From assembly GCA_040235515.1 (NCBI GenBank), contig JBECKX010000179.1:23148-87147 (forward strand): 64,000 bases of DNA. Reading direction: 5' to 3'. The notes beneath the pieces are model-generated. The model was not told where the DNA came from and ran no database searches. It worked only from the letters and a program-made list of their open reading frames with translations. The position numbers and the translations under genes were made by a program. This DNA comes from Candidatus Zixiibacteriota bacterium (GTDB lineage: Bacteria > Zixibacteria > MSB-5A5 > CAIYYT01). Positions 1 through 64,000 of the stretch are shown here, in pieces (within the stretch, counting starts at the first letter, position 1; the number at the start of each line of letters is the position of its first letter).

Positions 1-1
1 G

Positions 2-775
2 ACAGGGGTGGCCGTGCGCGGGGAGGTCACGACGGCGTCACGAGTGATGTCGGCCAACGCTGAGGCCGCTGGCACACCTCGATTGGTGCTCTATGGTTCA
101 CCAAAGCTCGAGTTCCCTTACAACAGCAAATCTGTCTGGGCACCTGTCGGTGATGCAAGCGCTGAGAGGATGCCTGATGCATGGAGAGTCGTTGCGATCG
201 GCGGGGAGATGGTCAGCCGGGAAACACAAGCTGCTTACGGGCTCGAATTTCGGGAGGGTTCCCTGCAAGTCGTGAGTACCGGCCCGGCTGAGAGTGACAA
301 GGTCTTTGGCGCGTGGGACAGATTGGGCGACAGCAAGACACTCGAGATCAGTTTCCCTCGCTACGCGACGTTTTCGGCGATCGCCACGAGAATACAGGGG
401 ATATATGGGTTCGTGGTGGTAGCGCTGCTTTCGGGGATCTTCGGAGTTGGGCTCTATCCGCTTCTGGGCACACGAGTTTGGTGCAGGTTCTTCTGCCCGC
501 TCGCTGCGATCCTGGGGATTGTCCAGAAGTTCGGGCGCTTTCGCATCACGGTGAAGAAGGATATGTGTATCTCTTGCGGTAATTGCTCGACCTATTGCGA
601 GATGGGTATCGATGTACGATCGTATGCGCAAGCGAACCTCAGCTTCAAGCGAGCTGCGTGTGTGGGTTGCGGGATGTGCGCACATGTCTGTCCGCGCGGG
701 GTACTCAAGTTAGAGAACAAATGGGATTTGGGGCCAAACGATGAAAATTCGAACATCCAGATACTGGATATGTGA
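2..775 (+). CDS. 4Fe-4S binding membrane protein (NapH/MauN/YccM-like), 5'-partial
   Basis: Frame is open to the window edge. TM helix, WCRFFCPLAA motif and two ferredoxin motifs (CISCGNCSTYCE, CVGCGMCAHVCP). Confidence 0.8.
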   Translation, partial: TGVAVRGEVTTASRVMSANAEAAGTPRLVLYGSPKLEFPYNSKSVWAPVGDASAERMPDAWRVVAIGGEMVSRETQAAYGLEFREGSLQVVSTGPAESDKVFGAWDRLGDSKTLEISFPRYATFSAIATRIQGIYGFVVVALLSGIFGVGLYPLLGTRVWCRFFCPLAAILGIVQKFGRFRITVKKDMCISCGNCSTYCEMGIDVRSYAQANLSFKRAACVGCGMCAHVCPRGVLKLENKWDLGPNDENSNIQILDM

Positions 776-785
776 CGGTGCTTTT

Positions 786-1658
786 ATGAGTGATTCAGTT
801 GTGCGTTTGCAGGCACGAGGACGCAGAACACCGACTCTGCGTCGAGTGTTGGCGACAATAATGCTAGCGGCGTTGGCAGTTGCGGGATGCAGCCAGGCGG
901 AAACCGAAGCTGGTGGGGCGCGAATCTCGGCGGTCAAGCTGGATCATAGCTATGCCGGTTATGCGCGACTGCTTGCAAGCTATGTGCAGGGTGCAAGGGT
1001 TGACTATGCCGGGCTCAAATCGGATCGCGCCGCCCTGGACTCTGTGGTAGCGATGATCGCCGATGCGGAATTGACAGATGCGTCTACTCAACAAAGACTG
1101 GCGTTCTATATCAATGCCTACAACATCCTGACGCTGCGTTCGATCGTCGCTGCCTACCCGGTGAAGTCAATCAAGGATATCGATGGTGTCTGGCAGAAGA
1201 AATGGCGCGTTGCCGGACGCGAGCTTTCCTTGGACCAGATAGAGAACCAGATTCTGCGCGTTGAGTTTTCGGAACCGCGCATCCATGTAGCGATCAATTG
1301 TGCTTCGATCAGTTGTCCGCCACTGCGCGGGGAACCATACAGGGCCGAACGAATCGAGGAACAACTCACTGAGGCGAGCCGCGGCTTTGCGACTTCGAAC
1401 CACTACAACCAACTCCTTCCGACCGAAGGCAAAGCCAGGATTTCGATGATATTCGATTGGTTCGGCGGTGATTTTGTGGAACAGTTTTACCAGCCGGGTC
1501 ACGCTGCAAAACTTTCGAAGGAAAAGAATGCTGCATTGAGTTTCCTGATCAAGTACTCGAGCCTGACCGACTCTGTGGAGTCATTGCCGGAGGAGTGGGA
1601 AGTCAGCTTTATCGAATATGACTGGGGATTGAATGAGATACCGAACGATGCACGCTGA
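786..1658 (+). CDS. DUF547 domain lipoprotein
   Basis: LAFYINAYN, EPRIHVAINCASISCPPL, ISMIFDWF and YDWGLN motifs; lipobox-like LAVAGC. ATG 786 preferred over 741, which overlaps the upstream gene. Confidence 0.85.
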   Translation: MSDSVVRLQARGRRTPTLRRVLATIMLAALAVAGCSQAETEAGGARISAVKLDHSYAGYARLLASYVQGARVDYAGLKSDRAALDSVVAMIADAELTDASTQQRLAFYINAYNILTLRSIVAAYPVKSIKDIDGVWQKKWRVAGRELSLDQIENQILRVEFSEPRIHVAINCASISCPPLRGEPYRAERIEEQLTEASRGFATSNHYNQLLPTEGKARISMIFDWFGGDFVEQFYQPGHAAKLSKEKNAALSFLIKYSSLTDSVESLPEEWEVSFIEYDWGLNEIPNDAR

Positions 1659-1703
1659 GCATCCACCGGTTCGTATGCGACTGCTTCAGCAAATAGCTGC
1701 TTT

Positions 1704-2399
1704 ATGACTCTCGGCAACCGCAAGATCATCGCAATCATCCCGGCATTGAACGAAGAATCCTCTGTTGGAAAGGTCATCACAGAACTACCCGGGATGGTGA
1801 ATGGCGTGATCGTCTGTGACAATGGATCGACCGACCGTACAGCTGCTGTGGCGCGGGAGGCTGGCGCGAAAGTAGTTGAGGAGATAGAGAGAGGCTACGG
1901 TGCTGCGTGTTTGCGGGCAATCGCGGCGGCGCCTGCTGATACCGGCGTATTGCTCTTCATAGACGCAGACTACTCGGACTTTCCTGAAGAGGCGACAAAC
2001 CTGCTGGAACCGTTGGCGGAGGGACATTACGACCTGGTCATCGGTTCGCGCATGTTGACCTACAGCGACCACAAGGCGCTGCCACCGGTGGCGGCATTCG
2101 GCAACTGGCTGACCAGTAACTTGATCCGCATTATCTGGGGTGCGCGATTCACCGACATCGGCCCGTTTCGGGCGATCAGGTATGAGCAATATCAGAAGTT
2201 GGAAATGAAGGACCGCAACTTTGGCTGGACGACAGAGATGCAGGTGAAGGCAGTGAAGCGTGGGTTGCGGTGCCTTGAAGTTCCGGTCAGGTATCGTCCG
2301 AGGATCGGGGAGTCAAAGATTTCGGGGACAATCTCCGGCTCGATCAGGGCGGGCTTCAAATTCTTGTGGATCATCCTCCGGGAGGCGTTCTCCCGATGA
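1704..2399 (+). CDS. Glycosyltransferase family 2 (polyprenyl-phosphate glycosyltransferase-like)
   Basis: IIPALNEE, DNGSTD, GYGAAC, DAD, VIGSR, FTDIGPFRAI, EVPVRYRPRIGESKI motifs. Confidence 0.9.
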   Translation: MTLGNRKIIAIIPALNEESSVGKVITELPGMVNGVIVCDNGSTDRTAAVAREAGAKVVEEIERGYGAACLRAIAAAPADTGVLLFIDADYSDFPEEATNLLEPLAEGHYDLVIGSRMLTYSDHKALPPVAAFGNWLTSNLIRIIWGARFTDIGPFRAIRYEQYQKLEMKDRNFGWTTEMQVKAVKRGLRCLEVPVRYRPRIGESKISGTISGSIRAGFKFLWIILREAFSR

Positions 2400-3700
2400 A
2401 GTGGAGGGTGATTCTCTATTCGCTGATTGCGCTCTTCCTCTTGACTGAGATTGCAATTTTCCTGCCTGACTATGATGAGCCTCGGATGGTAAAGTTCATC
2501 GTGATTTCGCAGATCCTGATGCTACTATCAGTGGGGATTTTCCTGGCCGGAAAGAAACTTCAGATTGCAGCGGGGATGGCGCGCCACGTCTGGATTGTTG
2601 TTCTGCTCGCGGTTGTCGCTCGCACGGTCATGTTGATCGGAGCGGGGGACAAATTCTATATCTCCGATGATATCTACCGTTATGTGTGGGACGCCAAGGT
2701 CAATGCGGCGGGAATAAACCCTTATCTTCATGCGCCCGATTCCGATTCGTTGAGGGCCTATCGGGAGGGTGAAATCTTCGGGCAGATCAATCACAACTGG
2801 CTGCCCACCATCTACCCCCCAATGGCTCAGAATATCTTCTTCGTGGTCTACCTGCTGGGAGGTGAGAACCTGTTCGCCTTCAAGCTGGTCACTGCGTTCT
2901 TCGAGTTGCTAACTTGTTTGGCGCTGTTCGTGCTGGCACGCGAGTGGGGAATACCACCAGCGAATTTGCTGCTCTATCTGTTTTCACCGCTGGTACTGAT
3001 CGAGTTTTACCTATCAAACCACCTCGACATTCTCGCGCTGCCCTTCCTGGTGGCCGGTTTGATCACGCTGAAGCGGCGACAGGCGTTGCTGACCGGCATG
3101 CTGCTGGGACTCGCGACGCTCGTGAAGTTCTTCGGGCTCTTCTTCCTGCCAGTCGTCTTCTTCCACCTTAAAGGGAAAGAGAAGCTTCATTTTGCGGCTG
3201 CCTTCGTGGTTACTGCAGTTGCATTGTATCTGCCCTACATCGCCGATGGTGGACTGAGCGTGTTCGGGTCGTTGTTCGAGTATCTGCAGGAATGGCAGTT
3301 TAATGCTTCGGTTTATTTCGTGCTGAAATACTTCCTCAAGGTAGAAATCGCGCGCTATCTCGTAGCTGGGGCTTTCGTGGTCTGGGTGGGATGGTTGCTC
3401 GCGCGCAAACTACCGATCGAGCGGAAACTTCAGGATACCTTCGGTGGTTATATGGTGCTGACACCGACGCTGTTCCCCTGGTACTTTGTCTGGATCTATC
3501 CAATGTTGTTGAGGACCCTGTCACCTGCATTTATCTATCTCTCAGGCGCGCTGCTCCTCTCCTATCATGTTCACATAGGCTACTATGACACCGGTACCTG
3601 GTCGCCGATGCCCTGGTTGGGAATCGCGGCGTACGTTCCGTTTTATGCATTGCTGGTCGGAGTAACGTTGTTTCGAAGGGTGCGGCTTAAGGTGCAATGA
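2396..3700 (+). CDS. Polytopic GT-C superfamily glycosyltransferase (DUF2029/GT87-like)
   Basis: Many TM helices; SDDIYRYVWD, TIYPP and FPWY motifs; ATGA overlap with the upstream stop. Confidence 0.75.
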   Translation: MKWRVILYSLIALFLLTEIAIFLPDYDEPRMVKFIVISQILMLLSVGIFLAGKKLQIAAGMARHVWIVVLLAVVARTVMLIGAGDKFYISDDIYRYVWDAKVNAAGINPYLHAPDSDSLRAYREGEIFGQINHNWLPTIYPPMAQNIFFVVYLLGGENLFAFKLVTAFFELLTCLALFVLAREWGIPPANLLLYLFSPLVLIEFYLSNHLDILALPFLVAGLITLKRRQALLTGMLLGLATLVKFFGLFFLPVVFFHLKGKEKLHFAAAFVVTAVALYLPYIADGGLSVFGSLFEYLQEWQFNASVYFVLKYFLKVEIARYLVAGAFVVWVGWLLARKLPIERKLQDTFGGYMVLTPTLFPWYFVWIYPMLLRTLSPAFIYLSGALLLSYHVHIGYYDTGTWSPMPWLGIAAYVPFYALLVGVTLFRRVRLKVQ

Positions 3701-5154
3701 CAGATCTGCTCATAATCACATATTTCGCTCTGCTGTTCTTTATCAGTTTCTATGGCGTGTACCTCTATTGGCTGGTGGTCAACTATCTGCGTTTGCCCGG
3801 TCAAACCCCACTCGTTCCGATGGAGCCTGAAGATGCCACGAACTTGCCGATGGTCACCGTTCAGTTGCCAATCTTCAATGAGAAACGCGTTGTCGCGCGC
3901 CTGATCGAGGCGGTGACACACTTCGAGTGGCCGCAGGAGAAACTGGAAATTCAGGTGCTCGACGATTCGACAGACGAGACGAGTGAGATAGTCGCACGTT
4001 TGGTGACCGAGCTGAGTGGTCGCGGAGTGACGATCGAGCATATCAGAAGGCCCCACCGCGCCGGCTACAAAGCTGGTGCTCTGGCCGTGGGGCAGGAGAA
4101 GGCGCGCGGAGAATTCATCGCGATCTTCGATGCGGATAACATCCCGCCGAGCGATTTTTTGCGGCGTATGATTCCATACTTCGATGATCCCCGGGTTGGT
4201 ATGGCGCAGGCGCGCTGGAGTTTTCTTAATCGGGATGACTCGCTGTTATGCCAGGCGCAGGCGTTGTTTCTCGATTCACATTTCTACATCGAGCAGGCGG
4301 CGCGATCACGTGCAGGTTTGTTTCTGAATTTCAACGGAACGGCAGGTATCTGGCGGCGCCGGGCGATCGACAGCGCGGGCGGCTGGCAATCGGATACGCT
4401 GACCGAGGATCTCGACCTCTCCTATCGCGCACAGTTGCTTGGCTGGAAGATGTTGTTTGTCGAGGATGTCGATGTCCCGACCGAGCTACCCAATTCGGTG
4501 CGCGCCTTCAAGACGCAACAGCATCGCTGGGCGCGCGGTGCGATGGAGACCGGTTTCAAGTTGCTCGGGCGGGTACGCAGGGCGAAGTTGCCATTGGCGG
4601 TCAAGATTGCGGCGCATTTTCATCTGACGCAGAAGGTGGTGTCGGTTGCGTTACTGCTGCTGTCGATTCTGTTGATCCCGGCGCTCTATTTTCGCTGGGA
4701 AGCAAGCGCCTACAAAGTACTGCTGATCGACCTGCCGGTGTTTATTACCGGTATGGGGGCGATGTCGGTTTTTTATGGTATCGCGTACCGCCGTGAAAAG
4801 AAGAATCACAGTGCGAGGGCACGGCTGGTACTGCCGATGTTGAGCGCAATCGGGCTGGGACTGGCAGCGAACAATTCACTCGCTGTGATCTCGGCGCTGA
4901 AGCGGCGCGAGAGCGAGTTCGTCAGAACACCGAAGACCGGTTCGGCACGGGGTCGCAAGCTGGGCATTCCTCACGAGTATCGTGTGAGTTTCGACAGGAC
5001 GTTGCTGGTTGAAGCGCTGCTCCTGGCGAACGGCAGCATTGCGTTCATTTATGCGTTTGATCTCGGCCTCTATTTCAGCCTGCCATTTCTCGCAACCTTT
5101 GTGTTCGGCTACGGCTATTTCGTCGTGAATTCTTTGCGGGAGAGATATGGGTAA
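3697..5154 (+). CDS. GT2 glycosyltransferase, cellulose-synthase-like (D,D,D,QxxRW), membrane-bound
   Basis: VTVQLPIFNE, DDSTD, GYKAGAL, FDAD, TED, QQHRW, FVRTPK motifs; ATGA overlap. Confidence 0.9.
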   Translation: MTDLLIITYFALLFFISFYGVYLYWLVVNYLRLPGQTPLVPMEPEDATNLPMVTVQLPIFNEKRVVARLIEAVTHFEWPQEKLEIQVLDDSTDETSEIVARLVTELSGRGVTIEHIRRPHRAGYKAGALAVGQEKARGEFIAIFDADNIPPSDFLRRMIPYFDDPRVGMAQARWSFLNRDDSLLCQAQALFLDSHFYIEQAARSRAGLFLNFNGTAGIWRRRAIDSAGGWQSDTLTEDLDLSYRAQLLGWKMLFVEDVDVPTELPNSVRAFKTQQHRWARGAMETGFKLLGRVRRAKLPLAVKIAAHFHLTQKVVSVALLLLSILLIPALYFRWEASAYKVLLIDLPVFITGMGAMSVFYGIAYRREKKNHSARARLVLPMLSAIGLGLAANNSLAVISALKRRESEFVRTPKTGSARGRKLGIPHEYRVSFDRTLLVEALLLANGSIAFIYAFDLGLYFSLPFLATFVFGYGYFVVNSLRERYG

Positions 5155-5797
5155 AATTGCAGTCGGGCTGATGGCCAAGTTTCCGGAAATGGGGAAAGTA
5201 AAAACCAGGCTGGCCGCTGAGATAGGAGATCCCGCAGCGCTGCAGATCTATGCCACACTGCTGCAAATTGTGATGGAGAAGCTGAGGGAGCTTAACCGCG
5301 ACCGATTTCAAACCTCTGTATTTGTAGCCCAGGAGAAACTGGTGGAGCGTTTCAGGTCACAATACCCGGGTGCGGCACACTACGCGGCGCAGAGTGCCGG
5401 TGACCTCGGTGCTCGTATGGAAGCAGCGATGCGAAATCTGCTCACCGGCGACAGTATCGAGGGCGTGCTGCTGATCGGTGCAGATATTCCGGGAATCACC
5501 GCGGAAATCGTCGAGGAAGCAGCCTCGCAGTTGCTGGCGCACGACCTTGTCCTCGGGCCGACATTTGATGGTGGCTATTATCTGATAGGGTCGCGCACCG
5601 TGCATCCGGAGTTGTTCCGGCAGATGGAGTGGAGCACCGATTCGGTCCTTTCGGAAACACTGAAGCGGGCCGGCGATGCAGGCTTGACGATTTTCCGCCT
5701 CGAAGAGCTGTCGGACCTCGACACTCTGGAGGATGTCGGTCGACTGCCGCGTGAAAGCAACGCCTTGATCAATTTACTCGACACGTACTCGTCCTAG
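5147..5797 (+). CDS. DUF2064/CofC-like glycosyltransferase (arsenosugar-cluster associated family)
   Basis: AKFPEMGKVKTRLA, QSAGDLGARM, IGADIP, LGPTFDGGYYLIG, WST, DLDTLED motifs. Confidence 0.85.
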   Translation: MGKIAVGLMAKFPEMGKVKTRLAAEIGDPAALQIYATLLQIVMEKLRELNRDRFQTSVFVAQEKLVERFRSQYPGAAHYAAQSAGDLGARMEAAMRNLLTGDSIEGVLLIGADIPGITAEIVEEAASQLLAHDLVLGPTFDGGYYLIGSRTVHPELFRQMEWSTDSVLSETLKRAGDAGLTIFRLEELSDLDTLEDVGRLPRESNALINLLDTYSS

Positions 5798-5825
5798 TTG
5801 GGGCGAGAGATTCAGGAGCTGAAGC

Positions 5826-6158
5826 ATGGGTGATTATTTCGATTCGAAGGATCTGGCGAAATTCGGCAAGATTGGCAGGGTCAACAAGGAGCTCGCCGAC
5901 AAATACTTCGAGTACTACAACAGCGTTATGCAGGAGGGCAACCTGAGCGCCCGCGAGAAGGCGCTGATTGCGCTCGCGGTAGCACACACCCTGAAGTGTC
6001 CCTATTGCATCGATGCCTACTCCACAGCGTGCATGGAGAATGGAGCAGATGAGGAACAGATGAGTGAAGCCGTTCATGTGGCCGCCGCGATGTCGGCGGG
6101 CATAACGCTAGTCCACAGCGTCCAGATGCAAAATCATATCGACTCACTGATGGGTTAG
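5826..6158 (+). CDS. AhpD/carboxymuconolactone decarboxylase-like protein (arsS-associated peroxidase-like family)
   Basis: LSAREKALIALAVAH, CPYCIDAY, EAVHVAAA motifs; lies directly upstream of arsS. Confidence 0.85.
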   Translation: MGDYFDSKDLAKFGKIGRVNKELADKYFEYYNSVMQEGNLSAREKALIALAVAHTLKCPYCIDAYSTACMENGADEEQMSEAVHVAAAMSAGITLVHSVQMQNHIDSLMG

Positions 6159-6193
6159 TCGGTGGGGCGGTAGTTTGGAGATCGGAGCGTGAA

Positions 6194-7189
6194 TTGAAGC
6201 TGGAAAAACAACTGCGCACACTCGAATCGTACGAGCAACCGTTCTGGAGATTCGTCAAGGAGCATTCCAACAATGGTGGCAGCTTGACGGCGTTGTCGAT
6301 TAAGACGTTTCAAGTCAATGTGGGAAAACGCTGCAATCAAACATGCGTACATTGCCATGTCGATGCCGGACCGACTCGAAAGGAGATGATGACGCGTGCA
6401 ACCGTAGACCGCTGTCTTGAGATCATTGCCGGCGTTCCGGGAATCGAGACGGTAGACATCACCGGTGGCGCGCCGGAGATCAACCCCAACTTCCGGCATC
6501 TCGTAACGGAGTCGCGTCGGCTCGGTAAGCATGTGATTGACCGCTGCAATCTCACGATTCTGGAATACGAGGGATTCGAGTATCTCTACGAATTTCTCTC
6601 CGACAACAGGGTAGAGATTGTGGCGTCACTACCTCACTTCGCAAAGAGCAACACTGATCGCCAGCGCGGCGCAGGTGTGTATGATAAATCAATCAACGCG
6701 CTGAAGAAGTTGAACGAGCTTGGCTACGGAACTGAACTACCCCTCAATCTGGTGTACAATCCGGTTGGCTTGTTCCTGAGTGCGCCACAGAAGCAACTGG
6801 AGCGTGAGTTCAAGCAGGAACTTCAGCGCAGGCATGGAATCGTATTCAACAACCTCTATTGCATCAATAATCTGCCAATCAACCGTTTCCTGGCGTTCCT
6901 TGTCCGGAATGGCCGGTTCGAGGATTACATGGAGACACTGGTGACATCGTTCAATCCCGGGACGCTGGAGGGATTGATGTGTCGCCACCAGATTTCAGTC
7001 GGCTATGACGGTAAGATCTATGATTGCGACTTCAATCAGATGCTGGAGCTGGAAGCGCAGCCGGTTGGACATATCAATGGTTTCAACCTCGATGAGTTTA
7101 TGGCACGCCGGATCGAGATCGGCAACCACTGCTTCGGGTGCACGGCAGGTTCCGGTTCAAGCTGCGGTGGCGAGATCATCGAAGTCTGA
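6194..7189 (+). CDS. arsS: Arsenosugar biosynthesis radical SAM protein ArsS (radical SAM plus Cys-rich DUF3641 C-terminus)
   Basis: CNQTCVHCHVDAGP (CxxxCxxC), DITGGAPE, YDCDFNQML, HCFGCTAGSGSSCGG; TTG start after GGAG. Confidence 0.9.
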   Translation: MKLEKQLRTLESYEQPFWRFVKEHSNNGGSLTALSIKTFQVNVGKRCNQTCVHCHVDAGPTRKEMMTRATVDRCLEIIAGVPGIETVDITGGAPEINPNFRHLVTESRRLGKHVIDRCNLTILEYEGFEYLYEFLSDNRVEIVASLPHFAKSNTDRQRGAGVYDKSINALKKLNELGYGTELPLNLVYNPVGLFLSAPQKQLEREFKQELQRRHGIVFNNLYCINNLPINRFLAFLVRNGRFEDYMETLVTSFNPGTLEGLMCRHQISVGYDGKIYDCDFNQMLELEAQPVGHINGFNLDEFMARRIEIGNHCFGCTAGSGSSCGGEIIEV

Positions 7190-7431
7190 CGTGAATCTGG
7201 CGTGACCGGACCACAAATTCATATTCTTCACCCGGATCAGCGGGTTGGAGATTGAAATCGTGGGTATCGATCGCCTATACTTCAGGTTAAGTTAGCTCAC
7301 AACGGCACACGGGAAAGAAGGGGCGGGGAGTCTGTGGCATTCGGGACAGAGCGTGTGCCTCCCTCATCGCCCACCAACCGCTACCTTGATGCGTTTTTAG
7401 TTAAGGATTTGCTCACAGAGTCGTGAGATGT

Positions 7432-7449
7432 TTGTGAAAAAAAGCACGA
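7432..7449. promoter_or_regulatory. Possible Rex- or CRP/FNR-family binding site upstream of the cbb3 operon
   Basis: TTGTGAA-aaaa-AGCACGA, an 11/14 match to the Rex consensus TTGTGAA-N4-TTCACAA. Confidence 0.35.
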
Positions 7450-7600
7450 ACATGGGGCTGAAACGTCAGCGCGGATAGATGTTTGCGTGGCGGAACCGTC
7501 GGCATTACGCATTGTGCTGCAACAGTTTATGAGATAGGCCGCAATGGCGCCTATCATGGACTGATCTAATCCAAATACCCTACTTTGTCATAAATTTCGC

Positions 7601-7628
7601 TTGACTCTCTCAGGTGAGGAGTTACTAT
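7601..7628 (+). promoter_or_regulatory. Sigma70-type promoter of the cco operon
   Basis: TTGACT-16 bp-TACTAT, about 120 bp upstream of ccoI. Confidence 0.55.
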
Positions 7629-7648
7629 TGGGGAGTCTTTAATCGGCG

Positions 7649-7675
7649 ATTACACTAGTTGGCATTACACTAGTT
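7649..7675. repeat. Perfect 12-bp direct repeat ATTACACTAGTT x2 (3-bp spacer)
   Basis: Copies at 7649-7660 and 7664-7675, just downstream of the predicted -10 box. Confidence 0.85.
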
Positions 7676-7748
7676 TTCGTGTTTCATGTAACAGTTGTCC
7701 ATTGTCTTAGTCTGGTAACTTGGCGCGTAGCCGGGATTATGAATAGCA

Positions 7749-10217
7749 GTGAATCGATTTGAAGATGCCGAGGGCGGCGAAACATTAGAGGGCACCACCA
7801 TCGCTGGAGTGGAAGCGTCGCCCGAGTTGAGTTGCGCCCACTGCGGTGATCCCTGCAGAGAGAGTGACCCAAAGCTTGGGGAGAAGTACTTCTGCTGCCA
7901 CGGCTGCCTTACTGTTTATCGAATGCTGACAGAACACAAACTGGGCAACTATTACCAGTTGAATGCTCAGCCGGGGCTGTCACTCAGGCAACATTCGGGG
8001 TCGGAGAAGTTTGAGTTCCTGGATGATCCTGAAACGGCGCGTCGTTTGCTCGATTTCAGTGATGGAAAGCTGGCACGGGTTCAGCTGTATGTTCCGCAGG
8101 TTTACTGTTCCTCCTGTATCTGGCTCCTGGAAAATCTCTATCGCTTACAACCTGCTGTGCTGGAGTCGAAGGTTGATTTCGTAAAGAAGGAGATCGCCAT
8201 CTCCTTCCGTGAAGATAAGCTTACGCTGCGCGAGCTGGTGGAGTTACTGGCGTCGCTCGGCTACACCCCCAGCCTTACGCTCGATACGACAGAGAAGAAA
8301 CCGGATCGGAGAATCGGGCGGCGATTGTTGCTTCAGACCGGGCTGGCCGGGTTTGCCTTTGCCAACATCATGCTGCTCAGTTTCCCCGACTATCTCGACA
8401 CCGTTGGCGCCATCGGCTCGGAATTCACGCGCTTTTTCGGTGTGGTTAGCCTGGTACTGGCCACGCCTGTCTTCCTGTACAGTGCTGCGGACTTTTTCAA
8501 GACCGCCTGGGGCAGCCTGCGACGCCGCCAGATGCACCTGGATGTTCCAATTTCGCTCGGCATTATTGCCCTGTTTGCTCGCAGTATCTATGACATAGTC
8601 ACGGCGACCGGTACGGGGTTCCTGGACTCGATGTCGGGGCTGGTGTTTTTCCTGCTGATCGGTCGCATAATCCAGACCAGAACTTACAGGGCGCTCTCAT
8701 TCGACCGCGACTACAAGTCCTACTTCCCGCTCTACGTGACTCGCGTCAGCGGTGACACCACCCAACAGGTCGCCGCCACCAATGTCACTGTCGGTGACAG
8801 GATTGCGGTGAGAAACGGTGAGCTGGTTGTTGCTGATGCGATACTGATCAGCAGCGAGGCGAGCATCGACTACAGCTTTGTGAGTGGTGAAGCTGAGCCG
8901 GTGAGGCGCAAATCGGGGGATTTGGTCTATGCCGGCGGCCGGGTCAGCGGTGATCGGGTCGAGCTGGAAGTGGTAAAGGATGTCTCCCAGAGTTACCTCG
9001 TCAGCCTCTGGAATTCGCAGCAATTCAAGCGGGAGCGGGAGAGTAAAGCCTCTCAGCTGGCCGAGAGTGTCGCACGTTATTTTACCGCCGGAGTGTTGCT
9101 GCTTGCGGCGATTACCTTTGCCGCCTGGTTTCCGCAGGGATTGAACAGCGCGTTGCTCACGGCGACTGCGGTGTTGATCGTGGCTTGTCCCTGTGCGCTG
9201 GCCTTGACGATTCCGTTCACTTATGGTACGGCGATGCAGGTGATGGGAGCACGGGAGCTGTATCTGCGCAACCAGGGCGTGGTTGAGGGGTTGGCGAAGG
9301 CTGACACGATCGTTTTCGATAAGACCGGTACGCTGACGGTCGGCGGCAGTGGTGGAGTGGAGTTCGAGGGTGAGGCTTTAACTGCGCGCGAACGCCACCT
9401 GATCAAGTCGCTGGCGCTGCAATCGATCCACCCGATGAGTCGTCAAATCGTCGAGATGCTTGATCACGCTACGGCTTCGATTCCCCAGGGAGTAACTGAA
9501 AACCCCGGTCGAGGAATCTTAGGGCGGGTAGCGAATGTTGAAGTAAAAATCGGTTCACGCGAGTGGATCGGGACCGAGCCGGGGAATGCTGCGGATGCAG
9601 CGCCTGAGTCTGGCGGCGAAGCCTGGGTCACATTTGACGGTGTGATACGTGGTCGATTCGTGATGCGGTCGCAGGTGCGACCCGATGTCGGGCAGAGTCT
9701 CTCGACCATGAGAAATACGCATTCGCTCTGGTTGCTCTCCGGTGATGGCGACCGCGAGAAGGCGCGTTTCACCGATTATTTTGAGGATGACAAACTGATC
9801 TTCAGGCAGTCACCACAACAGAAGCTCGATTTCATGGACAGGTTACGGAGCGGTGGCAAGCGACTGATCATGCTCGGTGACGGGCTCAATGACGCCGGTG
9901 CGCTGGCTGCCAGTGATGTGGGGATCGCGGTCTCCGACCGGGTGGCATCCTTCACTCCGGCCAGCGACGCGATCCTGGCGGGGGAGTCTTTGTGGCGGAT
10001 GCCGGCCTTTATTGGCCTGAGCAAACGCGCGATCAAGATAGTGGTCGCCGGATTCATAATATCATTTGTCTATAATTTCGTGGGATTATACTTTGCCGTA
10101 ACGGGTCAACTTTCACCACTTTTGGCGGCGATTCTGATGCCGCTCTCCTCGGTGACGGTTGTCGGATTTGCGGTAGCCGCCACCAGATTGGCGGCGAAAC
10201 GGGAAGGTTTGATATAA
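7749..10217 (+). CDS. ccoI: Cu-translocating P1B-type ATPase for cbb3 assembly
   Basis: N-terminal CAHCGDPC...FCCHGC, CSSC HMA domain, CPC, DKTGT, GDGLND motifs; leads the cco cluster. Confidence 0.92.
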   Translation: MNRFEDAEGGETLEGTTIAGVEASPELSCAHCGDPCRESDPKLGEKYFCCHGCLTVYRMLTEHKLGNYYQLNAQPGLSLRQHSGSEKFEFLDDPETARRLLDFSDGKLARVQLYVPQVYCSSCIWLLENLYRLQPAVLESKVDFVKKEIAISFREDKLTLRELVELLASLGYTPSLTLDTTEKKPDRRIGRRLLLQTGLAGFAFANIMLLSFPDYLDTVGAIGSEFTRFFGVVSLVLATPVFLYSAADFFKTAWGSLRRRQMHLDVPISLGIIALFARSIYDIVTATGTGFLDSMSGLVFFLLIGRIIQTRTYRALSFDRDYKSYFPLYVTRVSGDTTQQVAATNVTVGDRIAVRNGELVVADAILISSEASIDYSFVSGEAEPVRRKSGDLVYAGGRVSGDRVELEVVKDVSQSYLVSLWNSQQFKRERESKASQLAESVARYFTAGVLLLAAITFAAWFPQGLNSALLTATAVLIVACPCALALTIPFTYGTAMQVMGARELYLRNQGVVEGLAKADTIVFDKTGTLTVGGSGGVEFEGEALTARERHLIKSLALQSIHPMSRQIVEMLDHATASIPQGVTENPGRGILGRVANVEVKIGSREWIGTEPGNAADAAPESGGEAWVTFDGVIRGRFVMRSQVRPDVGQSLSTMRNTHSLWLLSGDGDREKARFTDYFEDDKLIFRQSPQQKLDFMDRLRSGGKRLIMLGDGLNDAGALAASDVGIAVSDRVASFTPASDAILAGESLWRMPAFIGLSKRAIKIVVAGFIISFVYNFVGLYFAVTGQLSPLLAAILMPLSSVTVVGFAVAATRLAAKREGLI

Positions 10218-10219
10218 GC

Positions 10220-10426
10220 GTGTCCGCGATTTTTCTGCTCATCGGTGCAAGCCTGCTGGTGGCGGTGGGATTCCTGGCGTTGTTCGTGTGGGCGGTCAGG
10301 AGCGGCCAGTATGAGGATACGGTCACCCCGAGTATGAGAATGGTGGTTGACGATGACGGCGCGGTGCCTGGCGGGCAGCACGGCGCTTCGGTGCAAAGAA
10401 AAGATAGCAGTAACAACCTGGAGTGA
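10220..10426 (+). CDS. ccoS: cbb3-type oxidase maturation protein
   Basis: TM helix followed by WAVRSGQYEDTVTPSMRM. Confidence 0.9.
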   Translation: MSAIFLLIGASLLVAVGFLALFVWAVRSGQYEDTVTPSMRMVVDDDGAVPGGQHGASVQRKDSSNNLE

Positions 10427-10442
10427 TGGAGTGAGCTGACGC

Positions 10443-12575
10443 ATGGAAGTCGAACAATTTTCATACGACAATAAAATCGTCAGGTATTTCACCTACGCGA
10501 CCGCCTTATGGGGCGCAGTAGGTATGTTGGTCGGGGTGATCGTCGCCCTGCAGATATTTATTCCGGAAGCGAATTTCGGTATCTCGTGGTTGACCTATGG
10601 CAGGCTCAGGCCGCTGCACACGAATGCTGTAATTTTCGCTTTCGTCGGCAACGGCATTTTCGCCGGCGTCTATTACTCGCTGCAACGACTCTGCAAAGCG
10701 AGGATGTGGTCTGACCTGCTGAGCAAGCTGCATTTCTGGGGCTGGCAGTTGATCATCGTCTCGGCGGCGATCACTTTGCCACTCGGGTATACCACCTCGA
10801 AGGAGTACGCGGAGCTGGAGTGGCCAATCGATATCCTGATCGCGCTCGTCTGGGTGATTTTCACGGTCAACATGTTCGGAACGATATTCAAGCGGCGCGA
10901 ACGTCATATGTACGTCGCGATCTGGTTTTACATCGCGACCGTCGTGACGGTGGCGATGCTGCATATCGTTAACTCAATCGAGTTCCCGCTATCGTTGATG
11001 AAGAGTTATCCGGTTTACGCCGGAGTACAGGATGCGCTGGTGCAGTGGTGGTACGGCCACAACGCCGTGGCGTTCTTCCTGACCACACCGTACCTGGGGT
11101 TGATGTACTACTTCGTGCCGAAGGCGGCGAACCGTCCGATATTCTCCTACCGGCTCTCGATCATTCACTTCTGGGCGCTGATCTTCATCTACATCTGGGC
11201 AGGCCCTCACCATTTGCTTTACACCTCACTCCCTGACTGGGCTCAGTCGCTCGGCACGGTGTTCTCGATCATGCTGATTGCTCCGTCCTGGGGTGGCATG
11301 ATCAACGGATTGTTGACATTGCGTGGCGCCTGGGATCGAGTACGCACCGATCCGATTTTGAAGTTCTTCGTTGTAGCGATAACGGCTTACGGTATGGCAA
11401 CTTTCGAGGGGCCGATGCTTTCGATAAAGAGCGTCAATGCTATCTCGCACTACACCAGCTGGACCATTGCCCATGTGCATGTGGGAGCGCTCGGCTGGAA
11501 CGGATTGCTGACCTTTGGCATGCTGTACTGGATGGTGCCTCGTTTATTCAAGACGAAACTCTATTCGGTCAAACTGGCGAATTTGCACTTCTGGATATCG
11601 ACGCTGGGGATTGCCTTCTATGCCATCCCGATGTATTTCGCCGGTTGGATGGAAGGATTGCTCTGGAAGCAGTTCACGCCTGAGGGTTTCTTGCAATACC
11701 CCAACTTCCTTGAGATCGTTACCCAGATCATCCCGATGTATGCGATTCGTGCATTCGGCGGCGCGCTTTACCTCTCCGGCGTATTCGTGATGGCGTACAA
11801 TTTGATCAAGACGATGAAATCGGGTGTGGCGGAGGACAACGAAGCTGCCGAAGCCCCGGCGTTGCCGAAGAAGTATCATGAGAAGGAAGTTCATCCATAC
11901 CGTCACCGCTGGCTGGAGGCCAAGCCGGCACAGTTTATCGTGCTGACCTTTATCGCCGTGGCCATCGGCGGATTGATCGAATTCATACCGACATTCATGG
12001 TAAAATCGAATGTGCCGACGATTGCGTCGGTACGCCCTTACACGCCGCTTGAATTGGAGGGTCGCGACATTTATATCCGCGAGGGATGCAACAACTGCCA
12101 TTCGCAGATGATCAGACCATTTCGCTCCGAGACCGAGCGCTATGGTGAATACTCCAAGGTTGGTGAGTTCGTGTATGACCATCCGTTCCTCTGGGGTTCC
12201 AAGCGCACCGGACCTGATCTGCACCGTATCGGCGGCAAGTACCCCGATGCGTGGCATTATCAGCATATGGAGGATCCACGCTCGATGTCGCCGGGATCGG
12301 TAATGCCGCCTTACCCGTGGTTGCTGACCAGCAAGCTTGACACCTCGCATACTCGCGACAAGATATCATTGATGCGATCGCTCGGAGCGCCATACAGCGA
12401 TGGTTACGAGGAGCAGGCGATGGCCGACTTACAGGAACAGGCGGAGGGAATTTCCAAGGGGCTTGAGGAAGCGAAGATCATCACCGACTGGGATTCCGAG
12501 ATCGTGGCCCTGATTGCTTACCTGCAACGACTTGGAACCGATATCAAGGTAGAGGGGGCGCAGGCGGGATTATGA
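10443..12575 (+). CDS. ccoN: cbb3-type cytochrome c oxidase, fused subunits I and II (CcoN-CcoO)
   Basis: RLRPLHTNAVIF, QWWYGHNAV, GPHHL, AHVH, then the CcoO part with CNNCHSQMIRP and WGSKRTGPDL. Confidence 0.97.
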   Translation: MEVEQFSYDNKIVRYFTYATALWGAVGMLVGVIVALQIFIPEANFGISWLTYGRLRPLHTNAVIFAFVGNGIFAGVYYSLQRLCKARMWSDLLSKLHFWGWQLIIVSAAITLPLGYTTSKEYAELEWPIDILIALVWVIFTVNMFGTIFKRRERHMYVAIWFYIATVVTVAMLHIVNSIEFPLSLMKSYPVYAGVQDALVQWWYGHNAVAFFLTTPYLGLMYYFVPKAANRPIFSYRLSIIHFWALIFIYIWAGPHHLLYTSLPDWAQSLGTVFSIMLIAPSWGGMINGLLTLRGAWDRVRTDPILKFFVVAITAYGMATFEGPMLSIKSVNAISHYTSWTIAHVHVGALGWNGLLTFGMLYWMVPRLFKTKLYSVKLANLHFWISTLGIAFYAIPMYFAGWMEGLLWKQFTPEGFLQYPNFLEIVTQIIPMYAIRAFGGALYLSGVFVMAYNLIKTMKSGVAEDNEAAEAPALPKKYHEKEVHPYRHRWLEAKPAQFIVLTFIAVAIGGLIEFIPTFMVKSNVPTIASVRPYTPLELEGRDIYIREGCNNCHSQMIRPFRSETERYGEYSKVGEFVYDHPFLWGSKRTGPDLHRIGGKYPDAWHYQHMEDPRSMSPGSVMPPYPWLLTSKLDTSHTRDKISLMRSLGAPYSDGYEEQAMADLQEQAEGISKGLEEAKIITDWDSEIVALIAYLQRLGTDIKVEGAQAGL

Positions 12576-12769
12576 TACACGATATCTTCACATCGATTGA
12601 GGGAGTGGGGCTTTACCCCATCATCACACTGATTCTGTTCCTGGTGGTCTTTGTGGCGGTCGGTTTATGGGCGTTGTTTGCCAACCGCGAATACCTGGAC
12701 CACATGAAGCAACTACCACTAGAAGATTCCGACCTGAGCGTCGGAGTGGGAGAGCGGAAAGATGGCTGA
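12572..12769 (+). CDS. ccoQ: cbb3 oxidase small subunit
   Basis: Single TM helix, ...HMKQLPLED; position between ccoO and ccoP. Confidence 0.8.
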   Translation: MIHDIFTSIEGVGLYPIITLILFLVVFVAVGLWALFANREYLDHMKQLPLEDSDLSVGVGERKDG

Positions 12770-13430
12770 GTATAAGGACGAACTGCTTGACCACGAGTAT
12801 GACGGTATCCGTGAACTGGATAACGACCTGCCGCCCTGGTGGCTCTACATGTTCTATATCACGATCGCCTGGGGAGTACTCTATTTCGCTTACTACCACG
12901 TTTTCGATATTGGCTATTCCTCAACCGATCAGTACATGGCGGAACTGGATCCGAAGTACACGCGCGATCAGAATCCCAATTACTCGCCGCCGAAGTTGAT
13001 CCGGACGTATCATTCTCCCTGGTACAGTTCGCGCGGCGACGAGACACCTTACTCGATTGCGATGTCAGGCCCGCAGGCGGAATTCGTGGAAATGAACCGC
13101 GAGGATGAGCCTGAGGTAGATGCACTGACCGCTCCGGAAGCGCTTGCCGCCGGCGAACAGTTGTTCAAGAAGAACTGTGTGCAGTGTCACGGCGTCGCGG
13201 GTGAGGGCGGCATCGGGCCGAACCTCACAGATCAGTACTGGCTGCATGGCGCGGGGATCAACAATGTTCTTCGTACAATCAAATATGGTGTCCCCGCGAA
13301 GGGGATGATTGCCTGGCGCGGTTTTCTCTCACAGGAAGAGATCCACGAGGTCGCCAGCTACATCCTGACGTTGGAGGGCACCAATCCTCCGAACGCCAAG
13401 GCCCCTCAGGGTGAGTTAGTTACTGAATAG
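12762..13430 (+). CDS. ccoP: cbb3 oxidase subunit III (monoheme cytochrome c)
   Basis: HEYDGIRELDNDLPPWW; one CxxCH (CVQCH); GPNLTD; KGMIAW. Confidence 0.93.
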   Translation: MAEYKDELLDHEYDGIRELDNDLPPWWLYMFYITIAWGVLYFAYYHVFDIGYSSTDQYMAELDPKYTRDQNPNYSPPKLIRTYHSPWYSSRGDETPYSIAMSGPQAEFVEMNREDEPEVDALTAPEALAAGEQLFKKNCVQCHGVAGEGGIGPNLTDQYWLHGAGINNVLRTIKYGVPAKGMIAWRGFLSQEEIHEVASYILTLEGTNPPNAKAPQGELVTE

Positions 13431-13506
13431 TCATGCATAGTCGCGCCGCCCGGCTGGAGATCCCTGCCGGCGCGGCCGCTTCCCTTGCTATTGGAGTGAT
13501 GCTGCA

Positions 13507-14979
13507 ATGTCAGCTCCGCAGACCGACAAACCAGATTCTTACCGCGACCATATCTCGACAGTTGACGATTCCGGAAAGCGAGTAATCCTCTATCCGACGA
13601 AACCGAAGGGGCGTTATCATCGGGCGCGCCTGATCGTCAGCTGGTTTCTGCTGGCATTTATGTTCGGGGCGCCATTCATCAAGGTGAACGGTCACCCGCT
13701 GATGCTGCTGAACGTATTCGAACGCAAGTTCGTGATCTTCGGCACAGCTTTCTGGCCACAGGATTTTTACCTGTTTGTCTTTGCGGTGCTCTCGTTTGTG
13801 GTGTTTATCGTTCTCTTCACGGTGATCTTCGGCCGATTGTGGTGCGGTTGGGCGTGTCCCCAGACGATTTTCATGGAGATGGTTTTCCGCAAGATCGAGT
13901 ATTGGATCGAGGGCAACGCCGGCAAGCAGCGCAAGCTCGACCGCTCGCCCTGGACGGCCCAGAAGACTTTCAAGAAGCTCACCAAGCATGCAATCTTTCT
14001 CGCCATCTCGTTCCTCGTGGGCAACACGGTGGTTGCGTGGCTGGTTGGCGTCGAGAAGTTGCAGGAGTTGATCACCGACGGTCCCGGTGCACATCTCGGC
14101 GCGTTCATCGGCGTAGTCGTATTCAGTCTGATAACCTACGGCGTATTCGCACGCTTCCGCGAGCAGGTCTGCCTGATTGTGTGTCCCTACGGAAGACTTC
14201 AGTCGGTATTGCTTGACGACAGGTCGATTGTCGTGTCATACGACTTCAAACGTGGCGAGCCGCGAAAGCCGATGTCGCTGAAGAAGGATGAGACGCGCGA
14301 AGCGGGGGATTGCATCATGTGTAATTCGTGTGTCGATGTTTGCCCCACCGGCATCGATATTCGCAACGGAACGCAGCTTGAGTGCATCAACTGCACGGCC
14401 TGTATGGATGCCTGCGACACCGTAATGGACAAAATCGGATTTGAACGCGGGTTGGTTCGCTATGCCTCTCACAAACGAATCCTGGAGGGGCTGCGACTAA
14501 AGGTCACGCCGCGCATGATCGGCTATTCGGCGGTGCTGGTAGCGCTCTTGACGCTGCTGGTGTTCTTATTGCTGGGACGAAGTGATTTCGAGACTACGAT
14601 CTTCCGTACCCCCGGAGTGATGTTCGAGGAACTGGAGAATGGAAACATCCGTAATCTCTATTCGATCAAGGTGATCAATAAGACGTTTGATCCTTACGAC
14701 GTGGAACTGAAGCTCAAGGATATCGAGGGTTCGATCAGTATGGTTGGCGGCGATATCACGCTGCCGCGACAGGGGCTTGCCGAAACAGCGTTCTTTGTGG
14801 ATATTCCACAACGGGTGCTGAAGTCATCGCGTCAAGATATCGTGATCGATGTGTTTGCCGGCGACAGGTTGGTGGAGACGGTCGAATCGACGTTCTTAGG
14901 CCCGCGCGTGAGCGTGCATCGGGATGACGTTGCTGATCCGGAAGAAAAAGAATCAGACAAGGCGAACGATGGAAACTGA
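13507..14979 (+). CDS. ccoG: Cytochrome c oxidase accessory protein (4Fe-4S cupric reductase)
   Basis: GRLWCGWACPQT, CPYGRLQ, CIMCNSCVDVCPTGIDIR, ECINCTACMDAC. Confidence 0.95.
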   Translation: MSAPQTDKPDSYRDHISTVDDSGKRVILYPTKPKGRYHRARLIVSWFLLAFMFGAPFIKVNGHPLMLLNVFERKFVIFGTAFWPQDFYLFVFAVLSFVVFIVLFTVIFGRLWCGWACPQTIFMEMVFRKIEYWIEGNAGKQRKLDRSPWTAQKTFKKLTKHAIFLAISFLVGNTVVAWLVGVEKLQELITDGPGAHLGAFIGVVVFSLITYGVFARFREQVCLIVCPYGRLQSVLLDDRSIVVSYDFKRGEPRKPMSLKKDETREAGDCIMCNSCVDVCPTGIDIRNGTQLECINCTACMDACDTVMDKIGFERGLVRYASHKRILEGLRLKVTPRMIGYSAVLVALLTLLVFLLLGRSDFETTIFRTPGVMFEELENGNIRNLYSIKVINKTFDPYDVELKLKDIEGSISMVGGDITLPRQGLAETAFFVDIPQRVLKSSRQDIVIDVFAGDRLVETVESTFLGPRVSVHRDDVADPEEKESDKANDGN

Positions 14980-15460
14980 CAGGAAAACTGAGAGCAAGAC
15001 CGCAAAGCCGAAGGACCGGACGTGGGGAATCGGTATAGCCGTGTTCTACTCGTTGTTCGTGGTAGTGACCTTGGGCCTCGTCTTCTACGCCACGTTGCAG
15101 AAGTTCGATCTGGTGGCGGAGAACTACTACGAGGATGGGGTCAGGTATCAGGATCGCATCGACCAGAAGCGCCTGGCCGAGTCTGCAGAGTACAAGCTCG
15201 AGATCAAGTATGATCGGGCGAATCGCGCAGTGAATCTGCAATTCCCCGAGAATCTGGCGACAGACTCTATTTCGGGCAAGGTCGTGTTGTTCAGACCGTC
15301 AAACGCTTCACTCGATCGGCACTGGGAGTTGCAGGTGGATACGGATGGTTCACAGCGACTCGACCTCAAGGGCGCCAGCAAGGGAGTCTGGAAAGTGATG
15401 GTCTACTGGAAGGCCGGGAGCACCGACCTGTACAGTGAAAAGTCAATCTACGTCGAGTAA
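14969..15460 (+). CDS. ccoH: FixH/CcoH family protein
   Basis: WGIGI-TM helix, DLVAENYYEDGVRYQ, FRPSNASLD. Confidence 0.85.
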   Translation: METDRKTESKTAKPKDRTWGIGIAVFYSLFVVVTLGLVFYATLQKFDLVAENYYEDGVRYQDRIDQKRLAESAEYKLEIKYDRANRAVNLQFPENLATDSISGKVVLFRPSNASLDRHWELQVDTDGSQRLDLKGASKGVWKVMVYWKAGSTDLYSEKSIYVE

Positions 15461-15490
15461 TAGTTAGCTCGCGAGCACGAGAGAGAGCTT

Positions 15491-16225
15491 ATGGAACTGT
15501 GGACTGCATTTATCATCGGGCTGGTCGGTTCGCTCCACTGCGTTGGGATGTGTGGACCGATAGTCGCCGCGCTGCCGGTAGATACTCGCAGTCGCTGGTC
15601 AATGATTGCGGGACGGATGCTCTACAACCTGGGTCGTGTCGTGACTTATGCCCTTCTGGGTGTGCTCTTCGGGCTGGTCGGACGCGGGTTCTTCATGGGC
15701 GGTTACCAGCAGGTAGTCTCGATCGTGTTGGGGGCTGCGATCATAATCGCGGTGTTGTTGCCGGGCAGACTGACGCAGCAAGTTCTCAATACGCTGGGTC
15801 TGAACAGGGCGTATGGCATGCTCAGCCGCAGTTGGGGGAGGCTCTTCAAGAACAGCAGCAAACGCTCCCTTTTCGCGATCGGCATACTCAACGGATTCCT
15901 GCCGTGCGGGTTCGTTTATGTCGGACTGGCGGGCGCGGTGTCGACAGGCAGCATTATTGAGGGTGCGGCTTACATGGCACTGATCGGATTGGGGACAATC
16001 CCGATTTTGTTCGCGCTTGGTATCGCCGGAAACTTCGTTGGCGCGCGCGTAAAACGCAGTTTCGCCCGTGCGCTGCCGGTCTTTGCAATCGTGCTCGGTT
16101 TATTGTTCGTAGCGCGCGGTCTGAATCTCGGCATACCATACATCAGCCCGAAGATGAAGCACAACGTCGTGACAGAGCAAACCGAGACAAGCTGCTGTGA
16201 TCCGGCAAAGCACCAGACTCACTAG
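15491..16225 (+). CDS. DsbD_2 / TauE-SafE-like membrane protein of the cbb3 cluster
   Basis: GSLHCVGMCGP, YNLGR, GFLPCGFVY, GLGTIP motifs. Confidence 0.88.
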   Translation: MELWTAFIIGLVGSLHCVGMCGPIVAALPVDTRSRWSMIAGRMLYNLGRVVTYALLGVLFGLVGRGFFMGGYQQVVSIVLGAAIIIAVLLPGRLTQQVLNTLGLNRAYGMLSRSWGRLFKNSSKRSLFAIGILNGFLPCGFVYVGLAGAVSTGSIIEGAAYMALIGLGTIPILFALGIAGNFVGARVKRSFARALPVFAIVLGLLFVARGLNLGIPYISPKMKHNVVTEQTETSCCDPAKHQTH

Positions 16226-16354
16226 TCATTCCATACGTTCCACTCATTCCACTCGTTCCCCGTCTCACCCCTTCCTTTCCACCTGGATCAGGACGCTTCT
16301 ACTTGCTATCGAACGCTGCAATGTGTTAGATTTCAGCCAGGAGGGTATCCTGCC

Positions 16355-16888
16355 ATGAGTCAGAATTTGAGACACAAGCCAGACTATGAGCTGTTCCATG
16401 AGGAGCAGAGGTTCACGCAGTGGTGGATAAGACTGCTGGTGGTCGCGGTCACGCTGCTGGTGTGGTGGGCGTTCATACAGCAGATATTGTTAGGGAAGCC
16501 GGCCGGCACCAACCCCGGACCCGATTGGTTTCTCTGGATCATCATGGTCGTGCTGGGGGTAGGTTTTCCGCTTTTCATGTTCACGCTCAAATTGGAGACT
16601 CGCGTGTATCCAGGTCGTGTAGACCTACGATTCGCCTACCTGATCAGGAGAAGGATTTCGATGAAGTCGATCGTATCCTTCAGGGCAAGGGAGTATCGGC
16701 CGCTGATGGAGTTTGGCGGTTGGGGGGTACGCTGGGTACCGGGCAAAGGGGTGGCATTCAATACCGGTGGAAACAAGGGGGTCGAGGTCAATCTGGATGA
16801 TGGCAAGATGGTGATGATCGGCTCACAGGAGGAGATGAAACTTGAACAAGCTATCAGGCAGGCCAAAGACTCCGGGTTCGCTGAGTAA
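16355..16888 (+). CDS. Membrane protein (DUF6141-like / bacterial PH-like)
   Basis: FHEEQRFTQWW, two TM helices, YRPLMEFGGWGVR, IGSQ. Confidence 0.7.
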   Translation: MSQNLRHKPDYELFHEEQRFTQWWIRLLVVAVTLLVWWAFIQQILLGKPAGTNPGPDWFLWIIMVVLGVGFPLFMFTLKLETRVYPGRVDLRFAYLIRRRISMKSIVSFRAREYRPLMEFGGWGVRWVPGKGVAFNTGGNKGVEVNLDDGKMVMIGSQEEMKLEQAIRQAKDSGFAE

Positions 16889-17093
16889 CTAACCCTCGCT
16901 TTCAGACGTCTCTTTTCGCTGCAATTCTGTTATCTGAACTTCCACAGATGCACCATTTCTGTGCGCGGCTGCGCGCCAGGGATCAACGGGTTGGGCCTAA
17001 CATTTGAACCTGCAATAGCTTACCGATTTAGGCACGGGAGTTGATCTTGGATAGTCACAGAAATTGCATTCAACGACTACAGGAGGAAATGCA

Positions 17094-17732
17094 ATGCGAA
17101 AAGCAATCATCGCTTTCTTAGTTCTGGTCCTCGCGGGTCAGGCATTTGCAGTTAAGAAGACACCAAAAGATGAACCGAAGAGAACGAGGTCAACGACGCG
17201 GGTCTATGTGCAGAAGGAGCAGCATTCACTCGGCTGGTATATAACTCCAACCGTCAAGATTGCCGAGATTCGTGGGGTTACGAGAGGCTTGGCGGGACTT
17301 CGCGCCGGACTGATTCTGGATCGCTCACTTTATGTGGGTCTGGCGGGCTATGGAATGGCCGATCCTGACACCTGGAATTGGGACGACTGGGATGATTACT
17401 ACGGTTACGATGGTGACCACTGGGAACTTGGTTACGGTGGTCTTGAACTCGGGATACTGAGTGGGCGTGGCGGCGATACTCAGCTCGGGCTGGGTGTACT
17501 CGTCGGTGGTGGAGAGATCGATGAATACTTCGATTTCGACCGCTGGCACAGAAGCGACGGGTTCTTCATCGTCGAACCAAACGCTGACCTGCTCTTCCAC
17601 TTCAACAGGCATGTCGCGCTTAACCTGGGATTCGGCTATCGGTTTGTGGATGGAGTCGAGACGCCGAGGTTTACCGATGATGATCTCGACGGACCATCAT
17701 TCAATATCTCCCTTCAATTGGGCAGCTTTTAG
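17094..17732 (+). CDS. Small outer-membrane beta-barrel protein, hypothetical
   Basis: AGGAGG RBS, signal peptide (AFA), alternating beta strands, GFGYRF, terminal Phe. Confidence 0.7.
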   Translation: MRKAIIAFLVLVLAGQAFAVKKTPKDEPKRTRSTTRVYVQKEQHSLGWYITPTVKIAEIRGVTRGLAGLRAGLILDRSLYVGLAGYGMADPDTWNWDDWDDYYGYDGDHWELGYGGLELGILSGRGGDTQLGLGVLVGGGEIDEYFDFDRWHRSDGFFIVEPNADLLFHFNRHVALNLGFGYRFVDGVETPRFTDDDLDGPSFNISLQLGSF

Positions 17733-17802
17733 TTTGAATATACTCAGGGATTTCACCTGAGGAATCAGCTGCGGACCTAAACCTCCCCTGTGGTTTGTTA
17801 GG

Positions 17803-17841
17803 AACGGGCGATTGTGAGCGCAGTCGCCCGTTGTTTATTTT
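17803..17841 (+). terminator. Rho-independent terminator
   Basis: AACGGGCGATTG/CAGTCGCCCGTT stem followed by a T-rich tail, between convergent genes. Confidence 0.75.
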
Positions 17842-17847
17842 GCACGA

Positions 17848-19188
17848 TTAAGGTTTCCTGATCGCGGCGAGCTGGATATCCATCACATTGGTGCCGGTTG
17901 GGCCGGTGATGATCAAGTCGTTGAGGGGTTTGAAGAAGTTATACGAGTTGTGTTCCGCGAGAAAACGCGCGGCCTCAAGCTTCAGCTTCCTGCCACGAGT
18001 CAAACTCTGACCATCCGCAAACGCTCCGGCGGCATCAGTGGGGCCGTCGCTGCCATCGGTACCAACCGAAGCGATTACCAGCCTCCCAGTTCCGGCGATC
18101 GCGATCGCTGCCGCCAGCACCAGCTCCTGATTTCGCCCGCCGACACCTGAGCCGGCGTGTGTGACGGTAGTTTCACCACCAGAGATGATCATCACGGGCG
18201 GGTCGGTGGCTCGCAGCGATTTCTGGACCGTCATGGCTCGTTGCGCCAGTTCCTCCCCGACGCGGCGAGCTTCGCCGCTGACAGGTTGTTCGCAGAGTTC
18301 AACCCGGTAGCCGAGTTGGGCAGCGCAGCGGGCGGCTGCAGCCACGGCCTGACTATTTGCAGCGATAATCGAGTAACTCGCATTATGGAATAGCGGTTCG
18401 TCGGGAGTGGGTGTCTCGGAAAATTCTCCCCGCGCACCCATTTCGAGATGCGTGACAATAGCGCTCGGAAGTTGCCGGCGAATACCATGCTTTGTGATCA
18501 CTGCGAGAGCGGCTGCGAATGTAGTCGGATCGCCTGCCGTCGGACCGGAACCGATGACGCCGGGATCATCACCGATGACATCTGAGAGCGCGAGCGTGAT
18601 CAGAGTCGCAGGGGCTATCGCCTGCGCGAGTCGACCACCCTTGATGGCTGAGAGATGTTTGCGCACGCAGTTGATCTCCTCGATCGAGGCACCGCACTGC
18701 AGCAGCAGGCGCGTAGTGGCGGCTTTCTCGTCCAGAGTGAGCCCCGGTGCAGGTGCGCTCCAGAGGGCGCTGGCGCCGCCAGAAACCAGGCAGATGGCCA
18801 GGTCAGTTGCGGAGAGTTGCGCCGCCAGTCTCAGGGCCGCGTTGGCTGCTCTCTGGCTGTTCTCGTTGGGGACTGGGTGCCCGGCGAGTATCAGCTCGAC
18901 CCCGGCGACTTCAAAATCGGGCAGTTCTCTGACGGAGAGCAAGCCACTCACGTGATGAGGCTGCAGGATTTGCGCGACTGCGCGTGCCATCCGGGCGGAA
19001 GCTTTGCCGGCGCCGAGAAGCTTAATACGACTGAATGCCGATACCTGGAGCTTGCGATCCTGCAGAACGAGGGTGCCGTCGATCTGTTGCAGGTGCGAAG
19101 CCACTGCCCGTTCCGGGTCTACGGCAGCAATCGCGGCTGAAATGACCTGTCGCAGGTCAGATTTCATCGATTGGGTGAGATTGGGCAC
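17848..19188 (-). CDS. Glycerate 2-kinase (DUF4147 plus MOFRL)
   Basis: GAGKA, SGGASAL, RKHLSAIKGG, SDVIGD, GGETTV, GGRNQE, TDGSDG, TGTNVMD. Confidence 0.93.
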   Translation of the reverse strand: MPNLTQSMKSDLRQVISAAIAAVDPERAVASHLQQIDGTLVLQDRKLQVSAFSRIKLLGAGKASARMARAVAQILQPHHVSGLLSVRELPDFEVAGVELILAGHPVPNENSQRAANAALRLAAQLSATDLAICLVSGGASALWSAPAPGLTLDEKAATTRLLLQCGASIEEINCVRKHLSAIKGGRLAQAIAPATLITLALSDVIGDDPGVIGSGPTAGDPTTFAAALAVITKHGIRRQLPSAIVTHLEMGARGEFSETPTPDEPLFHNASYSIIAANSQAVAAAARCAAQLGYRVELCEQPVSGEARRVGEELAQRAMTVQKSLRATDPPVMIISGGETTVTHAGSGVGGRNQELVLAAAIAIAGTGRLVIASVGTDGSDGPTDAAGAFADGQSLTRGRKLKLEAARFLAEHNSYNFFKPLNDLIITGPTGTNVMDIQLAAIRKP

Positions 19189-19434
19189 GTTGATTCCAGG
19201 GCCGTTAATCCTTCTTCAAAACACTATCTACAAAATTGAGCGTTGAGTCGGTCTTCGCAAAGGTGAAATCGCTGCGGCGGATCAGCGGAGAGGCACGAGA
19301 CTGCCGCTTCGAGAGCCTGCGAAATTTGTCTTAAATAAATGTCACGAGAGGATAGAAATTTTTACGAAAATCGTTTTAATTGGGAAGCTGAACTAACGTT
19401 CGTGGCCAAAACTTACATCTTTAGGAGCAATGCA

Positions 19435-20106
19435 ATGCAACAAGAGCAAGCAGCAATGGAAAAGCCGGTCGGACTCCCCCGTATTGGTTCACCAGCCCCT
19501 CATTTTGAAGCCAAAACCACTCACGGGACGTTAAGACTGGAGGATTTCAAAGGCAGTTGGTTGATACTTTTTTCGCACCCTGCCGATTTCACTCCGGTCT
19601 GCACGACTGAGTTCATGGGGTTTGCCGAGATTTATCCGGAGTTGCAGAAGCTTAACACCCAGCTCATCGGCCTCAGTGTCGACAGCGTTTATTCCCACAT
19701 CGCCTGGGTTCGCAATATCGAGGAGAAGATGGGCGTGAAGATCCAATTCCCGGTCATCGCGGACCTTGATATGAAGGTGGCCAAAGCCTACGGCATGATC
19801 CACGAGGGCGAAAGCAGTACCGAGACGAGCCGTGCGGTGTTTGTCATCGACGACAAGCAGGTTGTGCGCGCGATTATCTACTACCCGCTGAGCACCGGTC
19901 GCAACATGGATGAGATTCTGCGTCTCGTCAAGGCGCTCCAGACTGTGGATGCGAACGGCGTTGCCACGCCGGCGAACTGGCGTCCGGGTAACAAGGTGAT
20001 CGTTCCGCCGGCGCAAACTCAGGAAATGGCTGAGGAACGCACGCAGGACAGCAGTTTGGAATGCACCGATTGGTACTTCTGCAAGAAAACTCTGGCAGGC
20101 GCATAG
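19435..20106 (+). CDS. Peroxiredoxin (Prx6/AhpC-like)
   Basis: HPADFTPVCTTEF, GRNMDEILR, TPANW, C-terminal CTDWYFC; AGGAG RBS before ATG 19435. Confidence 0.93.
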   Translation: MQQEQAAMEKPVGLPRIGSPAPHFEAKTTHGTLRLEDFKGSWLILFSHPADFTPVCTTEFMGFAEIYPELQKLNTQLIGLSVDSVYSHIAWVRNIEEKMGVKIQFPVIADLDMKVAKAYGMIHEGESSTETSRAVFVIDDKQVVRAIIYYPLSTGRNMDEILRLVKALQTVDANGVATPANWRPGNKVIVPPAQTQEMAEERTQDSSLECTDWYFCKKTLAGA

Positions 20107-20122
20107 GCCGGGAGTCTTCCTG

Positions 20123-20344
20123 ATGGGATGTGTGAACTCAGATGGTTCAATTACCAACTCAGCACGACTGATGCTATCCTTGCTGTCGACTCCGATGACC
20201 GCTGAAGAGGCGGCTGCCCAGTCAGGTCAACCGTTGTTCAAGGTGCGGAGCAGTCTGCGCGAGATGGTTGAGACAGGCCTGGTGGAGTTGGAAGGTGAGC
20301 ACTACCGGACATCTGCCCTGGGGAAGGCCAGGGCGGAAGCGTGA
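20123..20344 (+). CDS. Small winged-helix-like protein with N-terminal Cys
   Basis: 73 aa: MGCVNSDG...PLFKVRSSLREMVETGLV...YRTSALG; GGGAG RBS. Confidence 0.65.
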   Translation: MGCVNSDGSITNSARLMLSLLSTPMTAEEAAAQSGQPLFKVRSSLREMVETGLVELEGEHYRTSALGKARAEA

Positions 20345-20507
20345 CCGCACCGACGCCACACCTTCAGGTGGTTGAATCAGAAAGTGGAATCACGAGTACC
20401 CTGCGGCGATCATGCCGCGGGGTATTGTTTTATCGGCTGGAGATGAGCAATGCGGCGAGTGGGGCGGAGGCGCAGGGGAGCGAGTTCCGAGTTGCAAAAG
20501 CAACAGA

Positions 20508-22046
20508 CTACATCGCCTGATAGACTCTCGCCGTACGCCAGTAGAAGTGACCGATTTCTCCGAATTCGTTGGTAAGGGTCTCCTTTTTGATCTCTCCGAG
20601 CTCGGAGAAGCGGCTTACGACGCCCTTTTCATTCAGACGCCCTTCGGTAAAGCTGATCAACATTGCGGTTCGACCCGCCGCGATTCCGGGGGGGGACCAT
20701 TCCTTCCACATCAAGCCGTTGCCTCCAACGAGGTTTTCGCCGGCAAATTCAGGCAGTGAGTCATCGTCCATAGAATCATAGAAACTGGCCTCGCTCACGA
20801 GCCAGTATTTATCCAATCCGATGATGAGGGGTTCGGAGCCTGATTGGTGTTCCAGCTCATGCTCGAGGCGTTCGATTCGATCACCAAAGGCGCTCCAAGC
20901 GATCGGCAGCCTCATGCCGTTCTGCTTGGGAGCACCGGGCATCCCGGCAACCAGATAACTAAATCCGACGAGGAAGAGCAGCACCAGCACGGTCGAATAG
21001 CCGATCCAGCGCCCACGCAATTTTGCGGTCGAAGCTGCGAGTCCGGAAAGGTTCAGGGTGGAGATTCTGTCGGCGAGCAACGGCAGCACAGCCAGCCACA
21101 CCGGGCCGGTCCAATTCAGTTTCGGTTGACCGCGCAGGCTGTGGATAACGAACACCGTTAGCGGCACTGCGGTCAGCAGCAGCATAAAGAGAATTCGGCG
21201 GCTCTGTTCGGCCCGTTCCTGGCGAATCGCTCGGCGACTTACCCAATAAGATCGGACAATCTGAAGGATGTGATAGAGCGCCATAGGAGTGATCAGCACG
21301 AAGATACTGCCGATCAGGATGTGAAGCTGAAAATTCAGCTCCCCGCTCCAGCGGCGAGAGCCTTGAAATGCGAAGGAGGCCCAGTCGTTGTGGTAGTTCC
21401 AGATGAGAACCGGCAGGAAGACGATCATCGCCAGAATCAGGGCGATGTATGGCTGCGGCCGCAACAACCAGCGGCGACTCTCCCGGTCAAGCAGGAGGAA
21501 CGCCAGGACTGCAGGGACGACCAAACCCATCGTGTATTTCGAGAGTAATCCCAACCCGAGCGAGATGCCCGCCAGATACCAGACTGCGGGCCTGGGTCCG
21601 AAAATCGCCCGTTCCAGCAGAAAGAGCGTCGCAGCCCAGAAAAGGTAGAATGGGGCATCGGGGGTCATTAAGAATCCGACTGACATGTAGATCGGGAATA
21701 CGGCCAGCAGAAGCACGACCCATTTGCCTACAGCCTTTCCAAGCATTCGCGCACTGAATCTGAACATGAACCAGGCGAAGGCGAGCCAGCCCAGGAAGGC
21801 GGGCAGCCTGACGGCGAATTCGTTCCTGCCGAGGAGTAGCTCCGAGAGGTAGATCAACCACGCCACCATCGGTGGATGATCGAGGTAACCGATGCTGAGG
21901 TGGTCTGCATAGTTCCAGTAGTAGGCTTCCTCCGGCAACAGGTCGAGGTAGCCGAGAAAGACTAACCTGACAAGCACCGCCAGGCAGATCAATAGCCAGA
22001 CGCTGTCGAAACCGAAGCGGCCTATAAAGTTTTCTTTTTTATCCAT
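20508..22046 (-). CDS. GT39/ArnT-like (PMT_2) membrane glycosyltransferase
   Basis: PEEAYYW, GYLDHPPMVAW, TPDAP, LSKYT motifs; many TM helices. Confidence 0.88.
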   Translation of the reverse strand: MDKKENFIGRFGFDSVWLLICLAVLVRLVFLGYLDLLPEEAYYWNYADHLSIGYLDHPPMVAWLIYLSELLLGRNEFAVRLPAFLGWLAFAWFMFRFSARMLGKAVGKWVVLLLAVFPIYMSVGFLMTPDAPFYLFWAATLFLLERAIFGPRPAVWYLAGISLGLGLLSKYTMGLVVPAVLAFLLLDRESRRWLLRPQPYIALILAMIVFLPVLIWNYHNDWASFAFQGSRRWSGELNFQLHILIGSIFVLITPMALYHILQIVRSYWVSRRAIRQERAEQSRRILFMLLLTAVPLTVFVIHSLRGQPKLNWTGPVWLAVLPLLADRISTLNLSGLAASTAKLRGRWIGYSTVLVLLFLVGFSYLVAGMPGAPKQNGMRLPIAWSAFGDRIERLEHELEHQSGSEPLIIGLDKYWLVSEASFYDSMDDDSLPEFAGENLVGGNGLMWKEWSPPGIAAGRTAMLISFTEGRLNEKGVVSRFSELGEIKKETLTNEFGEIGHFYWRTARVYQAM

Positions 22047-22121
22047 TATAGGTGTAGAATGCGAGTAGACTCGGTCACTGAATAAAGGATTTACTTGAGT
22101 TACTTACCTGTTCACTTAATA

Positions 22122-22208
22122 CGGAGAGGCAGGGATTCGAACCCTGGAACCGTTTGCACGGTTAACGGTTTTCGAGACCGCCGCATTCGACCACTCTGCC
22201 ACCTCTCC
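22122..22208 (-). tRNA. tRNA-Ser(CGA), CCA not encoded
   Basis: GGAGAGG acceptor stem, anticodon loop CT-CGA-AA, long variable arm, GGTTCGAATCC T-arm. Confidence 0.96.
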
Positions 22209-22346
22209 GATATGCTTCTTTCCTGCGCAGACAAGCTCCAATCGGGGTAGAGCTGCTCGCTGCTACAGAATCGGGAATATATACGCTTACCCGCTGCTTG
22301 GCAACCGATTAGAACGCTCAAATGGGGTTGGGAGATGTTGGAAAAG

Positions 22347-22847
22347 TCAGCGCCTGAAGAGCTGCTCGGCCAGCTCCTCGATCTCATCGACTTTCGGTTT
22401 GAGCAGCATCAGGCCGGCGGGGCAGAAGACGGAGAGTAAGACATAGGTTTCCAGGTCGCCGCCGATCAGGTAGAAGATCAGTCCGTAGAGCGCCGGGGCA
22501 GCCGCGACGGCGAAGATCGGGATGTAGGCACTCGAGAGTTGGCGCGCCAGCGCGCCGGGATGTGGGTCGAATCGTCGGCGGAGGGCTGCCGGGGTCATCA
22601 TCCGCTTCTTCAGCACAAAAGCAGCGACCAGATCCATGAGCGCAACGGCGATAAATGCGTAGCCGACGACCTCCAGGTTGGCGCTCACTGGCGTTGCCAG
22701 GAAGTCGAAACTGTTGCGCAGCAACATTGCCAGGAGAAAGAGCAGTACCGGCAAACCAACGCAGATCTGCACACCGAGACGTGCTACCCGCCCGACAACC
22801 CGGTAGGGATCGAGGTGGGTAGGGTTTGAATTGTCACTGTGTTCCAT
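22347..22847 (-). CDS. Hypothetical membrane protein (about 4 TM helices)
   Basis: 166-aa hydrophobic ORF 9 bp downstream of tadA. Confidence 0.7.
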   Translation of the reverse strand: MEHSDNSNPTHLDPYRVVGRVARLGVQICVGLPVLLFLLAMLLRNSFDFLATPVSANLEVVGYAFIAVALMDLVAAFVLKKRMMTPAALRRRFDPHPGALARQLSSAYIPIFAVAAAPALYGLIFYLIGGDLETYVLLSVFCPAGLMLLKPKVDEIEELAEQLFRR

Positions 22848-22856
22848 TCGTCCGGC

Positions 22857-23360
22857 TTACTTCCCTTCTCTCTGTCGTTTTTCCCTGACCGCCTGAAAGA
22901 AACCGCTGATGAGATCAGCGCATTCCAGTTCGCGCACACCGCGGACAACCTCTACCTGATGATTCAGCCTCGGGTCCTGGACGATATTGAACATTGATCC
23001 GCACGCTCCGGTTTTCGGATCAGCCGCGCCATAGACGAGTCGCGCCAGGCGCGCGAGCACAATCGCACCGGCACACATCGAACAGGGTTCAATGGTGACA
23101 TAGAGTGTAGCGTTTTCCAGGTAGCGCGACTGCAGCTTGCTGCAACCGGCAGTGATCGCGATCATCTCGGCGTGCGCGGTTGGGTCGTGTAGCTGCTTGT
23201 TCTGGTTATAGCCCCTGCCGATGATTTGATTATCAAAAACAACGACAGCTCCCACCGGTACTTCGCCATGCGACTCCGCAATGGTGGCATCGCGAAGGGC
23301 CGCCGCCATGAAGGCCTCATCGATCTCCTTCTGCGTCGCGTCAGGATTGAGATTGATCAT
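22857..23360 (-). CDS. tadA: tRNA adenosine(34) deaminase
   Basis: EVPVGAV, DPTAHAE, TIEPCSMCAGA, LNH motifs. Confidence 0.93.
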   Translation of the reverse strand: MINLNPDATQKEIDEAFMAAALRDATIAESHGEVPVGAVVVFDNQIIGRGYNQNKQLHDPTAHAEMIAITAGCSKLQSRYLENATLYVTIEPCSMCAGAIVLARLARLVYGAADPKTGACGSMFNIVQDPRLNHQVEVVRGVRELECADLISGFFQAVREKRQREGK

Positions 23361-23504
23361 ACGACGGAAGGTACGAGGAATGGTGTGCAAACACAACAGC
23401 TATGGGGCAGTCAGTGGAACTAACAGGCGTGCGCGTCAGGCTGCATCATTCCAAATGATGTCTCCTTCGGTATCCTTGAAACACCCCCAGCCAACCGGTG
23501 ACAT

Positions 23505-24299
23505 TCAGATTATGAGTTGGCCTCTCATCGTGATTACGGCATCCCCACCGATGAGACAGCGATCATTCTCCAGCTTGAGATGAAACTCGCCACCGCGCTG
23601 TGATGCCTGCAGAGTGTGAAATTCGGACTTGTTCAGCTTCTTGCTCCAGTAGTCTATCAGTGCACACTGGGCCGACCCGGTCGCGGGATCTTCATTGATA
23701 CGGATTCGCGGTGCGAAGTAGCGCGAGATGAAATCGTGACCGTCGCCGGCGCAGGCGGTAAGGCAGACGCCCCAGTAGTCAAGCTTGCCAAAGTAGGCAA
23801 AATCGGGAGTGGCCCGGCGAAGTGCGTCGGCAGAAGAGACCTCGACTACCAGCTTTCCCTTACCCTGAGTCTCAGCCGCCGCTACGGCATCCAGGCCGGT
23901 AGCCTCACCAAAACCGGCGGGGATTGCTGTTTCGCTCAACCGGAGTACGGGGAAATCCATCAACAGCCGTTGGCCGTCACGCTTGACCTTGAGCGTTCCG
24001 GAGAATTTCGTGTAAAACTCGATTTCAGCATCCGGTCGAACGTGCCCGTCTTCGAACAGCACGTGCGCTGAGGCGAGGGTTGCGTGCCCGCACAATTGGA
24101 CCTCGGCGCCGGGGGTGAACCAGCGGAGGTTGTAGCCATCTCTATCGGGATAGAGAAATGCGGTCTCCGACAAGTTCATTTCGAGCGCGACCTGCTGCAT
24201 CCAGGTATCATCAGCGGCGTTTTTCATGAGACACACCGCGGCGGGATTGCCGCAAAATGGCGTCTTCGTGAATGCATCAACCTGTATAATTTCCTGCAT
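23505..24299 (-). CDS. PhzF family isomerase/epimerase
   Basis: QVDAF, GNPAAV, NLSETAF, LRWFTP, LCGHATLA, EDPATGSA. Confidence 0.93.
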   Translation of the reverse strand: MQEIIQVDAFTKTPFCGNPAAVCLMKNAADDTWMQQVALEMNLSETAFLYPDRDGYNLRWFTPGAEVQLCGHATLASAHVLFEDGHVRPDAEIEFYTKFSGTLKVKRDGQRLLMDFPVLRLSETAIPAGFGEATGLDAVAAAETQGKGKLVVEVSSADALRRATPDFAYFGKLDYWGVCLTACAGDGHDFISRYFAPRIRINEDPATGSAQCALIDYWSKKLNKSEFHTLQASQRGGEFHLKLENDRCLIGGDAVITMRGQLII

Positions 24300-24572
24300 A
24301 ATCGAGAATCCTGTGAGACGTTTCGGATTGGCGCCACCTGCGTGGAACCGGACTACTAGAGAGTGTTACGCAGCCACGCCGCTGAAGGTTGTCGTTAGCG
24401 GGGCTCACGATCTGAGTTTGCACCCGGGAGGTGGCGTTAGAAAACCAGCAGGATGGCGGCTAAGAGCGTAGAATAATCATTAACTCTAACCCATCCCACG
24501 TCTGGAGCATGTGTCGATCGAATCAGGTTTCGTCAACGATCATGCTTCCCGTGTTCAGGAAGGACTTCTTGG

Positions 24573-25304
24573 ATGATTGGAATCAAACCTCGATTGAACT
24601 CGCCATTTAGAACCGGTCTGCTTGCAGCCGTATTCAGTTTCCTGATCGCTGCGACAGCAGTTGCGCAGGTGACACCGGCAGACGGCGAAGGCAAGCCAGG
24701 CTCGGTAGATAGACGGATAGCGCCCTCTGCGGATCAGATTCAGCCGCTGCTGATTGGTGCGACTGTACCCTCGGTGCAGGTGGTAACGGCGGATGGAGAA
24801 GCGGTTGATCTGAAGGAGATAGTATCCGGGCAGCCAACGATCCTGATCTTCTATCGCGGAGGTTGGTGACCATACTGCAACTCGCAGTTGGGTCAACTGC
24901 AAGAGATTGAGCCGCAGCTAATTGAGCTTGGCTACCAGATTGTCGCGGTCAGCGCCGACCGCCCTGCGAAGATACGTGAGACGCTGGCGAAGAGCGAGTT
25001 CCGGTACAAGCTCTACTCGGACAGTGCGGCGAATGCGACATCGGCCTTCGGAATAGCGTTCCGGGTCGAGGAGGACTATGTCGAGCGGGTGAAGGCGTTC
25101 GATATTGATATCGAAGGTGCTGCCGGCAACAAGAATCATATCCTGCCGGTACCAGCCGTCTTCATCCTGGACGATACAGGTTTGATAAAATTCGAGTATG
25201 TAAATCCCAGATACCAGGTTCGCATCCATCCTGAGGTTCTGCTGGCTGCCGCAACGGCTGAAGCCCGGCAGTGGTCAAAGGAGAAGTCGAAGGAGAAGAA
25301 GTAG
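24573..25304 (+). CDS. Exported AhpC/TSA peroxiredoxin-like selenoprotein (Sec at codon 99, UxxC)
   Basis: ORFs 24573-24869 and 24888-25304 are in the same frame. Readthrough gives FYRGGW-U-PYCNSQLGQLQ, matching the family motif FYRGGWCPYC. Downstream LPVPAVFI motif; signal peptide. Confidence 0.88.
24867..24905 (+). promoter_or_regulatory. Bacterial SECIS-like hairpin following the in-frame UGA
   Basis: TGA at 24867; stem CTC-GCAGTTG / CAACTGC-aa-GAG with a G-initiated loop (GGT) 21 nt after the UGA. Confidence 0.75.
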
Positions 25305-25508
25305 GCTACATCAGGTTGATCCGGCGCGGAGAGTCTTTTTCGCGAACGGCACATAGGCAAAGGGGTTGATTGTCGCAACAAAGGGGCGCGTTTATCGTAA
25401 TTTAGAGATATAAGAAGATCATAATATTGGAAAAGCTCCATCTTCTTGCCGATGAGATCGAGACGATTTTGCGGCAGATGTGAAATGGCGGCTTTGGGAG
25501 GTTGCGCT

Positions 25509-26219
25509 TTGAATATCAAGAAGGCTGGAATACTCCTGATCGCATTAGGTTTGTTGGCGCTTGTCGTTGTGCCGGCGATTGCCCACGATGCCGACGGTCG
25601 GGAGCACAGACATTATTCGACAGATCGCCAGGTGGCAATCCAGCGAATGGTTGACCGCCAGGTTGACACGCGAGTGCATCGTGACGGCGGAATCCGCTTC
25701 AACTGTGGCTACGACAGTGAACTTGGGGATATCGGATTGCATTTCGGCATCGGTGACGACGACAACTCACGCGTCTACTTCCGTGGCAATGAAGATCTGG
25801 TGATCAGGAATTACGATAAGGGCCCCCGCCGCATGACAATCACACCGCAATACGAATTGCTCGTCAACGGCGATCCGGTCACTCTTGATGCGGAGCAGAA
25901 GGAGCTTGTGGCGGACTTTTACAATACCGCGCACAAAATCCGTTCGAAGTCGGTAAGAATTGGTATTGAGGGCGCCAGAATCGGTGTGCGAGGCGCCAAG
26001 CTGGGAATTCGTGCCGCCGCCGGGGCGTTCCGGATGTTGCTCACTGATTATACCGAGGAGGAGTTCGAGCGCGACATCGAGCGCGAGGCCGACAAGCTCG
26101 AAGCGCAGGCTGAACCGCTTGAGCAGATGGGTGAGGAGGTCGACCGACTCGCGGAGCGGCTTGAGCGTCTGTATGATAAGATGGTGCGCAAGATACCGGA
26201 GATCAGCGAGAGTATTTAG
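25509..26219 (+). CDS. Exported YggN/DUF2884-like protein
   Basis: GGAGG then TTG start; signal peptide; ITPQYELLVNGDPVTLDAEQKEL; helical C-terminus ending IPEI. Confidence 0.6.
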   Translation: MNIKKAGILLIALGLLALVVVPAIAHDADGREHRHYSTDRQVAIQRMVDRQVDTRVHRDGGIRFNCGYDSELGDIGLHFGIGDDDNSRVYFRGNEDLVIRNYDKGPRRMTITPQYELLVNGDPVTLDAEQKELVADFYNTAHKIRSKSVRIGIEGARIGVRGAKLGIRAAAGAFRMLLTDYTEEEFERDIEREADKLEAQAEPLEQMGEEVDRLAERLERLYDKMVRKIPEISESI

Positions 26220-26259
26220 CTGCCGGAGTGTTTCGGGAGTAGATAGATAAGAATTCACT

Positions 26260-26412
26260 GCCTTATGCGAGGCTGTCACCAAAAATCCCTCGCGAATGGC
26301 GGGCGGGGTGACACCCTGCCGGTTGCTTTGCGACGAAAAAGATTGTTCATGCGGGAGTAAGCATGACAACCCAGAGCAGCCGATGGGCGGGTCGAAAGGC
26401 CCGCCTTTTTTT
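26260..26412 (+). ncRNA. Candidate orphan structured RNA (three stem domains plus terminator)
   Basis: Nested helices with G-U wobbles valid only on the + strand; located between convergent genes. Confidence 0.45.
26385..26412 (+). terminator. Rho-independent terminator
   Basis: GGCGGGTC-GAAA-GGCCCGCC followed by T7. Confidence 0.85.
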
Positions 26413-26442
26413 GTTTGAACTATCGCTTTTCCGTGGAGTTGG

Positions 26443-27030
26443 TCATGACTTACGGGCGATCAACTGGATCACTGCTGCGGTACCGCTGTGGTGGCGGCCC
26501 TCGTTGACTTCACGTTCCAGCTCCTCCGCGTGTTCGATTGCCAGCCCCTTAAAATCGGACATGGCTTCCGTGAGGCTGTAGAGCATGGTGGGGTCCTTGG
26601 GCCCACCGGTGTTATACTTGAGTTGAGCGGTGGTGAAGAACTCGAGCAGAAAGACGCCGTTCGGGGCAAGACCCCGGATAGAGTCGGCAAAGACCCGGCT
26701 GCGGAGATCGCGCGGGAGGTGACAGAAGATGGCGACAATGCCGTCCCAGGCGCCCGGTTCGATTTTGAATTCGGCAAGATTGGCCTCGATCGTTTCAATC
26801 TCGACACCTTTCTCCTCAGCCAGTCTGCGTGCCTTCTTCAGACCGACGCCAGACTGGTCCACCGCAGTCACCTGATAGCCTTTGATTGCGAGAAACACAC
26901 CGTTGCGCCCTTCACCGGCGCCGATTTCTAGCACGCGGCCTTTGGGGATTTTGTTGAAATGTGCGGCCAGGAACTGATTCGGTTCGGTGCCGTAAACATA
27001 CTCAGGATTGGAATAGCGTTCGTCCCACAT
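26443..27030 (-). CDS. Class I SAM-dependent methyltransferase (TehB-like)
   Basis: MWDERY, YGTEPNQFL, VLEIGAGEGRN, TGGP. Confidence 0.9.
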   Translation of the reverse strand: MWDERYSNPEYVYGTEPNQFLAAHFNKIPKGRVLEIGAGEGRNGVFLAIKGYQVTAVDQSGVGLKKARRLAEEKGVEIETIEANLAEFKIEPGAWDGIVAIFCHLPRDLRSRVFADSIRGLAPNGVFLLEFFTTAQLKYNTGGPKDPTMLYSLTEAMSDFKGLAIEHAEELEREVNEGRHHSGTAAVIQLIARKS

Positions 27031-27041
27031 GGTCTAGATGA

Positions 27042-28253
27042 TTACTCCTTCAGCCTGCTCCGCACTTTGATTTCGCCGTGGAGGGTGCGATGAACCGGGC
27101 ACATGTCGGCTATCTCGAGCAGGCGGTCGCGCTGACCGGCATCAAGATCACCAGTGACTTCAATGACGCGCGTGATCTCATCCACCTTGCCTTTCCTGTT
27201 CTCGCAATCCTCACACTCCTCCGCATGGATCTTGTTGTGATCGAGGTGCACCGTGACCTTATCGACGGGCCATTGCTTGCGGTCGGCATACATTCGGATC
27301 GTCATCGCAGTACAGGTGCCGAGCGCGGCATTGAGGTACTCATAGGGTGACGGACCGAAGTCATTGCCGCCATACTTCTGCGGTTCATCCGCGATCAGTC
27401 GGTGCTTGCCGATCTGGACTTTGGTGGTGTAGTGATCGGTTCCGATCTCGCAGACTACATCATGGTCCGTCTCGAGCTGCCACGGTTCCGGCCTGCCGAC
27501 ATAACGCGCGGCCCACGCGCCAATTACATGGCCGACATAGAAGGAATCGCTACGGCGTTTGATCAGATGGTCGGCGCCATCGAGGCTGATGTATGACTTG
27601 TTTTGCTGTGCTGCTTTGAAGATGCGGGTGGCATTGTCGATCGAGACGACTTCATCATCGGGCGAGTGAATCACGAGCAGAGCCGCGTTGAGGTTGCGAA
27701 TTGCTTCGTTGCTCTCGATAGAGGCGACATCATCCATGAACTGCCGGGTGATGGTGAATTCGCGTCCGGCGATATTGACGGTCGCTTTGCCATCCTCCGA
27801 GAAACCGGCGATCTTCGATGAGAGCAACCTGCCAACATGCTCCGGCGAATGCGGTGCGGCGATCGTCGCTACGGCCCGCACGGAGGAAATCCTGCCACCG
27901 GCTATCAGCACCGCCGCCCCGCCGAGAGAATGACCGAGCAGCAGTTTAGGTGCGTCGTATTCCGATTCGAGGAAGTCGGCGGCGGATACCAGATCCTCCA
28001 CATTCGAGGAGAAGTTGGTGTCCTGAAAATCCCCCTCACTCTCACCGATACCGGTAAAATCAAAGCGCAAAACCGCGAAGCCGTGAGCGCAGAGTGAAGA
28101 CGCTATATTGTAGATCGTGCTGTGATCTTTACCGCAGGTAAAACAATGGGCGAAGATGGCGTAGCTGTGTGGCGGCTGATCGGTGGGAAACTGCAGCCAG
28201 GCCGCGAGCTGTGCACCACCCTGATTTTGGAACGATACTTTTGTGACTCTCAT
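27042..28253 (-). CDS. Alpha/beta hydrolase-OsmC fusion protein
   Basis: AHCFTC, FDFTGIG, GHSLGG, GADH; C-terminal ADEP, ALGTCT and CPVHRTL OsmC domain. Confidence 0.93.
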   Translation of the reverse strand: MRVTKVSFQNQGGAQLAAWLQFPTDQPPHSYAIFAHCFTCGKDHSTIYNIASSLCAHGFAVLRFDFTGIGESEGDFQDTNFSSNVEDLVSAADFLESEYDAPKLLLGHSLGGAAVLIAGGRISSVRAVATIAAPHSPEHVGRLLSSKIAGFSEDGKATVNIAGREFTITRQFMDDVASIESNEAIRNLNAALLVIHSPDDEVVSIDNATRIFKAAQQNKSYISLDGADHLIKRRSDSFYVGHVIGAWAARYVGRPEPWQLETDHDVVCEIGTDHYTTKVQIGKHRLIADEPQKYGGNDFGPSPYEYLNAALGTCTAMTIRMYADRKQWPVDKVTVHLDHNKIHAEECEDCENRKGKVDEITRVIEVTGDLDAGQRDRLLEIADMCPVHRTLHGEIKVRSRLKE

Positions 28254-28521
28254 AATCTCTCCCTGAGGAAAATAGCCTTAACAGGAGATGGTTCGTTCAT
28301 ACGGGAAAATAGCGTTCGAAACGGCTCTGGCAATCGGGTTTCGCAGCGTTGAGCAGATATTCGGCTACCTGATTTGATCTTGACGAATCACCGGAACTTG
28401 TTTTATTTGAATATGTTGACCGAATTACCCGATGTAGAATACTCATACTCTTTTCTCTAATCATTTTCAGATTCGCTGCCTGTGAAGACACGAGGATGTA
28501 ACCCCCGCCTACCGAGCTAAG

Positions 28522-30801
28522 ATGGAGGCCGTTTTGACGCAGAAGCCCTACCACCGAACTACGCCGGTTGCCCGCAGGATGCAGGCGCCAGGTGTCACGT
28601 TATCAGCATTCCTTCTCCTCACTCTGTTATTCTCCGCGACCAGTCTATTCGCGCAGCCGATCGAGAGTTGCGGAACGCGGATTGGCCCTGATGAAGTAGA
28701 TGAGTTGTTCAAACACACGCAGGAGCTAATCGGCATGAGCCAGAAGCGTGCCGGAGAAACATACAAGATTCCGATCCAGCACCATGTCGTGCGGCAATCG
28801 AATGGCAGCGGTGGTTTCACCCAGGCTGAAGTCGACAACGCTATGCTGGAGGGAAATGCGCTCTTCGTACAGGTTAATGTCGAGTTGTATAATTATGGCC
28901 CGGTTGATTTCATCGACGATGATTTCTTCTTTTTCGACTGCTCCAGTTCCGCGCAGTGGGACAGCCTGCGCAACACGAATGTTGAGCCGAACGCGATAAA
29001 CATCTTCTGGGTGCCTAGTTCCTCGGGATTTCCCTACTGCGGTCTGTCATCCTTTACGACCAGTACCACGCAGGGTATCGTCATGAACAACGCCTGCGGT
29101 GGCATCGGACCGAGCAACTCAACCATGGTGCATGAAATCGGCCACTACTTCAATCTCTACCATACGCACGAAACGGCTTTCGGCGATGAATGTCCGAGCG
29201 GCGACAATTGCGGCTTCACGGGGGATCTCGTCTGCGACACACCCGCCGATCCGAATCTGCAGGGCCAGGTTACCCCTGAGCCTGACTGCATCTACACCGG
29301 CGCTGATCCGCCGCCGATCGGATGTGATGCCACCCCCTATGCGCCGCAGACGGAAAATATCATGTCTTATTCTACCAAGGCCTGCCGCGACCTCTACACC
29401 GCGGGACAGACCGACAGGTTCCGGCTCACCCTCGAGAATGACCGCACGGAACTGGCGGTGCAGGTTGGTGACCTCTACTATTTTCCCACATCGTTCGGCG
29501 CCCTGAACGTGAGTGTCGGGGGAATGGTGGATACGACGGTCACTCTCAGAAACGAGGGGGGTGCTGCGATCACGGTAAATTCTATCAGCGTCATGAGTGG
29601 AATGGTCGCCGTGAGCGGCCCGGTGCCGACGACGCTTAATCCGGGCGAGACACAGGATTACGTGATCAGTTTCGATGCCACCGGGTTTGCCGTGCCGTGC
29701 GACCTGGGGTCGTACGATGATATCGTGACATTCACCACTACTGACGCCGAGCGGCCGGTATTCGATATGGCAGTTACCGCCGTCGTGGGACTGGAGGTAC
29801 CGGCACAGAGTTCCTACTCTTTCGGACCTAACTGCCTGATGCTCGATGTCGGTAACACACCGGGATTCAGCGACCTGAACGACTTCGTGAGTGATGTGCT
29901 CTACGACGGCTCTCTGCTGGTTGGTGTTATCAACGGATCGGACACGACGGTCTACCAGGACCTGTTCGGGCGGGCCGACTACTCGATCATCGATGGTTTC
30001 ACACAGGGGGTTGATTCGGTCGGTCGCACAACCCAGACGCTGCAATTCCTCAGCAACGATGACAAGATATACGGTAGTGTGAAGTACAGCTATGGGGCCA
30101 ACACAGCGGGTCTTGATAGCTGCAAGATCATCCAGGTCGAGTATACCCTGAATAATGCCTGCGATACTTCCATGACAATCGCCGCTGGAATTTATGGGGA
30201 CTTTGACATCGATGGTTCCGGCAGCAATAATGCCAGGATATCACTTGCGCAGAACATGGTCTATGTCGAACAAACTTCGACAAATCACCTGGCCGGATTT
30301 GTCAATCTGACCCCTGATTCTCCGACGCGAGGACTCGTTCCGGTTTCGAATCCGACGTCGATTTATCCCACCGGCCAGTACGAAAACAATGAGGCGTATG
30401 CTTCGCTGGTGGGGGGCAATGGTCCGGAGATAACCGCCACCGACGTATCCGCGCTACTGGCTTTCGGTGAGTACGAGCTGCCTGCCGGAGGAAGCATCAC
30501 TTTTGCCGGGGCGATTGTGGTGTCATCCAGCTCACTGGCTGATCTGCAATCGAGTGCGCAGGCAATTCGGCTATTCTACTCGCCACCTGCGTATCTCTGC
30601 GGTGACGCTGATGGTAACGACACTGTCACGATTGCCGATGCGGTCTTTCTGATCAACTTCATTTTCGGAGGCGGACCGGCTCCATTTCCGCCGCTTGCCG
30701 GGGACGCCAACTGCGACGGTTCCATCTCGATCACCGATGTCGTGTATATAATCAACTACATCTTCGGTGGAGGTCCGGCGCCTTGCGCCTCCTGCAAGTA
30801 G
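28522..30801 (+). CDS. Secreted M43 (pappalysin/ulilysin-like) zinc metalloprotease with Ig-like domain and C-terminal dockerin
   Basis: Signal peptide, CGT pro-region Cys, HEIGHYFNLYH, NIMSY Met-turn; duplicated GDAD/GDAN dockerin repeats at 30598-30801. Confidence 0.88.
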   Translation: MEAVLTQKPYHRTTPVARRMQAPGVTLSAFLLLTLLFSATSLFAQPIESCGTRIGPDEVDELFKHTQELIGMSQKRAGETYKIPIQHHVVRQSNGSGGFTQAEVDNAMLEGNALFVQVNVELYNYGPVDFIDDDFFFFDCSSSAQWDSLRNTNVEPNAINIFWVPSSSGFPYCGLSSFTTSTTQGIVMNNACGGIGPSNSTMVHEIGHYFNLYHTHETAFGDECPSGDNCGFTGDLVCDTPADPNLQGQVTPEPDCIYTGADPPPIGCDATPYAPQTENIMSYSTKACRDLYTAGQTDRFRLTLENDRTELAVQVGDLYYFPTSFGALNVSVGGMVDTTVTLRNEGGAAITVNSISVMSGMVAVSGPVPTTLNPGETQDYVISFDATGFAVPCDLGSYDDIVTFTTTDAERPVFDMAVTAVVGLEVPAQSSYSFGPNCLMLDVGNTPGFSDLNDFVSDVLYDGSLLVGVINGSDTTVYQDLFGRADYSIIDGFTQGVDSVGRTTQTLQFLSNDDKIYGSVKYSYGANTAGLDSCKIIQVEYTLNNACDTSMTIAAGIYGDFDIDGSGSNNARISLAQNMVYVEQTSTNHLAGFVNLTPDSPTRGLVPVSNPTSIYPTGQYENNEAYASLVGGNGPEITATDVSALLAFGEYELPAGGSITFAGAIVVSSSSLADLQSSAQAIRLFYSPPAYLCGDADGNDTVTIADAVFLINFIFGGGPAPFPPLAGDANCDGSISITDVVYIINYIFGGGPAPCASCK

Positions 30802-30823
30802 GGCGCAGCAGATTTTGATAACC

Positions 30824-30859
30824 AGAGAGCCGGTGTTGTCACAACATCGGCTCTTTTTG
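30824..30859 (+). terminator. Rho-independent terminator
   Basis: AGAGCCGGTGTTG/CAACATCGGCTCT stem followed by a T-run. Confidence 0.85.
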
Positions 30860-31128
30860 TATGCGCGGGGCTTCTGCCTGAAGGTCGGGATGGCAATTTC
30901 AGCGCCTATCATGTCTGTTTCAATCCGGAACGTCGTTTTTGACGAAGTAGTTCGCTCCGAGATACTTCAGTAACTTTTCCACCTGACGATAATCTCTACA
31001 TAGCATTGGCTCGCCCAATTCGAGCCGACACGCTCGGTCGGGGCAGGTGCGTTCATACCGCCGTGTCGGAAACAACATCCAGAAAAACTGACTCGTTCAG
31101 GGTAGAGTCAAAGGAGGCGGAAAACGAC

Positions 31129-34100
31129 ATGGGGATTACAACCAGAAGCGGCAGCGGTGAGCCCGCGCACGAGACATCCACGCACGACATTGACAGACAG
31201 CATGATGCCGCAGTCATGAACGATCAAGGTAGTGGTGAGGCTACTTTCTCCGACTGTCTCCTCAAGTGTTCTCAAGTACTGGCGAATTCAGGCACGGATG
31301 ATCGCGACAGTATCGAGGTAGCGCTGCGTGCACTGGTAGAGGCTACGCGATTCGACCGCATTCGCATCATCGAAAACATTTCGGACGATGCGAGCGCCCG
31401 CTATGCGCAGTTGACCTGCGCAGTCGTGGGGGAAGGTGAGTCGCGCGAGGCCGGGCAGCAGTTGCAGTTCGAGTATGACGGCGAATGCGCCGCATGGAGT
31501 TCGATGCTCGACAAGAGCGGCGCTGAGAATGGTGCTGCTGTCGAAATCCCGGACTCACTCAGGGAGAAGCTGAAGGCTGAAGATGCCAGGGAGATGCTGG
31601 CGTTTCCGCTCTTTTCCAGTGGTACCTGGATCGGGCTGATCACCTTTGAACAACTGCAGGACTCAGGCGAATGGGTACCGGGTGAGACCGGGTTACTCAC
31701 GGCGGTAGCCGGAATGCTGGGCAGTCATCTCGGCAGGCGCAGGGCGATGTCGAGCCTCCGGCGCCAGGTTGCGCTGCAAACGGTGCTGGGTACAGTCGCC
31801 AAGCGTCTGGCCCAAACGCAATCAACTTCAATCGGTGCAGAAATCGACGCTTCACTTGAGGAGATGGGGCAGGCCTGCGGGGCCGATCGCGCCTCTATCT
31901 TCAAGTTGAATCGCTATGATGGTCTCGTAACCAATATCCATGAATGGTGCGACGAGGGAGTTCCCGCACGGATTTCGCAATCGCTCGATTTCTCACTGCG
32001 TGGTGATCTCCCCTGGTTAGCCCGCCAACTGCACGAATTCAAGCATATATCGCTGGCTTCGCTGGAACAACTCCCGCAGGGCACGGAGAAAGAGCGTGCC
32101 TGGCTTGAAGCCCGCGATGTCGAGTCGATCCTGATCATCCCGCTGCTGATAGACAATTACCTCTTCGGCTTTCTCTGTATCGAAACCGTGAATGAGCAGC
32201 GCGCCTGGCGGAGTGAGATATCCTCGACGCTGCATGTCTTCGGTGAACTGGTAGCAGGCGCCATCAAGCGTAAAGAGATCGACGATGCAATCAAGTCAAG
32301 CGAGCGACGCTACAGGCTGATCGCCGACAACGCTACGGAAATCATCACGGTCTATGACAAAGAACACAGCCTGGTGTGGGCATCCCCCACATTCGGTGAG
32401 CTGACCGGCGTGTCTGCGGACACATTCGTCGGCAGGGAGATCAGTGAGCTGATTTTCGAAGAGGATCTCGATTCATTCCGTCGCCTGCAGGCATTAACGC
32501 TGAAGGGAGCGGACGGAGAACGGGCGCGGGTACGGATCGCCACCAAGCGTGGTGACTGGTACTGGCTTGAGTTAACCGGCAAGCCGTTCTCGGGTGCATC
32601 GGCAGGCTCGGAGGATCAGTACATCCTGATCGGGCGCAGCATTGACCATCACACGCGCGTGGAGGAGACGCTGCGCCGTAACCTGAGCTTCATGCAGAGA
32701 ATTCTGGACACGATCCCCGACCCGATCTACTTCAAGGATCAGAACCTGAACTACCGATTGGTAAACAAGGCGTTCGAGGATTTCCTTGGCCGGTTCAAGC
32801 GAGACATCATCGGCAAGAGCACTTTAGACTTCTGGGAGCCAGAGGTGGCGAACCTCTTCATAGAGATGGATAAAGCGCTGCTGTTGAAGCCCGGTGTCCA
32901 AACGCACGAGACTGAAGTCATCAGAGGGGACGGATCGAAATCGCTCATGATGCTGCACCGTGCATCATTCGCAGACGAGAATGGGGAGATTCAGGGCGTT
33001 CTGGGAATCGGCAGGGATATCTCGGAGCGGAACCGCAGCGAGCAAGCATTGCGGGATCTTGAAGCGCGTCACAAACAGATTCTGAATGCGATTTCGGATA
33101 TCATCATTGTGAAGAGTCCCAGCTCACGAATCACCTGGGCAAACACCGCATTCATGGACTATTACAATCTCTCCGAAGAGGACCTGTTCGACTATATCGA
33201 CTCGACGTTTAACGATGCCGCGACCACGCAACGTTATCTGGAAGCAGATCGCCGGGTAGTCCAGAGTGGCAAAACTGTTGTGATCGATGAGGAGCCTATC
33301 ACGCGGCATGACGGCGAGGTTCGACTCTTCAATACCGTTAAATCACCGATTTTCGACTCATCGGGAGCGGTTACGGCGATCGTAGCGGTCTGCAGAGATA
33401 TTACGAACAGCAAGATTACTGAGCGTGCGCTGGAAGAGAGCAACAGGCTATTCATGACGCTGATCGGCAACCTGCCGGGAATGGTCTACCGTTGCAAACC
33501 AGACGATGAGCGTACGATGCTCTACGCCTCCAATGGCTGCATCAACCTGACGGGCTACACGCCATCCGAACTGACCCATAACCGCAGGGTCACCTTTGCC
33601 GCCCTGATTCACCCGGAAGATATCGCGAAGGTAAGACGCGCGGTCAAACGGGCCGTTGAGCAGCAGAGCACCTACCAGGTAACCTACCGCATCAATGCCG
33701 CGGATGGGAGTACGCGCTGGGTCTGGGAACAGGGAGCGGTAGAGCCGATCACCAATTCTGACGAGTTGTGTCTTGAAGGTTTGATCCTCGATATCACGGA
33801 TAAGAAAGCCGAAGAAGAGAGCCGCCTGCGCCTTGCCACCGCTGTTGAGCAGGTGGCCGAGGCCATTATGATCATGAACTATGATGGCCAGATCGAGTAT
33901 GTTAACCCCGGATTCACGCAGGTCACAGGTTACAGCTTCGAAGACGCGCTGGGTCGCGACCCCATATTCCTGTCGAAGGGTCTGCACGATGACGCCCACT
34001 TCACGCAGTTGTGGGCTACGATCAAGTCGGGCAAAGCCTGGAAGGGGCGCATGAAGAACATGCACAAGGAGAACCGCGTAATCGAGTGCGACGCGACGAT

Positions 34101-35019
34101 TTCTCCGGTGCGTGACGGTAGCGGCAAGATTACGAATTTCGTGGCGGTGGAGCGCGATGTCACCGAGATGGTGAATCTCGAGGGCCAGTTGCGCCAGGCA
34201 CAGAAGCTGGAGTCTGTCGGTTCGCTGGCAGCCGGCATCGCACATGAAATCAATACGCCGATCCAGTTTGTGGGGGACAATACGCATTTCCTCGCGGACG
34301 CCTTCCTGGATATCAACAAAGTACTCGAGAAGGCCCAGTTGATGATCGAGGAAACCAAGCCTGAGGATCCTTGCTCAGTAGCGTGCAAGGAACTGCGCGA
34401 TGCGGTTGCGAACTGCGATGTGGGATTCTATCGCGAAGAGATACCGAGCGCGATCGACCAAACGTTGCAGGGTGTTGACCGAGTCGCGACGATCGTGCGG
34501 GCGATGAAAGAGTTTTCGCATCCAGATACCAGGGAGAAGACACCGATCGAGGTCAATAAGGCGATCACCACCACGCTGACGGTGGCCCGGAACGAGCTCA
34601 AGTACGTTGCGGATGTTGAAACCGAGTTCGGTGAGAATCTGCCGGCTGTGATGGGCTATCCGGGCGAGTTGAACCAGGTATTCCTCAACTTGCTGGTGAA
34701 TGCTTCGCACGCGATCGCCAAAGTTGTGGGTGAGGGTTCGGGTGAGAAGGGGAAGATCACCGTGCGCACCTATGAAGAGGAGGACTACCTGGTGGTTGAG
34801 GTGCGGGACACGGGATGCGGAATCAAGCTGGAGGATCGCGATCGTATCTTCGACCCATTCTACACGACCAAGCCGGTAGGCAAGGGAACCGGGCAGGGTC
34901 TGGCGATAGCCCGCTCGGTAGTGGTGGATAAGCATGGTGGAAAGATCGACTTCGAAACGGAGATCGGTCGCGGCACCACATTCTTCGTACGGCTACCATT
35001 AAGCGCTGAAGGGACATGA
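31129..35019 (+). CDS. Cytoplasmic sensor histidine kinase (2 GAF, about 5 PAS, HisKA, HATPase)
   Basis: AGIAHEINTP H-box, NLLVNA, DTGCG, FYTTK, GTGQGL; no TM helices; AGGAGG RBS before ATG 31129. Confidence 0.92.
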   Translation: MGITTRSGSGEPAHETSTHDIDRQHDAAVMNDQGSGEATFSDCLLKCSQVLANSGTDDRDSIEVALRALVEATRFDRIRIIENISDDASARYAQLTCAVVGEGESREAGQQLQFEYDGECAAWSSMLDKSGAENGAAVEIPDSLREKLKAEDAREMLAFPLFSSGTWIGLITFEQLQDSGEWVPGETGLLTAVAGMLGSHLGRRRAMSSLRRQVALQTVLGTVAKRLAQTQSTSIGAEIDASLEEMGQACGADRASIFKLNRYDGLVTNIHEWCDEGVPARISQSLDFSLRGDLPWLARQLHEFKHISLASLEQLPQGTEKERAWLEARDVESILIIPLLIDNYLFGFLCIETVNEQRAWRSEISSTLHVFGELVAGAIKRKEIDDAIKSSERRYRLIADNATEIITVYDKEHSLVWASPTFGELTGVSADTFVGREISELIFEEDLDSFRRLQALTLKGADGERARVRIATKRGDWYWLELTGKPFSGASAGSEDQYILIGRSIDHHTRVEETLRRNLSFMQRILDTIPDPIYFKDQNLNYRLVNKAFEDFLGRFKRDIIGKSTLDFWEPEVANLFIEMDKALLLKPGVQTHETEVIRGDGSKSLMMLHRASFADENGEIQGVLGIGRDISERNRSEQALRDLEARHKQILNAISDIIIVKSPSSRITWANTAFMDYYNLSEEDLFDYIDSTFNDAATTQRYLEADRRVVQSGKTVVIDEEPITRHDGEVRLFNTVKSPIFDSSGAVTAIVAVCRDITNSKITERALEESNRLFMTLIGNLPGMVYRCKPDDERTMLYASNGCINLTGYTPSELTHNRRVTFAALIHPEDIAKVRRAVKRAVEQQSTYQVTYRINAADGSTRWVWEQGAVEPITNSDELCLEGLILDITDKKAEEESRLRLATAVEQVAEAIMIMNYDGQIEYVNPGFTQVTGYSFEDALGRDPIFLSKGLHDDAHFTQLWATIKSGKAWKGRMKNMHKENRVIECDATISPVRDGSGKITNFVAVERDVTEMVNLEGQLRQAQKLESVGSLAAGIAHEINTPIQFVGDNTHFLADAFLDINKVLEKAQLMIEETKPEDPCSVACKELRDAVANCDVGFYREEIPSAIDQTLQGVDRVATIVRAMKEFSHPDTREKTPIEVNKAITTTLTVARNELKYVADVETEFGENLPAVMGYPGELNQVFLNLLVNASHAIAKVVGEGSGEKGKITVRTYEEEDYLVVEVRDTGCGIKLEDRDRIFDPFYTTKPVGKGTGQGLAIARSVVVDKHGGKIDFETEIGRGTTFFVRLPLSAEGT

Positions 35020-36218
35020 GAACGATGAAACGAGTACTGTTTGTTGATGATGAACCCAATGTCCTGCGCGGACTGAAGCGGATGCTGCACAAGATGCGCG
35101 AAGAATGGGAGATGGAGTTTGCATCCGGCGGCAAGGACGCGCTGGAACTGCTTAAATCAAAGCCATTCGACGCCGTCGTTTCCGATATGCGCATGCCGGA
35201 AATGAACGGCGCAGAGTTGCTGAATGAGATCAAGAACAATTTCCCGGAGGCGGTGCGATTCATCCTGTCGGGACATTCCGACAGCGACCTGATCATGCAG
35301 TCGATCGGCTGCACGCATCAATACCTCGCCAAGCCGTGCGATCCCACGCAGTTGGTGACATCGCTCAACAACTCGTTTGCGCTGCGGAGCCTGCTTTCGC
35401 GCGAGGAATTGCTGGTTCAACTCTCGAAGATTTCGACATTACCGACGCTCCCCGACACCTACAAGGATCTGCTCGCGGCGCTCTCCGATGAGAACAGCTC
35501 GCTTGATACGGTTGCCAAGATCGTTTCACGCGATGTGGGAATGACGGCGACTATTCTGCACATGGTCAATTCGGCATTCTTCGGACTCCCGCGCCAGGTG
35601 GAGAGTCCTCAGCGTGCGGTAAGCCTGCTGGGGCTGGAGACCATTCGCTCGCTGGTGATGATGGCGGGTGTATTCGCGCAGTTAAAAATCGAGCCGCTTC
35701 GCGGCATGACGATTGAGAGTGTCTATTCTCACTGTCTCGAGGTTGGAGTCGTGGCGCAGAAGATCGCTCGAATCCTGGAACTGGACAAGCGCACGGTCGA
35801 TGCCGCCTTTATGGCCGGTACGATGCACGATATTGGTAAGGCTATCATGCTGGTCCACCTGCGCACAGAGTTGGAGCAGGCGGTCGAGGTGTCGGAAGCT
35901 GAGGATATGACGATCTACCAGGCGGAGATGGCGGTTCATGACATCAGTCATGCGGAGATCGGGGCGTATCTCCTCTCGATCTGGGGAGAGCCTGATTCGA
36001 TTGTCGAGGCGGTCGCCCGCCACCACAGGCCTCATTCCACCGAGAAGGCGGAGTTGAGCGCTTTGACCTGTGTACACCTTGCCAATGTCTTTAACCTTGA
36101 GGGGCAAGCTGACGATAAGACTAAGTGGGATAACCCGGTAGCGGACACTGAATACCTAGCGGAGGTCGGACTGGCTGATCGGATTGACAAGATCCGTGAG
36201 CAGGTAACGGCCGAGTAG
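35016..36218 (+). CDS. Response regulator (REC plus HDOD domain)
   Basis: FVDDE, SDMRMP, LAKPC; LPTLP, VNSAFFG, HDIGK, HAEIGAYLL. Confidence 0.92.
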   Translation: MRTMKRVLFVDDEPNVLRGLKRMLHKMREEWEMEFASGGKDALELLKSKPFDAVVSDMRMPEMNGAELLNEIKNNFPEAVRFILSGHSDSDLIMQSIGCTHQYLAKPCDPTQLVTSLNNSFALRSLLSREELLVQLSKISTLPTLPDTYKDLLAALSDENSSLDTVAKIVSRDVGMTATILHMVNSAFFGLPRQVESPQRAVSLLGLETIRSLVMMAGVFAQLKIEPLRGMTIESVYSHCLEVGVVAQKIARILELDKRTVDAAFMAGTMHDIGKAIMLVHLRTELEQAVEVSEAEDMTIYQAEMAVHDISHAEIGAYLLSIWGEPDSIVEAVARHHRPHSTEKAELSALTCVHLANVFNLEGQADDKTKWDNPVADTEYLAEVGLADRIDKIREQVTAE

Positions 36219-36235
36219 TACGGAGGACTGCAAAA

Positions 36236-37438
36236 ATGGATGAGTATGGACTGAATCGGATTCTGATTGTTGACGACGATCCGAACCTCCTCGCTGCTCT
36301 GAGCCGGCAGCTGCGTGGCAAGCACGATGTCACGACGGCCGAGGGCGGTAAGGAGGGCGTAGAGACCCTGCAGAAACGTGGGCCGTTCGCTGTTATCATT
36401 TCTGATATGCGGATGCCGGAGATGAACGGCATACAGTTCCTCACGCGGGCGCAGGAGTTGTATCCCAACTCGGTGCGTATGATGCTCACGGGCAATGCGG
36501 ATATCGAGACTGCTATGCACGCTGTGAATGAGGGGAACATCTTCCGGTTCCTGACCAAGCCTTGCCAGCGCGAAACGCTCTACTGGGCGATCGATGCCGG
36601 CATCAGGCAGTACCGGCTTGTGATCGCGGAACGAATCCTCCTGGAAAAGACATTGATGGGGAGCATCAAAGTGCTCGCCGACGTACTTGCGCTCGTTAAT
36701 CCGATTGCGTTTGGAAGGGCGAACCGGCTGAAAGAGTATGCTTCACAATTGGTGAACAACCTGAACGTCGAGGATATCTGGCAGTTCGAAGCTGCTGCAT
36801 TACTCTCGCAGATCGGCTGCGTGGCGCTCCCTGAGGATATCCTCAGCAAGGTCTACTCGGGCGAAGAACTCACCGAGGATGAGCATGAGATGTATTCCAA
36901 GCATCCGGAGCTGGCGGGACAGTTGCTCTCTCTGATTCCACGCCTCGGCATCGTCGGCAAGATGATCGCCAAGCAGGATATGGATTTTGTCGAGATGGGA
37001 ATCAGTTCCGACGAGTTGATAAATCACCGCGACCTGCTCGGCGCCCAGATCCTGAAAGCGTGCACCGAGTTCGATACCTACATCTTCAGCGGAGAACAGC
37101 GGGTAACCGCCCTGGCGCGGTTGAAGTCGAAGTCGAATCGCTATCATCCCGCTATTTTGCGCGCGGCTCAGCGCTTTGAAGTGATCAATATTGAACACCG
37201 TGAATCGGAATTGCCGATACGCGAACTGACCGATTCGATGACGCTGGCGGAGGATGTCGTTACCGGAAGCGGAATCTTGATTGCACCGCGTGGACAGCGG
37301 ATATCCCTCTCGATGAGAATCAAGCTGCAGAACTACGCACATCGGAATCAAATTCCGAAGAAGATCAAGGTCCATCTGCCGAGCGGTAATCCGATTTCCC
37401 CGACAGAGGCTTCCGAGTCGAAAGTCAGCATGCTTTAG
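36236..37438 (+). CDS. Response regulator (REC plus degenerate HD-GYP-like domain)
   Basis: IVDDD, SDMRMP, FLTKPC; AALLSQIG replaces the canonical LHDIG. Confidence 0.88.
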   Translation: MDEYGLNRILIVDDDPNLLAALSRQLRGKHDVTTAEGGKEGVETLQKRGPFAVIISDMRMPEMNGIQFLTRAQELYPNSVRMMLTGNADIETAMHAVNEGNIFRFLTKPCQRETLYWAIDAGIRQYRLVIAERILLEKTLMGSIKVLADVLALVNPIAFGRANRLKEYASQLVNNLNVEDIWQFEAAALLSQIGCVALPEDILSKVYSGEELTEDEHEMYSKHPELAGQLLSLIPRLGIVGKMIAKQDMDFVEMGISSDELINHRDLLGAQILKACTEFDTYIFSGEQRVTALARLKSKSNRYHPAILRAAQRFEVINIEHRESELPIRELTDSMTLAEDVVTGSGILIAPRGQRISLSMRIKLQNYAHRNQIPKKIKVHLPSGNPISPTEASESKVSML

Positions 37439-37636
37439 CCTGCCGCTTCCGGCGCACAACATAATCCCGATATCTGGCTGCCGCGGACGTGCTGCGCCTC
37501 TCGCTCCGGCATTCAAGTGCTACACCAACCGTGCCCGACTGAATTTCCGTATTGAATCTGGGGGGAGATTGAGTGCAGATTTTCCGCTGCGCAGGGTAGC
37601 GGATGATTCGGCTTGGCGACAACGGAGTGAAGCAAG

Positions 37637-38032
37637 ATGCCCCATTCGATTTCTGAGTTAGTGTTGAAAGTTAGAGATATCCGCGCAGGAGTTGAATTCT
37701 ACCGGAACTTGCTGGGGCTTCAGTTGGAAGAACCGTTCAGCGATGATTGGGCATGGTTCAAGCTCAGCGATAACCCACCGCAACGATTTGCACTGCGAAA
37801 GGGGACATTGTTGTTCGAGGAGCATTCGCCGCGGGTCGCGGAGGAGCGATTTGGCCCGGTGCACTTTGCATTTCAGGTGGATCGATCGGAGTTGGAGGCT
37901 ACGACGGCAAGGTTGAGAGACGCAGGCATTGATCTGCACGGACCTGTTGCGCTCGATTGGATGAATGCCGATTCGGTTTACTGCTACGACCCCGATGATA
38001 ACCTGGTAGAGTTATGGTGCCTGCGCGAGTAG
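37637..38032 (+). CDS. VOC/glyoxalase family protein
   Basis: FYRNLLGL, HFAF, YCYDPDDNLVEL. Confidence 0.88.
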   Translation: MPHSISELVLKVRDIRAGVEFYRNLLGLQLEEPFSDDWAWFKLSDNPPQRFALRKGTLLFEEHSPRVAEERFGPVHFAFQVDRSELEATTARLRDAGIDLHGPVALDWMNADSVYCYDPDDNLVELWCLRE

Positions 38033-38063
38033 TTGCGCCGGCGATCCGGAGTTGGAGCAGAAG

Positions 38064-38438
38064 CTAGAATGCGCCGTCGCTGTTGGGCGAGTCGTGTTGG
38101 AGCGGCATGATGCAATCCCACATCTCGACAATTTTGCCACTCTCGAACCTGAATAGATGAACCACTGAAATTCCCGGATTGTCTTGAGCGATCTCAAGAT
38201 GCGAGTGTATGGCAACCATGTTGCCTTCGGCGATAGCATTCTTGATCGACAACTTCTTGTTCGGGTTCTGTTTGTAATCATCGATCATCGCTTGTTTGAG
38301 TACGGGGAAGCCGGCTGGAAAATAGATATTGTGATGCTTTCCAGACATGTCGACATACTGCTCGTATGCTGCCTCGAACTTGCCGTCCACAACTAGTTTC
38401 ATGAACTCGATCGCAGCCGCCTTGTTGGTGTTCTCCAT
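38064..38438 (-). CDS. SnoaL/NTF2-like protein
   Basis: NKAAAIEF, HHN, IAEGNMVAIHSH, HLFRFESGKIVEMWD. Confidence 0.85.
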   Translation of the reverse strand: MENTNKAAAIEFMKLVVDGKFEAAYEQYVDMSGKHHNIYFPAGFPVLKQAMIDDYKQNPNKKLSIKNAIAEGNMVAIHSHLEIAQDNPGISVVHLFRFESGKIVEMWDCIMPLQHDSPNSDGAF

Positions 38439-38466
38439 GTCGATCAATCGCTCCTGAGGATTGGGT

Positions 38467-39063
38467 TTACGCTGTTGCCTGCTCCGATATACGCGTGTAG
38501 TTGGCGATAATAACGCCCTTCGACGAGATCTTGCTGTCCGTTAGTTTGAACGCAGCCGAGATTGTACCATCAGAGAAGAGGCGCTTGCCGCTCCCGAGCG
38601 TTATCGGGAAAATCTTGAGCCATAACTCATCGACTAAATCATGCTTCAGGAGCGTCTGCACCAGATTGCCGCTTCCCCAGACGCGCAGATCGGGCCCATC
38701 ATCACCCTTCAATTCCTTGATCTTTGCGACTACATCTCCCGAGAGAAGCACACAGTTTTCCCACTTAAGCTCGCGCGCCGAGTCGTGTGAAGCGACGTAC
38801 TTTCTTACTTCATTGATGCCGGGCCATCCCTCACTATGCTCAGGCCAGAACCCGGCGAAGTTGTCGTAGGTCTTGCGACCGAGCAGCAGTTCGCAACGCT
38901 CCAATGACATCTGTTCACGCATCACCTTACCGGAGATTTCGTCGGCGTAGGGGTGCAGCCACCCGCCATGCTTGAAACCACCGCTCGTGTCCTCTTCGGG
39001 GCCGCCGGGCGCCTGCATGACACCGTCAAGCGTGACGAACTCAATGATGGTTAGCTTTCTCAT
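38467..39063 (-). CDS. Dihydrofolate reductase-like (RibD C-terminal) protein
   Basis: TLDGVMQAPGGPEED, LLLGRKTY, GSGNLVQTL, LGSGKRLF. Confidence 0.9.
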   Translation of the reverse strand: MRKLTIIEFVTLDGVMQAPGGPEEDTSGGFKHGGWLHPYADEISGKVMREQMSLERCELLLGRKTYDNFAGFWPEHSEGWPGINEVRKYVASHDSARELKWENCVLLSGDVVAKIKELKGDDGPDLRVWGSGNLVQTLLKHDLVDELWLKIFPITLGSGKRLFSDGTISAAFKLTDSKISSKGVIIANYTRISEQATA

Positions 39064-39286
39064 AATCCTGCGTCAATGCCTCCGCGCTTTCGCTGCAATC
39101 CATCCGGTGCAGGGATCTGCATTTCCAGGGAGAGTAACGCTCATTGGGGGTCGCTACTCACCTGCACGTGCAGATAGAGCGACTCAGGGGACTGCAGATC
39201 TGCCCGCTTTTGGCCGCAGCCAGTTTCAATACGATTTGAATTTCAGAAGGGAATCAGCGGTCGGTTCGACCGCATGAATTCCAAAA

Positions 39287-39379
39287 TGGCGGAGTGGCAG
39301 GGATTCGAACCCTGGAGACGCTTTTGGCGCCTACACACTTTCCAGGCGTGCTCCTTCAGCCAGACTCGGACACCACTCC
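39287..39379 (-). tRNA. tRNA-Ser(GGA), CCA encoded
   Basis: GGAGTGG acceptor stem, anticodon loop CT-GGA-AA, long variable arm, GGTTCGAATCC, 3' GCCA. Confidence 0.97.
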
Positions 39380-39645
39380 GTGATCGTGCGCAATCGTGAT
39401 CGTGTACAGATCAGGACGGCGAAGGGCTATAGCCATGAGAGGGCATAGCCTCAGGGCGCCGTATCAGGCAGGCAATTTATAATATCGGCGCGAAAATGCA
39501 AACCGAAGTTGCTGCTATTCCAGTGGGGTTTGGAGATAAGAATCCTCCGCAGTTGGCGATCGCCCGGGTTAGCCGAGTTCTACGTACCAGAGCACCGCGG
39601 CGACTGTTATGAGCAGCAGCACGGTGAAGAGCAGGAGCGGGCTAA

Positions 39646-40596
39646 TCAGTCTCTTTTTTTTTTATTCTCGTCCACCGAGAGCTTCTGGGTAGCTTCGGCT
39701 TCTTCGGAATCCACGTCAGCATCCTCCCGAGGAAAATGCTCTTCCGCCAGCGCTTCGATTGCTCCCAGTTCCGGATCTTCGCCCCAGTCGACGGTCAGCC
39801 TGCGCAGTTCGTCGAAATTTTCCGCTTCTTCCTGTTCCTGAACATACGCCACGCAGACCGTAATATTGTCGACGCCGCCGGCATTGTTGGCTTGCTCGAT
39901 CAGCGCTCTGACGAGTTCGTGCGGATTATTTTTCGACTCAAGCGACGCCTTGAGGATGTCGGCATCGCTGATCATTCCGCAAAGACCATCGGAACAGAGT
40001 ATGAAGAGATCATCTTTTCTGAAACGAAGTTGAGAGATGTCGGTTCTGATCGCCGGTTTGGTTCCGAGCGCACGCGTGATTACGTTCTTGTTCACCTGCG
40101 CTTCAGCTTCCGCCTCGGAGATGTTATGTTTCTCCATCACTTCGCTCACCCAGGAGTGATCGACGGTAAGACGCTTGATGGCTCCGTCGCGCACCAGGTA
40201 AACGCGGGAGTCGCCCACATGGCAAACGCTGACAACGCCCTCCTGGAACTTGCACGAGACCACAGTGGTACCGAGACCACCACGAGTTGGATTCAGCCTC
40301 CCATGATCGATAACTCTGTGGTTGGCGGTCGCTATTGCGCCCACCAGGACCTTGCCATCATTGGTGATGTCGTCGGGCCAGCGGAACTCTCTGGAGTTAA
40401 ACCGTTCGGCAGGCACCTGCTTAACGATTGAAGTGATCGTTTCGATAGCGATACCGGAGGCAACTTCTCCGGCTGCATGTCCCCCCATGCCGTCGCAAAC
40501 CACCACCAGATTTTCTTCCGGTACGATGGCGAATGCGTCTTCGTTATGGTCGCGTACGCGACCTACATCTGTATCCCCGGCAAAGGTTATCTTCAT
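39646..40596 (-). CDS. PP2C-type Ser/Thr protein phosphatase (Stp1/PrpC-like)
   Basis: TDVGRVRDHNED, CDGMGGH, HVGDSRVY, LCSDGL, GGVDNIT; acidic C-terminal tail. Confidence 0.95.
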   Translation of the reverse strand: MKITFAGDTDVGRVRDHNEDAFAIVPEENLVVVCDGMGGHAAGEVASGIAIETITSIVKQVPAERFNSREFRWPDDITNDGKVLVGAIATANHRVIDHGRLNPTRGGLGTTVVSCKFQEGVVSVCHVGDSRVYLVRDGAIKRLTVDHSWVSEVMEKHNISEAEAEAQVNKNVITRALGTKPAIRTDISQLRFRKDDLFILCSDGLCGMISDADILKASLESKNNPHELVRALIEQANNAGGVDNITVCVAYVQEQEEAENFDELRRLTVDWGEDPELGAIEALAEEHFPREDADVDSEEAEATQKLSVDENKKKRD

Positions 40597-40603
40597 CTCT
40601 TCG

Positions 40604-41923
40604 TTAGTCTCCCAGGAGCAATACCAGCAGAATTATAGCGAGTACCACGATTACGGCAAGGAGAATAAGTGCTGGTACGAGCATCGCGTTTTTCTTAAGC
40701 GGCTCATAGTTCTCCTGCCCCCTGTAACAGAGTCGAAAGACCACTTCTCCTGTCGGCGCCGGAATAGAGATCACATCCTCCGGCGTAATGTTCTCGCGCT
40801 GATTAGGTTCAATGACTCTACCATTTATGTACGTTCTAAGCTTGCTTTTCTTGTCGACCAGATAGAGAAGTCCATCCTCGCTGGAGATTATCGCGAAGTG
40901 TTCGCGAGAAATCGACTTTTCAAGCTCACCCTTCTCGTTGCGATCAATCACCAGGTCGGCATTGCGCGGATCGCGCCCAACCACGAATTCCCGGCAATCG
41001 ATTTCCTGCGCCCGACCCTTGTATTGACCCGACAATCCGACGAGCGAGTACTCCGCCCGGATGCGTTGTTTCTGTCTTGAGTCAGCGGGTGGCTGCTCCA
41101 CCGGCCGCTGCGCCGGAGGTTCGGTTTGACGCTGCTGCGGCGGCGCCTGTCGTTGCGACTGAGACGGTACGCGCGAGGGCTGTTGCGACTGTGAGCTTGG
41201 CGGCAGGTCAGCAGCGCTGATGATACGAGTCTCCTTCTCACTACCGCGTGGAGGCGGCGGTGGACCTGGCGCTTTCGGCTGTTCCGGCTTCGGAGGCTTT
41301 GTCTTCGGAGGTTCCTGTCTGGCAGTCGTGGGTTTGGGCGGCGGCGCCGGTTTTGCCTGCTGCTGCTGAGGCGGGGGTGATTTCTGCTGGGCCTGGGCGC
41401 GACGCTCCAGCTCTTCGATGTCGATCAGGGTTGTCGCCTTCTCGCTGCCGGCCGGTTTACCGGGAGCAGGCGGCGGTTCGACACTTGCCGGCTTGGCCGC
41501 TTCCGGCTCAGGCGGCGGTGGCGCCATCGGCGTGACCGGGGCTGTGTCCCTGGAAACCGTGCCCTGCGGAGCCGCTGCCTGCGGCTTCTCCGCATGCTCG
41601 GGAGCCGACTCAGGAGCCGGTGTACCAAGCATCGGAGGATAAGTGACTATCACCAGGAAATCTTCAAAAGCGATCTTGTCACCGTCATTCAGCGCCACGC
41701 GATCGCTCCCTGGCTTGCCGTTGACGGTAAACTCGAGTTTGGGGGCGCGGCGTTCGAGATCGTAGCCGGCTGACGACTTGGTCAGGAAGAAAAGGTCACC
41801 TTCGTGCTTGGTGCCCTCCAGGCGTAGATCCATTGCCTCGCCAGCGCCAACTCGTGCGATATTGCCGTCGAATTCGAATACGGTATGACTCTGCCCACCC
41901 TTCAGCACCACGAATCTTGCCAC
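40604..41923 (-). CDS. FHA-domain protein with Pro/Gln-rich linker and C-terminal TM anchor
   Basis: VGRD...ISREHF...TYING FHA domain; degenerate FHA-like N-terminus; hydrophobic C-terminus. Confidence 0.85.
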   Translation of the reverse strand: MARFVVLKGGQSHTVFEFDGNIARVGAGEAMDLRLEGTKHEGDLFFLTKSSAGYDLERRAPKLEFTVNGKPGSDRVALNDGDKIAFEDFLVIVTYPPMLGTPAPESAPEHAEKPQAAAPQGTVSRDTAPVTPMAPPPPEPEAAKPASVEPPPAPGKPAGSEKATTLIDIEELERRAQAQQKSPPPQQQQAKPAPPPKPTTARQEPPKTKPPKPEQPKAPGPPPPPRGSEKETRIISAADLPPSSQSQQPSRVPSQSQRQAPPQQRQTEPPAQRPVEQPPADSRQKQRIRAEYSLVGLSGQYKGRAQEIDCREFVVGRDPRNADLVIDRNEKGELEKSISREHFAIISSEDGLLYLVDKKSKLRTYINGRVIEPNQRENITPEDVISIPAPTGEVVFRLCYRGQENYEPLKKNAMLVPALILLAVIVVLAIILLVLLLGD

Positions 41924-41949
41924 GCTTAATCCTCCAGAATCGCTTCTGG

Positions 41950-43404
41950 TTATCTTCGCTTAATCTTGATTGTCACTATATACTCTTCCCCGGCCTTGAT
42001 CTCTTTCTTCTCATCCTCATTCTTGTAGTTCTCATGCGATGCGATGAACTTGTACTTGGCCGGAGTAAGGTTAACCCTGATCTCCCCATCACTGTCGGTG
42101 CGCCCCAGATTACGATATTGATCTTTGCCATCAAGTTTGAATTCCGCCATCACGACGGCGCCCTCGACCGGTCGACGGTCATTGTCCACCACGACCAACC
42201 GCACGGAGCCGGAGTTCTCATCCTTCGCCGGCTGCTCAACGGTTTCACTTGAAGCACCCGATTGACTCGCAGTTTTCGGACGCATCTGCACGCTGAATTC
42301 TTTGACGTAGGGGGTTATGATCGTGTCTGTTTCGACATAGCCATCAGCTTCAAACACCAGTCGGCACTCGATGCCGGGCAGACGCACCGATGCCGGTGTG
42401 ACATCACTGCTGCCGTGGTCACGTCCCCCGTAGATGATGCGAGTCAGTTTTGCCTTGAGACTTTTCTCCGGGTTGGTGGCATCATAGGCGGATAAATCGA
42501 CGCGACGGAAGAGAGTCACCGGATAGGAGGGTTTACGATCGCCGGCAACGGGGATTTCCAGCACTCGATCTTCGAAGCCATCCTTGCTGATGGTTACCTG
42601 AACGCTGGTTTCGCCGAAGTCGTAGTTAAGCGGAGTTGTGCCCGCCTTAACGCCGGAGCCTTGAATCGTTACCTCCGCACCACTCGGGTAGGAGATGATG
42701 CGTGTCCGCGGCCTGTCGGCGAATGATCCAGAGAACTCAAGCCCGCCTGTCTCCAATTCGCGGAGGTCGAAGTCGGTAGATTGGTAATCGGCGAATTCCG
42801 CCAGGACGATTGGTCCACTATTGAGAGGGCGCTTGCCCCGCATTTCCAGATCGATCGTAATCGTGTCTCCGGCATTGACCGGGAACTTGTAGGGCGTCGT
42901 CGCATTGATATCCTCGCCATTGAGGATAATCCTGGCGCCAACCGGGTCAGAGACGATGTTTATGGAAGTTTGTAAGACGATCGGTTCGGATTCGAAGCGG
43001 GCGAAGTCGACTACAAGTTGAGTATCTGGGCAACAAGGATGCATCAGCCGTACGACGCTGCCTTCCGTCATGGTGAAGGTCAGCGGTGTCGTGCCGATCA
43101 GGGAATCGCCGCTCAATACGGATGCCCCAACGGGCAGGGTCTGAAGTGTGCCGGTTTTGCTCTCCACAATCTGCGGTGGCGGTGGTGAATCATCATCTCC
43201 GCCAAGTTTGGAGATTGCGACGACAGCCACCACAACCAGCAGGAGGATCGCCACCACACCGAGAACGAGGATGGTGCGGTTGCCGCCGAGACCACTGCGC
43301 TTGGCACGATTGATCCGTTCTGCGACCGGCATCCCGCCGATGCGTGTTTCCTGACCGGGTTGCGGTCTTCTCTTCTCGTTGTCGTCAGACGAGTTCGCGT
43401 TCAT
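41950..43404 (-). CDS. Bitopic PEGA-domain protein
   Basis: TM helix followed by repeats of the type (T/S)xPxGAxV...G(A)TTP; C-terminal carboxypeptidase-regulatory-like domain. Confidence 0.82.
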   Translation of the reverse strand: MNANSSDDNEKRRPQPGQETRIGGMPVAERINRAKRSGLGGNRTILVLGVVAILLLVVVAVVAISKLGGDDDSPPPPQIVESKTGTLQTLPVGASVLSGDSLIGTTPLTFTMTEGSVVRLMHPCCPDTQLVVDFARFESEPIVLQTSINIVSDPVGARIILNGEDINATTPYKFPVNAGDTITIDLEMRGKRPLNSGPIVLAEFADYQSTDFDLRELETGGLEFSGSFADRPRTRIISYPSGAEVTIQGSGVKAGTTPLNYDFGETSVQVTISKDGFEDRVLEIPVAGDRKPSYPVTLFRRVDLSAYDATNPEKSLKAKLTRIIYGGRDHGSSDVTPASVRLPGIECRLVFEADGYVETDTIITPYVKEFSVQMRPKTASQSGASSETVEQPAKDENSGSVRLVVVDNDRRPVEGAVVMAEFKLDGKDQYRNLGRTDSDGEIRVNLTPAKYKFIASHENYKNEDEKKEIKAGEEYIVTIKIKRR

Positions 43405-43702
43405 TGAACCTTACCCTATTCAATCAGTAAGAGGTGTTGTCATATTGCGCCGTGCACCGGAGAATCCGATACACACCCACCCGGCACGAAGCGGTCACCT
43501 GGTTCAACCTTGATTGCCATCAAGCGGCTTTGTAACCACTTCGCCGAGCGTTGATTCCTGCCAACCAAACGTATCGGGTAAATTTAGGAGTTTGCACCCA
43601 TTTATCAACAGTAAACTCTCCCAGATTTGCGAGATTGTAACTTGCTGCGTTCTCTGCGCTTGCGCCTTGCGGTCCCCGTTTTGGGCGGTTCTGGAACAAC
43701 AT

Positions 43703-43742
43703 AAAAGACCCTGCCGCGTGGTGTTCGGCAGGGCCTGATTTT
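43703..43742. terminator. Terminator hairpin downstream of the T9SS-type gene pair
   Basis: CCCTGCCG/CGGCAGGG stem flanked by AAAA and TTTTT. Confidence 0.65.
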
Positions 43743-43875
43743 TGCCGAGACCGTAGTATCCGTAGCGTGCGCGAGAAGAATCGAGCCACTACTAAAGGAC
43801 TACGGTATTCGCTCTATTCAACTTTAGGAGCAATCGAGTAAAGTTTATACAGAGATTTTTCTACTTAACAAATAC

Positions 43876-44901
43876 CTACTTCAACAATGTCATCTTGCGC
43901 GTAAGGCTGTAACCATCCGACGAGAGGCGGTAGAAATAGATGCCGCTGCTGGCTTGACGGCCATTCGCGTCGATTCCGTGCCAGGTAAAGGTATGCTCTC
44001 CCGCACCCAGTACGCCATCGAACAGCGTCGCCTGCTTGCGACCGAGGATGTCGTAGACCTCCAGGTTGACGTGGCCGCTCTTCTCCAGATTGAAGGCGAT
44101 ATTCGTTTCCGGGTTGAAGGGGTTAGGGTAGTTCTGCTGCAAGCGGAACTCACCCGGAATCACATAGTCGTTCTCATCGACACTGGTGAGGTTGTCCACC
44201 TTGGTCGTGATCATCTTTGAACCGGAATTGGTACCTTCGAACTGCGAAGTAGCCGTGACTGTCAGGTCATCCTCTTCACCCACAGTAGCGCCGACCGGAA
44301 TCGTAACGCTGACTGTAACTTCAAGAGACTCGCCGGCGAGCAGATAGAAACCGCCGAGGGGTGCATCATGGCTGACCGCCCAGCCTTTATCGCTGGTGGC
44401 GCTGAAGCTGAAGAGGTCGGTGCCGTTACCTTCGTTATTGACGAAGACGGTGTAATCAACAACCGTTCCAGCTTCACCCTGCCCATCATCCGCACCATCG
44501 ACGGAGACGCCGAATGTTTGTTGAACCGATAGTTTCATCAACTTGGTAGCACCAAATTCGGACCAAATGTCATCATCGGGGCCGAGCTCAGTAGCCTGAA
44601 TGCCATTGATGTAGAAATCTATGCTCTCGCCTATGGAGCATCCCTCATCTTCCGGTGAATTCGGATTATCAAGGTAAACAGCCATAAACGTATACAAACC
44701 GGCCTTCATGAAGGTCTTCTCGCCGCAGATAACTCCATCATTGTCGACAGCCTGCAAGATCGCTCCCACTGGAACCGGCAAATCGTTTAATTCGCACGAA
44801 TCGCTGGCCCAAGACATCCACTGCGGTGACTGTGCACTAGCAACACCCATACAGAGTAGCAGAAGGAGTCCGGTCAAGCTAATGATCAACTTATTCTTCA
44901 T
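43876..44901 (-). CDS. Secreted protein with NEW3-like Ig domain and Por/T9SS type-A C-terminal sorting domain
   Basis: Signal peptide; VNNEGNGTDLF Ig domain; LQQNYPNPFNP...SGIYFYRL...TRKMTLLK. Confidence 0.85.
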   Translation of the reverse strand: MKNKLIISLTGLLLLLCMGVASAQSPQWMSWASDSCELNDLPVPVGAILQAVDNDGVICGEKTFMKAGLYTFMAVYLDNPNSPEDEGCSIGESIDFYINGIQATELGPDDDIWSEFGATKLMKLSVQQTFGVSVDGADDGQGEAGTVVDYTVFVNNEGNGTDLFSFSATSDKGWAVSHDAPLGGFYLLAGESLEVTVSVTIPVGATVGEEDDLTVTATSQFEGTNSGSKMITTKVDNLTSVDENDYVIPGEFRLQQNYPNPFNPETNIAFNLEKSGHVNLEVYDILGRKQATLFDGVLGAGEHTFTWHGIDANGRQASSGIYFYRLSSDGYSLTRKMTLLK

Positions 44902-44956
44902 ATCAGATACCTCTTAAATTTCTCTGGAAATATAGAAATCGAACTCTTCTCCGCAA

Positions 44957-46993
44957 CTATTTTACCAGCATCATTTTCTTCGTCTCGGTGAAGTCACCTG
45001 CGGTGAGACGATAAAAGTAGATACCGGAAGGAACCACATTGCCTTCACTGTCATCACCATTCCAGGTGACACCATAGCTGCCAACCGGAAGGGAACGATT
45101 CACGAGAGTGTTGACACGCTCACCGAGGAGGTTGAACACCTCGAGAGATACGAACTCTGTCTTTGGTACGTTGAACTCGATTAACGTTGCTGGGTTAAAC
45201 GGGTTCGGAAAATTCTGCTTAAGTACGAAATCTGTCGGCAATTCGGCTGAAGTGCGCTGCAGGCTGGTGAATTGACCAAGTTGCAGGCGCTGGCCGAACT
45301 GCTCGATCTGGTAGTCTTCATTGACCGGTTGACCATTGACACTAAAATTGACGCGACCGCCGCGTTGGGTGCCCTCATCGACCGGCGTGGAACCGAGATC
45401 GAAGTAGATCGGGGTGAACTTAACTACGCCACCCTGCTCTACCGTTGCGCTGCCGCAGAGATTGCCATCCTCATCGAACACTTCGATCATCGATCCGGCA
45501 GGAACGAGTTCGCCATCCAGGATGATTCCCTCACCATACATGTCGATCCATTCGGGCGTCGGAATCACGCCGCTCTGCGGGACTGCTTTGAAGTCTGCAC
45601 CGGCAAAGGGATCAGTTACAAGCGGAACAAGACCCGGATAGGTCAGGGTGCCGGAGGCGGAAGTTTTCAGCCAATAGCCGAAATGCGGGCTGAGGAAATC
45701 GAGATCGGAAAGAGTCGGCTCATTGGGATCGTATGTCTGTGCGGTGCCATTGAATCCGAGAACGACGATCAGGTCGTCGTGCACTGATGCCAGCGCATCG
45801 ATCGGTGCGAGATCACCATCGGGCAGGTAGCTGACCAGATTCCAGTTTTCTTCCAGCTCGATCGGTGTACCATCCGGAACAGCCATACCGGTTACACAGA
45901 GAACGGTATCACATTCCATGCGGAACCAGTAGCCGTGCAGATGGTCCAGTTCTGACAAAGTTGAAAATTGCGGGAGGTCGGGATCGTAGGTTGCGGCGCC
46001 GGCTTCAAAGCCGAAGATGGCGTCGATGCAGCCCTTGATGTCGGCGATGATAGTCTCAATATCATCACTCGGAGTATCGACATCCCAGCTGATCAGATTC
46101 CAGCCGGCGACCAGATCAATACAGCGAGTCACTTCGACCGGTTCTTCGACAACTTCCAGATGAACCGTTGCCCATTTTTTCTTCGGCACCGCCAGCTCGG
46201 AATATACCGAGAACGAGTCGACGTAGGTGCCGAGGGCGAGACCGGTTACATCGGGGGTGATATCAACGCTGCTGGGAGCGGTTCCGCTCGTCGGTGAAAC
46301 GATGATCCAGCCAGGCAGATCGGCGATCTGCCAGTTCAACGGGTCTTCCCCGATATTGGTGATGCTCATTGCCTGCGATGGCGGATTTACACCTATGACG
46401 GCGGTAAACCAGAATTCATCGGGTTCAAGCAGTGCTTCCGGCACATGTGTCGTCACCTGGATCAGCCCCTCATCGATCGGCGTCGCCACGTCATTACCGT
46501 TCACGTCCATAATCTTGTAGGCTACGTTCGGCGGAATGGTTGTCAGTCCGACGATGATATTCTGTGCGGTAGCGTTCTGGTCAATCGTAATATAGACCTT
46601 CATCAGGAGGCCATCGCCCGGCAGCAACGGCGTCAGCGAATCGGCGTTGAAATCCACGAAGAACTTCGGGGGCTCATTGGTGAGGTTTTTCGTGATGACG
46701 CCGAGACCCTCGATACGTGAGCCGGCAGTCGAGACCGAGTCAATCACGACATCGACGCCGGGCGTGAACGTGAGTGGTACACAGACAAAATCGAGAGTGT
46801 CGCCGTTGAAGAGATAAACCGGATAACAGAGATGCTGCCCATTTGCCGCTGTGGTGTCGGGCATATGGACATAGTTGAGTGCACCGACCTGCTGCGCCTG
46901 GGTATGCGCCGGCAAAATCCCGATCAGAAAAATCAGTGGCAGTAGCAGAAGTGCCATTGGAGTTCTGATCTGCTTAATTGCGTTAACCTTCAT
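44957..46993 (-). CDS. Secreted modular protein: cohesin-like domain, BACON-like domain, tandem WNL repeats, T9SS-type C-terminal domain
   Basis: AGGAGG RBS; signal peptide; LKQNFPNPFNP...KKMMLVK; repeats IDLVAGWNLISW / IELEENWNLVSY. The cohesin call is by eye. Confidence 0.75.
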   Translation of the reverse strand: MKVNAIKQIRTPMALLLLPLIFLIGILPAHTQAQQVGALNYVHMPDTTAANGQHLCYPVYLFNGDTLDFVCVPLTFTPGVDVVIDSVSTAGSRIEGLGVITKNLTNEPPKFFVDFNADSLTPLLPGDGLLMKVYITIDQNATAQNIIVGLTTIPPNVAYKIMDVNGNDVATPIDEGLIQVTTHVPEALLEPDEFWFTAVIGVNPPSQAMSITNIGEDPLNWQIADLPGWIIVSPTSGTAPSSVDITPDVTGLALGTYVDSFSVYSELAVPKKKWATVHLEVVEEPVEVTRCIDLVAGWNLISWDVDTPSDDIETIIADIKGCIDAIFGFEAGAATYDPDLPQFSTLSELDHLHGYWFRMECDTVLCVTGMAVPDGTPIELEENWNLVSYLPDGDLAPIDALASVHDDLIVVLGFNGTAQTYDPNEPTLSDLDFLSPHFGYWLKTSASGTLTYPGLVPLVTDPFAGADFKAVPQSGVIPTPEWIDMYGEGIILDGELVPAGSMIEVFDEDGNLCGSATVEQGGVVKFTPIYFDLGSTPVDEGTQRGGRVNFSVNGQPVNEDYQIEQFGQRLQLGQFTSLQRTSAELPTDFVLKQNFPNPFNPATLIEFNVPKTEFVSLEVFNLLGERVNTLVNRSLPVGSYGVTWNGDDSEGNVVPSGIYFYRLTAGDFTETKKMMLVK

Positions 46994-47469
46994 TTGAGGA
47001 GGACCTCCTGGGTGCTTTAAGCACGGTGAATCGTTCGCGGGCAGCATCTGCTCACGAACTACCTGTAATTCGAATGCATTCGAAGCTTTGTACTTGAATG
47101 TACTTTCAGGATATAGTGCTATCCAATGCTGGGCGAGTAGCTCTTGTCAAACCATCCGATGGGTGTGTCTATCCGTAGAAGGCTGGGCGCACTTCGGGAG
47201 GGCTCTCCATCCTTCGCGCTCAATATATAGTGTCAGGTGGTTCTGTCAAGCTCATTTATCAGCAACCAATATCGCCTAACTGTCTATTTCTTAAACAGTT
47301 ACGGAATTTTTCTGAAGTGACTTATAGGGTGGCGGCGCAACTACCGTTTGACAAAAGCCCTTGGCTTTGATTGATTTAGCCCGAAGAAATATTCGGGGGC
47401 GCTTTGGGAAGTTCGAGGGAAACCGATAAAATCCTATGTAGAGAGACTTCCGGATTCCTGGAGTAGCTT

Positions 47470-47982
47470 GTGCAGATTTCGCGATACATGAGTGTCGACC
47501 TGATTCAACTCGAGATGCAGACTGAATTCATTGAGGTTGAAGAAGATGGCGCAGATATAGAGGTGACCGAAAAAGTCCTGCAGTCGCGCAAAGAGCTGCT
47601 GTTGCAGGAGTGTGTCCAGTTGCTCGATAAGTCAGGAAAAATCAGCAATCCGAGTAAGTTGTTGACCGACTTGTTCAATCGCGAAAAGAAGGCTACCACG
47701 GCGCTCGGGAAGGGGATTGCCATTCCGCATGTGCGCACTATGCAGGCGAAGGAATTCGTGATCGGATTTGCCCGCTCGACTGCCGGCTATGAGTTTGGTG
47801 CGCCTGACAACGAACGTGTCCATCTCTTCGTTCCGATGGCTGCGCCCCCCTACGATGACACTCTCTACCTCAAGGTATTCAAGACACTCGCCGAGCTGTT
47901 TTCTTACCGGCAGTTGTATGAGCAGATCATGACAGCGGAACAACCGTACGATGTGATCCGTGCCATCCAGGAGATTGAGTAG
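47470..47982 (+). CDS. PTS EIIA (Fru/Ntr-type) domain protein
   Basis: REKKATTALGKGIAIPH motif. Confidence 0.88.
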   Translation: MQISRYMSVDLIQLEMQTEFIEVEEDGADIEVTEKVLQSRKELLLQECVQLLDKSGKISNPSKLLTDLFNREKKATTALGKGIAIPHVRTMQAKEFVIGFARSTAGYEFGAPDNERVHLFVPMAAPPYDDTLYLKVFKTLAELFSYRQLYEQIMTAEQPYDVIRAIQEIE

Positions 47983-48037
47983 GGAGTGGGGGAAGCCGTA
48001 AGCTGAGCAGAGCTGTTAAACTGGCTGGACAAAAGAG

Positions 48038-48073
48038 AAAGCAGAGTGATCCTGATGAACCACTCTGCTTTTT
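48038..48073. terminator. Bidirectional terminator
   Basis: AAAGCAGAGTG/CACTCTGCTTT stem with A-rich and T-rich flanks between convergent genes. Confidence 0.75.
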
Positions 48074-48105
48074 GTGCGATTGGGCGAAATCTCAGCGAGG
48101 ATGGC

Positions 48106-51051
48106 CTACGGACATGCGCTGCAAGGCGCAGGACCACCGCCGAAGATGTAGTTAATGATGTAGACGGCATCACCAATACTCACGCTTCCACTGCAATCGG
48201 CATCACCCGCTTCGATCGGATCGGGAGCAGGTCCGCCGCCGAAGATGAAGTTGATGATATGAACGGCATCGCTGATCGAAACCGCGCCGTTGCCATCAGC
48301 ATCACCACAGACCCAGGGTGGAGCCTCAAAGGTTGCATTGAGTGTTCTCAGTCCCCACGAATCCCACTCGAAACAGAGTGTGCTCGTAAGCGGGACCTGG
48401 AAAATGAGCTGTCCGAACCCACCTGACTGATCGATATAGCCAAGAGGTACCGTGTACTCGCCTGGCTGAGTGATATTCATCGTACCGGAGCCGAGGGATG
48501 ACTGCGGGCATGAGACCTGCAGCACGCCGGGCTGGGCGACATCTCTGACGTAAACGACAACTTCCATATCTTCCCACCATTGATTAGGCCCTGGGATATC
48601 GAACTGCGCCGAGTATTGCTGGGTAGGGCCGCATGGTCCCAGGTTGCGCGGGATCTGGGAGAGGTCAAAGCCATCGGAGAATGTTTGCGAGGTTGAGTGC
48701 GAGGGTGGGAAGCCGTCGCCGAATTCGTCGGAGCTACCGTCGCGCCCACCCGCCGATCCACCGGCAAACTCGACAGGGTTAGAGGGTGTAGCCGCATCCT
48801 CCCTGTCGGGTTTTGAGGTGATGGTTACATCGGAGGTGCCTTGTGGATCGTCGAAGTGAACCCAGAAGATTCCAGTGGAATTACTGTCGACATCGAGTAC
48901 ACGCGTCTCGCCGCCGGCCATATATCCGAAGCTGCCGGGGGTTGTCCAGTTCCACTCGCGGACCCGGACGCGCCTGCCATCGGCCTGTTGCTCGTATACC
49001 GTCACGTTTCCGCAGCCACCTGAGCCGTCGAATTCGAATTTCAGTTGTCCACCCTTCGGCGCCACAACCTGCTTCCAGTCGCAATATTCCTTCAACTGAT
49101 AACGCACCCAGCTATCGTTCGGATCGTTGAGCAGATTATCGTAGTAATTGGCGGTCGCGTCATCCTGATCCGCCTTTGCTCTCAGCGCAGCCCTTTGCGC
49201 CGGGGTGAGGCCGTTACCCAGTTGATCGGCGACCAGCCTGCGCCACTCGGCTCGTTCACGTGCGGCGTCGCGCGCGTCAGTCAGGTACTTCCGGTAGCAA
49301 TCCTTGGCGAACTGCACACATTGCTCGTAGGTGTAACGGCCGGTCGCCAGAGAGTCAATCTTGCACTTGAGGTAAGGATGCACCTCGGTCAGCGGCGAGT
49401 CTCCGAAGGTATCGGCGCCGGAGTTGCTGTTGACATGGATTTCAGTTTTGCTCTTGTCATCGATCCCTTTCATCGCATTGACGATCTGCCCGCCGAAGCA
49501 TTGCAGCATTTCATCATACATATAGTCGCAGCAGGAGTCGATCAACTCTTGCTGCATTGCGCGCAGTTCGTCCCCGGTGAGGACCTCGTTCTGCAACATG
49601 TTGATCCCGGTTTCGCCCCACCCCAGGACCCCTGATTTGCAGCCGTGGTTGGTCACCATTTTCTGCACTGTGGCATCTTTGCCTGCATCTTCACAGGCAG
49701 CTATCTTCTTGGCGATATCTTTGTGTGCCTTCTGGACATTTGCCTGAGTGCACGAATCGACGGCAGCGTTGGGAATCAGCGCTGTGTTCTCGCTATTGCC
49801 TTTGAAGTAGAGGATTTTGATGTTGCCGGGGCAGTAGCCCTCGTTGTTTACCTTGTGCTGATAGAGCGCCTCGATGTTCTTCCAGTACTTCGGCTTGTTC
49901 TGTCCGGCGCTGATACCGCCGCTGATCAGGATGGCGAACTTACACGAATCGCAATCCTCGGCACTTCTCTCGATGACTTCGACTCCGCCATCGTCGCCAT
50001 TACTACCATCCACACTCCCCTGCGGCGGGGCAAATTCATCGAGGAAGCTGGAGCTGTCGATATAGGTGTATGATGCAGCCGTAAGGGTGAGCATCAACGA
50101 ATCTTCGGGGAAAGGCGCAAGATCGTCGGGTGTCGATGAGAGCACACCGGTTGCGATCATCAGTCCGCCAAACCAATAGTTGGTGTCGGGCATCGTCCCC
50201 TCGAGAAAGATGACTGATTGGGTCGGACCATAGGTGTCCGCGATGAACACGTCATAATCGTTGACCAGTGCAGCAAAGTCGGGGTGAGTGAACTCGCCGA
50301 CAACGCTGATCGTCTGTCCCTCGAGTGAATCGACTGCCTCAAAGACCTCGGCTATAGAGAAGAATTCCTTGGTGTAATAGATCCGCAGCTTTGGGCGATT
50401 GGCCGGAGTGGCATTCTCGCGGGAATCAAAACGCTTTGCGGAGGAAGAGTCGGCCTCGTTACCGATGATGATCCACCCGAAATTGCTTGCCGGGCTTGAT
50501 ACCCAAGCCTCAACATCGGCGACCATCTGTGCCGTTGAACCCCAGACGTAACTACCGAGACCGGCAACGCTCTGCGTGGCGGACGGGGCCGCTTCATAGT
50601 CCCCTCCGGCTGACGCCCAGAATGTCGTATCGTAGAAGCTGTGAATCCAGGTGGCATCGTCGGCCTGCGAAGGGGCACCGGCGCCTTCCTGACCGGTGGC
50701 GTCGGAAGTACCCTCGCCCCAGGCAGATGTTACTTTGTGCAGAGAGATGGTTTCGCTGCCTGAGATTGTCTTCGACATGTTGAGGACCAACTCAACGCTG
50801 TCGATTGTCGCTCCGACCGGAAGCTGGGTGGCGACATCGAACTTAACCAGTGCCCGCCGCAGATCGAGTCCGGCGGTTGCACCTGAGAACAGGTGTGCTC
50901 CAGCACCGTTGCTGAGCGAACCTGTTATGTCTTCGTAGAGTGTATTGTCCTGAACAGCCTCGAGTTCCACTACCTGGGCGTGAAGCGCCGGGGTGGCCGG
51001 AAGCAGACAGAGCAGGGTAAGAATCAGGGCGATAGCTTTAGAACCGGTCAT
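48106..51051 (-). CDS. Secreted DNRLRE-like domain, clan CD (C13/caspase-like) cysteine peptidase and C-terminal dockerin
   Basis: Signal peptide; QDNTLYE...RRALVKFD; FAILISGG, TNHG, MLQCFGG; dockerin at 48106-48309. Confidence 0.75.
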   Translation of the reverse strand: MTGSKAIALILTLLCLLPATPALHAQVVELEAVQDNTLYEDITGSLSNGAGAHLFSGATAGLDLRRALVKFDVATQLPVGATIDSVELVLNMSKTISGSETISLHKVTSAWGEGTSDATGQEGAGAPSQADDATWIHSFYDTTFWASAGGDYEAAPSATQSVAGLGSYVWGSTAQMVADVEAWVSSPASNFGWIIIGNEADSSSAKRFDSRENATPANRPKLRIYYTKEFFSIAEVFEAVDSLEGQTISVVGEFTHPDFAALVNDYDVFIADTYGPTQSVIFLEGTMPDTNYWFGGLMIATGVLSSTPDDLAPFPEDSLMLTLTAASYTYIDSSSFLDEFAPPQGSVDGSNGDDGGVEVIERSAEDCDSCKFAILISGGISAGQNKPKYWKNIEALYQHKVNNEGYCPGNIKILYFKGNSENTALIPNAAVDSCTQANVQKAHKDIAKKIAACEDAGKDATVQKMVTNHGCKSGVLGWGETGINMLQNEVLTGDELRAMQQELIDSCCDYMYDEMLQCFGGQIVNAMKGIDDKSKTEIHVNSNSGADTFGDSPLTEVHPYLKCKIDSLATGRYTYEQCVQFAKDCYRKYLTDARDAARERAEWRRLVADQLGNGLTPAQRAALRAKADQDDATANYYDNLLNDPNDSWVRYQLKEYCDWKQVVAPKGGQLKFEFDGSGGCGNVTVYEQQADGRRVRVREWNWTTPGSFGYMAGGETRVLDVDSNSTGIFWVHFDDPQGTSDVTITSKPDREDAATPSNPVEFAGGSAGGRDGSSDEFGDGFPPSHSTSQTFSDGFDLSQIPRNLGPCGPTQQYSAQFDIPGPNQWWEDMEVVVYVRDVAQPGVLQVSCPQSSLGSGTMNITQPGEYTVPLGYIDQSGGFGQLIFQVPLTSTLCFEWDSWGLRTLNATFEAPPWVCGDADGNGAVSISDAVHIINFIFGGGPAPDPIEAGDADCSGSVSIGDAVYIINYIFGGGPAPCSACP

Positions 51052-51491
51052 GCTCTCCTCCTGGTGGTTGATGGGTGCAGGGGCGTGTGATGATGCTCGT
51101 AATCCATGTTGCCCCTCTGGATTTTACAGTAGCGAACAGAAGCGTCGGGAACCAGTGCGGGCCTATGGTTCGGCGCTGCTATCTGCTGGTGCTTTGCGCT
51201 AAAGAATCTGCGCGGACGATCTGGTTATGACTGAATTGCTGAACGTTGCTTATGGCCCCACAGGCCTTTAGTGCTCTCAGGTTCAGTATAAGTCCGTAGT
51301 TGTCTCAGGCAAGTTAAATTAGCATTTAACGATCGTTTCTGTCCATGTTTCGAACTGCGACTCGGTACGACCTATCCGATCTGATTCGGCACAACCGATC
51401 GTGCCTGAAGCGGATTTGCGAATCCGCTCCCGACAAAGCTTCGCCAATTGCAGGCCCAACTCAGGTTGTATGCGACTCGCAGCCGGGTATC

Positions 51492-54440
51492 CTACGGGCA
51501 AGCGGCGCATGGTGCCGGTCCACCGGCGAAGATGAAGTTGATCAGGTAGACTGCATCGCTGATGCTGACTGCGCCGCTGCAGTCGGCGTCGCCAGAGGCC
51601 AGCGGATTGGGGGCCGGGCCGCCTGCAAAGATGTAATTGATGATAAAAACTGCGTCTCCGATCGAAACGGCCGTGCTGCCGTCCGCATCACCGCATAAGT
51701 ATGGCGGGAATGTCTCAACCAGAGAACGCAATCCCCAGCTATCAAACTCGAAACTGGCGCCGGAGAAACTGGTGACGAACTCGATTTCACCCGAGCCGCC
51801 CGTTGTGGCGATCGCACCCAGGTGCGCGGTATAGCGTCCGGGGCCTGAAATGGTGAGAGGCACAACGGAGTTGGCGGCCTGCGGACATTCTATGGTCATC
51901 GGACCCGGTTGCAGCACAGTCAATACATCAAGAACGACCTCCATGTCACTCCAGTAGACGTTATCCGCCGGGATATCGAAGGATGCAATGTAGTGATTCA
52001 CACCGCTTGACCCACCTGACCCAAGATCACGCGGGCAATCACCGAGGTCGGAATCATCATTGAACGTACCGGAGGAGCCGTGCGGATCGCTGAAGGGCCC
52101 CTCGCCGAACTCCTCGGAGGAACCGTCCCGAAAACCTCGCGACCCGCCTGCGTAGCTGATCGGGTTAGATGGCGAGTCGGTACCGAATCGCGCCATGGTT
52201 GAGACAACTTCAACCGTGAAGTCGCTTCCATCGTTATGCAGGATGAACACTCCGCTGGAGCCGGTGTCGACATCGTAGTAGCGCGTGTCGTTGCCGGGCA
52301 CGAATTCGTTGCTCCCCGGTAGATTCCAGTTCCATTCACGTTTCTGCACCGGGTCATCGACGCCCTCCTTTTTCTCGTACAGCCTGACGTTACCGCAGGT
52401 ACCGGTACCTGAGAACTTGAAGCAGAGCTGCCCACCTTTCGGCGCTGTGACGGTGCGAGAATCGCAGTACTCATTGAACTGGATTCGATAGAAGCGCGTA
52501 CCGCAAGTATCGAGCACTCCCTGCACGACGTCGCGATAATACTCGCGATTCCGGATCTGTCGCCGCACGTTGGCGCGCTGGTCTGAGAAGAGAAAACCGG
52601 TACTATCGAGCAGCTTCAGCGAGTCGATGTCGTCGAGGGCGTCATCGAGCCATTTCATCAGAGTGTCTTTGAAGCAGTGCATTCCAAAAGTCACGCACTC
52701 TTCATAGCTGTAGCGACCGGTTGCCAACGAGTCAAGCTTGCAACGGACGTAATCGTGCACAATGTTGTTCTGTGAAGGCACCGGGAGACTGCCGAGCGCG
52801 GGAGAATTGACGTGGATCTCCGTTTCGCTGCTGTCTGCCAGGGACTTCAGATCCTCAACCTGAATACCGCTGAAGCAATGGGTGAGCTCCACGAACATAG
52901 AATCGGCGCCTGAGTCGATCAGTTTCTGCTGATTGGCTCGCAATTCCGCCGGGGTCAGCACGCTGTCGGCGCAGAGGAGGCAGGTTCCGGTCTTCGCTGG
53001 GTCTGACGGATCGAGCACACCGTGATTACCGACGAACGTGTAGGCTATCCCGGACGAATCGCAGTTTGCCAGCCTGGCTGCGGCCTGGTCATACGCCCAG
53101 TTGATCGAATCCCGAGAACATTTGAATACCCGGTTGTCCGGAACGCTGATTATGCCGGCGCTCCCCGGAACGCCATCGTAGTACAGCACCCAGATATTCT
53201 CCGGGCAGAGATTGGCAGAATTGACGAGGTAGTCATAGTTTTTCTCGAGAGTCGCCCAGTAACCCTCTTTGTTCTTGGCTTCGTCAATTCCCCCGCTGAT
53301 CAGGACCGCCACTTTGCAGCTGTCGCAGTCATCAAGTTTTTGCAGGCTGCTTGAGACCGGTGGGTGGGGTGAATAGGCTTTTGCGGCCTTGGCGGTACCA
53401 CCTTCGAGTCCGAAGGGATGAATCAGGTCATACCCCGAGACGCTCAAGCTGAGTTGTTTGTCATTGAGCGGCGCGGTGCACTCCAGAATCGGATCAACCG
53501 AGAGAATCCCATGAGCGACTACCAAGCCGCCATACCAGTAGTCGGAGGGGGGATAAGCTCCGGTGATAAAGACGTTGCTCCAGGGAGGCATCGGCGTGTC
53601 GAGCTTGTATGCCGCGTAGTCGGTGACAAAGAGCGGCACTTGGTCTGAAATGAACTCGCCAACTATAGAGACAGACATTCCATCGAGTGAGTCCGCCCAT
53701 TCATAAGCACGCGGAATATCAATGAAGTCAAACGCGCAGGTGGCGTCGAAGTTATCGACGGCAAGGGTTCGAATCCAGACCTGACCGGGATACCCCTGGT
53801 CGAACAGGTCGGAGAGGGTACCATCCTTGAGCCGGTAGCTGGTACATGGACCGGGCAGCGTATCGACGAACATATCAAAGCAGCTTACCGGGTTATTCAG
53901 CTTATAGCTGATAAAGAAGTCACCTGAGATGCAGAGTGTATCGGTGAACAGGGCCGTGACGACGCCACAGGTGGGTCCGCCGGGTGAGGTTAGCAATCCT
54001 GTGGCTGTTTCGTAGAGGAGAGCGCCCGGCTGGGGACATTCGATTCCAGCTGCATCGTAAATTTCAAAGGAAATCTGAGTCGTGCAAGCCGACGAGACAC
54101 AAACTACGAATTGCAGACCGATGATTCCGATCGGCAGAGTAGGTTCACAAGTCGACAGATCGATGTCCTGAAACCGGAAATACGATTCTTCGCCGGTGAT
54201 TTCACCAAACAGTTGTAATCCGAGGTCTCCCGGATAAGGGAGAGCGCATTCGGCCTGAGTGGAGCGAGTGTCGATCTGGCCAGTGCCCGCGATTTCTTCG
54301 AAGGTTATCAGAGGGCTATTGGATTTGTCGGTAGCCGCTCGCTGCAAGTTCTCTCGCGGATCAGAAGCGTTCGAAGCCGCCATCAAAAGCGGCAAGACCA
54401 GAGTCGCGGCCAGGATGATACACCTGCGCAAGAAATTCAT
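51492..54440 (-). CDS. Secreted clan CD (C13/caspase-like) cysteine peptidase with C-terminal dockerin; paralog of 48106-51051 with a different N-terminal domain
   Basis: VAVLISGG, GNHG, LTHCFSG; shared CKxDSLATGRY, APKGGQL, REWNW blocks; dockerin at 51492-51695. Confidence 0.75.
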   Translation of the reverse strand: MNFLRRCIILAATLVLPLLMAASNASDPRENLQRAATDKSNSPLITFEEIAGTGQIDTRSTQAECALPYPGDLGLQLFGEITGEESYFRFQDIDLSTCEPTLPIGIIGLQFVVCVSSACTTQISFEIYDAAGIECPQPGALLYETATGLLTSPGGPTCGVVTALFTDTLCISGDFFISYKLNNPVSCFDMFVDTLPGPCTSYRLKDGTLSDLFDQGYPGQVWIRTLAVDNFDATCAFDFIDIPRAYEWADSLDGMSVSIVGEFISDQVPLFVTDYAAYKLDTPMPPWSNVFITGAYPPSDYWYGGLVVAHGILSVDPILECTAPLNDKQLSLSVSGYDLIHPFGLEGGTAKAAKAYSPHPPVSSSLQKLDDCDSCKVAVLISGGIDEAKNKEGYWATLEKNYDYLVNSANLCPENIWVLYYDGVPGSAGIISVPDNRVFKCSRDSINWAYDQAAARLANCDSSGIAYTFVGNHGVLDPSDPAKTGTCLLCADSVLTPAELRANQQKLIDSGADSMFVELTHCFSGIQVEDLKSLADSSETEIHVNSPALGSLPVPSQNNIVHDYVRCKLDSLATGRYSYEECVTFGMHCFKDTLMKWLDDALDDIDSLKLLDSTGFLFSDQRANVRRQIRNREYYRDVVQGVLDTCGTRFYRIQFNEYCDSRTVTAPKGGQLCFKFSGTGTCGNVRLYEKKEGVDDPVQKREWNWNLPGSNEFVPGNDTRYYDVDTGSSGVFILHNDGSDFTVEVVSTMARFGTDSPSNPISYAGGSRGFRDGSSEEFGEGPFSDPHGSSGTFNDDSDLGDCPRDLGSGGSSGVNHYIASFDIPADNVYWSDMEVVLDVLTVLQPGPMTIECPQAANSVVPLTISGPGRYTAHLGAIATTGGSGEIEFVTSFSGASFEFDSWGLRSLVETFPPYLCGDADGSTAVSIGDAVFIINYIFAGGPAPNPLASGDADCSGAVSISDAVYLINFIFAGGPAPCAACP

Positions 54441-54934
54441 TTAACCCTCCAATGCATTGATTGTCAGAGATCGCCAAAGATCGTCAAATCGCATTCTGGA
54501 TGCGGTCGGGACCTGTTTCTATTATCGATTTTGAAGTCGTTTCGCGCATTGACCCGAACGGTCCGGTTGTTGCCGGCATCCGCAAGACAGCTCTGGCGTA
54601 TCACCGACGAAAGACAGGTTGCATGAGCATCTCCGAAGATGTCCCACCTGCTAACACCCAATAACAACAGGGCAACAGAACCGGGAGATAGAGCGTGCGA
54701 GCCTGCCCGGTAGGTTCGGCGGCTGCGGGAATACCGGTTTTCAGCACTACAGCAAAGGCGCTGCGATGAAGCTTTGAGCCGCCGGGAACACGGTGCCAGA
54801 CGCGCGTTGCTCAAACTGCCTGCTTTTGCATCTCTTGTCTATTGAATAGTTGTTGCTTGATAGCAACTTAGTTACAGAGGCGAATCAAGTCAAGATCGAA
54901 CTTATCTCACCATGATAGGGTGGGGAAAAATCGG

Positions 54935-54963
54935 TTGACAAAGGATAGGGGTCAACGTAAAAT
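54935..54963 (+). promoter_or_regulatory. Near-consensus sigma70 promoter overlapped by an inverted repeat
   Basis: TTGACA-17 bp-TAAAAT; GTTGAC (54934)...GTCAAC (54951) inverted repeat. Confidence 0.75.
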
Positions 54964-55156
54964 GCTCATTCTTAATTGCGCAAGTAATGGGAGTAGTGCG
55001 TCTATTAATTTCAGGCAGAGCATTCCAAAGACACTCCGTTTAACACTACTGAAGTGTATTCTGCAGTGTGACTCACGTTTTGCCTGTGGAAACAGCCTTT
55101 GTCCAAGACGCGGCAGCATAAGAACTTACAAACATGGTTGGTAGATGGAGATGGTG

Positions 55157-56638
55157 ATGAGATTTTGCAAATTGTCGTTACTCACGCCACTGCTGGTGGT
55201 TGTCTGGTGTGGAGTCGTGGTGGCAGGAGGATGGCAGTACACCGGAGTGGGCGCGCGCGCCAAGTCGATGGGGAACGCATTTAGAGCTATCTCGGCTGAC
55301 GCGAGTAACGCGTACTACAATCCTGCTGGGCTCGCATATCTGGAGACTCATATATTTTCAGGAACTGTAGAGTTGCATGGTCCTCGACCGGAGTTGGATC
55401 CGAATTTCAATTCCGCGGGCTACAACTTTGGGTACTTGAATGGCGAGACGCGTTATCCTTTCGATGAAGTTTATGCGATGGGAACAGCGTCGCTCTATTT
55501 TCAGCCCAAGGGCATACCGAATCTGGTCCTGGGTGGCTCAGTGTATCAGGCTTATGATCACAACGCCGTATGGAACCTGTTCAGCATTTCCCCCGCGTAC
55601 AACGCCAATGCCAGTATAGTGGAGGAGAATCATCGCTCGAACTTTGATGTTGTGACATTCCAGCCGACGGTCGCCTACAAGTTTTCTGATGACAAGATCG
55701 CGGTCGGAGTCGGTGTGCAGATTCACCGTGGCGACGCCTGGCTCGATCAGGTCAGGTTGCTCGACAACCCGTATCAATACCCGCTTGATGTCCGCCCGAT
55801 GGACAAGCTGCCCGAAGCTTACTCGGTGGACGGCTACGGCTACTCGGTTGGAGCCAACATCGGCGTGCAGGTGAAGCTCAATGAGAAAGTAACTCTGGGA
55901 GCGAACTACAAATCGAAGTCGACGATGACGATCGATGGTGCCAGCGTGGAACGAATCTTCTTCCCGCTCAACCCCGGAATCGCCGCTCTCTACAACGACC
56001 CGAGCGTGAACAACAATCCTGAGCAGTTGGAGATCTTCACGACCTATTCAACCGGCCCGGAGTATGTTGTCCTGAGCGATTTCGAATTCGACATGACCGT
56101 ACCTTCAGAATTCGGTTTCGGAATTTCACTGCAACCGAATCCCCGCACGACGCTCGCGGCTGATTTTTCGATGACGCGCTGGTCCGAGTTTGAGATGTTC
56201 AATATCAAGTTCAACAACCGTGATTTTGCGAACTCTTCAAACCCACAAGCGCCGCAGACCTGGCGAAACCTGCTGACTGACGTGACGATCCCGTTTGAGT
56301 GGGATGACGCTTTCAGAATCAGCCTCGGTGGTGAGAGGGTATTCAACGAGCGCTGGACTGGCCGCATCGGCTATATGTATGATGACTCGCCGATTCCGGA
56401 TGAGACGCTGAATACGATTTTCATAGACACCGGATCAAAGCACTCATTCAACCTCGGTGCAACCTTCACTCTCAACGAGTCGATCTCGTTCGAGGGTGCG
56501 ATCGAAGGTGTATTCTCGAGCTCGCGCGATATTCCTGAGGTTGGGGATGTCGATGGAGACGGTTACTGGGACAACTTCTCAGGTGACTGGAAAGACAAGA
56601 GCTTCAACTCAAGCTGGGCGCTCAACTACAGGTTCTAA
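55157..56638 (+). CDS. OmpP1/FadL family outer-membrane transporter
   Basis: GVGARAKSMGNA...DASNAYYNPAGL hatch motif; RIGYMYDDSPIP; terminal YRF. Confidence 0.9.
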   Translation: MRFCKLSLLTPLLVVVWCGVVVAGGWQYTGVGARAKSMGNAFRAISADASNAYYNPAGLAYLETHIFSGTVELHGPRPELDPNFNSAGYNFGYLNGETRYPFDEVYAMGTASLYFQPKGIPNLVLGGSVYQAYDHNAVWNLFSISPAYNANASIVEENHRSNFDVVTFQPTVAYKFSDDKIAVGVGVQIHRGDAWLDQVRLLDNPYQYPLDVRPMDKLPEAYSVDGYGYSVGANIGVQVKLNEKVTLGANYKSKSTMTIDGASVERIFFPLNPGIAALYNDPSVNNNPEQLEIFTTYSTGPEYVVLSDFEFDMTVPSEFGFGISLQPNPRTTLAADFSMTRWSEFEMFNIKFNNRDFANSSNPQAPQTWRNLLTDVTIPFEWDDAFRISLGGERVFNERWTGRIGYMYDDSPIPDETLNTIFIDTGSKHSFNLGATFTLNESISFEGAIEGVFSSSRDIPEVGDVDGDGYWDNFSGDWKDKSFNSSWALNYRF

Positions 56639-56652
56639 GGAAGGTGCTGATA

Positions 56653-57861
56653 ATGAGAAGGTTCTTTAATATATCGATCGTTGCGTTAGCAGCGCTGTTC
56701 CTCGTGGCTTATGTGATCGGGTGTGACAAGCGCTCGAACCCTGCGGATTCGACTCCGACAGAAACGGGGCAAATCTACCAGGGTCAACATCAGTATGACG
56801 GCCTTGGCGAGGGAAGCCAGGCGCCCGATTGGCTGGAATTTGCCAGCCGCTGGGTCAAGGTGTATGCGCCTCCGGGATACGAGCCGAACCTCGTCGGACC
56901 TCGCTACCCGACCCTTTATTTGCTGCCGGGCTATGATGGCGAGCCGTCATTCACTTACAAATTCGGCAATGAAAACTACTTTCCGATCAGTGCAGTGAAA
57001 GCCGTAGCGGATCGTCTGATCGCCAACGGTGAGATCAAGCCGATGTTTATCTGCATGCCGGATGCGTCCACGTACTATGGTGGTACCTTCTTCGCCAACA
57101 GCCGCCTTCTCGGCGATTGGGAAACCATGATGGCTGAGGAGCTGATCAACTACATGGATGCTGACGAACTTGGCTCCGGATTCCGCACGTTGGCTCAAAA
57201 AGAGTCGCGCGCCATCGGCGGTCATGTTTCGGGCGGTTATGGTGCGATGAGAATCGCCATGAAGTTTCCTGACCTGTTCAACTCGGTTTCGGCGATCGAT
57301 GCCCCGCTCTCGTTTGCCAACGGAAACCTGGATGAAGTGATTGAGTCATTCCTCACCGAGCAGGGAATCGCGAGTGAGCAGGATCTGCTCGATACCGATA
57401 CGCTTGGTATTCGTGAACAGCCGTACAAGATGCTGATCTTCACGATGGCCGGCACATTCTCCCCGGCATCCAACGTCGATGTAAGACCTGACAACGCCGG
57501 TGCGCTCGAAAAGATGCGCATCCAGTTGCCATTTGATTACCAGGGTAACAAGGTACAGGATGTCTGGCAGATGTGGACCGACAACGATCTTTATAGCTGG
57601 CTGGACAACGCCACCTACCAGCAGGCGCTGGCGAATCAGAATCTGCATCTCGAGTATTCGGATCACAATCTGTTTGGCTTCAATAACGAGACTGAGGACT
57701 TCCTGGCCAAGTTGAGCCAGATGGGAATCCCTTACGAGTCGGAAGTCTTCACGGCTTACGAGGGAGCAGACGCCCGCTCGCGGACATTCCTCTACGACCG
57801 AATCGAGGCGATTCTGAAGTTCCACAATCAATATCTGATGGATCGCAACGGCAACTTTTAG
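56653..57861 (+). CDS. Esterase-fold (alpha/beta hydrolase) lipoprotein, probably catalytically degenerate
   Basis: Lipobox VIGC; VYAPPGY, RYPTLYLLPG, RAIGGHVSGGYGA (Val at the nucleophile position). Confidence 0.8.
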   Translation: MRRFFNISIVALAALFLVAYVIGCDKRSNPADSTPTETGQIYQGQHQYDGLGEGSQAPDWLEFASRWVKVYAPPGYEPNLVGPRYPTLYLLPGYDGEPSFTYKFGNENYFPISAVKAVADRLIANGEIKPMFICMPDASTYYGGTFFANSRLLGDWETMMAEELINYMDADELGSGFRTLAQKESRAIGGHVSGGYGAMRIAMKFPDLFNSVSAIDAPLSFANGNLDEVIESFLTEQGIASEQDLLDTDTLGIREQPYKMLIFTMAGTFSPASNVDVRPDNAGALEKMRIQLPFDYQGNKVQDVWQMWTDNDLYSWLDNATYQQALANQNLHLEYSDHNLFGFNNETEDFLAKLSQMGIPYESEVFTAYEGADARSRTFLYDRIEAILKFHNQYLMDRNGNF

Positions 57862-57919
57862 CTGTCGGCCCAGCAGCCAGGGCGGCTACTGAGGTTACTA
57901 TAAAGTTTTGTGAGAAATT

Positions 57920-57954
57920 AGCGCCGGGCCGGCAACAGCTCGGCGCTCTTTTTT
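57920..57954 (+). terminator. Rho-independent terminator
   Basis: AGCGCCGGGC/GCTCGGCGCT stem followed by T6. Confidence 0.8.
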
Positions 57955-58060
57955 ATGGCTCCACCTTGAGGAGTTGTTCGTCGAGTGGCCCAGCTCCGGT
58001 TTGCGGAAAATCGTAATAATCTGTATATGGCATTACCGATCATGCAAGCAAGGAAACGAC

Positions 58061-58795
58061 GTGACTGAATCGAAGAACTACGACATAGTTTCAATAGGTG
58101 CGCACCCGGATGATGTCGAAGTTGGCAGCGGTGGTGTAATCATCAAGATGTCGCAGGCCGGCTACAGGTGCGGGATTATCTATCTCACGCGCGGCGAGAT
58201 GGGCACGGGTGGTACGCCGGAGGTACGCGCGGGAGAGGCCAAGGCTGCCGCCGATATCATGGGAGCCGATCTGCTTGAAACCCTCGACCTCGGCGACACC
58301 AGAGTGGTCGACACCCCGGATAACCGCTATATCGTGGCGGAGCTGCTGCGGAGATACCGCCCGAAGATCGTGTTTGCTCCCTGGCCACGCGGCGGGCACG
58401 GCATGCGGCAAATGCACGCCGACCACCTCGCGGCGGGAAACCTCGTTATGCATGCCCGCTACTATGCTACGTTCAAGAAGTTACCGGTCGAGGGTGAGCC
58501 GTACCGTGTTCCGGCGCTTTTTCACTATTTCCTGCCTCATGACGAGACGCCGGATTTCGTGGTTGATATCACCGACCAGTTCGATCGCTGGATTGAGGCG
58601 CTGAAGGCGCATGGCTCGCAATTCGTGAACCCGGAGAAATCGAAGAATCGCGACTATATGTGGTTTCTGGAGACGATGGCACGCAGTTTCGGTCACCTGA
58701 TCGGCGTTAAGTATGGCCAGGGCTTCAAGATCGGAGAGCCGCTGTCGGTTGCTGATCCATTCGATTTGATTCCCGGCGAGAAACGCTGGCTCTAG
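58061..58795 (+). CDS. bshB1: PIG-L/LmbE family deacetylase, BshB1-like
   Basis: GAHPDDVE, LTRGEMGT, HADH, VVDIT, AHGSQF, IGVKYGQGF. Confidence 0.75.
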   Translation: MTESKNYDIVSIGAHPDDVEVGSGGVIIKMSQAGYRCGIIYLTRGEMGTGGTPEVRAGEAKAAADIMGADLLETLDLGDTRVVDTPDNRYIVAELLRRYRPKIVFAPWPRGGHGMRQMHADHLAAGNLVMHARYYATFKKLPVEGEPYRVPALFHYFLPHDETPDFVVDITDQFDRWIEALKAHGSQFVNPEKSKNRDYMWFLETMARSFGHLIGVKYGQGFKIGEPLSVADPFDLIPGEKRWL

Positions 58796-58892
58796 GCCAC
58801 GCAGCCTGCAGCAGAAGCCTCTGCCGCAATTTCTCAAGAATTTCAAAAAAAGTAGGAGACGATCCTGCAGGTTTCGCGTATATTTATTTAGT

Positions 58893-58914
58893 TATTTCGC
58901 TATATGACGAAATA
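58893..58914. promoter_or_regulatory. Inverted repeat, probable ArsR-family operator upstream of arsM
   Basis: TATTTCG-N8-CGAAATA in an AT-rich stretch 30 bp upstream of the start codon. Confidence 0.55.
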
Positions 58915-58943
58915 TAGAAAACAACAACAGATAGGAGAAATAG

Positions 58944-59708
58944 ATGTCGGATCAGAAGAATATCAAGGATACAGTCAGGGAGAAGTATGGTGAGATTGCC
59001 CGCGGCGAGGCCTCGTGTTGTTCACCGGTAAAGACCTCCTGCTGTGGTGGAGTGGATCAACAGATAATCGATCTCTCGCACGGTTATAACTCGGCCGATC
59101 TGGATTCGCTTCCGGAAGGCGCTTCGATGGGTCTGGGATGTGGTAATCCACTCAACCTGGCGGAGATCCAGCCCGGCTGGAAGGTGCTCGATCTTGGCAG
59201 CGGGGGTGGTGTGGATGTCTTCCTGGCGGCAAAAAAGGTTGGTCCCACCGGTCATGTGACCGGGCTCGATATGACCGACGATATGCTCGACAAGGCTCGC
59301 CGCAACGCTGAGGCGGGAGGGTTCGACAACGTGACGTTCACCAAGGGTGATATCGAGGAGATGCCGTTCGAGGACAACACGTTTGATCTGGTGATCTCCA
59401 ATTGTGTCATAAACCTCGTACCGGACAAGCGCAGAGCTTATCGCGAAATCCATCGAGTCCTGAAACCGGGCGGCAGAATCGGTATTGCCGATATGGCGAC
59501 TCGTGGCGAGATGCCCGCCGAGATCCGCAAGTCAGCCGAGGCGTGGGCCGGTTGCGTCGCCGGCGCGATCGACCTCGATGAGTACCTCGAACTCGTCAAG
59601 TCGGAAGGGTTCAAAGAGGTGGAGACCCGCTTCGAGAACGAGTATGATTTCGCCAGGTCCGCTGATTATGCGTTGCTGTCGATTGGACTGGTGGGGACGA
59701 AATCGTAA
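58944..59708 (+). CDS. arsM: Arsenite S-adenosylmethionine methyltransferase
   Basis: VREKYG, N-terminal CC pairs, GLGCGNP, LDLGSGGG, SNCVINL, WAGCVAGA. Confidence 0.9.
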   Translation: MSDQKNIKDTVREKYGEIARGEASCCSPVKTSCCGGVDQQIIDLSHGYNSADLDSLPEGASMGLGCGNPLNLAEIQPGWKVLDLGSGGGVDVFLAAKKVGPTGHVTGLDMTDDMLDKARRNAEAGGFDNVTFTKGDIEEMPFEDNTFDLVISNCVINLVPDKRRAYREIHRVLKPGGRIGIADMATRGEMPAEIRKSAEAWAGCVAGAIDLDEYLELVKSEGFKEVETRFENEYDFARSADYALLSIGLVGTKS

Positions 59709-59744
59709 TCAGGCCAACATAGACATTTCTGGCAAGAATAACGT

Positions 59745-59773
59745 TTGACAATCATTATTGTTGAGGCTACCAT
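59745..59773 (+). promoter_or_regulatory. Sigma70-type promoter
   Basis: TTGACA-17 bp-TACCAT upstream of the ORF at 59811. Confidence 0.65.
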
Positions 59774-59810
59774 TCCTCTCGGAAACTAAATCCTCCGGGA
59801 GGAATGTAAA

Positions 59811-60680
59811 ATGCTTAAAGGGTGTCTTTTGCGAATTGCCGCGGTGGCAGTTCTGGTGGTGCTGTTTTCCGCGAGTGCAGCGGTCGCTCAGGTTGGCTGG
59901 CTGAACCCCCACTTCGAGCAGCATCTCGGATTTGAGTTCAACAAGCCGTTTTTCAACGACAGCTTCAATGACGAATCTGCCTGGTCACTGTTCATGTCCG
60001 GAGAATTCAGCGTCAAACGCTCCGTGAATATCATCCTTGAGTTGCCGCTCTTCCACTCCTCCTATGACTGGAATGTTCCGTTTGAGCCCCCGGGCTTCTC
60101 AACATCAAAGACATTCGTCGGTAATCCTCTGATAGGCGTACGGCTCAGTGAAAACGGAACGGGGAACATCCTGGAATTTGGTCTTCGACTACCCCTGGTG
60201 ACCGATAATGCAGAGATTCACAGCCAGTACGCTATCCTTAGTCATTATCTTCGCGGTGAAGCTTTTGCCCAGAATACAGTTACGCTACAGGCACAGGTTG
60301 GCTACCGCTATGTGTCGAATATCGGGCTAATACTGATTGTAGCGGGGGGACCCCTGGCCTTGCTTTCCACCGATGACTATGAGTACACTGATGACGAGTT
60401 TTTCGGCAACTTCACTTTCCAGGTGTGGACCAAGATCAATCGCACTACGCTGGGTGGGACATTTTCGAGCCGAGTCTGGCTTTCGGAGAGCAATATCGAC
60501 TTTGGCGAAAGGCTCGACTCGGAGCTTCGCCTGGCGGTGCGTGCCCAGTATGGCCAGGTGGTTCCCGGAGCGCATATAGTAGTTCCGCTGGATGACTTCG
60601 TCGCTGAATTCGTTGATGTCGTTGTAGGATTGAACATCGCCTACTTTTTCGCTGAACCGGCGGTCACGGACAGGTGGTAA
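59811..60680 (+). CDS. Hypothetical outer-membrane beta-barrel protein
   Basis: GGAGG RBS, signal peptide (AVA), amphipathic beta strands. Confidence 0.65.
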   Translation: MLKGCLLRIAAVAVLVVLFSASAAVAQVGWLNPHFEQHLGFEFNKPFFNDSFNDESAWSLFMSGEFSVKRSVNIILELPLFHSSYDWNVPFEPPGFSTSKTFVGNPLIGVRLSENGTGNILEFGLRLPLVTDNAEIHSQYAILSHYLRGEAFAQNTVTLQAQVGYRYVSNIGLILIVAGGPLALLSTDDYEYTDDEFFGNFTFQVWTKINRTTLGGTFSSRVWLSESNIDFGERLDSELRLAVRAQYGQVVPGAHIVVPLDDFVAEFVDVVVGLNIAYFFAEPAVTDRW

Positions 60681-60702
60681 CGCTCGATCTGATGTGATGA
60701 CT

Positions 60703-60741
60703 CAAAAAGAAACGGCGGCCGAGGCTTGATCGACCGCCGTC
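60703..60741 (-). terminator. Rho-independent terminator of the SPFH gene
   Basis: ACGGCGG/CCGCCGT stem preceded on + by AAAAAGAA. Confidence 0.7.
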
Positions 60742-60769
60742 TAAACTACTCAAATGCCGTAGATTGTTA

Positions 60770-61597
60770 CTAGTTACCACCCAGGATCAGCGGCAGGCCA
60801 TTCTTCGGGTTGCCGATCACGATGATCTTGGTGTTCGGCGACTCAGCCAGCTTCTCGGTGGTCTCGATACCTTTCCACTGCAACAGCTTCTCGCTGATGC
60901 CTGCGGTTACGATCTTCTGGAAGTCGGCGATACCCTGCGCCTCGATCCGTTTGCGCTCAGCTTCCTGCTGCTCCTTCTGCAGGATGAACTCCATACGTTG
61001 AGCTTCCTGCTGAGCAGCCAGCTTCTCGTTGATTGCGTCGGAGATACGCTGCGGCAGTAGCACATCGCGGATAATGATATTCTGGACATCGATATACTTA
61101 TCGAGCGTCTTGGACTGTACCGCGCTCAGCATCTCGGAGGCAATCTCCTCCCGTTTGGTCGAGTAGAGTTCCTCAGGTTTGTAGCGACCGGCGATCGAGC
61201 GACCTTCGCCGCGCAACGCGGGAGCGACGATGACATCGTAGTAGTTGGGTCCGACGGTAACCTGCAGGCTGTCGAGTTTCGAGACGTCGGGACGATACCA
61301 TACCGAGACATCCATACTGATGGTGGCGCCATCGGAGGAAAGCAGCTTGAGCGTCTCTTTTGCTTCCTGCAGCTTGATATTGTAAGTAAAGATCGAGTTC
61401 CACGGCAGGTGCCAGTTGAAACCTTCGCTGTAAACCCTTCCCATTTCCGTACCGTCACCAAACTTGAAGTACTTGACGCCACGGTAACCTGAGTCGATCT
61501 GCGTGCCGCAGCCGACCAGCAACAGCGAGAGCAATAATATGCCGAGCACCCTCCAGTCCGAGAGTCGCAGCTTCTGCATTAACGTTCTATCTTGCAT
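60770..61597 (-). CDS. Prohibitin/SPFH domain protein
   Basis: EGFNWHLPW, AINEKLAAQQEAQRMEF, EAERKRIEAQGIA, GLPLILG. Confidence 0.92.
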   Translation of the reverse strand: MQDRTLMQKLRLSDWRVLGILLLSLLLVGCGTQIDSGYRGVKYFKFGDGTEMGRVYSEGFNWHLPWNSIFTYNIKLQEAKETLKLLSSDGATISMDVSVWYRPDVSKLDSLQVTVGPNYYDVIVAPALRGEGRSIAGRYKPEELYSTKREEIASEMLSAVQSKTLDKYIDVQNIIIRDVLLPQRISDAINEKLAAQQEAQRMEFILQKEQQEAERKRIEAQGIADFQKIVTAGISEKLLQWKGIETTEKLAESPNTKIIVIGNPKNGLPLILGGN

Positions 61598-61669
61598 GAG
61601 TTTTCCCTCCTCCTGCAGTTTGACTATCGTGTCAATTCTTCGATTTCCATTCGGCGTAGCAACGCAGCA

Positions 61670-63817
61670 CTAGTTCTTCGAACCGGGTGTGCCCGGCGCG
61701 GCATCCGACCTCGCCAGCACAAAGCGGGCATCGACAGCGCTGTTGTTCGCTTTTCCATGCGTTACAATAAAGGGGTTTATGTCAATTTCTGCAAAATCGG
61801 GAAAATCGATCACGAGTTGCGACAGCTTCAGGATGGCGTCCTCAATCGATGGCACATCCACCGGTTTGGAGCCACGGAAGCCGGTGAGGAGTTTGTAGCC
61901 GCGCAACGACTCGATCATCTCACGGGCGTCAACATCCTTCAACGGCGCGATGCGGAAGGAGACATCCTTCATCACTTCGACGTAGATACCACCCAGTCCG
62001 AACATGATCAACGGTCCGAACGACGGATCGGTGGTCATGCCGATTACGGTTTCGACACCGCCGGTGATCATCTTCTGCATCACCACCGAGAACTTTTCCT
62101 TGGTCTTCGGGAACGCCTTCATGATCCGCTTCTCCATCGCCTCATACGTCGCCTCGACCTCTTCGACGGTACGCAGATCAACTGCGACGGCGTCGTACTC
62201 TGTCTTGTGCAGGATAAACGGCGTATTGACCTTCATCACGACCGGCAGTCCCATTTGTCTCGCAACCTTGCCGGCTTCAGCTTTGGAATGGGCATACTTG
62301 TAACCGGCGACCGGGATTTTGTACGCTTGCAGAATTTCGAGTGCATCCTCACCGATGATCGCCGTCTGTTTCGCCTTGCGAGTCTTCTGGATGATCGCCT
62401 CTACAGCTTTCTTGTCGCCGTTGATTCGGGGGCTCTTGCCCTCGGGGCGTTCCAGCCACTTACGGTAATCATCAATCAGGGCCAGCGTTCTGGCGATCGA
62501 CTCCGGGAAGATCATCGCCGGAATGTTGGCGTCCTTGAGGCGTTCGAAGGCAGCTGATCCGTAAGTTACGCCCATAAAGCAGGCGAAGGTTGGTTTCTTC
62601 GACTCGCGGGCGGTATCGATGATGGCGTCCGCCACCAGGTTGAGGTCAATCGTCACCGGCGGTACGCAGATCGCGATAATCGAATCGATATTGGGGTCCT
62701 TCACCACATACTTCATCGACTTGCGGAACTCCACTCCGGTGGCGCCTGCCACCAGATCGAGCGGGTTATTGACAGGAGTTCCGGGCGGAAGGATCGGCTC
62801 GATCGCCTTGACGGTTTTCGGAGCGAACTCCGGCAGGGTCATGCCTTCCGTGATCAGGGCATCGGTGGCAAGAATTCCGGGACCACCGGCGTTGGTTACG
62901 ATTGCCACACGATTGCCTTTCGGCACCGGCATTTTCACCAGAGAATTGGCGACATCAAACATCTCGTCGATGGTGTTGACACGGATCACACCGGTTTGCT
63001 CGAAGAGCGCATCGACGCTGACATCAAGACCCGCCAGCGCTCCGGTGTGCGATGAAGCCGCCGCAGCACCTTTGGAGGTTTTGCCAGACTTCACGACAAC
63101 GATCGGCTTCTTCTTGGTAATCTCGCGTGCGATTTTGCTGAAGTTTTGCGGATTGCCGAAGTTCTCGAGGTAAAGCAGGATGATCTCCACGGTCGGGTCA
63201 TCCGCCCAATATTCGAGGATGTCATTCGACGAGATGTCGGCCTTATTGCCGATCGAGGCGAACATTGACATACCGAGGTTGATATCCTGCGCCTGTGCAA
63301 GAATGGCTTCGCCGAGCGCACCAGACTGTGAGATAAATCCGATTTTTCCAAATGATGGACGGATTTTGGAGAATGTGGCATCGAGTTGGACGCGTGGATC
63401 GGCGTTGATGATCCCGAAGCAGTTCGGGCCGATCATCCGCATGTTGTATTTGCGGATCTTGGCGGCGATTTTTTCCTCGAGTGCCAGGCCCGCAGCTCCG
63501 GTCTCGCGGAAGCCGGCGGTGATCATGACGATCCCCTTGACTCCCTTCTCGCCGCATTGTTCGACGACGCTCTCGGCGAGTTCTTTTTTTACCACGACTA
63601 CCGCCAGATCGACGGCATCGGGGACATCGAGGATCGTCGAGTATGATTTGATCGAGTGGATGACGCTCTTGCCGGGGTTGACCGGAAAGACTTTCCCTTC
63701 GAATTCGTAGTCGATGATATTATGAAGTAACTCGCGCCCGATCGAGCCTTTGCGGTTGGTCGCACCGATCACCGCGATCGATTTGGGGCGGAATATAAAA
63801 TCGAGACTGCCTTTCAC
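61670..63817 (-). CDS. Acyl/acetate-CoA ligase (ADP-forming), fused alpha/beta
   Basis: PKSIAVIGA, IGPNCFG, SQSGALG, SHTGALAG, TNAGGPG, ATP-grasp FGPLIMFGLGG, EIDINP. Confidence 0.92.
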   Translation of the reverse strand: MKGSLDFIFRPKSIAVIGATNRKGSIGRELLHNIIDYEFEGKVFPVNPGKSVIHSIKSYSTILDVPDAVDLAVVVVKKELAESVVEQCGEKGVKGIVMITAGFRETGAAGLALEEKIAAKIRKYNMRMIGPNCFGIINADPRVQLDATFSKIRPSFGKIGFISQSGALGEAILAQAQDINLGMSMFASIGNKADISSNDILEYWADDPTVEIILLYLENFGNPQNFSKIAREITKKKPIVVVKSGKTSKGAAAASSHTGALAGLDVSVDALFEQTGVIRVNTIDEMFDVANSLVKMPVPKGNRVAIVTNAGGPGILATDALITEGMTLPEFAPKTVKAIEPILPPGTPVNNPLDLVAGATGVEFRKSMKYVVKDPNIDSIIAICVPPVTIDLNLVADAIIDTARESKKPTFACFMGVTYGSAAFERLKDANIPAMIFPESIARTLALIDDYRKWLERPEGKSPRINGDKKAVEAIIQKTRKAKQTAIIGEDALEILQAYKIPVAGYKYAHSKAEAGKVARQMGLPVVMKVNTPFILHKTEYDAVAVDLRTVEEVEATYEAMEKRIMKAFPKTKEKFSVVMQKMITGGVETVIGMTTDPSFGPLIMFGLGGIYVEVMKDVSFRIAPLKDVDAREMIESLRGYKLLTGFRGSKPVDVPSIEDAILKLSQLVIDFPDFAEIDINPFIVTHGKANNSAVDARFVLARSDAAPGTPGSKN

Positions 63818-64000
63818 GTTATCTACACCTCGCGTAATTGCCTGGTTTTGCGCTTAAGGTAGCGCGGACAAGATAGTATCTCTCAATACGCAGGCAACGT
63901 GATTGGGAGTGGGTGGAATGTCAAGGGGAAAGTGATTTACATCGCCGTTACTACACCATACTCTTCGATTGTAGATACGATGAGTAGCAGGTATGACACG

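Follow-up and report, generated by a model that had tools for sequence, protein, structure and literature searches.

The arsS gene of a Zixiibacteriota genome closes a tightly packed run of genes that also encodes a DUF547 lipoprotein, two GT2 glycosyltransferases (GT2a and GT2b) and a GT87-like GT-C enzyme. By analogy with the mycobacterial capping of lipoarabinomannan by methylthioxylose (MTX), we consider the case evenly balanced that this ArsS operon module would carry arsenoribose-1-phosphate, through an NDP-sugar and a polyprenyl carrier, onto an envelope glycan. We hold more tentatively to a further reading, in which the product is a deliberate dimethylarsinoyl-ribose glycan cap, a twin of the MTX cap, and a widespread, so far unnamed ArsS-like radical SAM family (rSAM-X) is a second DDMAA synthase, leaving arsenosugar makers undercounted by TIGR04167.

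Organisation of the arsS operon

The operon and arsM are placed as follows in the window, which is the whole stretch of DNA analysed (64,000 nucleotides).

L001:18076-19329, outside the window and upstream of the 4Fe-4S gene: FAD oxidoreductase
1..775, + strand: 3' part of the gene for a NapH/MauN-like polytopic 4Fe-4S protein of 472 aa, with its start upstream at L001:19357
786..1658, + strand: DUF547 lipoprotein (PF04784, 96 bits; lipobox VAGC), position conserved in relatives
1704..2399, + strand: GT2a, soluble-domain polyprenyl-phosphate sugar synthase type (PF00535; DAD)
2396..3700, + strand: GT87-like GT-C (PF09594, 29.9 bits, cut-off 25; SDD)
3697..5154, + strand: GT2b, a membrane-bound GT2 carrying D,D,D,QxxRW (PF13641; DDSTD/FDAD/TEDLD/QQHRW)
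5147..5797, + strand: DUF2064/TIGR04282 protein, CofC-like fold (185.7 bits, cut-off 134)
5826..6158, + strand: AhpD-like CPYC protein, TIGR04169 (178.1 bits, cut-off 120)
6194..7189, + strand, TTG start: ArsS radical SAM enzyme, TIGR04167 (429.8 bits, cut-off 300)
58944..59708, + strand: ArsM arsenite methyltransferase (NF008823, 322 bits, cut-off 263)

The ORF list of the window places the seven ORFs from the lipoprotein gene to arsS where the sequence-only reading had them, all on the + strand, and the packing it described is all in the sequence, with ORFs overlapping by ATGA at 2396 and at 3697, and by 8 bp at 5147; the remaining intergenic gaps in the run are 10, 45, 28 and 35 bp. This spacing suggests that the run is co-transcribed. 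Pfam and NCBIfam profile searches agree with the claimed order of DUF547, GT2, GT-C, QxxRW GT2, DUF2064, AhpD-like protein and ArsS. The seven genes stand, but the run does not start at the DUF547 gene, being preceded by the genes for the FAD oxidoreductase and the 4Fe-4S membrane protein, which are likely the operon start. The gene order is more than chance, because the same order is found in relatives from three other families of the phylum. A horizontal island was ruled out by G+C content (54.7% in the region vs 55.0% in the genome). A promoter scan of window positions 1-8000, a range that excludes the likely promoter, gave nothing useful (6 sites vs 4.5 expected), and 14 terminator-like sites vs 7.3 expected were found in the same range, most of them within ORFs. 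No phosphorylase, epimerase or recognised flippase gene lies within the operon, and arsM is unlinked, about 52 kb downstream.

Predicted functions of the operon proteins

ArsS passes the curated TIGR04167 cut-off and carries the motif CNQTCVHC (CxxxCxxC) together with a DUF3641 Cys-rich tail (PF12345, 176.8 bits; PF04055 also matched); to our knowledge, enzymes other than ArsS also have such a twitch-like Cys tail. Its family membership predicts a DDMAA-forming enzyme, and a structure search found no solved ArsS structure. According to PMC13598754, ArsS makes DDMAA from SAM and dimethylarsenite in a redox-neutral adenosylation; the upstream 4Fe-4S protein, which had been suggested to supply electrons, is therefore not needed as a stoichiometric donor for ArsS. 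The AhpD-like CPYC protein, predicted to be a thiol reductase for methylarsenicals, is encoded within 52 of 80 arsS loci, and none was seen beside rSAM-X.

The DUF2064 protein is a predicted sugar-1-phosphate nucleotidyltransferase, as suggested by its profile similarity to CofC (E 4e-7), by structure-database matches to PDB 3CGX, 2I5E and 6BWG, and by the invariant K, R and C-terminal D-x-D of its family; at 29.8 bits against a TIGR03552 cut-off of 105, it does not qualify as a CofC guanylyltransferase by that profile. It is translationally coupled to GT2b, and the family is present in 65/65 ArsS-like Bacteroidota genomes. From the canonical arsenosugar set, TIGR04282 and TIGR04169 are thus both present, arsM is not adjacent to arsS, and TIGR04283 is absent over its cut-off in this genome, which is rated 100% complete (0/12 matches; best 58.9 vs 182 bits). 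The assignment of the DUF2064 and AhpD-like proteins to arsenosugar synthesis holds as family membership, but the ArsS/AhpD-like/DUF2064 core is already named 'arsenosugar' in NCBIfam.

The conserved unit is DUF547-GT2a-GT87-GT2b-DUF2064, with the periplasmic DUF547 lipoprotein as its first gene. GT2a is similar to the DPM synthase 5MLZ (E 2e-8) and 38% identical to the GT2 of a Kitasatospora cluster, and its best NCBIfam matches (AglJ, dolichyl-phosphate hexose transferase) are all under cut-off; by analogy with MtxS, it is predicted to load a sugar onto a lipid carrier. The GT-C protein has at least eight hydrophobic segments by hydropathy and a nearly invariant SDD loop in the alignment, and belongs to GT87 by this acidic first-loop motif and a partial match above the PF09594 gathering score (29.9/25 bits), with a weak match to the mannosyltransferase 9DM5 (E 0.043). 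Its predicted role, like that of MtxT, is to take the sugar off the lipid carrier in an extracytoplasmic transfer. GT2b, predicted to build an acceptor glycan or glycolipid, is also common without arsenic genes and often lies in a housekeeping neighbourhood; an arsenic-specific GT2b clade was ruled out, as the module label needs six changes on the tree.

Distribution of the module in Zixibacteria

Among 121 Zixibacteria genomes, the module was found in 11, five with ArsS and six with rSAM-X without overlap, and neither enzyme was found in the remaining 110. Within the phylum, the module is thus tied to ArsS-type radical SAM enzymes (11/11 vs 0/110), but the trio GT2a, GT87 and GT2b is mostly found without arsS itself, six of the 11 genomes lacking it; by the refutation test that came with the sequence-only reading, this speaks against that reading as worded. 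These 11 genomes are not independent, because the GT2b genes of the phylum form one clade in the tree. In all six genomes where the radical SAM gene adjoins the module, the FAD/4Fe-4S pair is found next to it too, or else a fused FAD/Fe-S gene, and DUF2064 stays with the trio in five relatives having the radical SAM gene elsewhere. TIGR04283 was not found in this genome, nor in any of the five relatives whose radical SAM gene adjoins the module; five genomes of the phylum hold the module and a TIGR04283 match together. Restriction of DUF2064 to module genomes was ruled out (17/121 over cut-off, six of them without the module).

In some relatives, rSAM-X occupies the arsS slot and likely replaces ArsS plus AhpD, doing the job of ArsS. 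It is not a TIGR04167 member (44.1 bits, cut-off 300), its loci scoring 29-73 on the ArsS profile vs 199-451 on their own, and it may work like ArsS: hhalign (98.8%, 277 columns, about 22% identity) indicates homology over the full length, with the C-terminal cysteines lined up, placing it in an ArsS-like superfamily. The family comprises 4033 clusters at E 1e-30, and co-occurs with TIGR04283. The only matches of its predicted model (pLDDT 84.6) were generic SPASM/twitch enzymes, and a quick radical SAM tree of ArsS and rSAM-X, which carried long-branch warnings, supports sister placement neither way.

Distribution in other phyla

Our Bacteroidota sample of 151 genomes contained 65 with an ArsS-like gene (a count that retains G238, which has a different radical SAM-ArsM fusion), 70 with GT2b and 37 with GT87. 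GT87 lies near only 4/80 arsS loci and occurs in 22/65 ArsS-like Bacteroidota and 3/123 ArsS-like Pseudomonadota, which rules out the trio as a partner of ArsS in general. The neighbourhood with arsS does recur in Bacteroidota clusters (L220, L221) that combine ArsS, ArsM, PNP, DUF2064, FAD and Fe-S genes and glycosyltransferases in other orders, with the same content in L243 over the stretch covered. A genome-level link between GT2b and ArsS-like enzymes was not borne out in Bacteroidota: the two co-occur in 34 genomes vs 30.1 expected (p 0.25), ArsS is near 0/80 metagenomic GT2b loci, and 29/70 GT2b genomes lack both an ArsS-like gene and DUF2064. Similarly, 15/37 GT87 genomes lack an ArsS-like gene, nine of these also lacking DUF2064, and two genomes (G227, G267) have a linked trio with only weak generic radical SAM matches. 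All DUF2064-positive Bacteroidota without TIGR04283 have GT87 and GT2b (11/11), and those with TIGR04283 have GT87 in 17/71.

Among 236 Pseudomonadota genomes, all three with GT87 carry rSAM-X 5-25 kb away. One gammaproteobacterial run (L285), in a genome without TIGR04283, comprises phosphorylase, rSAM-X, ArsM-like, DUF2064, DUF547, GT2a, FAD/Fe-S, GT87 and GT2b genes. TIGR04283 is present in 119/123 ArsS-like Pseudomonadota, and complementarity with GT87 was seen in only 1/4 without it. A phosphorylase also lies beside DUF2064 on two plasmids, a homologous module with a SPASM-type radical SAM gene occurs in Methylobacterium, and DedA/VTT genes occur in some related clusters. Most ArsS-like genomes lack the module, and homologous modules without arsenic genes exist; both points count against our main reading.

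A proposed route from DDMAA to an envelope glycan

In the proposed pathway, ArsM would produce dimethylarsenite and ArsS would adenosylate it to DDMAA, from which a nucleoside phosphorylase, such as the unlinked PNP of this genome (C50, 48%), would release 5-dimethylarsinoyl-ribose-1-phosphate. The DUF2064 protein, judging from its CofC-like fold, would form the NDP-sugar, which would have two exits, TIGR04283 or the lipid-carrier module. Following MtxS and MtxT, GT2a would load the sugar moiety on polyprenyl phosphate, and GT87 would move it, in an extracytoplasmic step, onto a glycan that GT2b had built. The most speculative element is that the FAD/4Fe-4S pair, along with the AhpD-like protein, may keep the arsenic or the enzyme reduced. 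The earlier idea that the GT pair moves sugars via a lipid carrier gains a precedent here. Classical arsenosugar phospholipids, for which TIGR04283 is the commoner partner, are a less likely product than an envelope glycan.

Alternatively, the module could handle 5'-substituted riboses of many kinds that arise from SAM chemistry, such as methylthioribose, 5-deoxyribose or a sulfur/selenium analogue; arsenic would then be an occasional or minor substrate, and rSAM-X may alkylate another heteroatom. We consider this unlikely, though it would account for the Kitasatospora plasmid, where a homologous MTA phosphorylase-DUF2064-GT2-GT87 cluster has an epimerase and no arsenic genes, for a module adjoining selABD in Miltoncostaea, for DUF2064 (17/151) and TIGR04283 (15/151) in Bacteroidota without any ArsS-like gene, and for the low identity of rSAM-X to ArsS. 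However, rSAM-X abuts arsM-like genes in 6/7 Bacteroidota and 3/18 Pseudomonadota loci, one genome (G034) carries it with an arsenosugar-type ArsM (NF038099, 533 bits, cut-off 400), and the operon has no epimerase.

It is distinctly improbable that the three glycosyltransferases produce a surface glycan or glycolipid of ordinary hexoses and are in the operon through common regulation or history, with only DUF2064 and the AhpD-like protein serving ArsS. GT87 implies GT2b (37/37) far more tightly than an ArsS-like gene (22/37), and GT2b follows ArsS-like genes at chance level in Bacteroidota and lacks ArsS nearby in metagenomes, yet the linkage is repeated in different gene orders across three phyla, GT87 complements missing TIGR04283 in Bacteroidota, and DUF2064 is coupled to GT2b here and kept with the trio in relatives. 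End products without glycan transfer, as classical arsenosugar phospholipids or isoprenoid 2-O-methyl arsenoribosides, seem very improbable: single glycosidation would not need a GT-C plus a QxxRW GT2, and the majority of ArsS-like genomes carry TIGR04283 but lack GT87. The GT87-methyltransferase fusions of four Bacteroidota loci and the ether-linked isoprenoid arsenosugars of nature (PMC7345539) speak for this reading.

The envelope-glycan reading makes the operon an ordered, gene-by-gene hypothesis for the post-DDMAA steps, with a characterised precedent and a branch point at TIGR04283 or the lipid-carrier trio, for which Cesiribacter sp. SM1, Pontibacter sp. FD36 and Pseudoalteromonas Bsw20308 are cultured hosts for testing, the first two with a complete or nearly complete cluster. 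If true, it would imply an arsenic-capped envelope glycan, a class missed by solvent extraction, and would mean that three or more phyla hold a second family of ArsS-type enzymes. Our literature search found post-DDMAA enzymes assigned nowhere, although these genes may already be treated in subscription papers or their supplements; no paper combining arsenosugar, ArsS and glycosyltransferase was found, nor, judged by title, any on the pathway under the TIGR/DUF identifiers.

Comparison with known systems

The closest working precedent is MTX capping of lipoarabinomannan by MtxS (Rv0539, GT2) and MtxT (Rv0541c, GT-C), a system with linked MTA phosphorylase and epimerase genes; we take Rv0535 to be the phosphorylase, Rv0536 the epimerase and Rv0540 the DUF2064 protein. 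Both systems combine a 5'-substituted pentose with a polyprenyl-phosphate sugar synthase (GT2) and a GT-C; here, ArsS, AhpD, GT2b and DUF547 are added, no epimerase is present and the PNP is unlinked. MtxS forms MTX-P-C50 and MtxT transfers it, as 10.1101/2021.09.08.459334 and PMC12088412 describe. The likeness to MtxS and MtxT is proposed at the level of role; the actinobacterial sequences compared were Kitasatospora and Nonomuraea homologues. The three-component lipid-carrier glycosylation systems (GtrA/B/C, ArnC/ArnT and Ppm1/PimE) likewise pair a GT2 carrier loader with a GT-C transferase, whereas this operon lacks a recognised flippase and its donor would be a predicted organoarsenic sugar. 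DUF2064 resembles the CofC/FbiD guanylyltransferases in its profile similarity to CofC, its matches to 2I5E and 6BWG and its invariant K, R and D-x-D, but its score lies far under the CofC cut-off. With the arsenosugar pathway (ArsM-ArsS) known from Synechocystis sp. PCC 6803, and with the NCBIfam families TIGR04167, TIGR04169, TIGR04282 and TIGR04283, the genome shares ArsS, the AhpD-like protein and DUF2064 over their cut-offs and a genomic ArsM; it differs in having no TIGR04283 over cut-off and an unlinked arsM, and its operon adds the GT2a/GT87/GT2b trio, DUF547 and the FAD/4Fe-4S pair.

Organisation of the operon

Inspection of the sequence bore out the seven open reading frames, the gene order and the three overlaps proposed in the sequence-only reading. 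ArsS (TIGR04167, 429.8 bits against a curated cut-off of 300), the AhpD-like protein (TIGR04169, 178.1/120) and DUF2064 (TIGR04282, 185.7/134) all exceed the cut-offs of NCBIfam families bearing 'arsenosugar' names, and the remaining four proteins are assigned by Pfam to DUF547, GT2 (GT2a), GT87 (a GT-C) and GT2 (GT2b). The operon likely begins before the window, its first two genes encoding a FAD oxidoreductase and a 4Fe-4S membrane protein of 472 aa. The features discussed are:

786–7189, + strand, DUF547–GT2a–GT87–GT2b–DUF2064 (hereafter the module), AhpD-like gene and arsS
7749–16225, presumably a cbb3-type oxidase operon (P-type ATPase, fused ccoNO, ccoP, ccoG-like, fixH-like, sulfite-exporter-like membrane protein)
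48106–54440, − strand, two tandem secreted paralogues of about 980 aa each, with C-terminal repeats in both that we take to be dockerin-like
58944–59708, arsM

A 560-bp gap separates arsS from the oxidase operon, a neighbour shared in one other genome only (G043). The genome encodes a nucleoside phosphorylase unlinked to the operon, and a profile search of this genome gave zero matches over the cut-off for TIGR04283, the usual second transferase. The operon is real and conserved, and its arsenosugar core was already known. A distant DUF2064 paralogue lies beside a creatininase-like gene (G000:C136:9932-10702); TIGR04282 matches at E 1e-15 occur in 101 of 121 phylum genomes and are mostly of this distant kind.

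In its phylum the module accompanies one of two radical enzymes

Among 121 genomes of the phylum, ArsS is present in 5 and a close GT2b, by which we defined module presence, in 14. At the GT2b loci of all 13 relatives, the full module is found in the same order in 10, and GT2b alone in 3. The module is followed by ahpD-arsS in four of these ten and, in G035, by rSAM-X, an unnamed ArsS-like radical SAM family, in the same slot; in the other five it stops at DUF2064, and all five encode an rSAM-X relative elsewhere. Since rSAM-X occurs among the 121 genomes in exactly these six, and ArsS in the other five module genomes, the module goes with ArsS or rSAM-X, never both, and neither enzyme is present in the other 110 genomes. 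This exact either/or profile is new here. In a tree, the GT2b genes of the module group into a single clade that mixes ArsS with rSAM-X genomes in alternation, pointing to one origin of the module, with its radical enzyme likely exchanged several times. All 10 module relatives have an arsM match, 8 over the PRK11873 cut-off; that of G034 is of the arsenosugar type NF038099.

On TIGR04167 rSAM-X reaches 44 of 300 bits, and it exceeds none of the NCBIfam cut-offs; its alignment with ArsS is nevertheless full-length, with C-terminal cysteines in register. The family has 4033 clusters at E 1e-30, and at least three subgroups. We drew stratified samples of Bacteroidota (151) and Pseudomonadota (236), which include many near kin and incomplete genomes. 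A joint ArsS/rSAM-X profile matched 65 Bacteroidota genomes, once apiece, with 14 in the rSAM-X score band; all 7 fetched were confirmed. At 6 of these 7 loci the gene directly upstream, which overlaps rSAM-X, is ArsM-like and reaches 181 of 263 bits on PRK11873. Three such genomes (L282-284) keep DUF2064-TIGR04283 and lack ahpD-arsS at the same chromosomal site where, in relatives L232-234, ahpD-arsS precedes DUF2064 or TIGR04283. TIGR04283 is also present in 17 of the genomes behind 18 fetched Pseudomonadota rSAM-X loci, and a Roseomonas plasmid carries rSAM-X among TIGR04282, DUF547 and VTT genes.

In one subgroup, rSAM-X comes coupled with a metallophosphoesterase gene (L190:891-3035, L191:5651-6448, L202:15101-15934), and the G064 member is fused to a FAD oxidoreductase. 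Other fusions are a 1012-aa radical SAM-ArsM-Cys-rich protein (L244:7657-10695) and a 713-aa ArsS-ArsM protein (L044:9959).

Association with arsS outside the phylum

Conservation of the glycosyltransferase trio (GT2a/GT87/GT2b) with arsS across genomes, the check put forward in the sequence-only reading, did not hold as a general rule. The 80 best arsS loci in GTDB, 54 of which span 12 kb or more, gave AhpD-like genes at 52, DUF2064 at 18, ArsM at 14 and GT87 at 4, and all three glycosyltransferases at 2 (Pontibacter L071, Cesiribacter L082). At 80 metagenomic GT2b loci, many of them short, ArsS was found at 0 and GT87 at 4. We thus rejected the trio as a general arsS partner; the module accompanies ArsS in a minority of cases.

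In the Bacteroidota sample, GT2b (70 genomes) co-occurs with an ArsS-like gene at chance level (34 observed, 30.1 expected), and GT87 (37 genomes, all with GT2b) is weakly associated (22 against 15.9). DUF2064 and an ArsS-like gene are both absent from 29 of the 70 GT2b genomes, where GT2b lies mostly in a housekeeping neighbourhood (20 loci fetched). DUF2064 is present in 82 genomes, including all 65 with an ArsS-like gene, and TIGR04283 in 71, each DUF2064-positive. The informative pattern is conditional: GT87 and GT2b are present in 11/11 DUF2064-positive genomes without TIGR04283 and in 17/71 with it (Fisher p 1.5e-6, which overstates the significance since related genomes are not independent). 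This TIGR04283/GT87 complementarity is also new.

In the home phylum, a profile search did not find TIGR04283 in the 6 genomes whose radical gene adjoins the module, and matched it in the other 5 module genomes, 3 over the cut-off. Among the 236 Pseudomonadota sampled, 123 genomes have an ArsS-like gene, 124 TIGR04283 and 119 both; GT87 occurs in 3, each time near rSAM-X, and in 1 of the 4 ArsS-like genomes without TIGR04283 (L285). DUF2064/TIGR04283 and GT87/GT2b are each kept in some genomes without any ArsS-like gene. Eight related genomes (L265, L266, L269, L272-L275, L279) retain DUF2064-TIGR04283 where kin have arsS, and no ArsS-like gene was found in them genome-wide.

Proposed route and comparison with known systems

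The ArsS product, dimethylarsinoyl-adenosine (DDMAA), is a 5'-substituted adenosine, as methylthioadenosine is, and phosphorylase genes adjoin DUF2064 in Bacteroidota clusters, L285 and two plasmids. We infer every step after ArsS. From its similarity to CofC/FbiD nucleotidyltransferases, DUF2064 would activate a sugar 1-phosphate rather than transfer a glycosyl group; GT2a looks like a polyprenyl-phosphate sugar synthase, and GT87 belongs to the GT-C class. The L285 run (phosphorylase, rSAM-X, ArsM-like, DUF2064, DUF547, GT2a, FAD/Fe-S, GT87, GT2b) would encode the whole proposed route. Elsewhere, the GT87 genes of L206, L207, L208 and L215 (609-642 aa) extend into a C-terminal SAM methyltransferase; these fusions are candidates for sugar O-methylation.

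ArsS converts dimethylarsenite to DDMAA without NADH (PMC13598754). Assignments of these genes were not found in a search covering parts of the literature (including PMC8552651, PMC7345539, PMC13598754, PMC11009773, PMC8081860, PMC12088412, PMC8780516, PMC12159101 and 10.1101/2021.09.08.459334), with the primary ArsS and methylthioxylose (MTX) papers outside its scope.

Related modules elsewhere pair with SPASM-type radical SAM enzymes or adjoin selABD. A Miltoncostaea plasmid (L204:2738-17061) carries selABD by DoxX, AhpD-like, a radical SAM gene ending at TGA and a SPASM enzyme, together with GT87-GT2a and DUF2064-NUDIX-like fusions. A replicon of cultured Pseudoalteromonas Bsw20308 (L306:5847-14470) carries GT2b-GT87-FAD/Fe-S-GT2a-DUF2064-TIGR04283-like, with no radical SAM gene nearby.

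The characterised parallel to a GT2a and GT87 route is MTX capping, in which MtxS makes MTX-P-C50 and MtxT then transfers it (10.1101/2021.09.08.459334; PMC12088412). A Kitasatospora plasmid carries a homologous set (GT2a 38% to that of this operon, GT87 profile E 5e-43) with an MTA phosphorylase, a methyltransferase and an epimerase but no arsenic genes. This lends support to the chemistry and shows that the module is not specific to arsenic.

Follow-up and report, generated by a model that had tools for sequence, protein, structure and literature searches.

The window analysed here (the whole stretch of 64,000 nucleotides, from contig JBECKX010000179.1 of a Candidatus Zixiibacteriota bacterium) contains a real selenoprotein gene, the product of which is very likely exported and represents an additional member of a known family. 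The gene occupies 24573-25304 on the + strand and encodes, in 243 codons, a protein of AhpC/TSA (PF00578) peroxiredoxin-like (Prx-like) fold with a UxxC motif, as indicated by a PF00578 search and a fold model.

A single reading frame interrupted by one TGA

Standard ORF calling splits the gene into 24573-24869 (98 aa) and 24888-25304 (138 aa), and fragments of these lengths are filed as separate proteins in the public protein collection. The original prediction held that the two ORFs are one frame broken by a single TGA at a motif Cys, and this was confirmed for all 243 codons. The frame starts with the ATG at 24573, ends with a TAG at 25304 and contains one internal stop. A purine-rich ribosome-binding site, AGGAAGGA (24557-24564, +), was read from the sequence 8 nt before the ATG. 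The internal stop is an in-frame TGA at codon 99 (24867-24869, +), in the context LIFYRGGW-TGA-PYCNSQLGQLQ, where it replaces the first Cys of FYRGGW-C-PYC and is almost certainly read as selenocysteine (U99). When homologues were aligned, Cys stood opposite the TGA in 113 of the 120 best protein matches and was invariant in a 107-row alignment, in agreement with the expected pairing of Cys with TGA. The second residue of the motif, Cys102 (24876-24878, +), was invariant in the family, as judged from the translation and alignment.

The read-through protein of 243 aa matched PF00578 (AhpC-TSA) at 81.4 bits (cut-off 26). None of the 12 NCBIfam families listed for it reached its own cut-off; the best was NF040769 (SelL-related redox protein), at 46 bits versus a cut-off of 120. 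The re-reading repairs a mis-annotation, in that the two public fragments belong to one selenoprotein gene. Many relatives in public protein sets are probably split into fragments as well.

Relatives in the phylum and in metagenomes

Among 285 genomes of the phylum, 38 had a match at an E value of 1e-20 or better. Close orthologues besides the gene in its own genome were found in G020 (TGA), G183 (TGA) and G012 (TGT). The G012 gene carried a flag ("2 TAG"), but no TAG was seen inside the gene and its ORF of 227 aa is intact. A DNA pattern for the TGA motif matched in eight of the 285 genomes, all eight of which had selB over the cut-off, and in at least 120 metagenomic stretches.

The TGA-motif loci comprised a close subfamily, in which the N-terminus is short and hydrophobic, and a distant sister subfamily, in which it forms a helical extension; a fully supported branch separated the two in a quick IQ-TREE tree. 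The close group was defined by a local alignment score of at least 339 to the protein studied here, with L177 and L083 added by hand, and after removal of duplicates it contained 29 TGA and 31 Cys loci among the matches listed. The sister subfamily (L047, L096-L215) accounted for most of the TGA matches listed, possessed other SECIS stems and mostly lacked a signal peptide; its Cys forms in the phylum often had a hydrophobic N-terminus. Two distant homologues were observed separately. L048 (G115) has a TAG inside its CxxC motif (CP*C) and is a broken gene or an error, and a homologue at G196:C21:49694-50191 contains one TGA and lies outside the active-site pattern matches.

Fold, active site and likely function

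The protein had been predicted to be peroxiredoxin-like, which held for the fold and failed for the peroxidatic triad. A model of the mature Cys form (pLDDT 92.4) adopted a Prx/thioredoxin fold. Its top structural matches were peroxiredoxins (Z 20.4, rmsd 1.6, 151 residues aligned), and ResA/DsbE-type reductases ranked behind them (Z 15.2). A search of solved structures by sequence found none close (best E 4e-7), and a Cys homologue compared with the ESM Atlas gave PF00578/PF08534 clusters only.

When the protein was aligned with BCP, PrxU and 1-Cys Prx from the same genome, Cys102 occupied the peroxidatic position, and UxxC (U99-P-Y-C102) stood in place of TxxU. The Pro of the PxxxT/SxxC motif of true peroxiredoxins was replaced by Arg95 and the Thr by Sec99. 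Further, a thioredoxin-type proline, Pro194 (25152-25154, +), was aligned at the position of their catalytic Arg. The invariant Arg residues of the UxxC family are R95 and R217. The protein thus combines a Prx fold with an active site of thioredoxin type. As all three peroxiredoxin residues (Pro, Thr and Arg) have been exchanged, it is most likely an exported UxxC thiol-disulfide oxidoreductase.

In thioredoxin-family chemistry, the first motif residue is the nucleophile and the second is the resolving residue. The genome contains genes for a complete DsbD and for one further DsbD-like protein. Judging from the motif, this chemistry and the presence of DsbD, we somewhat favour a scheme in which the selenolate of Sec99 would attack a disulfide or an oxidised cysteine of an envelope protein, Cys102 would resolve the adduct to an Se-S bond and a DsbD-type membrane relay would re-reduce the protein. 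The re-reduction step is proposed by analogy with Caulobacter PrxL/ScsB, as presented in the available text of PMC3322552. Three Cys homologues (P0050, P0064 and P0107) are fusion proteins, in which the added domains are of nitroreductase (PF00881), rhodanese (PF00581) and thioredoxin-like type, and these fusions are possible hints to partners.

It is rather unlikely that the exported selenoprotein acts mainly as a peroxidase, in which Sec99 directly reduces H2O2 or lipid hydroperoxides as the first-position Sec of glutathione peroxidases does. Such a role would suit a protein whose best fold matches are peroxiredoxins and whose invariant R95 and R217 could replace the lost Arg, and the available text of PMC13188914 describes GPx-like proteins with Sec at the first position of UxxT; but the Pro, Thr and Arg of peroxiredoxins are all replaced, and the genome possesses ordinary Prx genes, including that of the Sec-containing PrxU. 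Further, according to the accessible part of PMC3322552, an exported PrxL (CDD PRX_like1, a different subfamily) lacks peroxidase activity. We therefore retain the thiol-disulfide oxidoreductase as the preferred reading.

N-terminus and probable export

Residues 1-31 (24573-24665, +) probably constitute a signal peptide that directs the chain into the general secretory route and is then cleaved off, with K/R/R in the n-region, the h-region LLAAVFSFLIAA and AVA-Q at residues 29-32. The original prediction of a signal peptide ending at AVA-Q agreed with the n/h/c layout and the A-X-A site, both read by eye, and with the hydrophobic N-termini of homologues; cleavage at AVA|Q is the part that is predicted from these features. 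Neither a twin-arginine motif nor a lipobox was seen when residues 1-31 were read by eye.

Among the matches listed, a hydrophobic N-terminus was present in 24 of 26 assessable TGA loci and in all 30 assessable Cys loci of the close subfamily, and in 102 of 110 protein matches, compared with 2 of 72 assessable TGA loci of the sister subfamily, as counted with a crude hydropathy rule after excluding loci that were cut upstream (3 close TGA, 1 close Cys and 12 sister loci). One close TGA homologue, L127:667-714 (-), was clearly without a signal peptide. The UxxC protein is thus very likely exported via its signal peptide. With high probability, the 31-residue peptide would direct export of the chain, and a 212-residue periplasmic protein of thioredoxin fold would remain.

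An improbable alternative is that the selenoprotein is not released to the periplasm, either because the N-terminal segment stays in place and anchors the protein in the membrane or because translation starts downstream and the product is cytoplasmic. L127 and 70 of the 72 assessable TGA members of the sister subfamily among the matches listed, all of which lack the segment, accord with this alternative, but a good ribosome-binding site precedes the ATG at 24573, the n/h/c layout with AVA-Q is classic and the hydrophobic N-terminus prevails in the assessable close TGA and Cys loci and in the protein matches counted above. Release of the protein to the periplasm is accordingly the reading that we carry forward.

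Selenocysteine machinery and genetic code

To decode UGA as selenocysteine, a genome needs selA, selB, selC and selD, and every one of these genes was present in the genome (3.59 Mb in 218 contigs; completeness 100). In genome-wide searches, selA (459 bits), selB (307), selD (400) and tRNA-Sec (66; TCA anticodon) all scored over their cut-offs. In agreement with the original remark that these genes are absent from the window, the matches lie on other contigs: selA is on C64 and continues on C173, selB is on C173 and selD is on C60, and the tRNA-Sec adjoins selA. selC, selA and selB apparently form one operon, which a contig end interrupts within selA (C64:16-1265 (-) and C173:12-2100 (+)). In the 738-aa SelD protein (C60, L011:1396-3612, -), a NifS-type cysteine desulfurase domain precedes the SelD part, which is itself of the Cys form; the NifS-SelD protein is a candidate selenium-salvage fusion.

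TGA is the stop codon of 805 ORFs of at least 250 codons in this genome; thus, the genetic code is not reassigned. At the default threshold, ARAGORN detected one tRNA with a TCA anticodon, which is the Rfam tRNA-Sec next to selA. A second candidate (C10:10111-10193) appeared only at a relaxed threshold, was absent from the 14 Rfam tRNA-Sec matches and is probably spurious. Decoding of the UGA as Cys or Trp, through a suppressor tRNA such as this weak candidate or through a reassigned code, is very improbable in view of the 805 long ORFs that TGA terminates and of the identity of the sole default-threshold TCA tRNA. Decoding as selenocysteine is the reading that fits the machinery.

Of 151 genomes of the phylum that were searched, 144 had tRNA-Sec. 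Since almost the whole phylum uses selenocysteine, the co-occurrence of the TGA form with selB discriminates little. The UxxC gene extends the small selenoproteome of this lineage.

When further selenoproteins were sought ab initio from coding scores, antisense shadows dominated the output; after filtering, which did not make the screen exhaustive, six further TGA-interrupted candidates were tested against NCBIfam, and four matched known selenoprotein families. These were PrxU (L222:1315-2022, -), at 390 bits and over its cut-off, and three candidates under their cut-offs, namely HesB-like (L235:353-700, -), DUF1573/OS_HP2 (L236:657-1598, +) and GSU2204-like (L237:381-1433, -), the last of which is cut by a contig end. 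The candidates on C72 and C188 had no NCBIfam match. The DUF1573 candidate also has a hydrophobic N-terminus, and the hairpin downstream of the PrxU codon was weak and failed the SECIS rule used.

A SECIS hairpin supported by comparison with relatives

The hairpin described in the original prediction was found in every detail. A perfect 7-bp upper stem (24884-24900, +), formed by GCAGTTG (24884-24890) and CAACTGC (24894-24900), encloses a GGT (GGU) loop (24891-24893) that lies 21 nt past the UGA, and the stem is extended across an AA bulge by CTC/GAG (CUC/GAG in the RNA), so that the whole element spans 24881-24905. The bacterial SECIS consensus in the available text of PMC13188914 comprises a loop of 3-9 nt, a stem of 4-16 bp, a G in the first two loop positions, a spacing of 16-37 nt and an MFE at or below -7.5. 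The present hairpin falls within these bounds with its 3-nt GG loop, 7 bp plus extension, spacing of 21 nt and MFE of the extended form.

Folding of 24877-24907 gave -10.2 kcal/mol (z -2.66), and 4 of 200 shuffles were as good; the energy was -9.4 to -10.2 kcal/mol for the extended hairpin and -7.4 kcal/mol for the bare 17-mer. As a background in the same genome, a Watson-Crick stem of at least 7 bp under the same loop and spacing rules followed 9 of the 805 long-ORF TGA stops, and such a stem followed 60 of the 805 when G-U pairs were allowed. The hairpin alone is only modestly unusual. Further, the lowest-energy free-RNA fold of 24867-24930 was a different hairpin, not a SECIS, that pairs the UGA itself. 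This alternative (24867-24895) pairs UGACC with GGUCA and excludes the SECIS. It is not conserved in most homologues, which lack GGUCA, and was therefore not treated as a conserved switch.

Comparison with relatives was decisive. Among the matches listed, all seven pairs were present in 26 of 29 distinct close TGA loci and in none of 31 Cys loci, the latter being mostly Flavobacterium-like with other peptides; the GGN loop was present in all 29 TGA loci. Synonymous codon choice on the same peptides would be expected to yield 1.42 seven-pair stems in 29 loci, versus the 26 observed. The best single control was L025, a Cys orthologue of the same family that shares the QLGQL peptide and whose genome contains both selA and selB; it forms only three of the seven pairs.

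In an ungapped alignment of the TGA loci, 94.8% of cells paired and five of eight pairs changed on both sides. The covariation score was reached by none of 500 shuffles, and slid controls fell to 19-48%; note that the sequences are related, so that kin are not independent, and that the structure was taken from the query's own sequence. At columns 22/30, C-G was changed to U-A in nine sequences via silent changes in both codons, and another pair changed along with a Gln/Glu replacement. The three invariant pairs are dictated by the peptide sequence and carry no weight as evidence. From the covariation and compensatory changes among TGA loci, rather than from folding alone, we infer that the hairpin is a real SECIS, as had been proposed. 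For SECIS prediction, this compact GGN-triloop element with its synonymous covariation makes a clean example.

Read support is thin, which could point to a pseudogene with a nonsense mutation or to an error in sequencing or assembly: the TGA codon is spanned, with no difference there, by one public contig (run X1, depth 3.8, 24707-25022), which possibly shares its source material with the assembly. This alternative is refuted for practical purposes by the TGA at this codon in close orthologues from two other genomes of the phylum (L024 and L026) and in many metagenomes, by the matched regions of TGA-bearing relatives, which show that one stop only, and by the stem counts and covariation.

Given the sel genes and the hairpin, SelB with Sec-tRNA would almost certainly bind the hairpin, whose GGU loop lies 21 nt downstream of the UGA, and insert Sec at codon 99. 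When this decoding and the export of the chain are considered jointly, the gene is likely to encode a selenoprotein that is exported and belongs to the Prx-like thiol:disulfide oxidoreductases (PF00578, UxxC). The original prediction of UGA recoding and of an exported Sec oxidoreductase of 243 aa was supported in this form, with Sec incorporation and export both predicted from the genome.

Possible switching between Cys and Sec forms

The tree mentioned above contained 137 rows, and the active-site residue was set to C in all of them. Within the close subfamily, Sec forms were interleaved with Cys forms, with 11 label changes, three of which were forced by well-supported branches. The tree included one third of the distant loci, roughly half of the other Cys loci and one half of the protein matches, which were labelled Cys from sequence alone. 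QLGQL was present in 23 of the 113 Cys forms among the best 120 protein matches. With this peptide present in those Cys forms, the SECIS could be gained or lost through silent changes alone.

The QLGQL counts, the stemless L025 and the interleaved tree allow a tentative reading, to which we give somewhat less than even weight: the proteins may form a distinct, unmodelled exported clade in which an ancestral QLG(Q/E)L was pre-adapted for a SECIS, and several switches between Cys and Sec may have occurred because synonymous substitutions are enough to create or destroy the hairpin. If so, the clade would offer natural matched Sec/Cys pairs of one periplasmic reductase, and such pairs could test why bacteria place selenium outside the cytoplasm.

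Genomic neighbourhood

The UxxC gene stands alone, divergent from a PhzF-family gene. Only the same-genus genome G020 keeps the divergent PhzF and tadA-like genes, and no conserved neighbours were recognisable at the orthologous loci of G183 and G012. Neighbourhood was therefore rejected as a clue to function: since neighbours are not conserved beyond the genus, the context ties the UxxC gene to neither DsbD nor a substrate. A promoter and terminator scan of 24250-25520 gave one promoter-like match, on the wrong strand and at chance level, and no terminator.

Several other genes were observed around the locus. An ordinary 1-Cys/Prx6-type peroxiredoxin is encoded 4.5 kb upstream (19339-20106, +). 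Downstream lie a DUF2884-like gene (25446-26219, +), a TehB-like methyltransferase gene (26443-27030, -) and an alpha/beta-hydrolase-OsmC fusion (27042-28253, -). The contig also carries tRNA-Ser genes at 22121-22209 (-; CGA) and 39287-39379 (-; GGA). Elsewhere, at L217:1-2484 (+), a DsbD/ScsB-like gene is followed by that of another redoxin with a hydrophobic N-terminus, an arrangement that resembles scsB-prxL.

Comparison with known systems

The original prediction stated that bacterial Prx-like UxxC selenoproteins are known, and such members of PF00578 are indeed listed in the available parts of PMC1088965, PMC9312934 and PMC13188914. Further, the GOS survey (PMC2398784) reported 225 "Prx-like 1" sequences, and its sequence file, as far as accessible, contains FYRGGWUPYC itself, 67 occurrences of WUPYC and entries with N-termini resembling signal peptides. 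Extracytoplasmic selenoproteins are described in the accessible text of 10.1101/2022.07.06.499078 and are also the subject of PMC13510729. Among the papers listed in the literature searches, which covered a minority of subscription papers, no paper on the exact FYRGGW/cd02970 clade, none on exported Prx-like selenoproteins and no dedicated selenoprotein study of the phylum was found.

The UxxC protein shares with "Prx-like 1" the Pfam family, the Sec position, the motif and exported-looking members; the published group is broad, however, and neither of the two RGGWU sequences in the available file has QLG(Q/E)L. Cys proteins named "AhpC/TSA family" or "peroxiredoxin-like family" are 50-61% identical over the full length, possess CPYC and mostly have a hydrophobic N-terminus, but they carry Cys for Sec and had no SECIS in the loci checked. 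No measured function for these homologues was found in the literature searched. Their NCBI names map to CDD PRX_like2 according to the available text of PMC13188914, and PRX_like2 (cd02970), which the accessible part of PMC3514251 describes as CxxC proteins without the Prx triad and of unknown mechanism, fits the present protein by that description and by the names of its homologues.

True peroxiredoxins (BCP/PrxQ, AhpE and PrxU) share the fold and a Cys at the position of Cys102, but PxxxTxxC is replaced by RGGWUPYC and the catalytic Arg by Pro in the UxxC protein. In Sec peroxiredoxins the Sec is last (TxxU), whereas in the UxxC protein it is first. Periplasmic TlpA/ResA/DsbE reductases are likewise exported and have a CxxC-type motif, the thioredoxin-type Pro and a similar fold, but the UxxC protein scored far under their family cut-offs (ResA, 30.8 versus 170; DsbE, 26.6 versus 123). 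Caulobacter PrxL, in the available text of PMC3322552, is exported and Prx-like without the Prx residues, and is kept reduced by the DsbD-class relay ScsB. In contrast to the UxxC protein, it belongs to another subfamily (CDD PRX_like1), has two distant Cys rather than CxxC and contains no Sec; further, prxL often lies near scsB, a linkage that the UxxC gene lacks. Since the published selenoprotein set already includes this family, its motif and members that seem to be exported, the UxxC protein is not new in kind. It opens no new mechanism and takes its place beside the Prx-like and extracytoplasmic selenoproteins that are already known.
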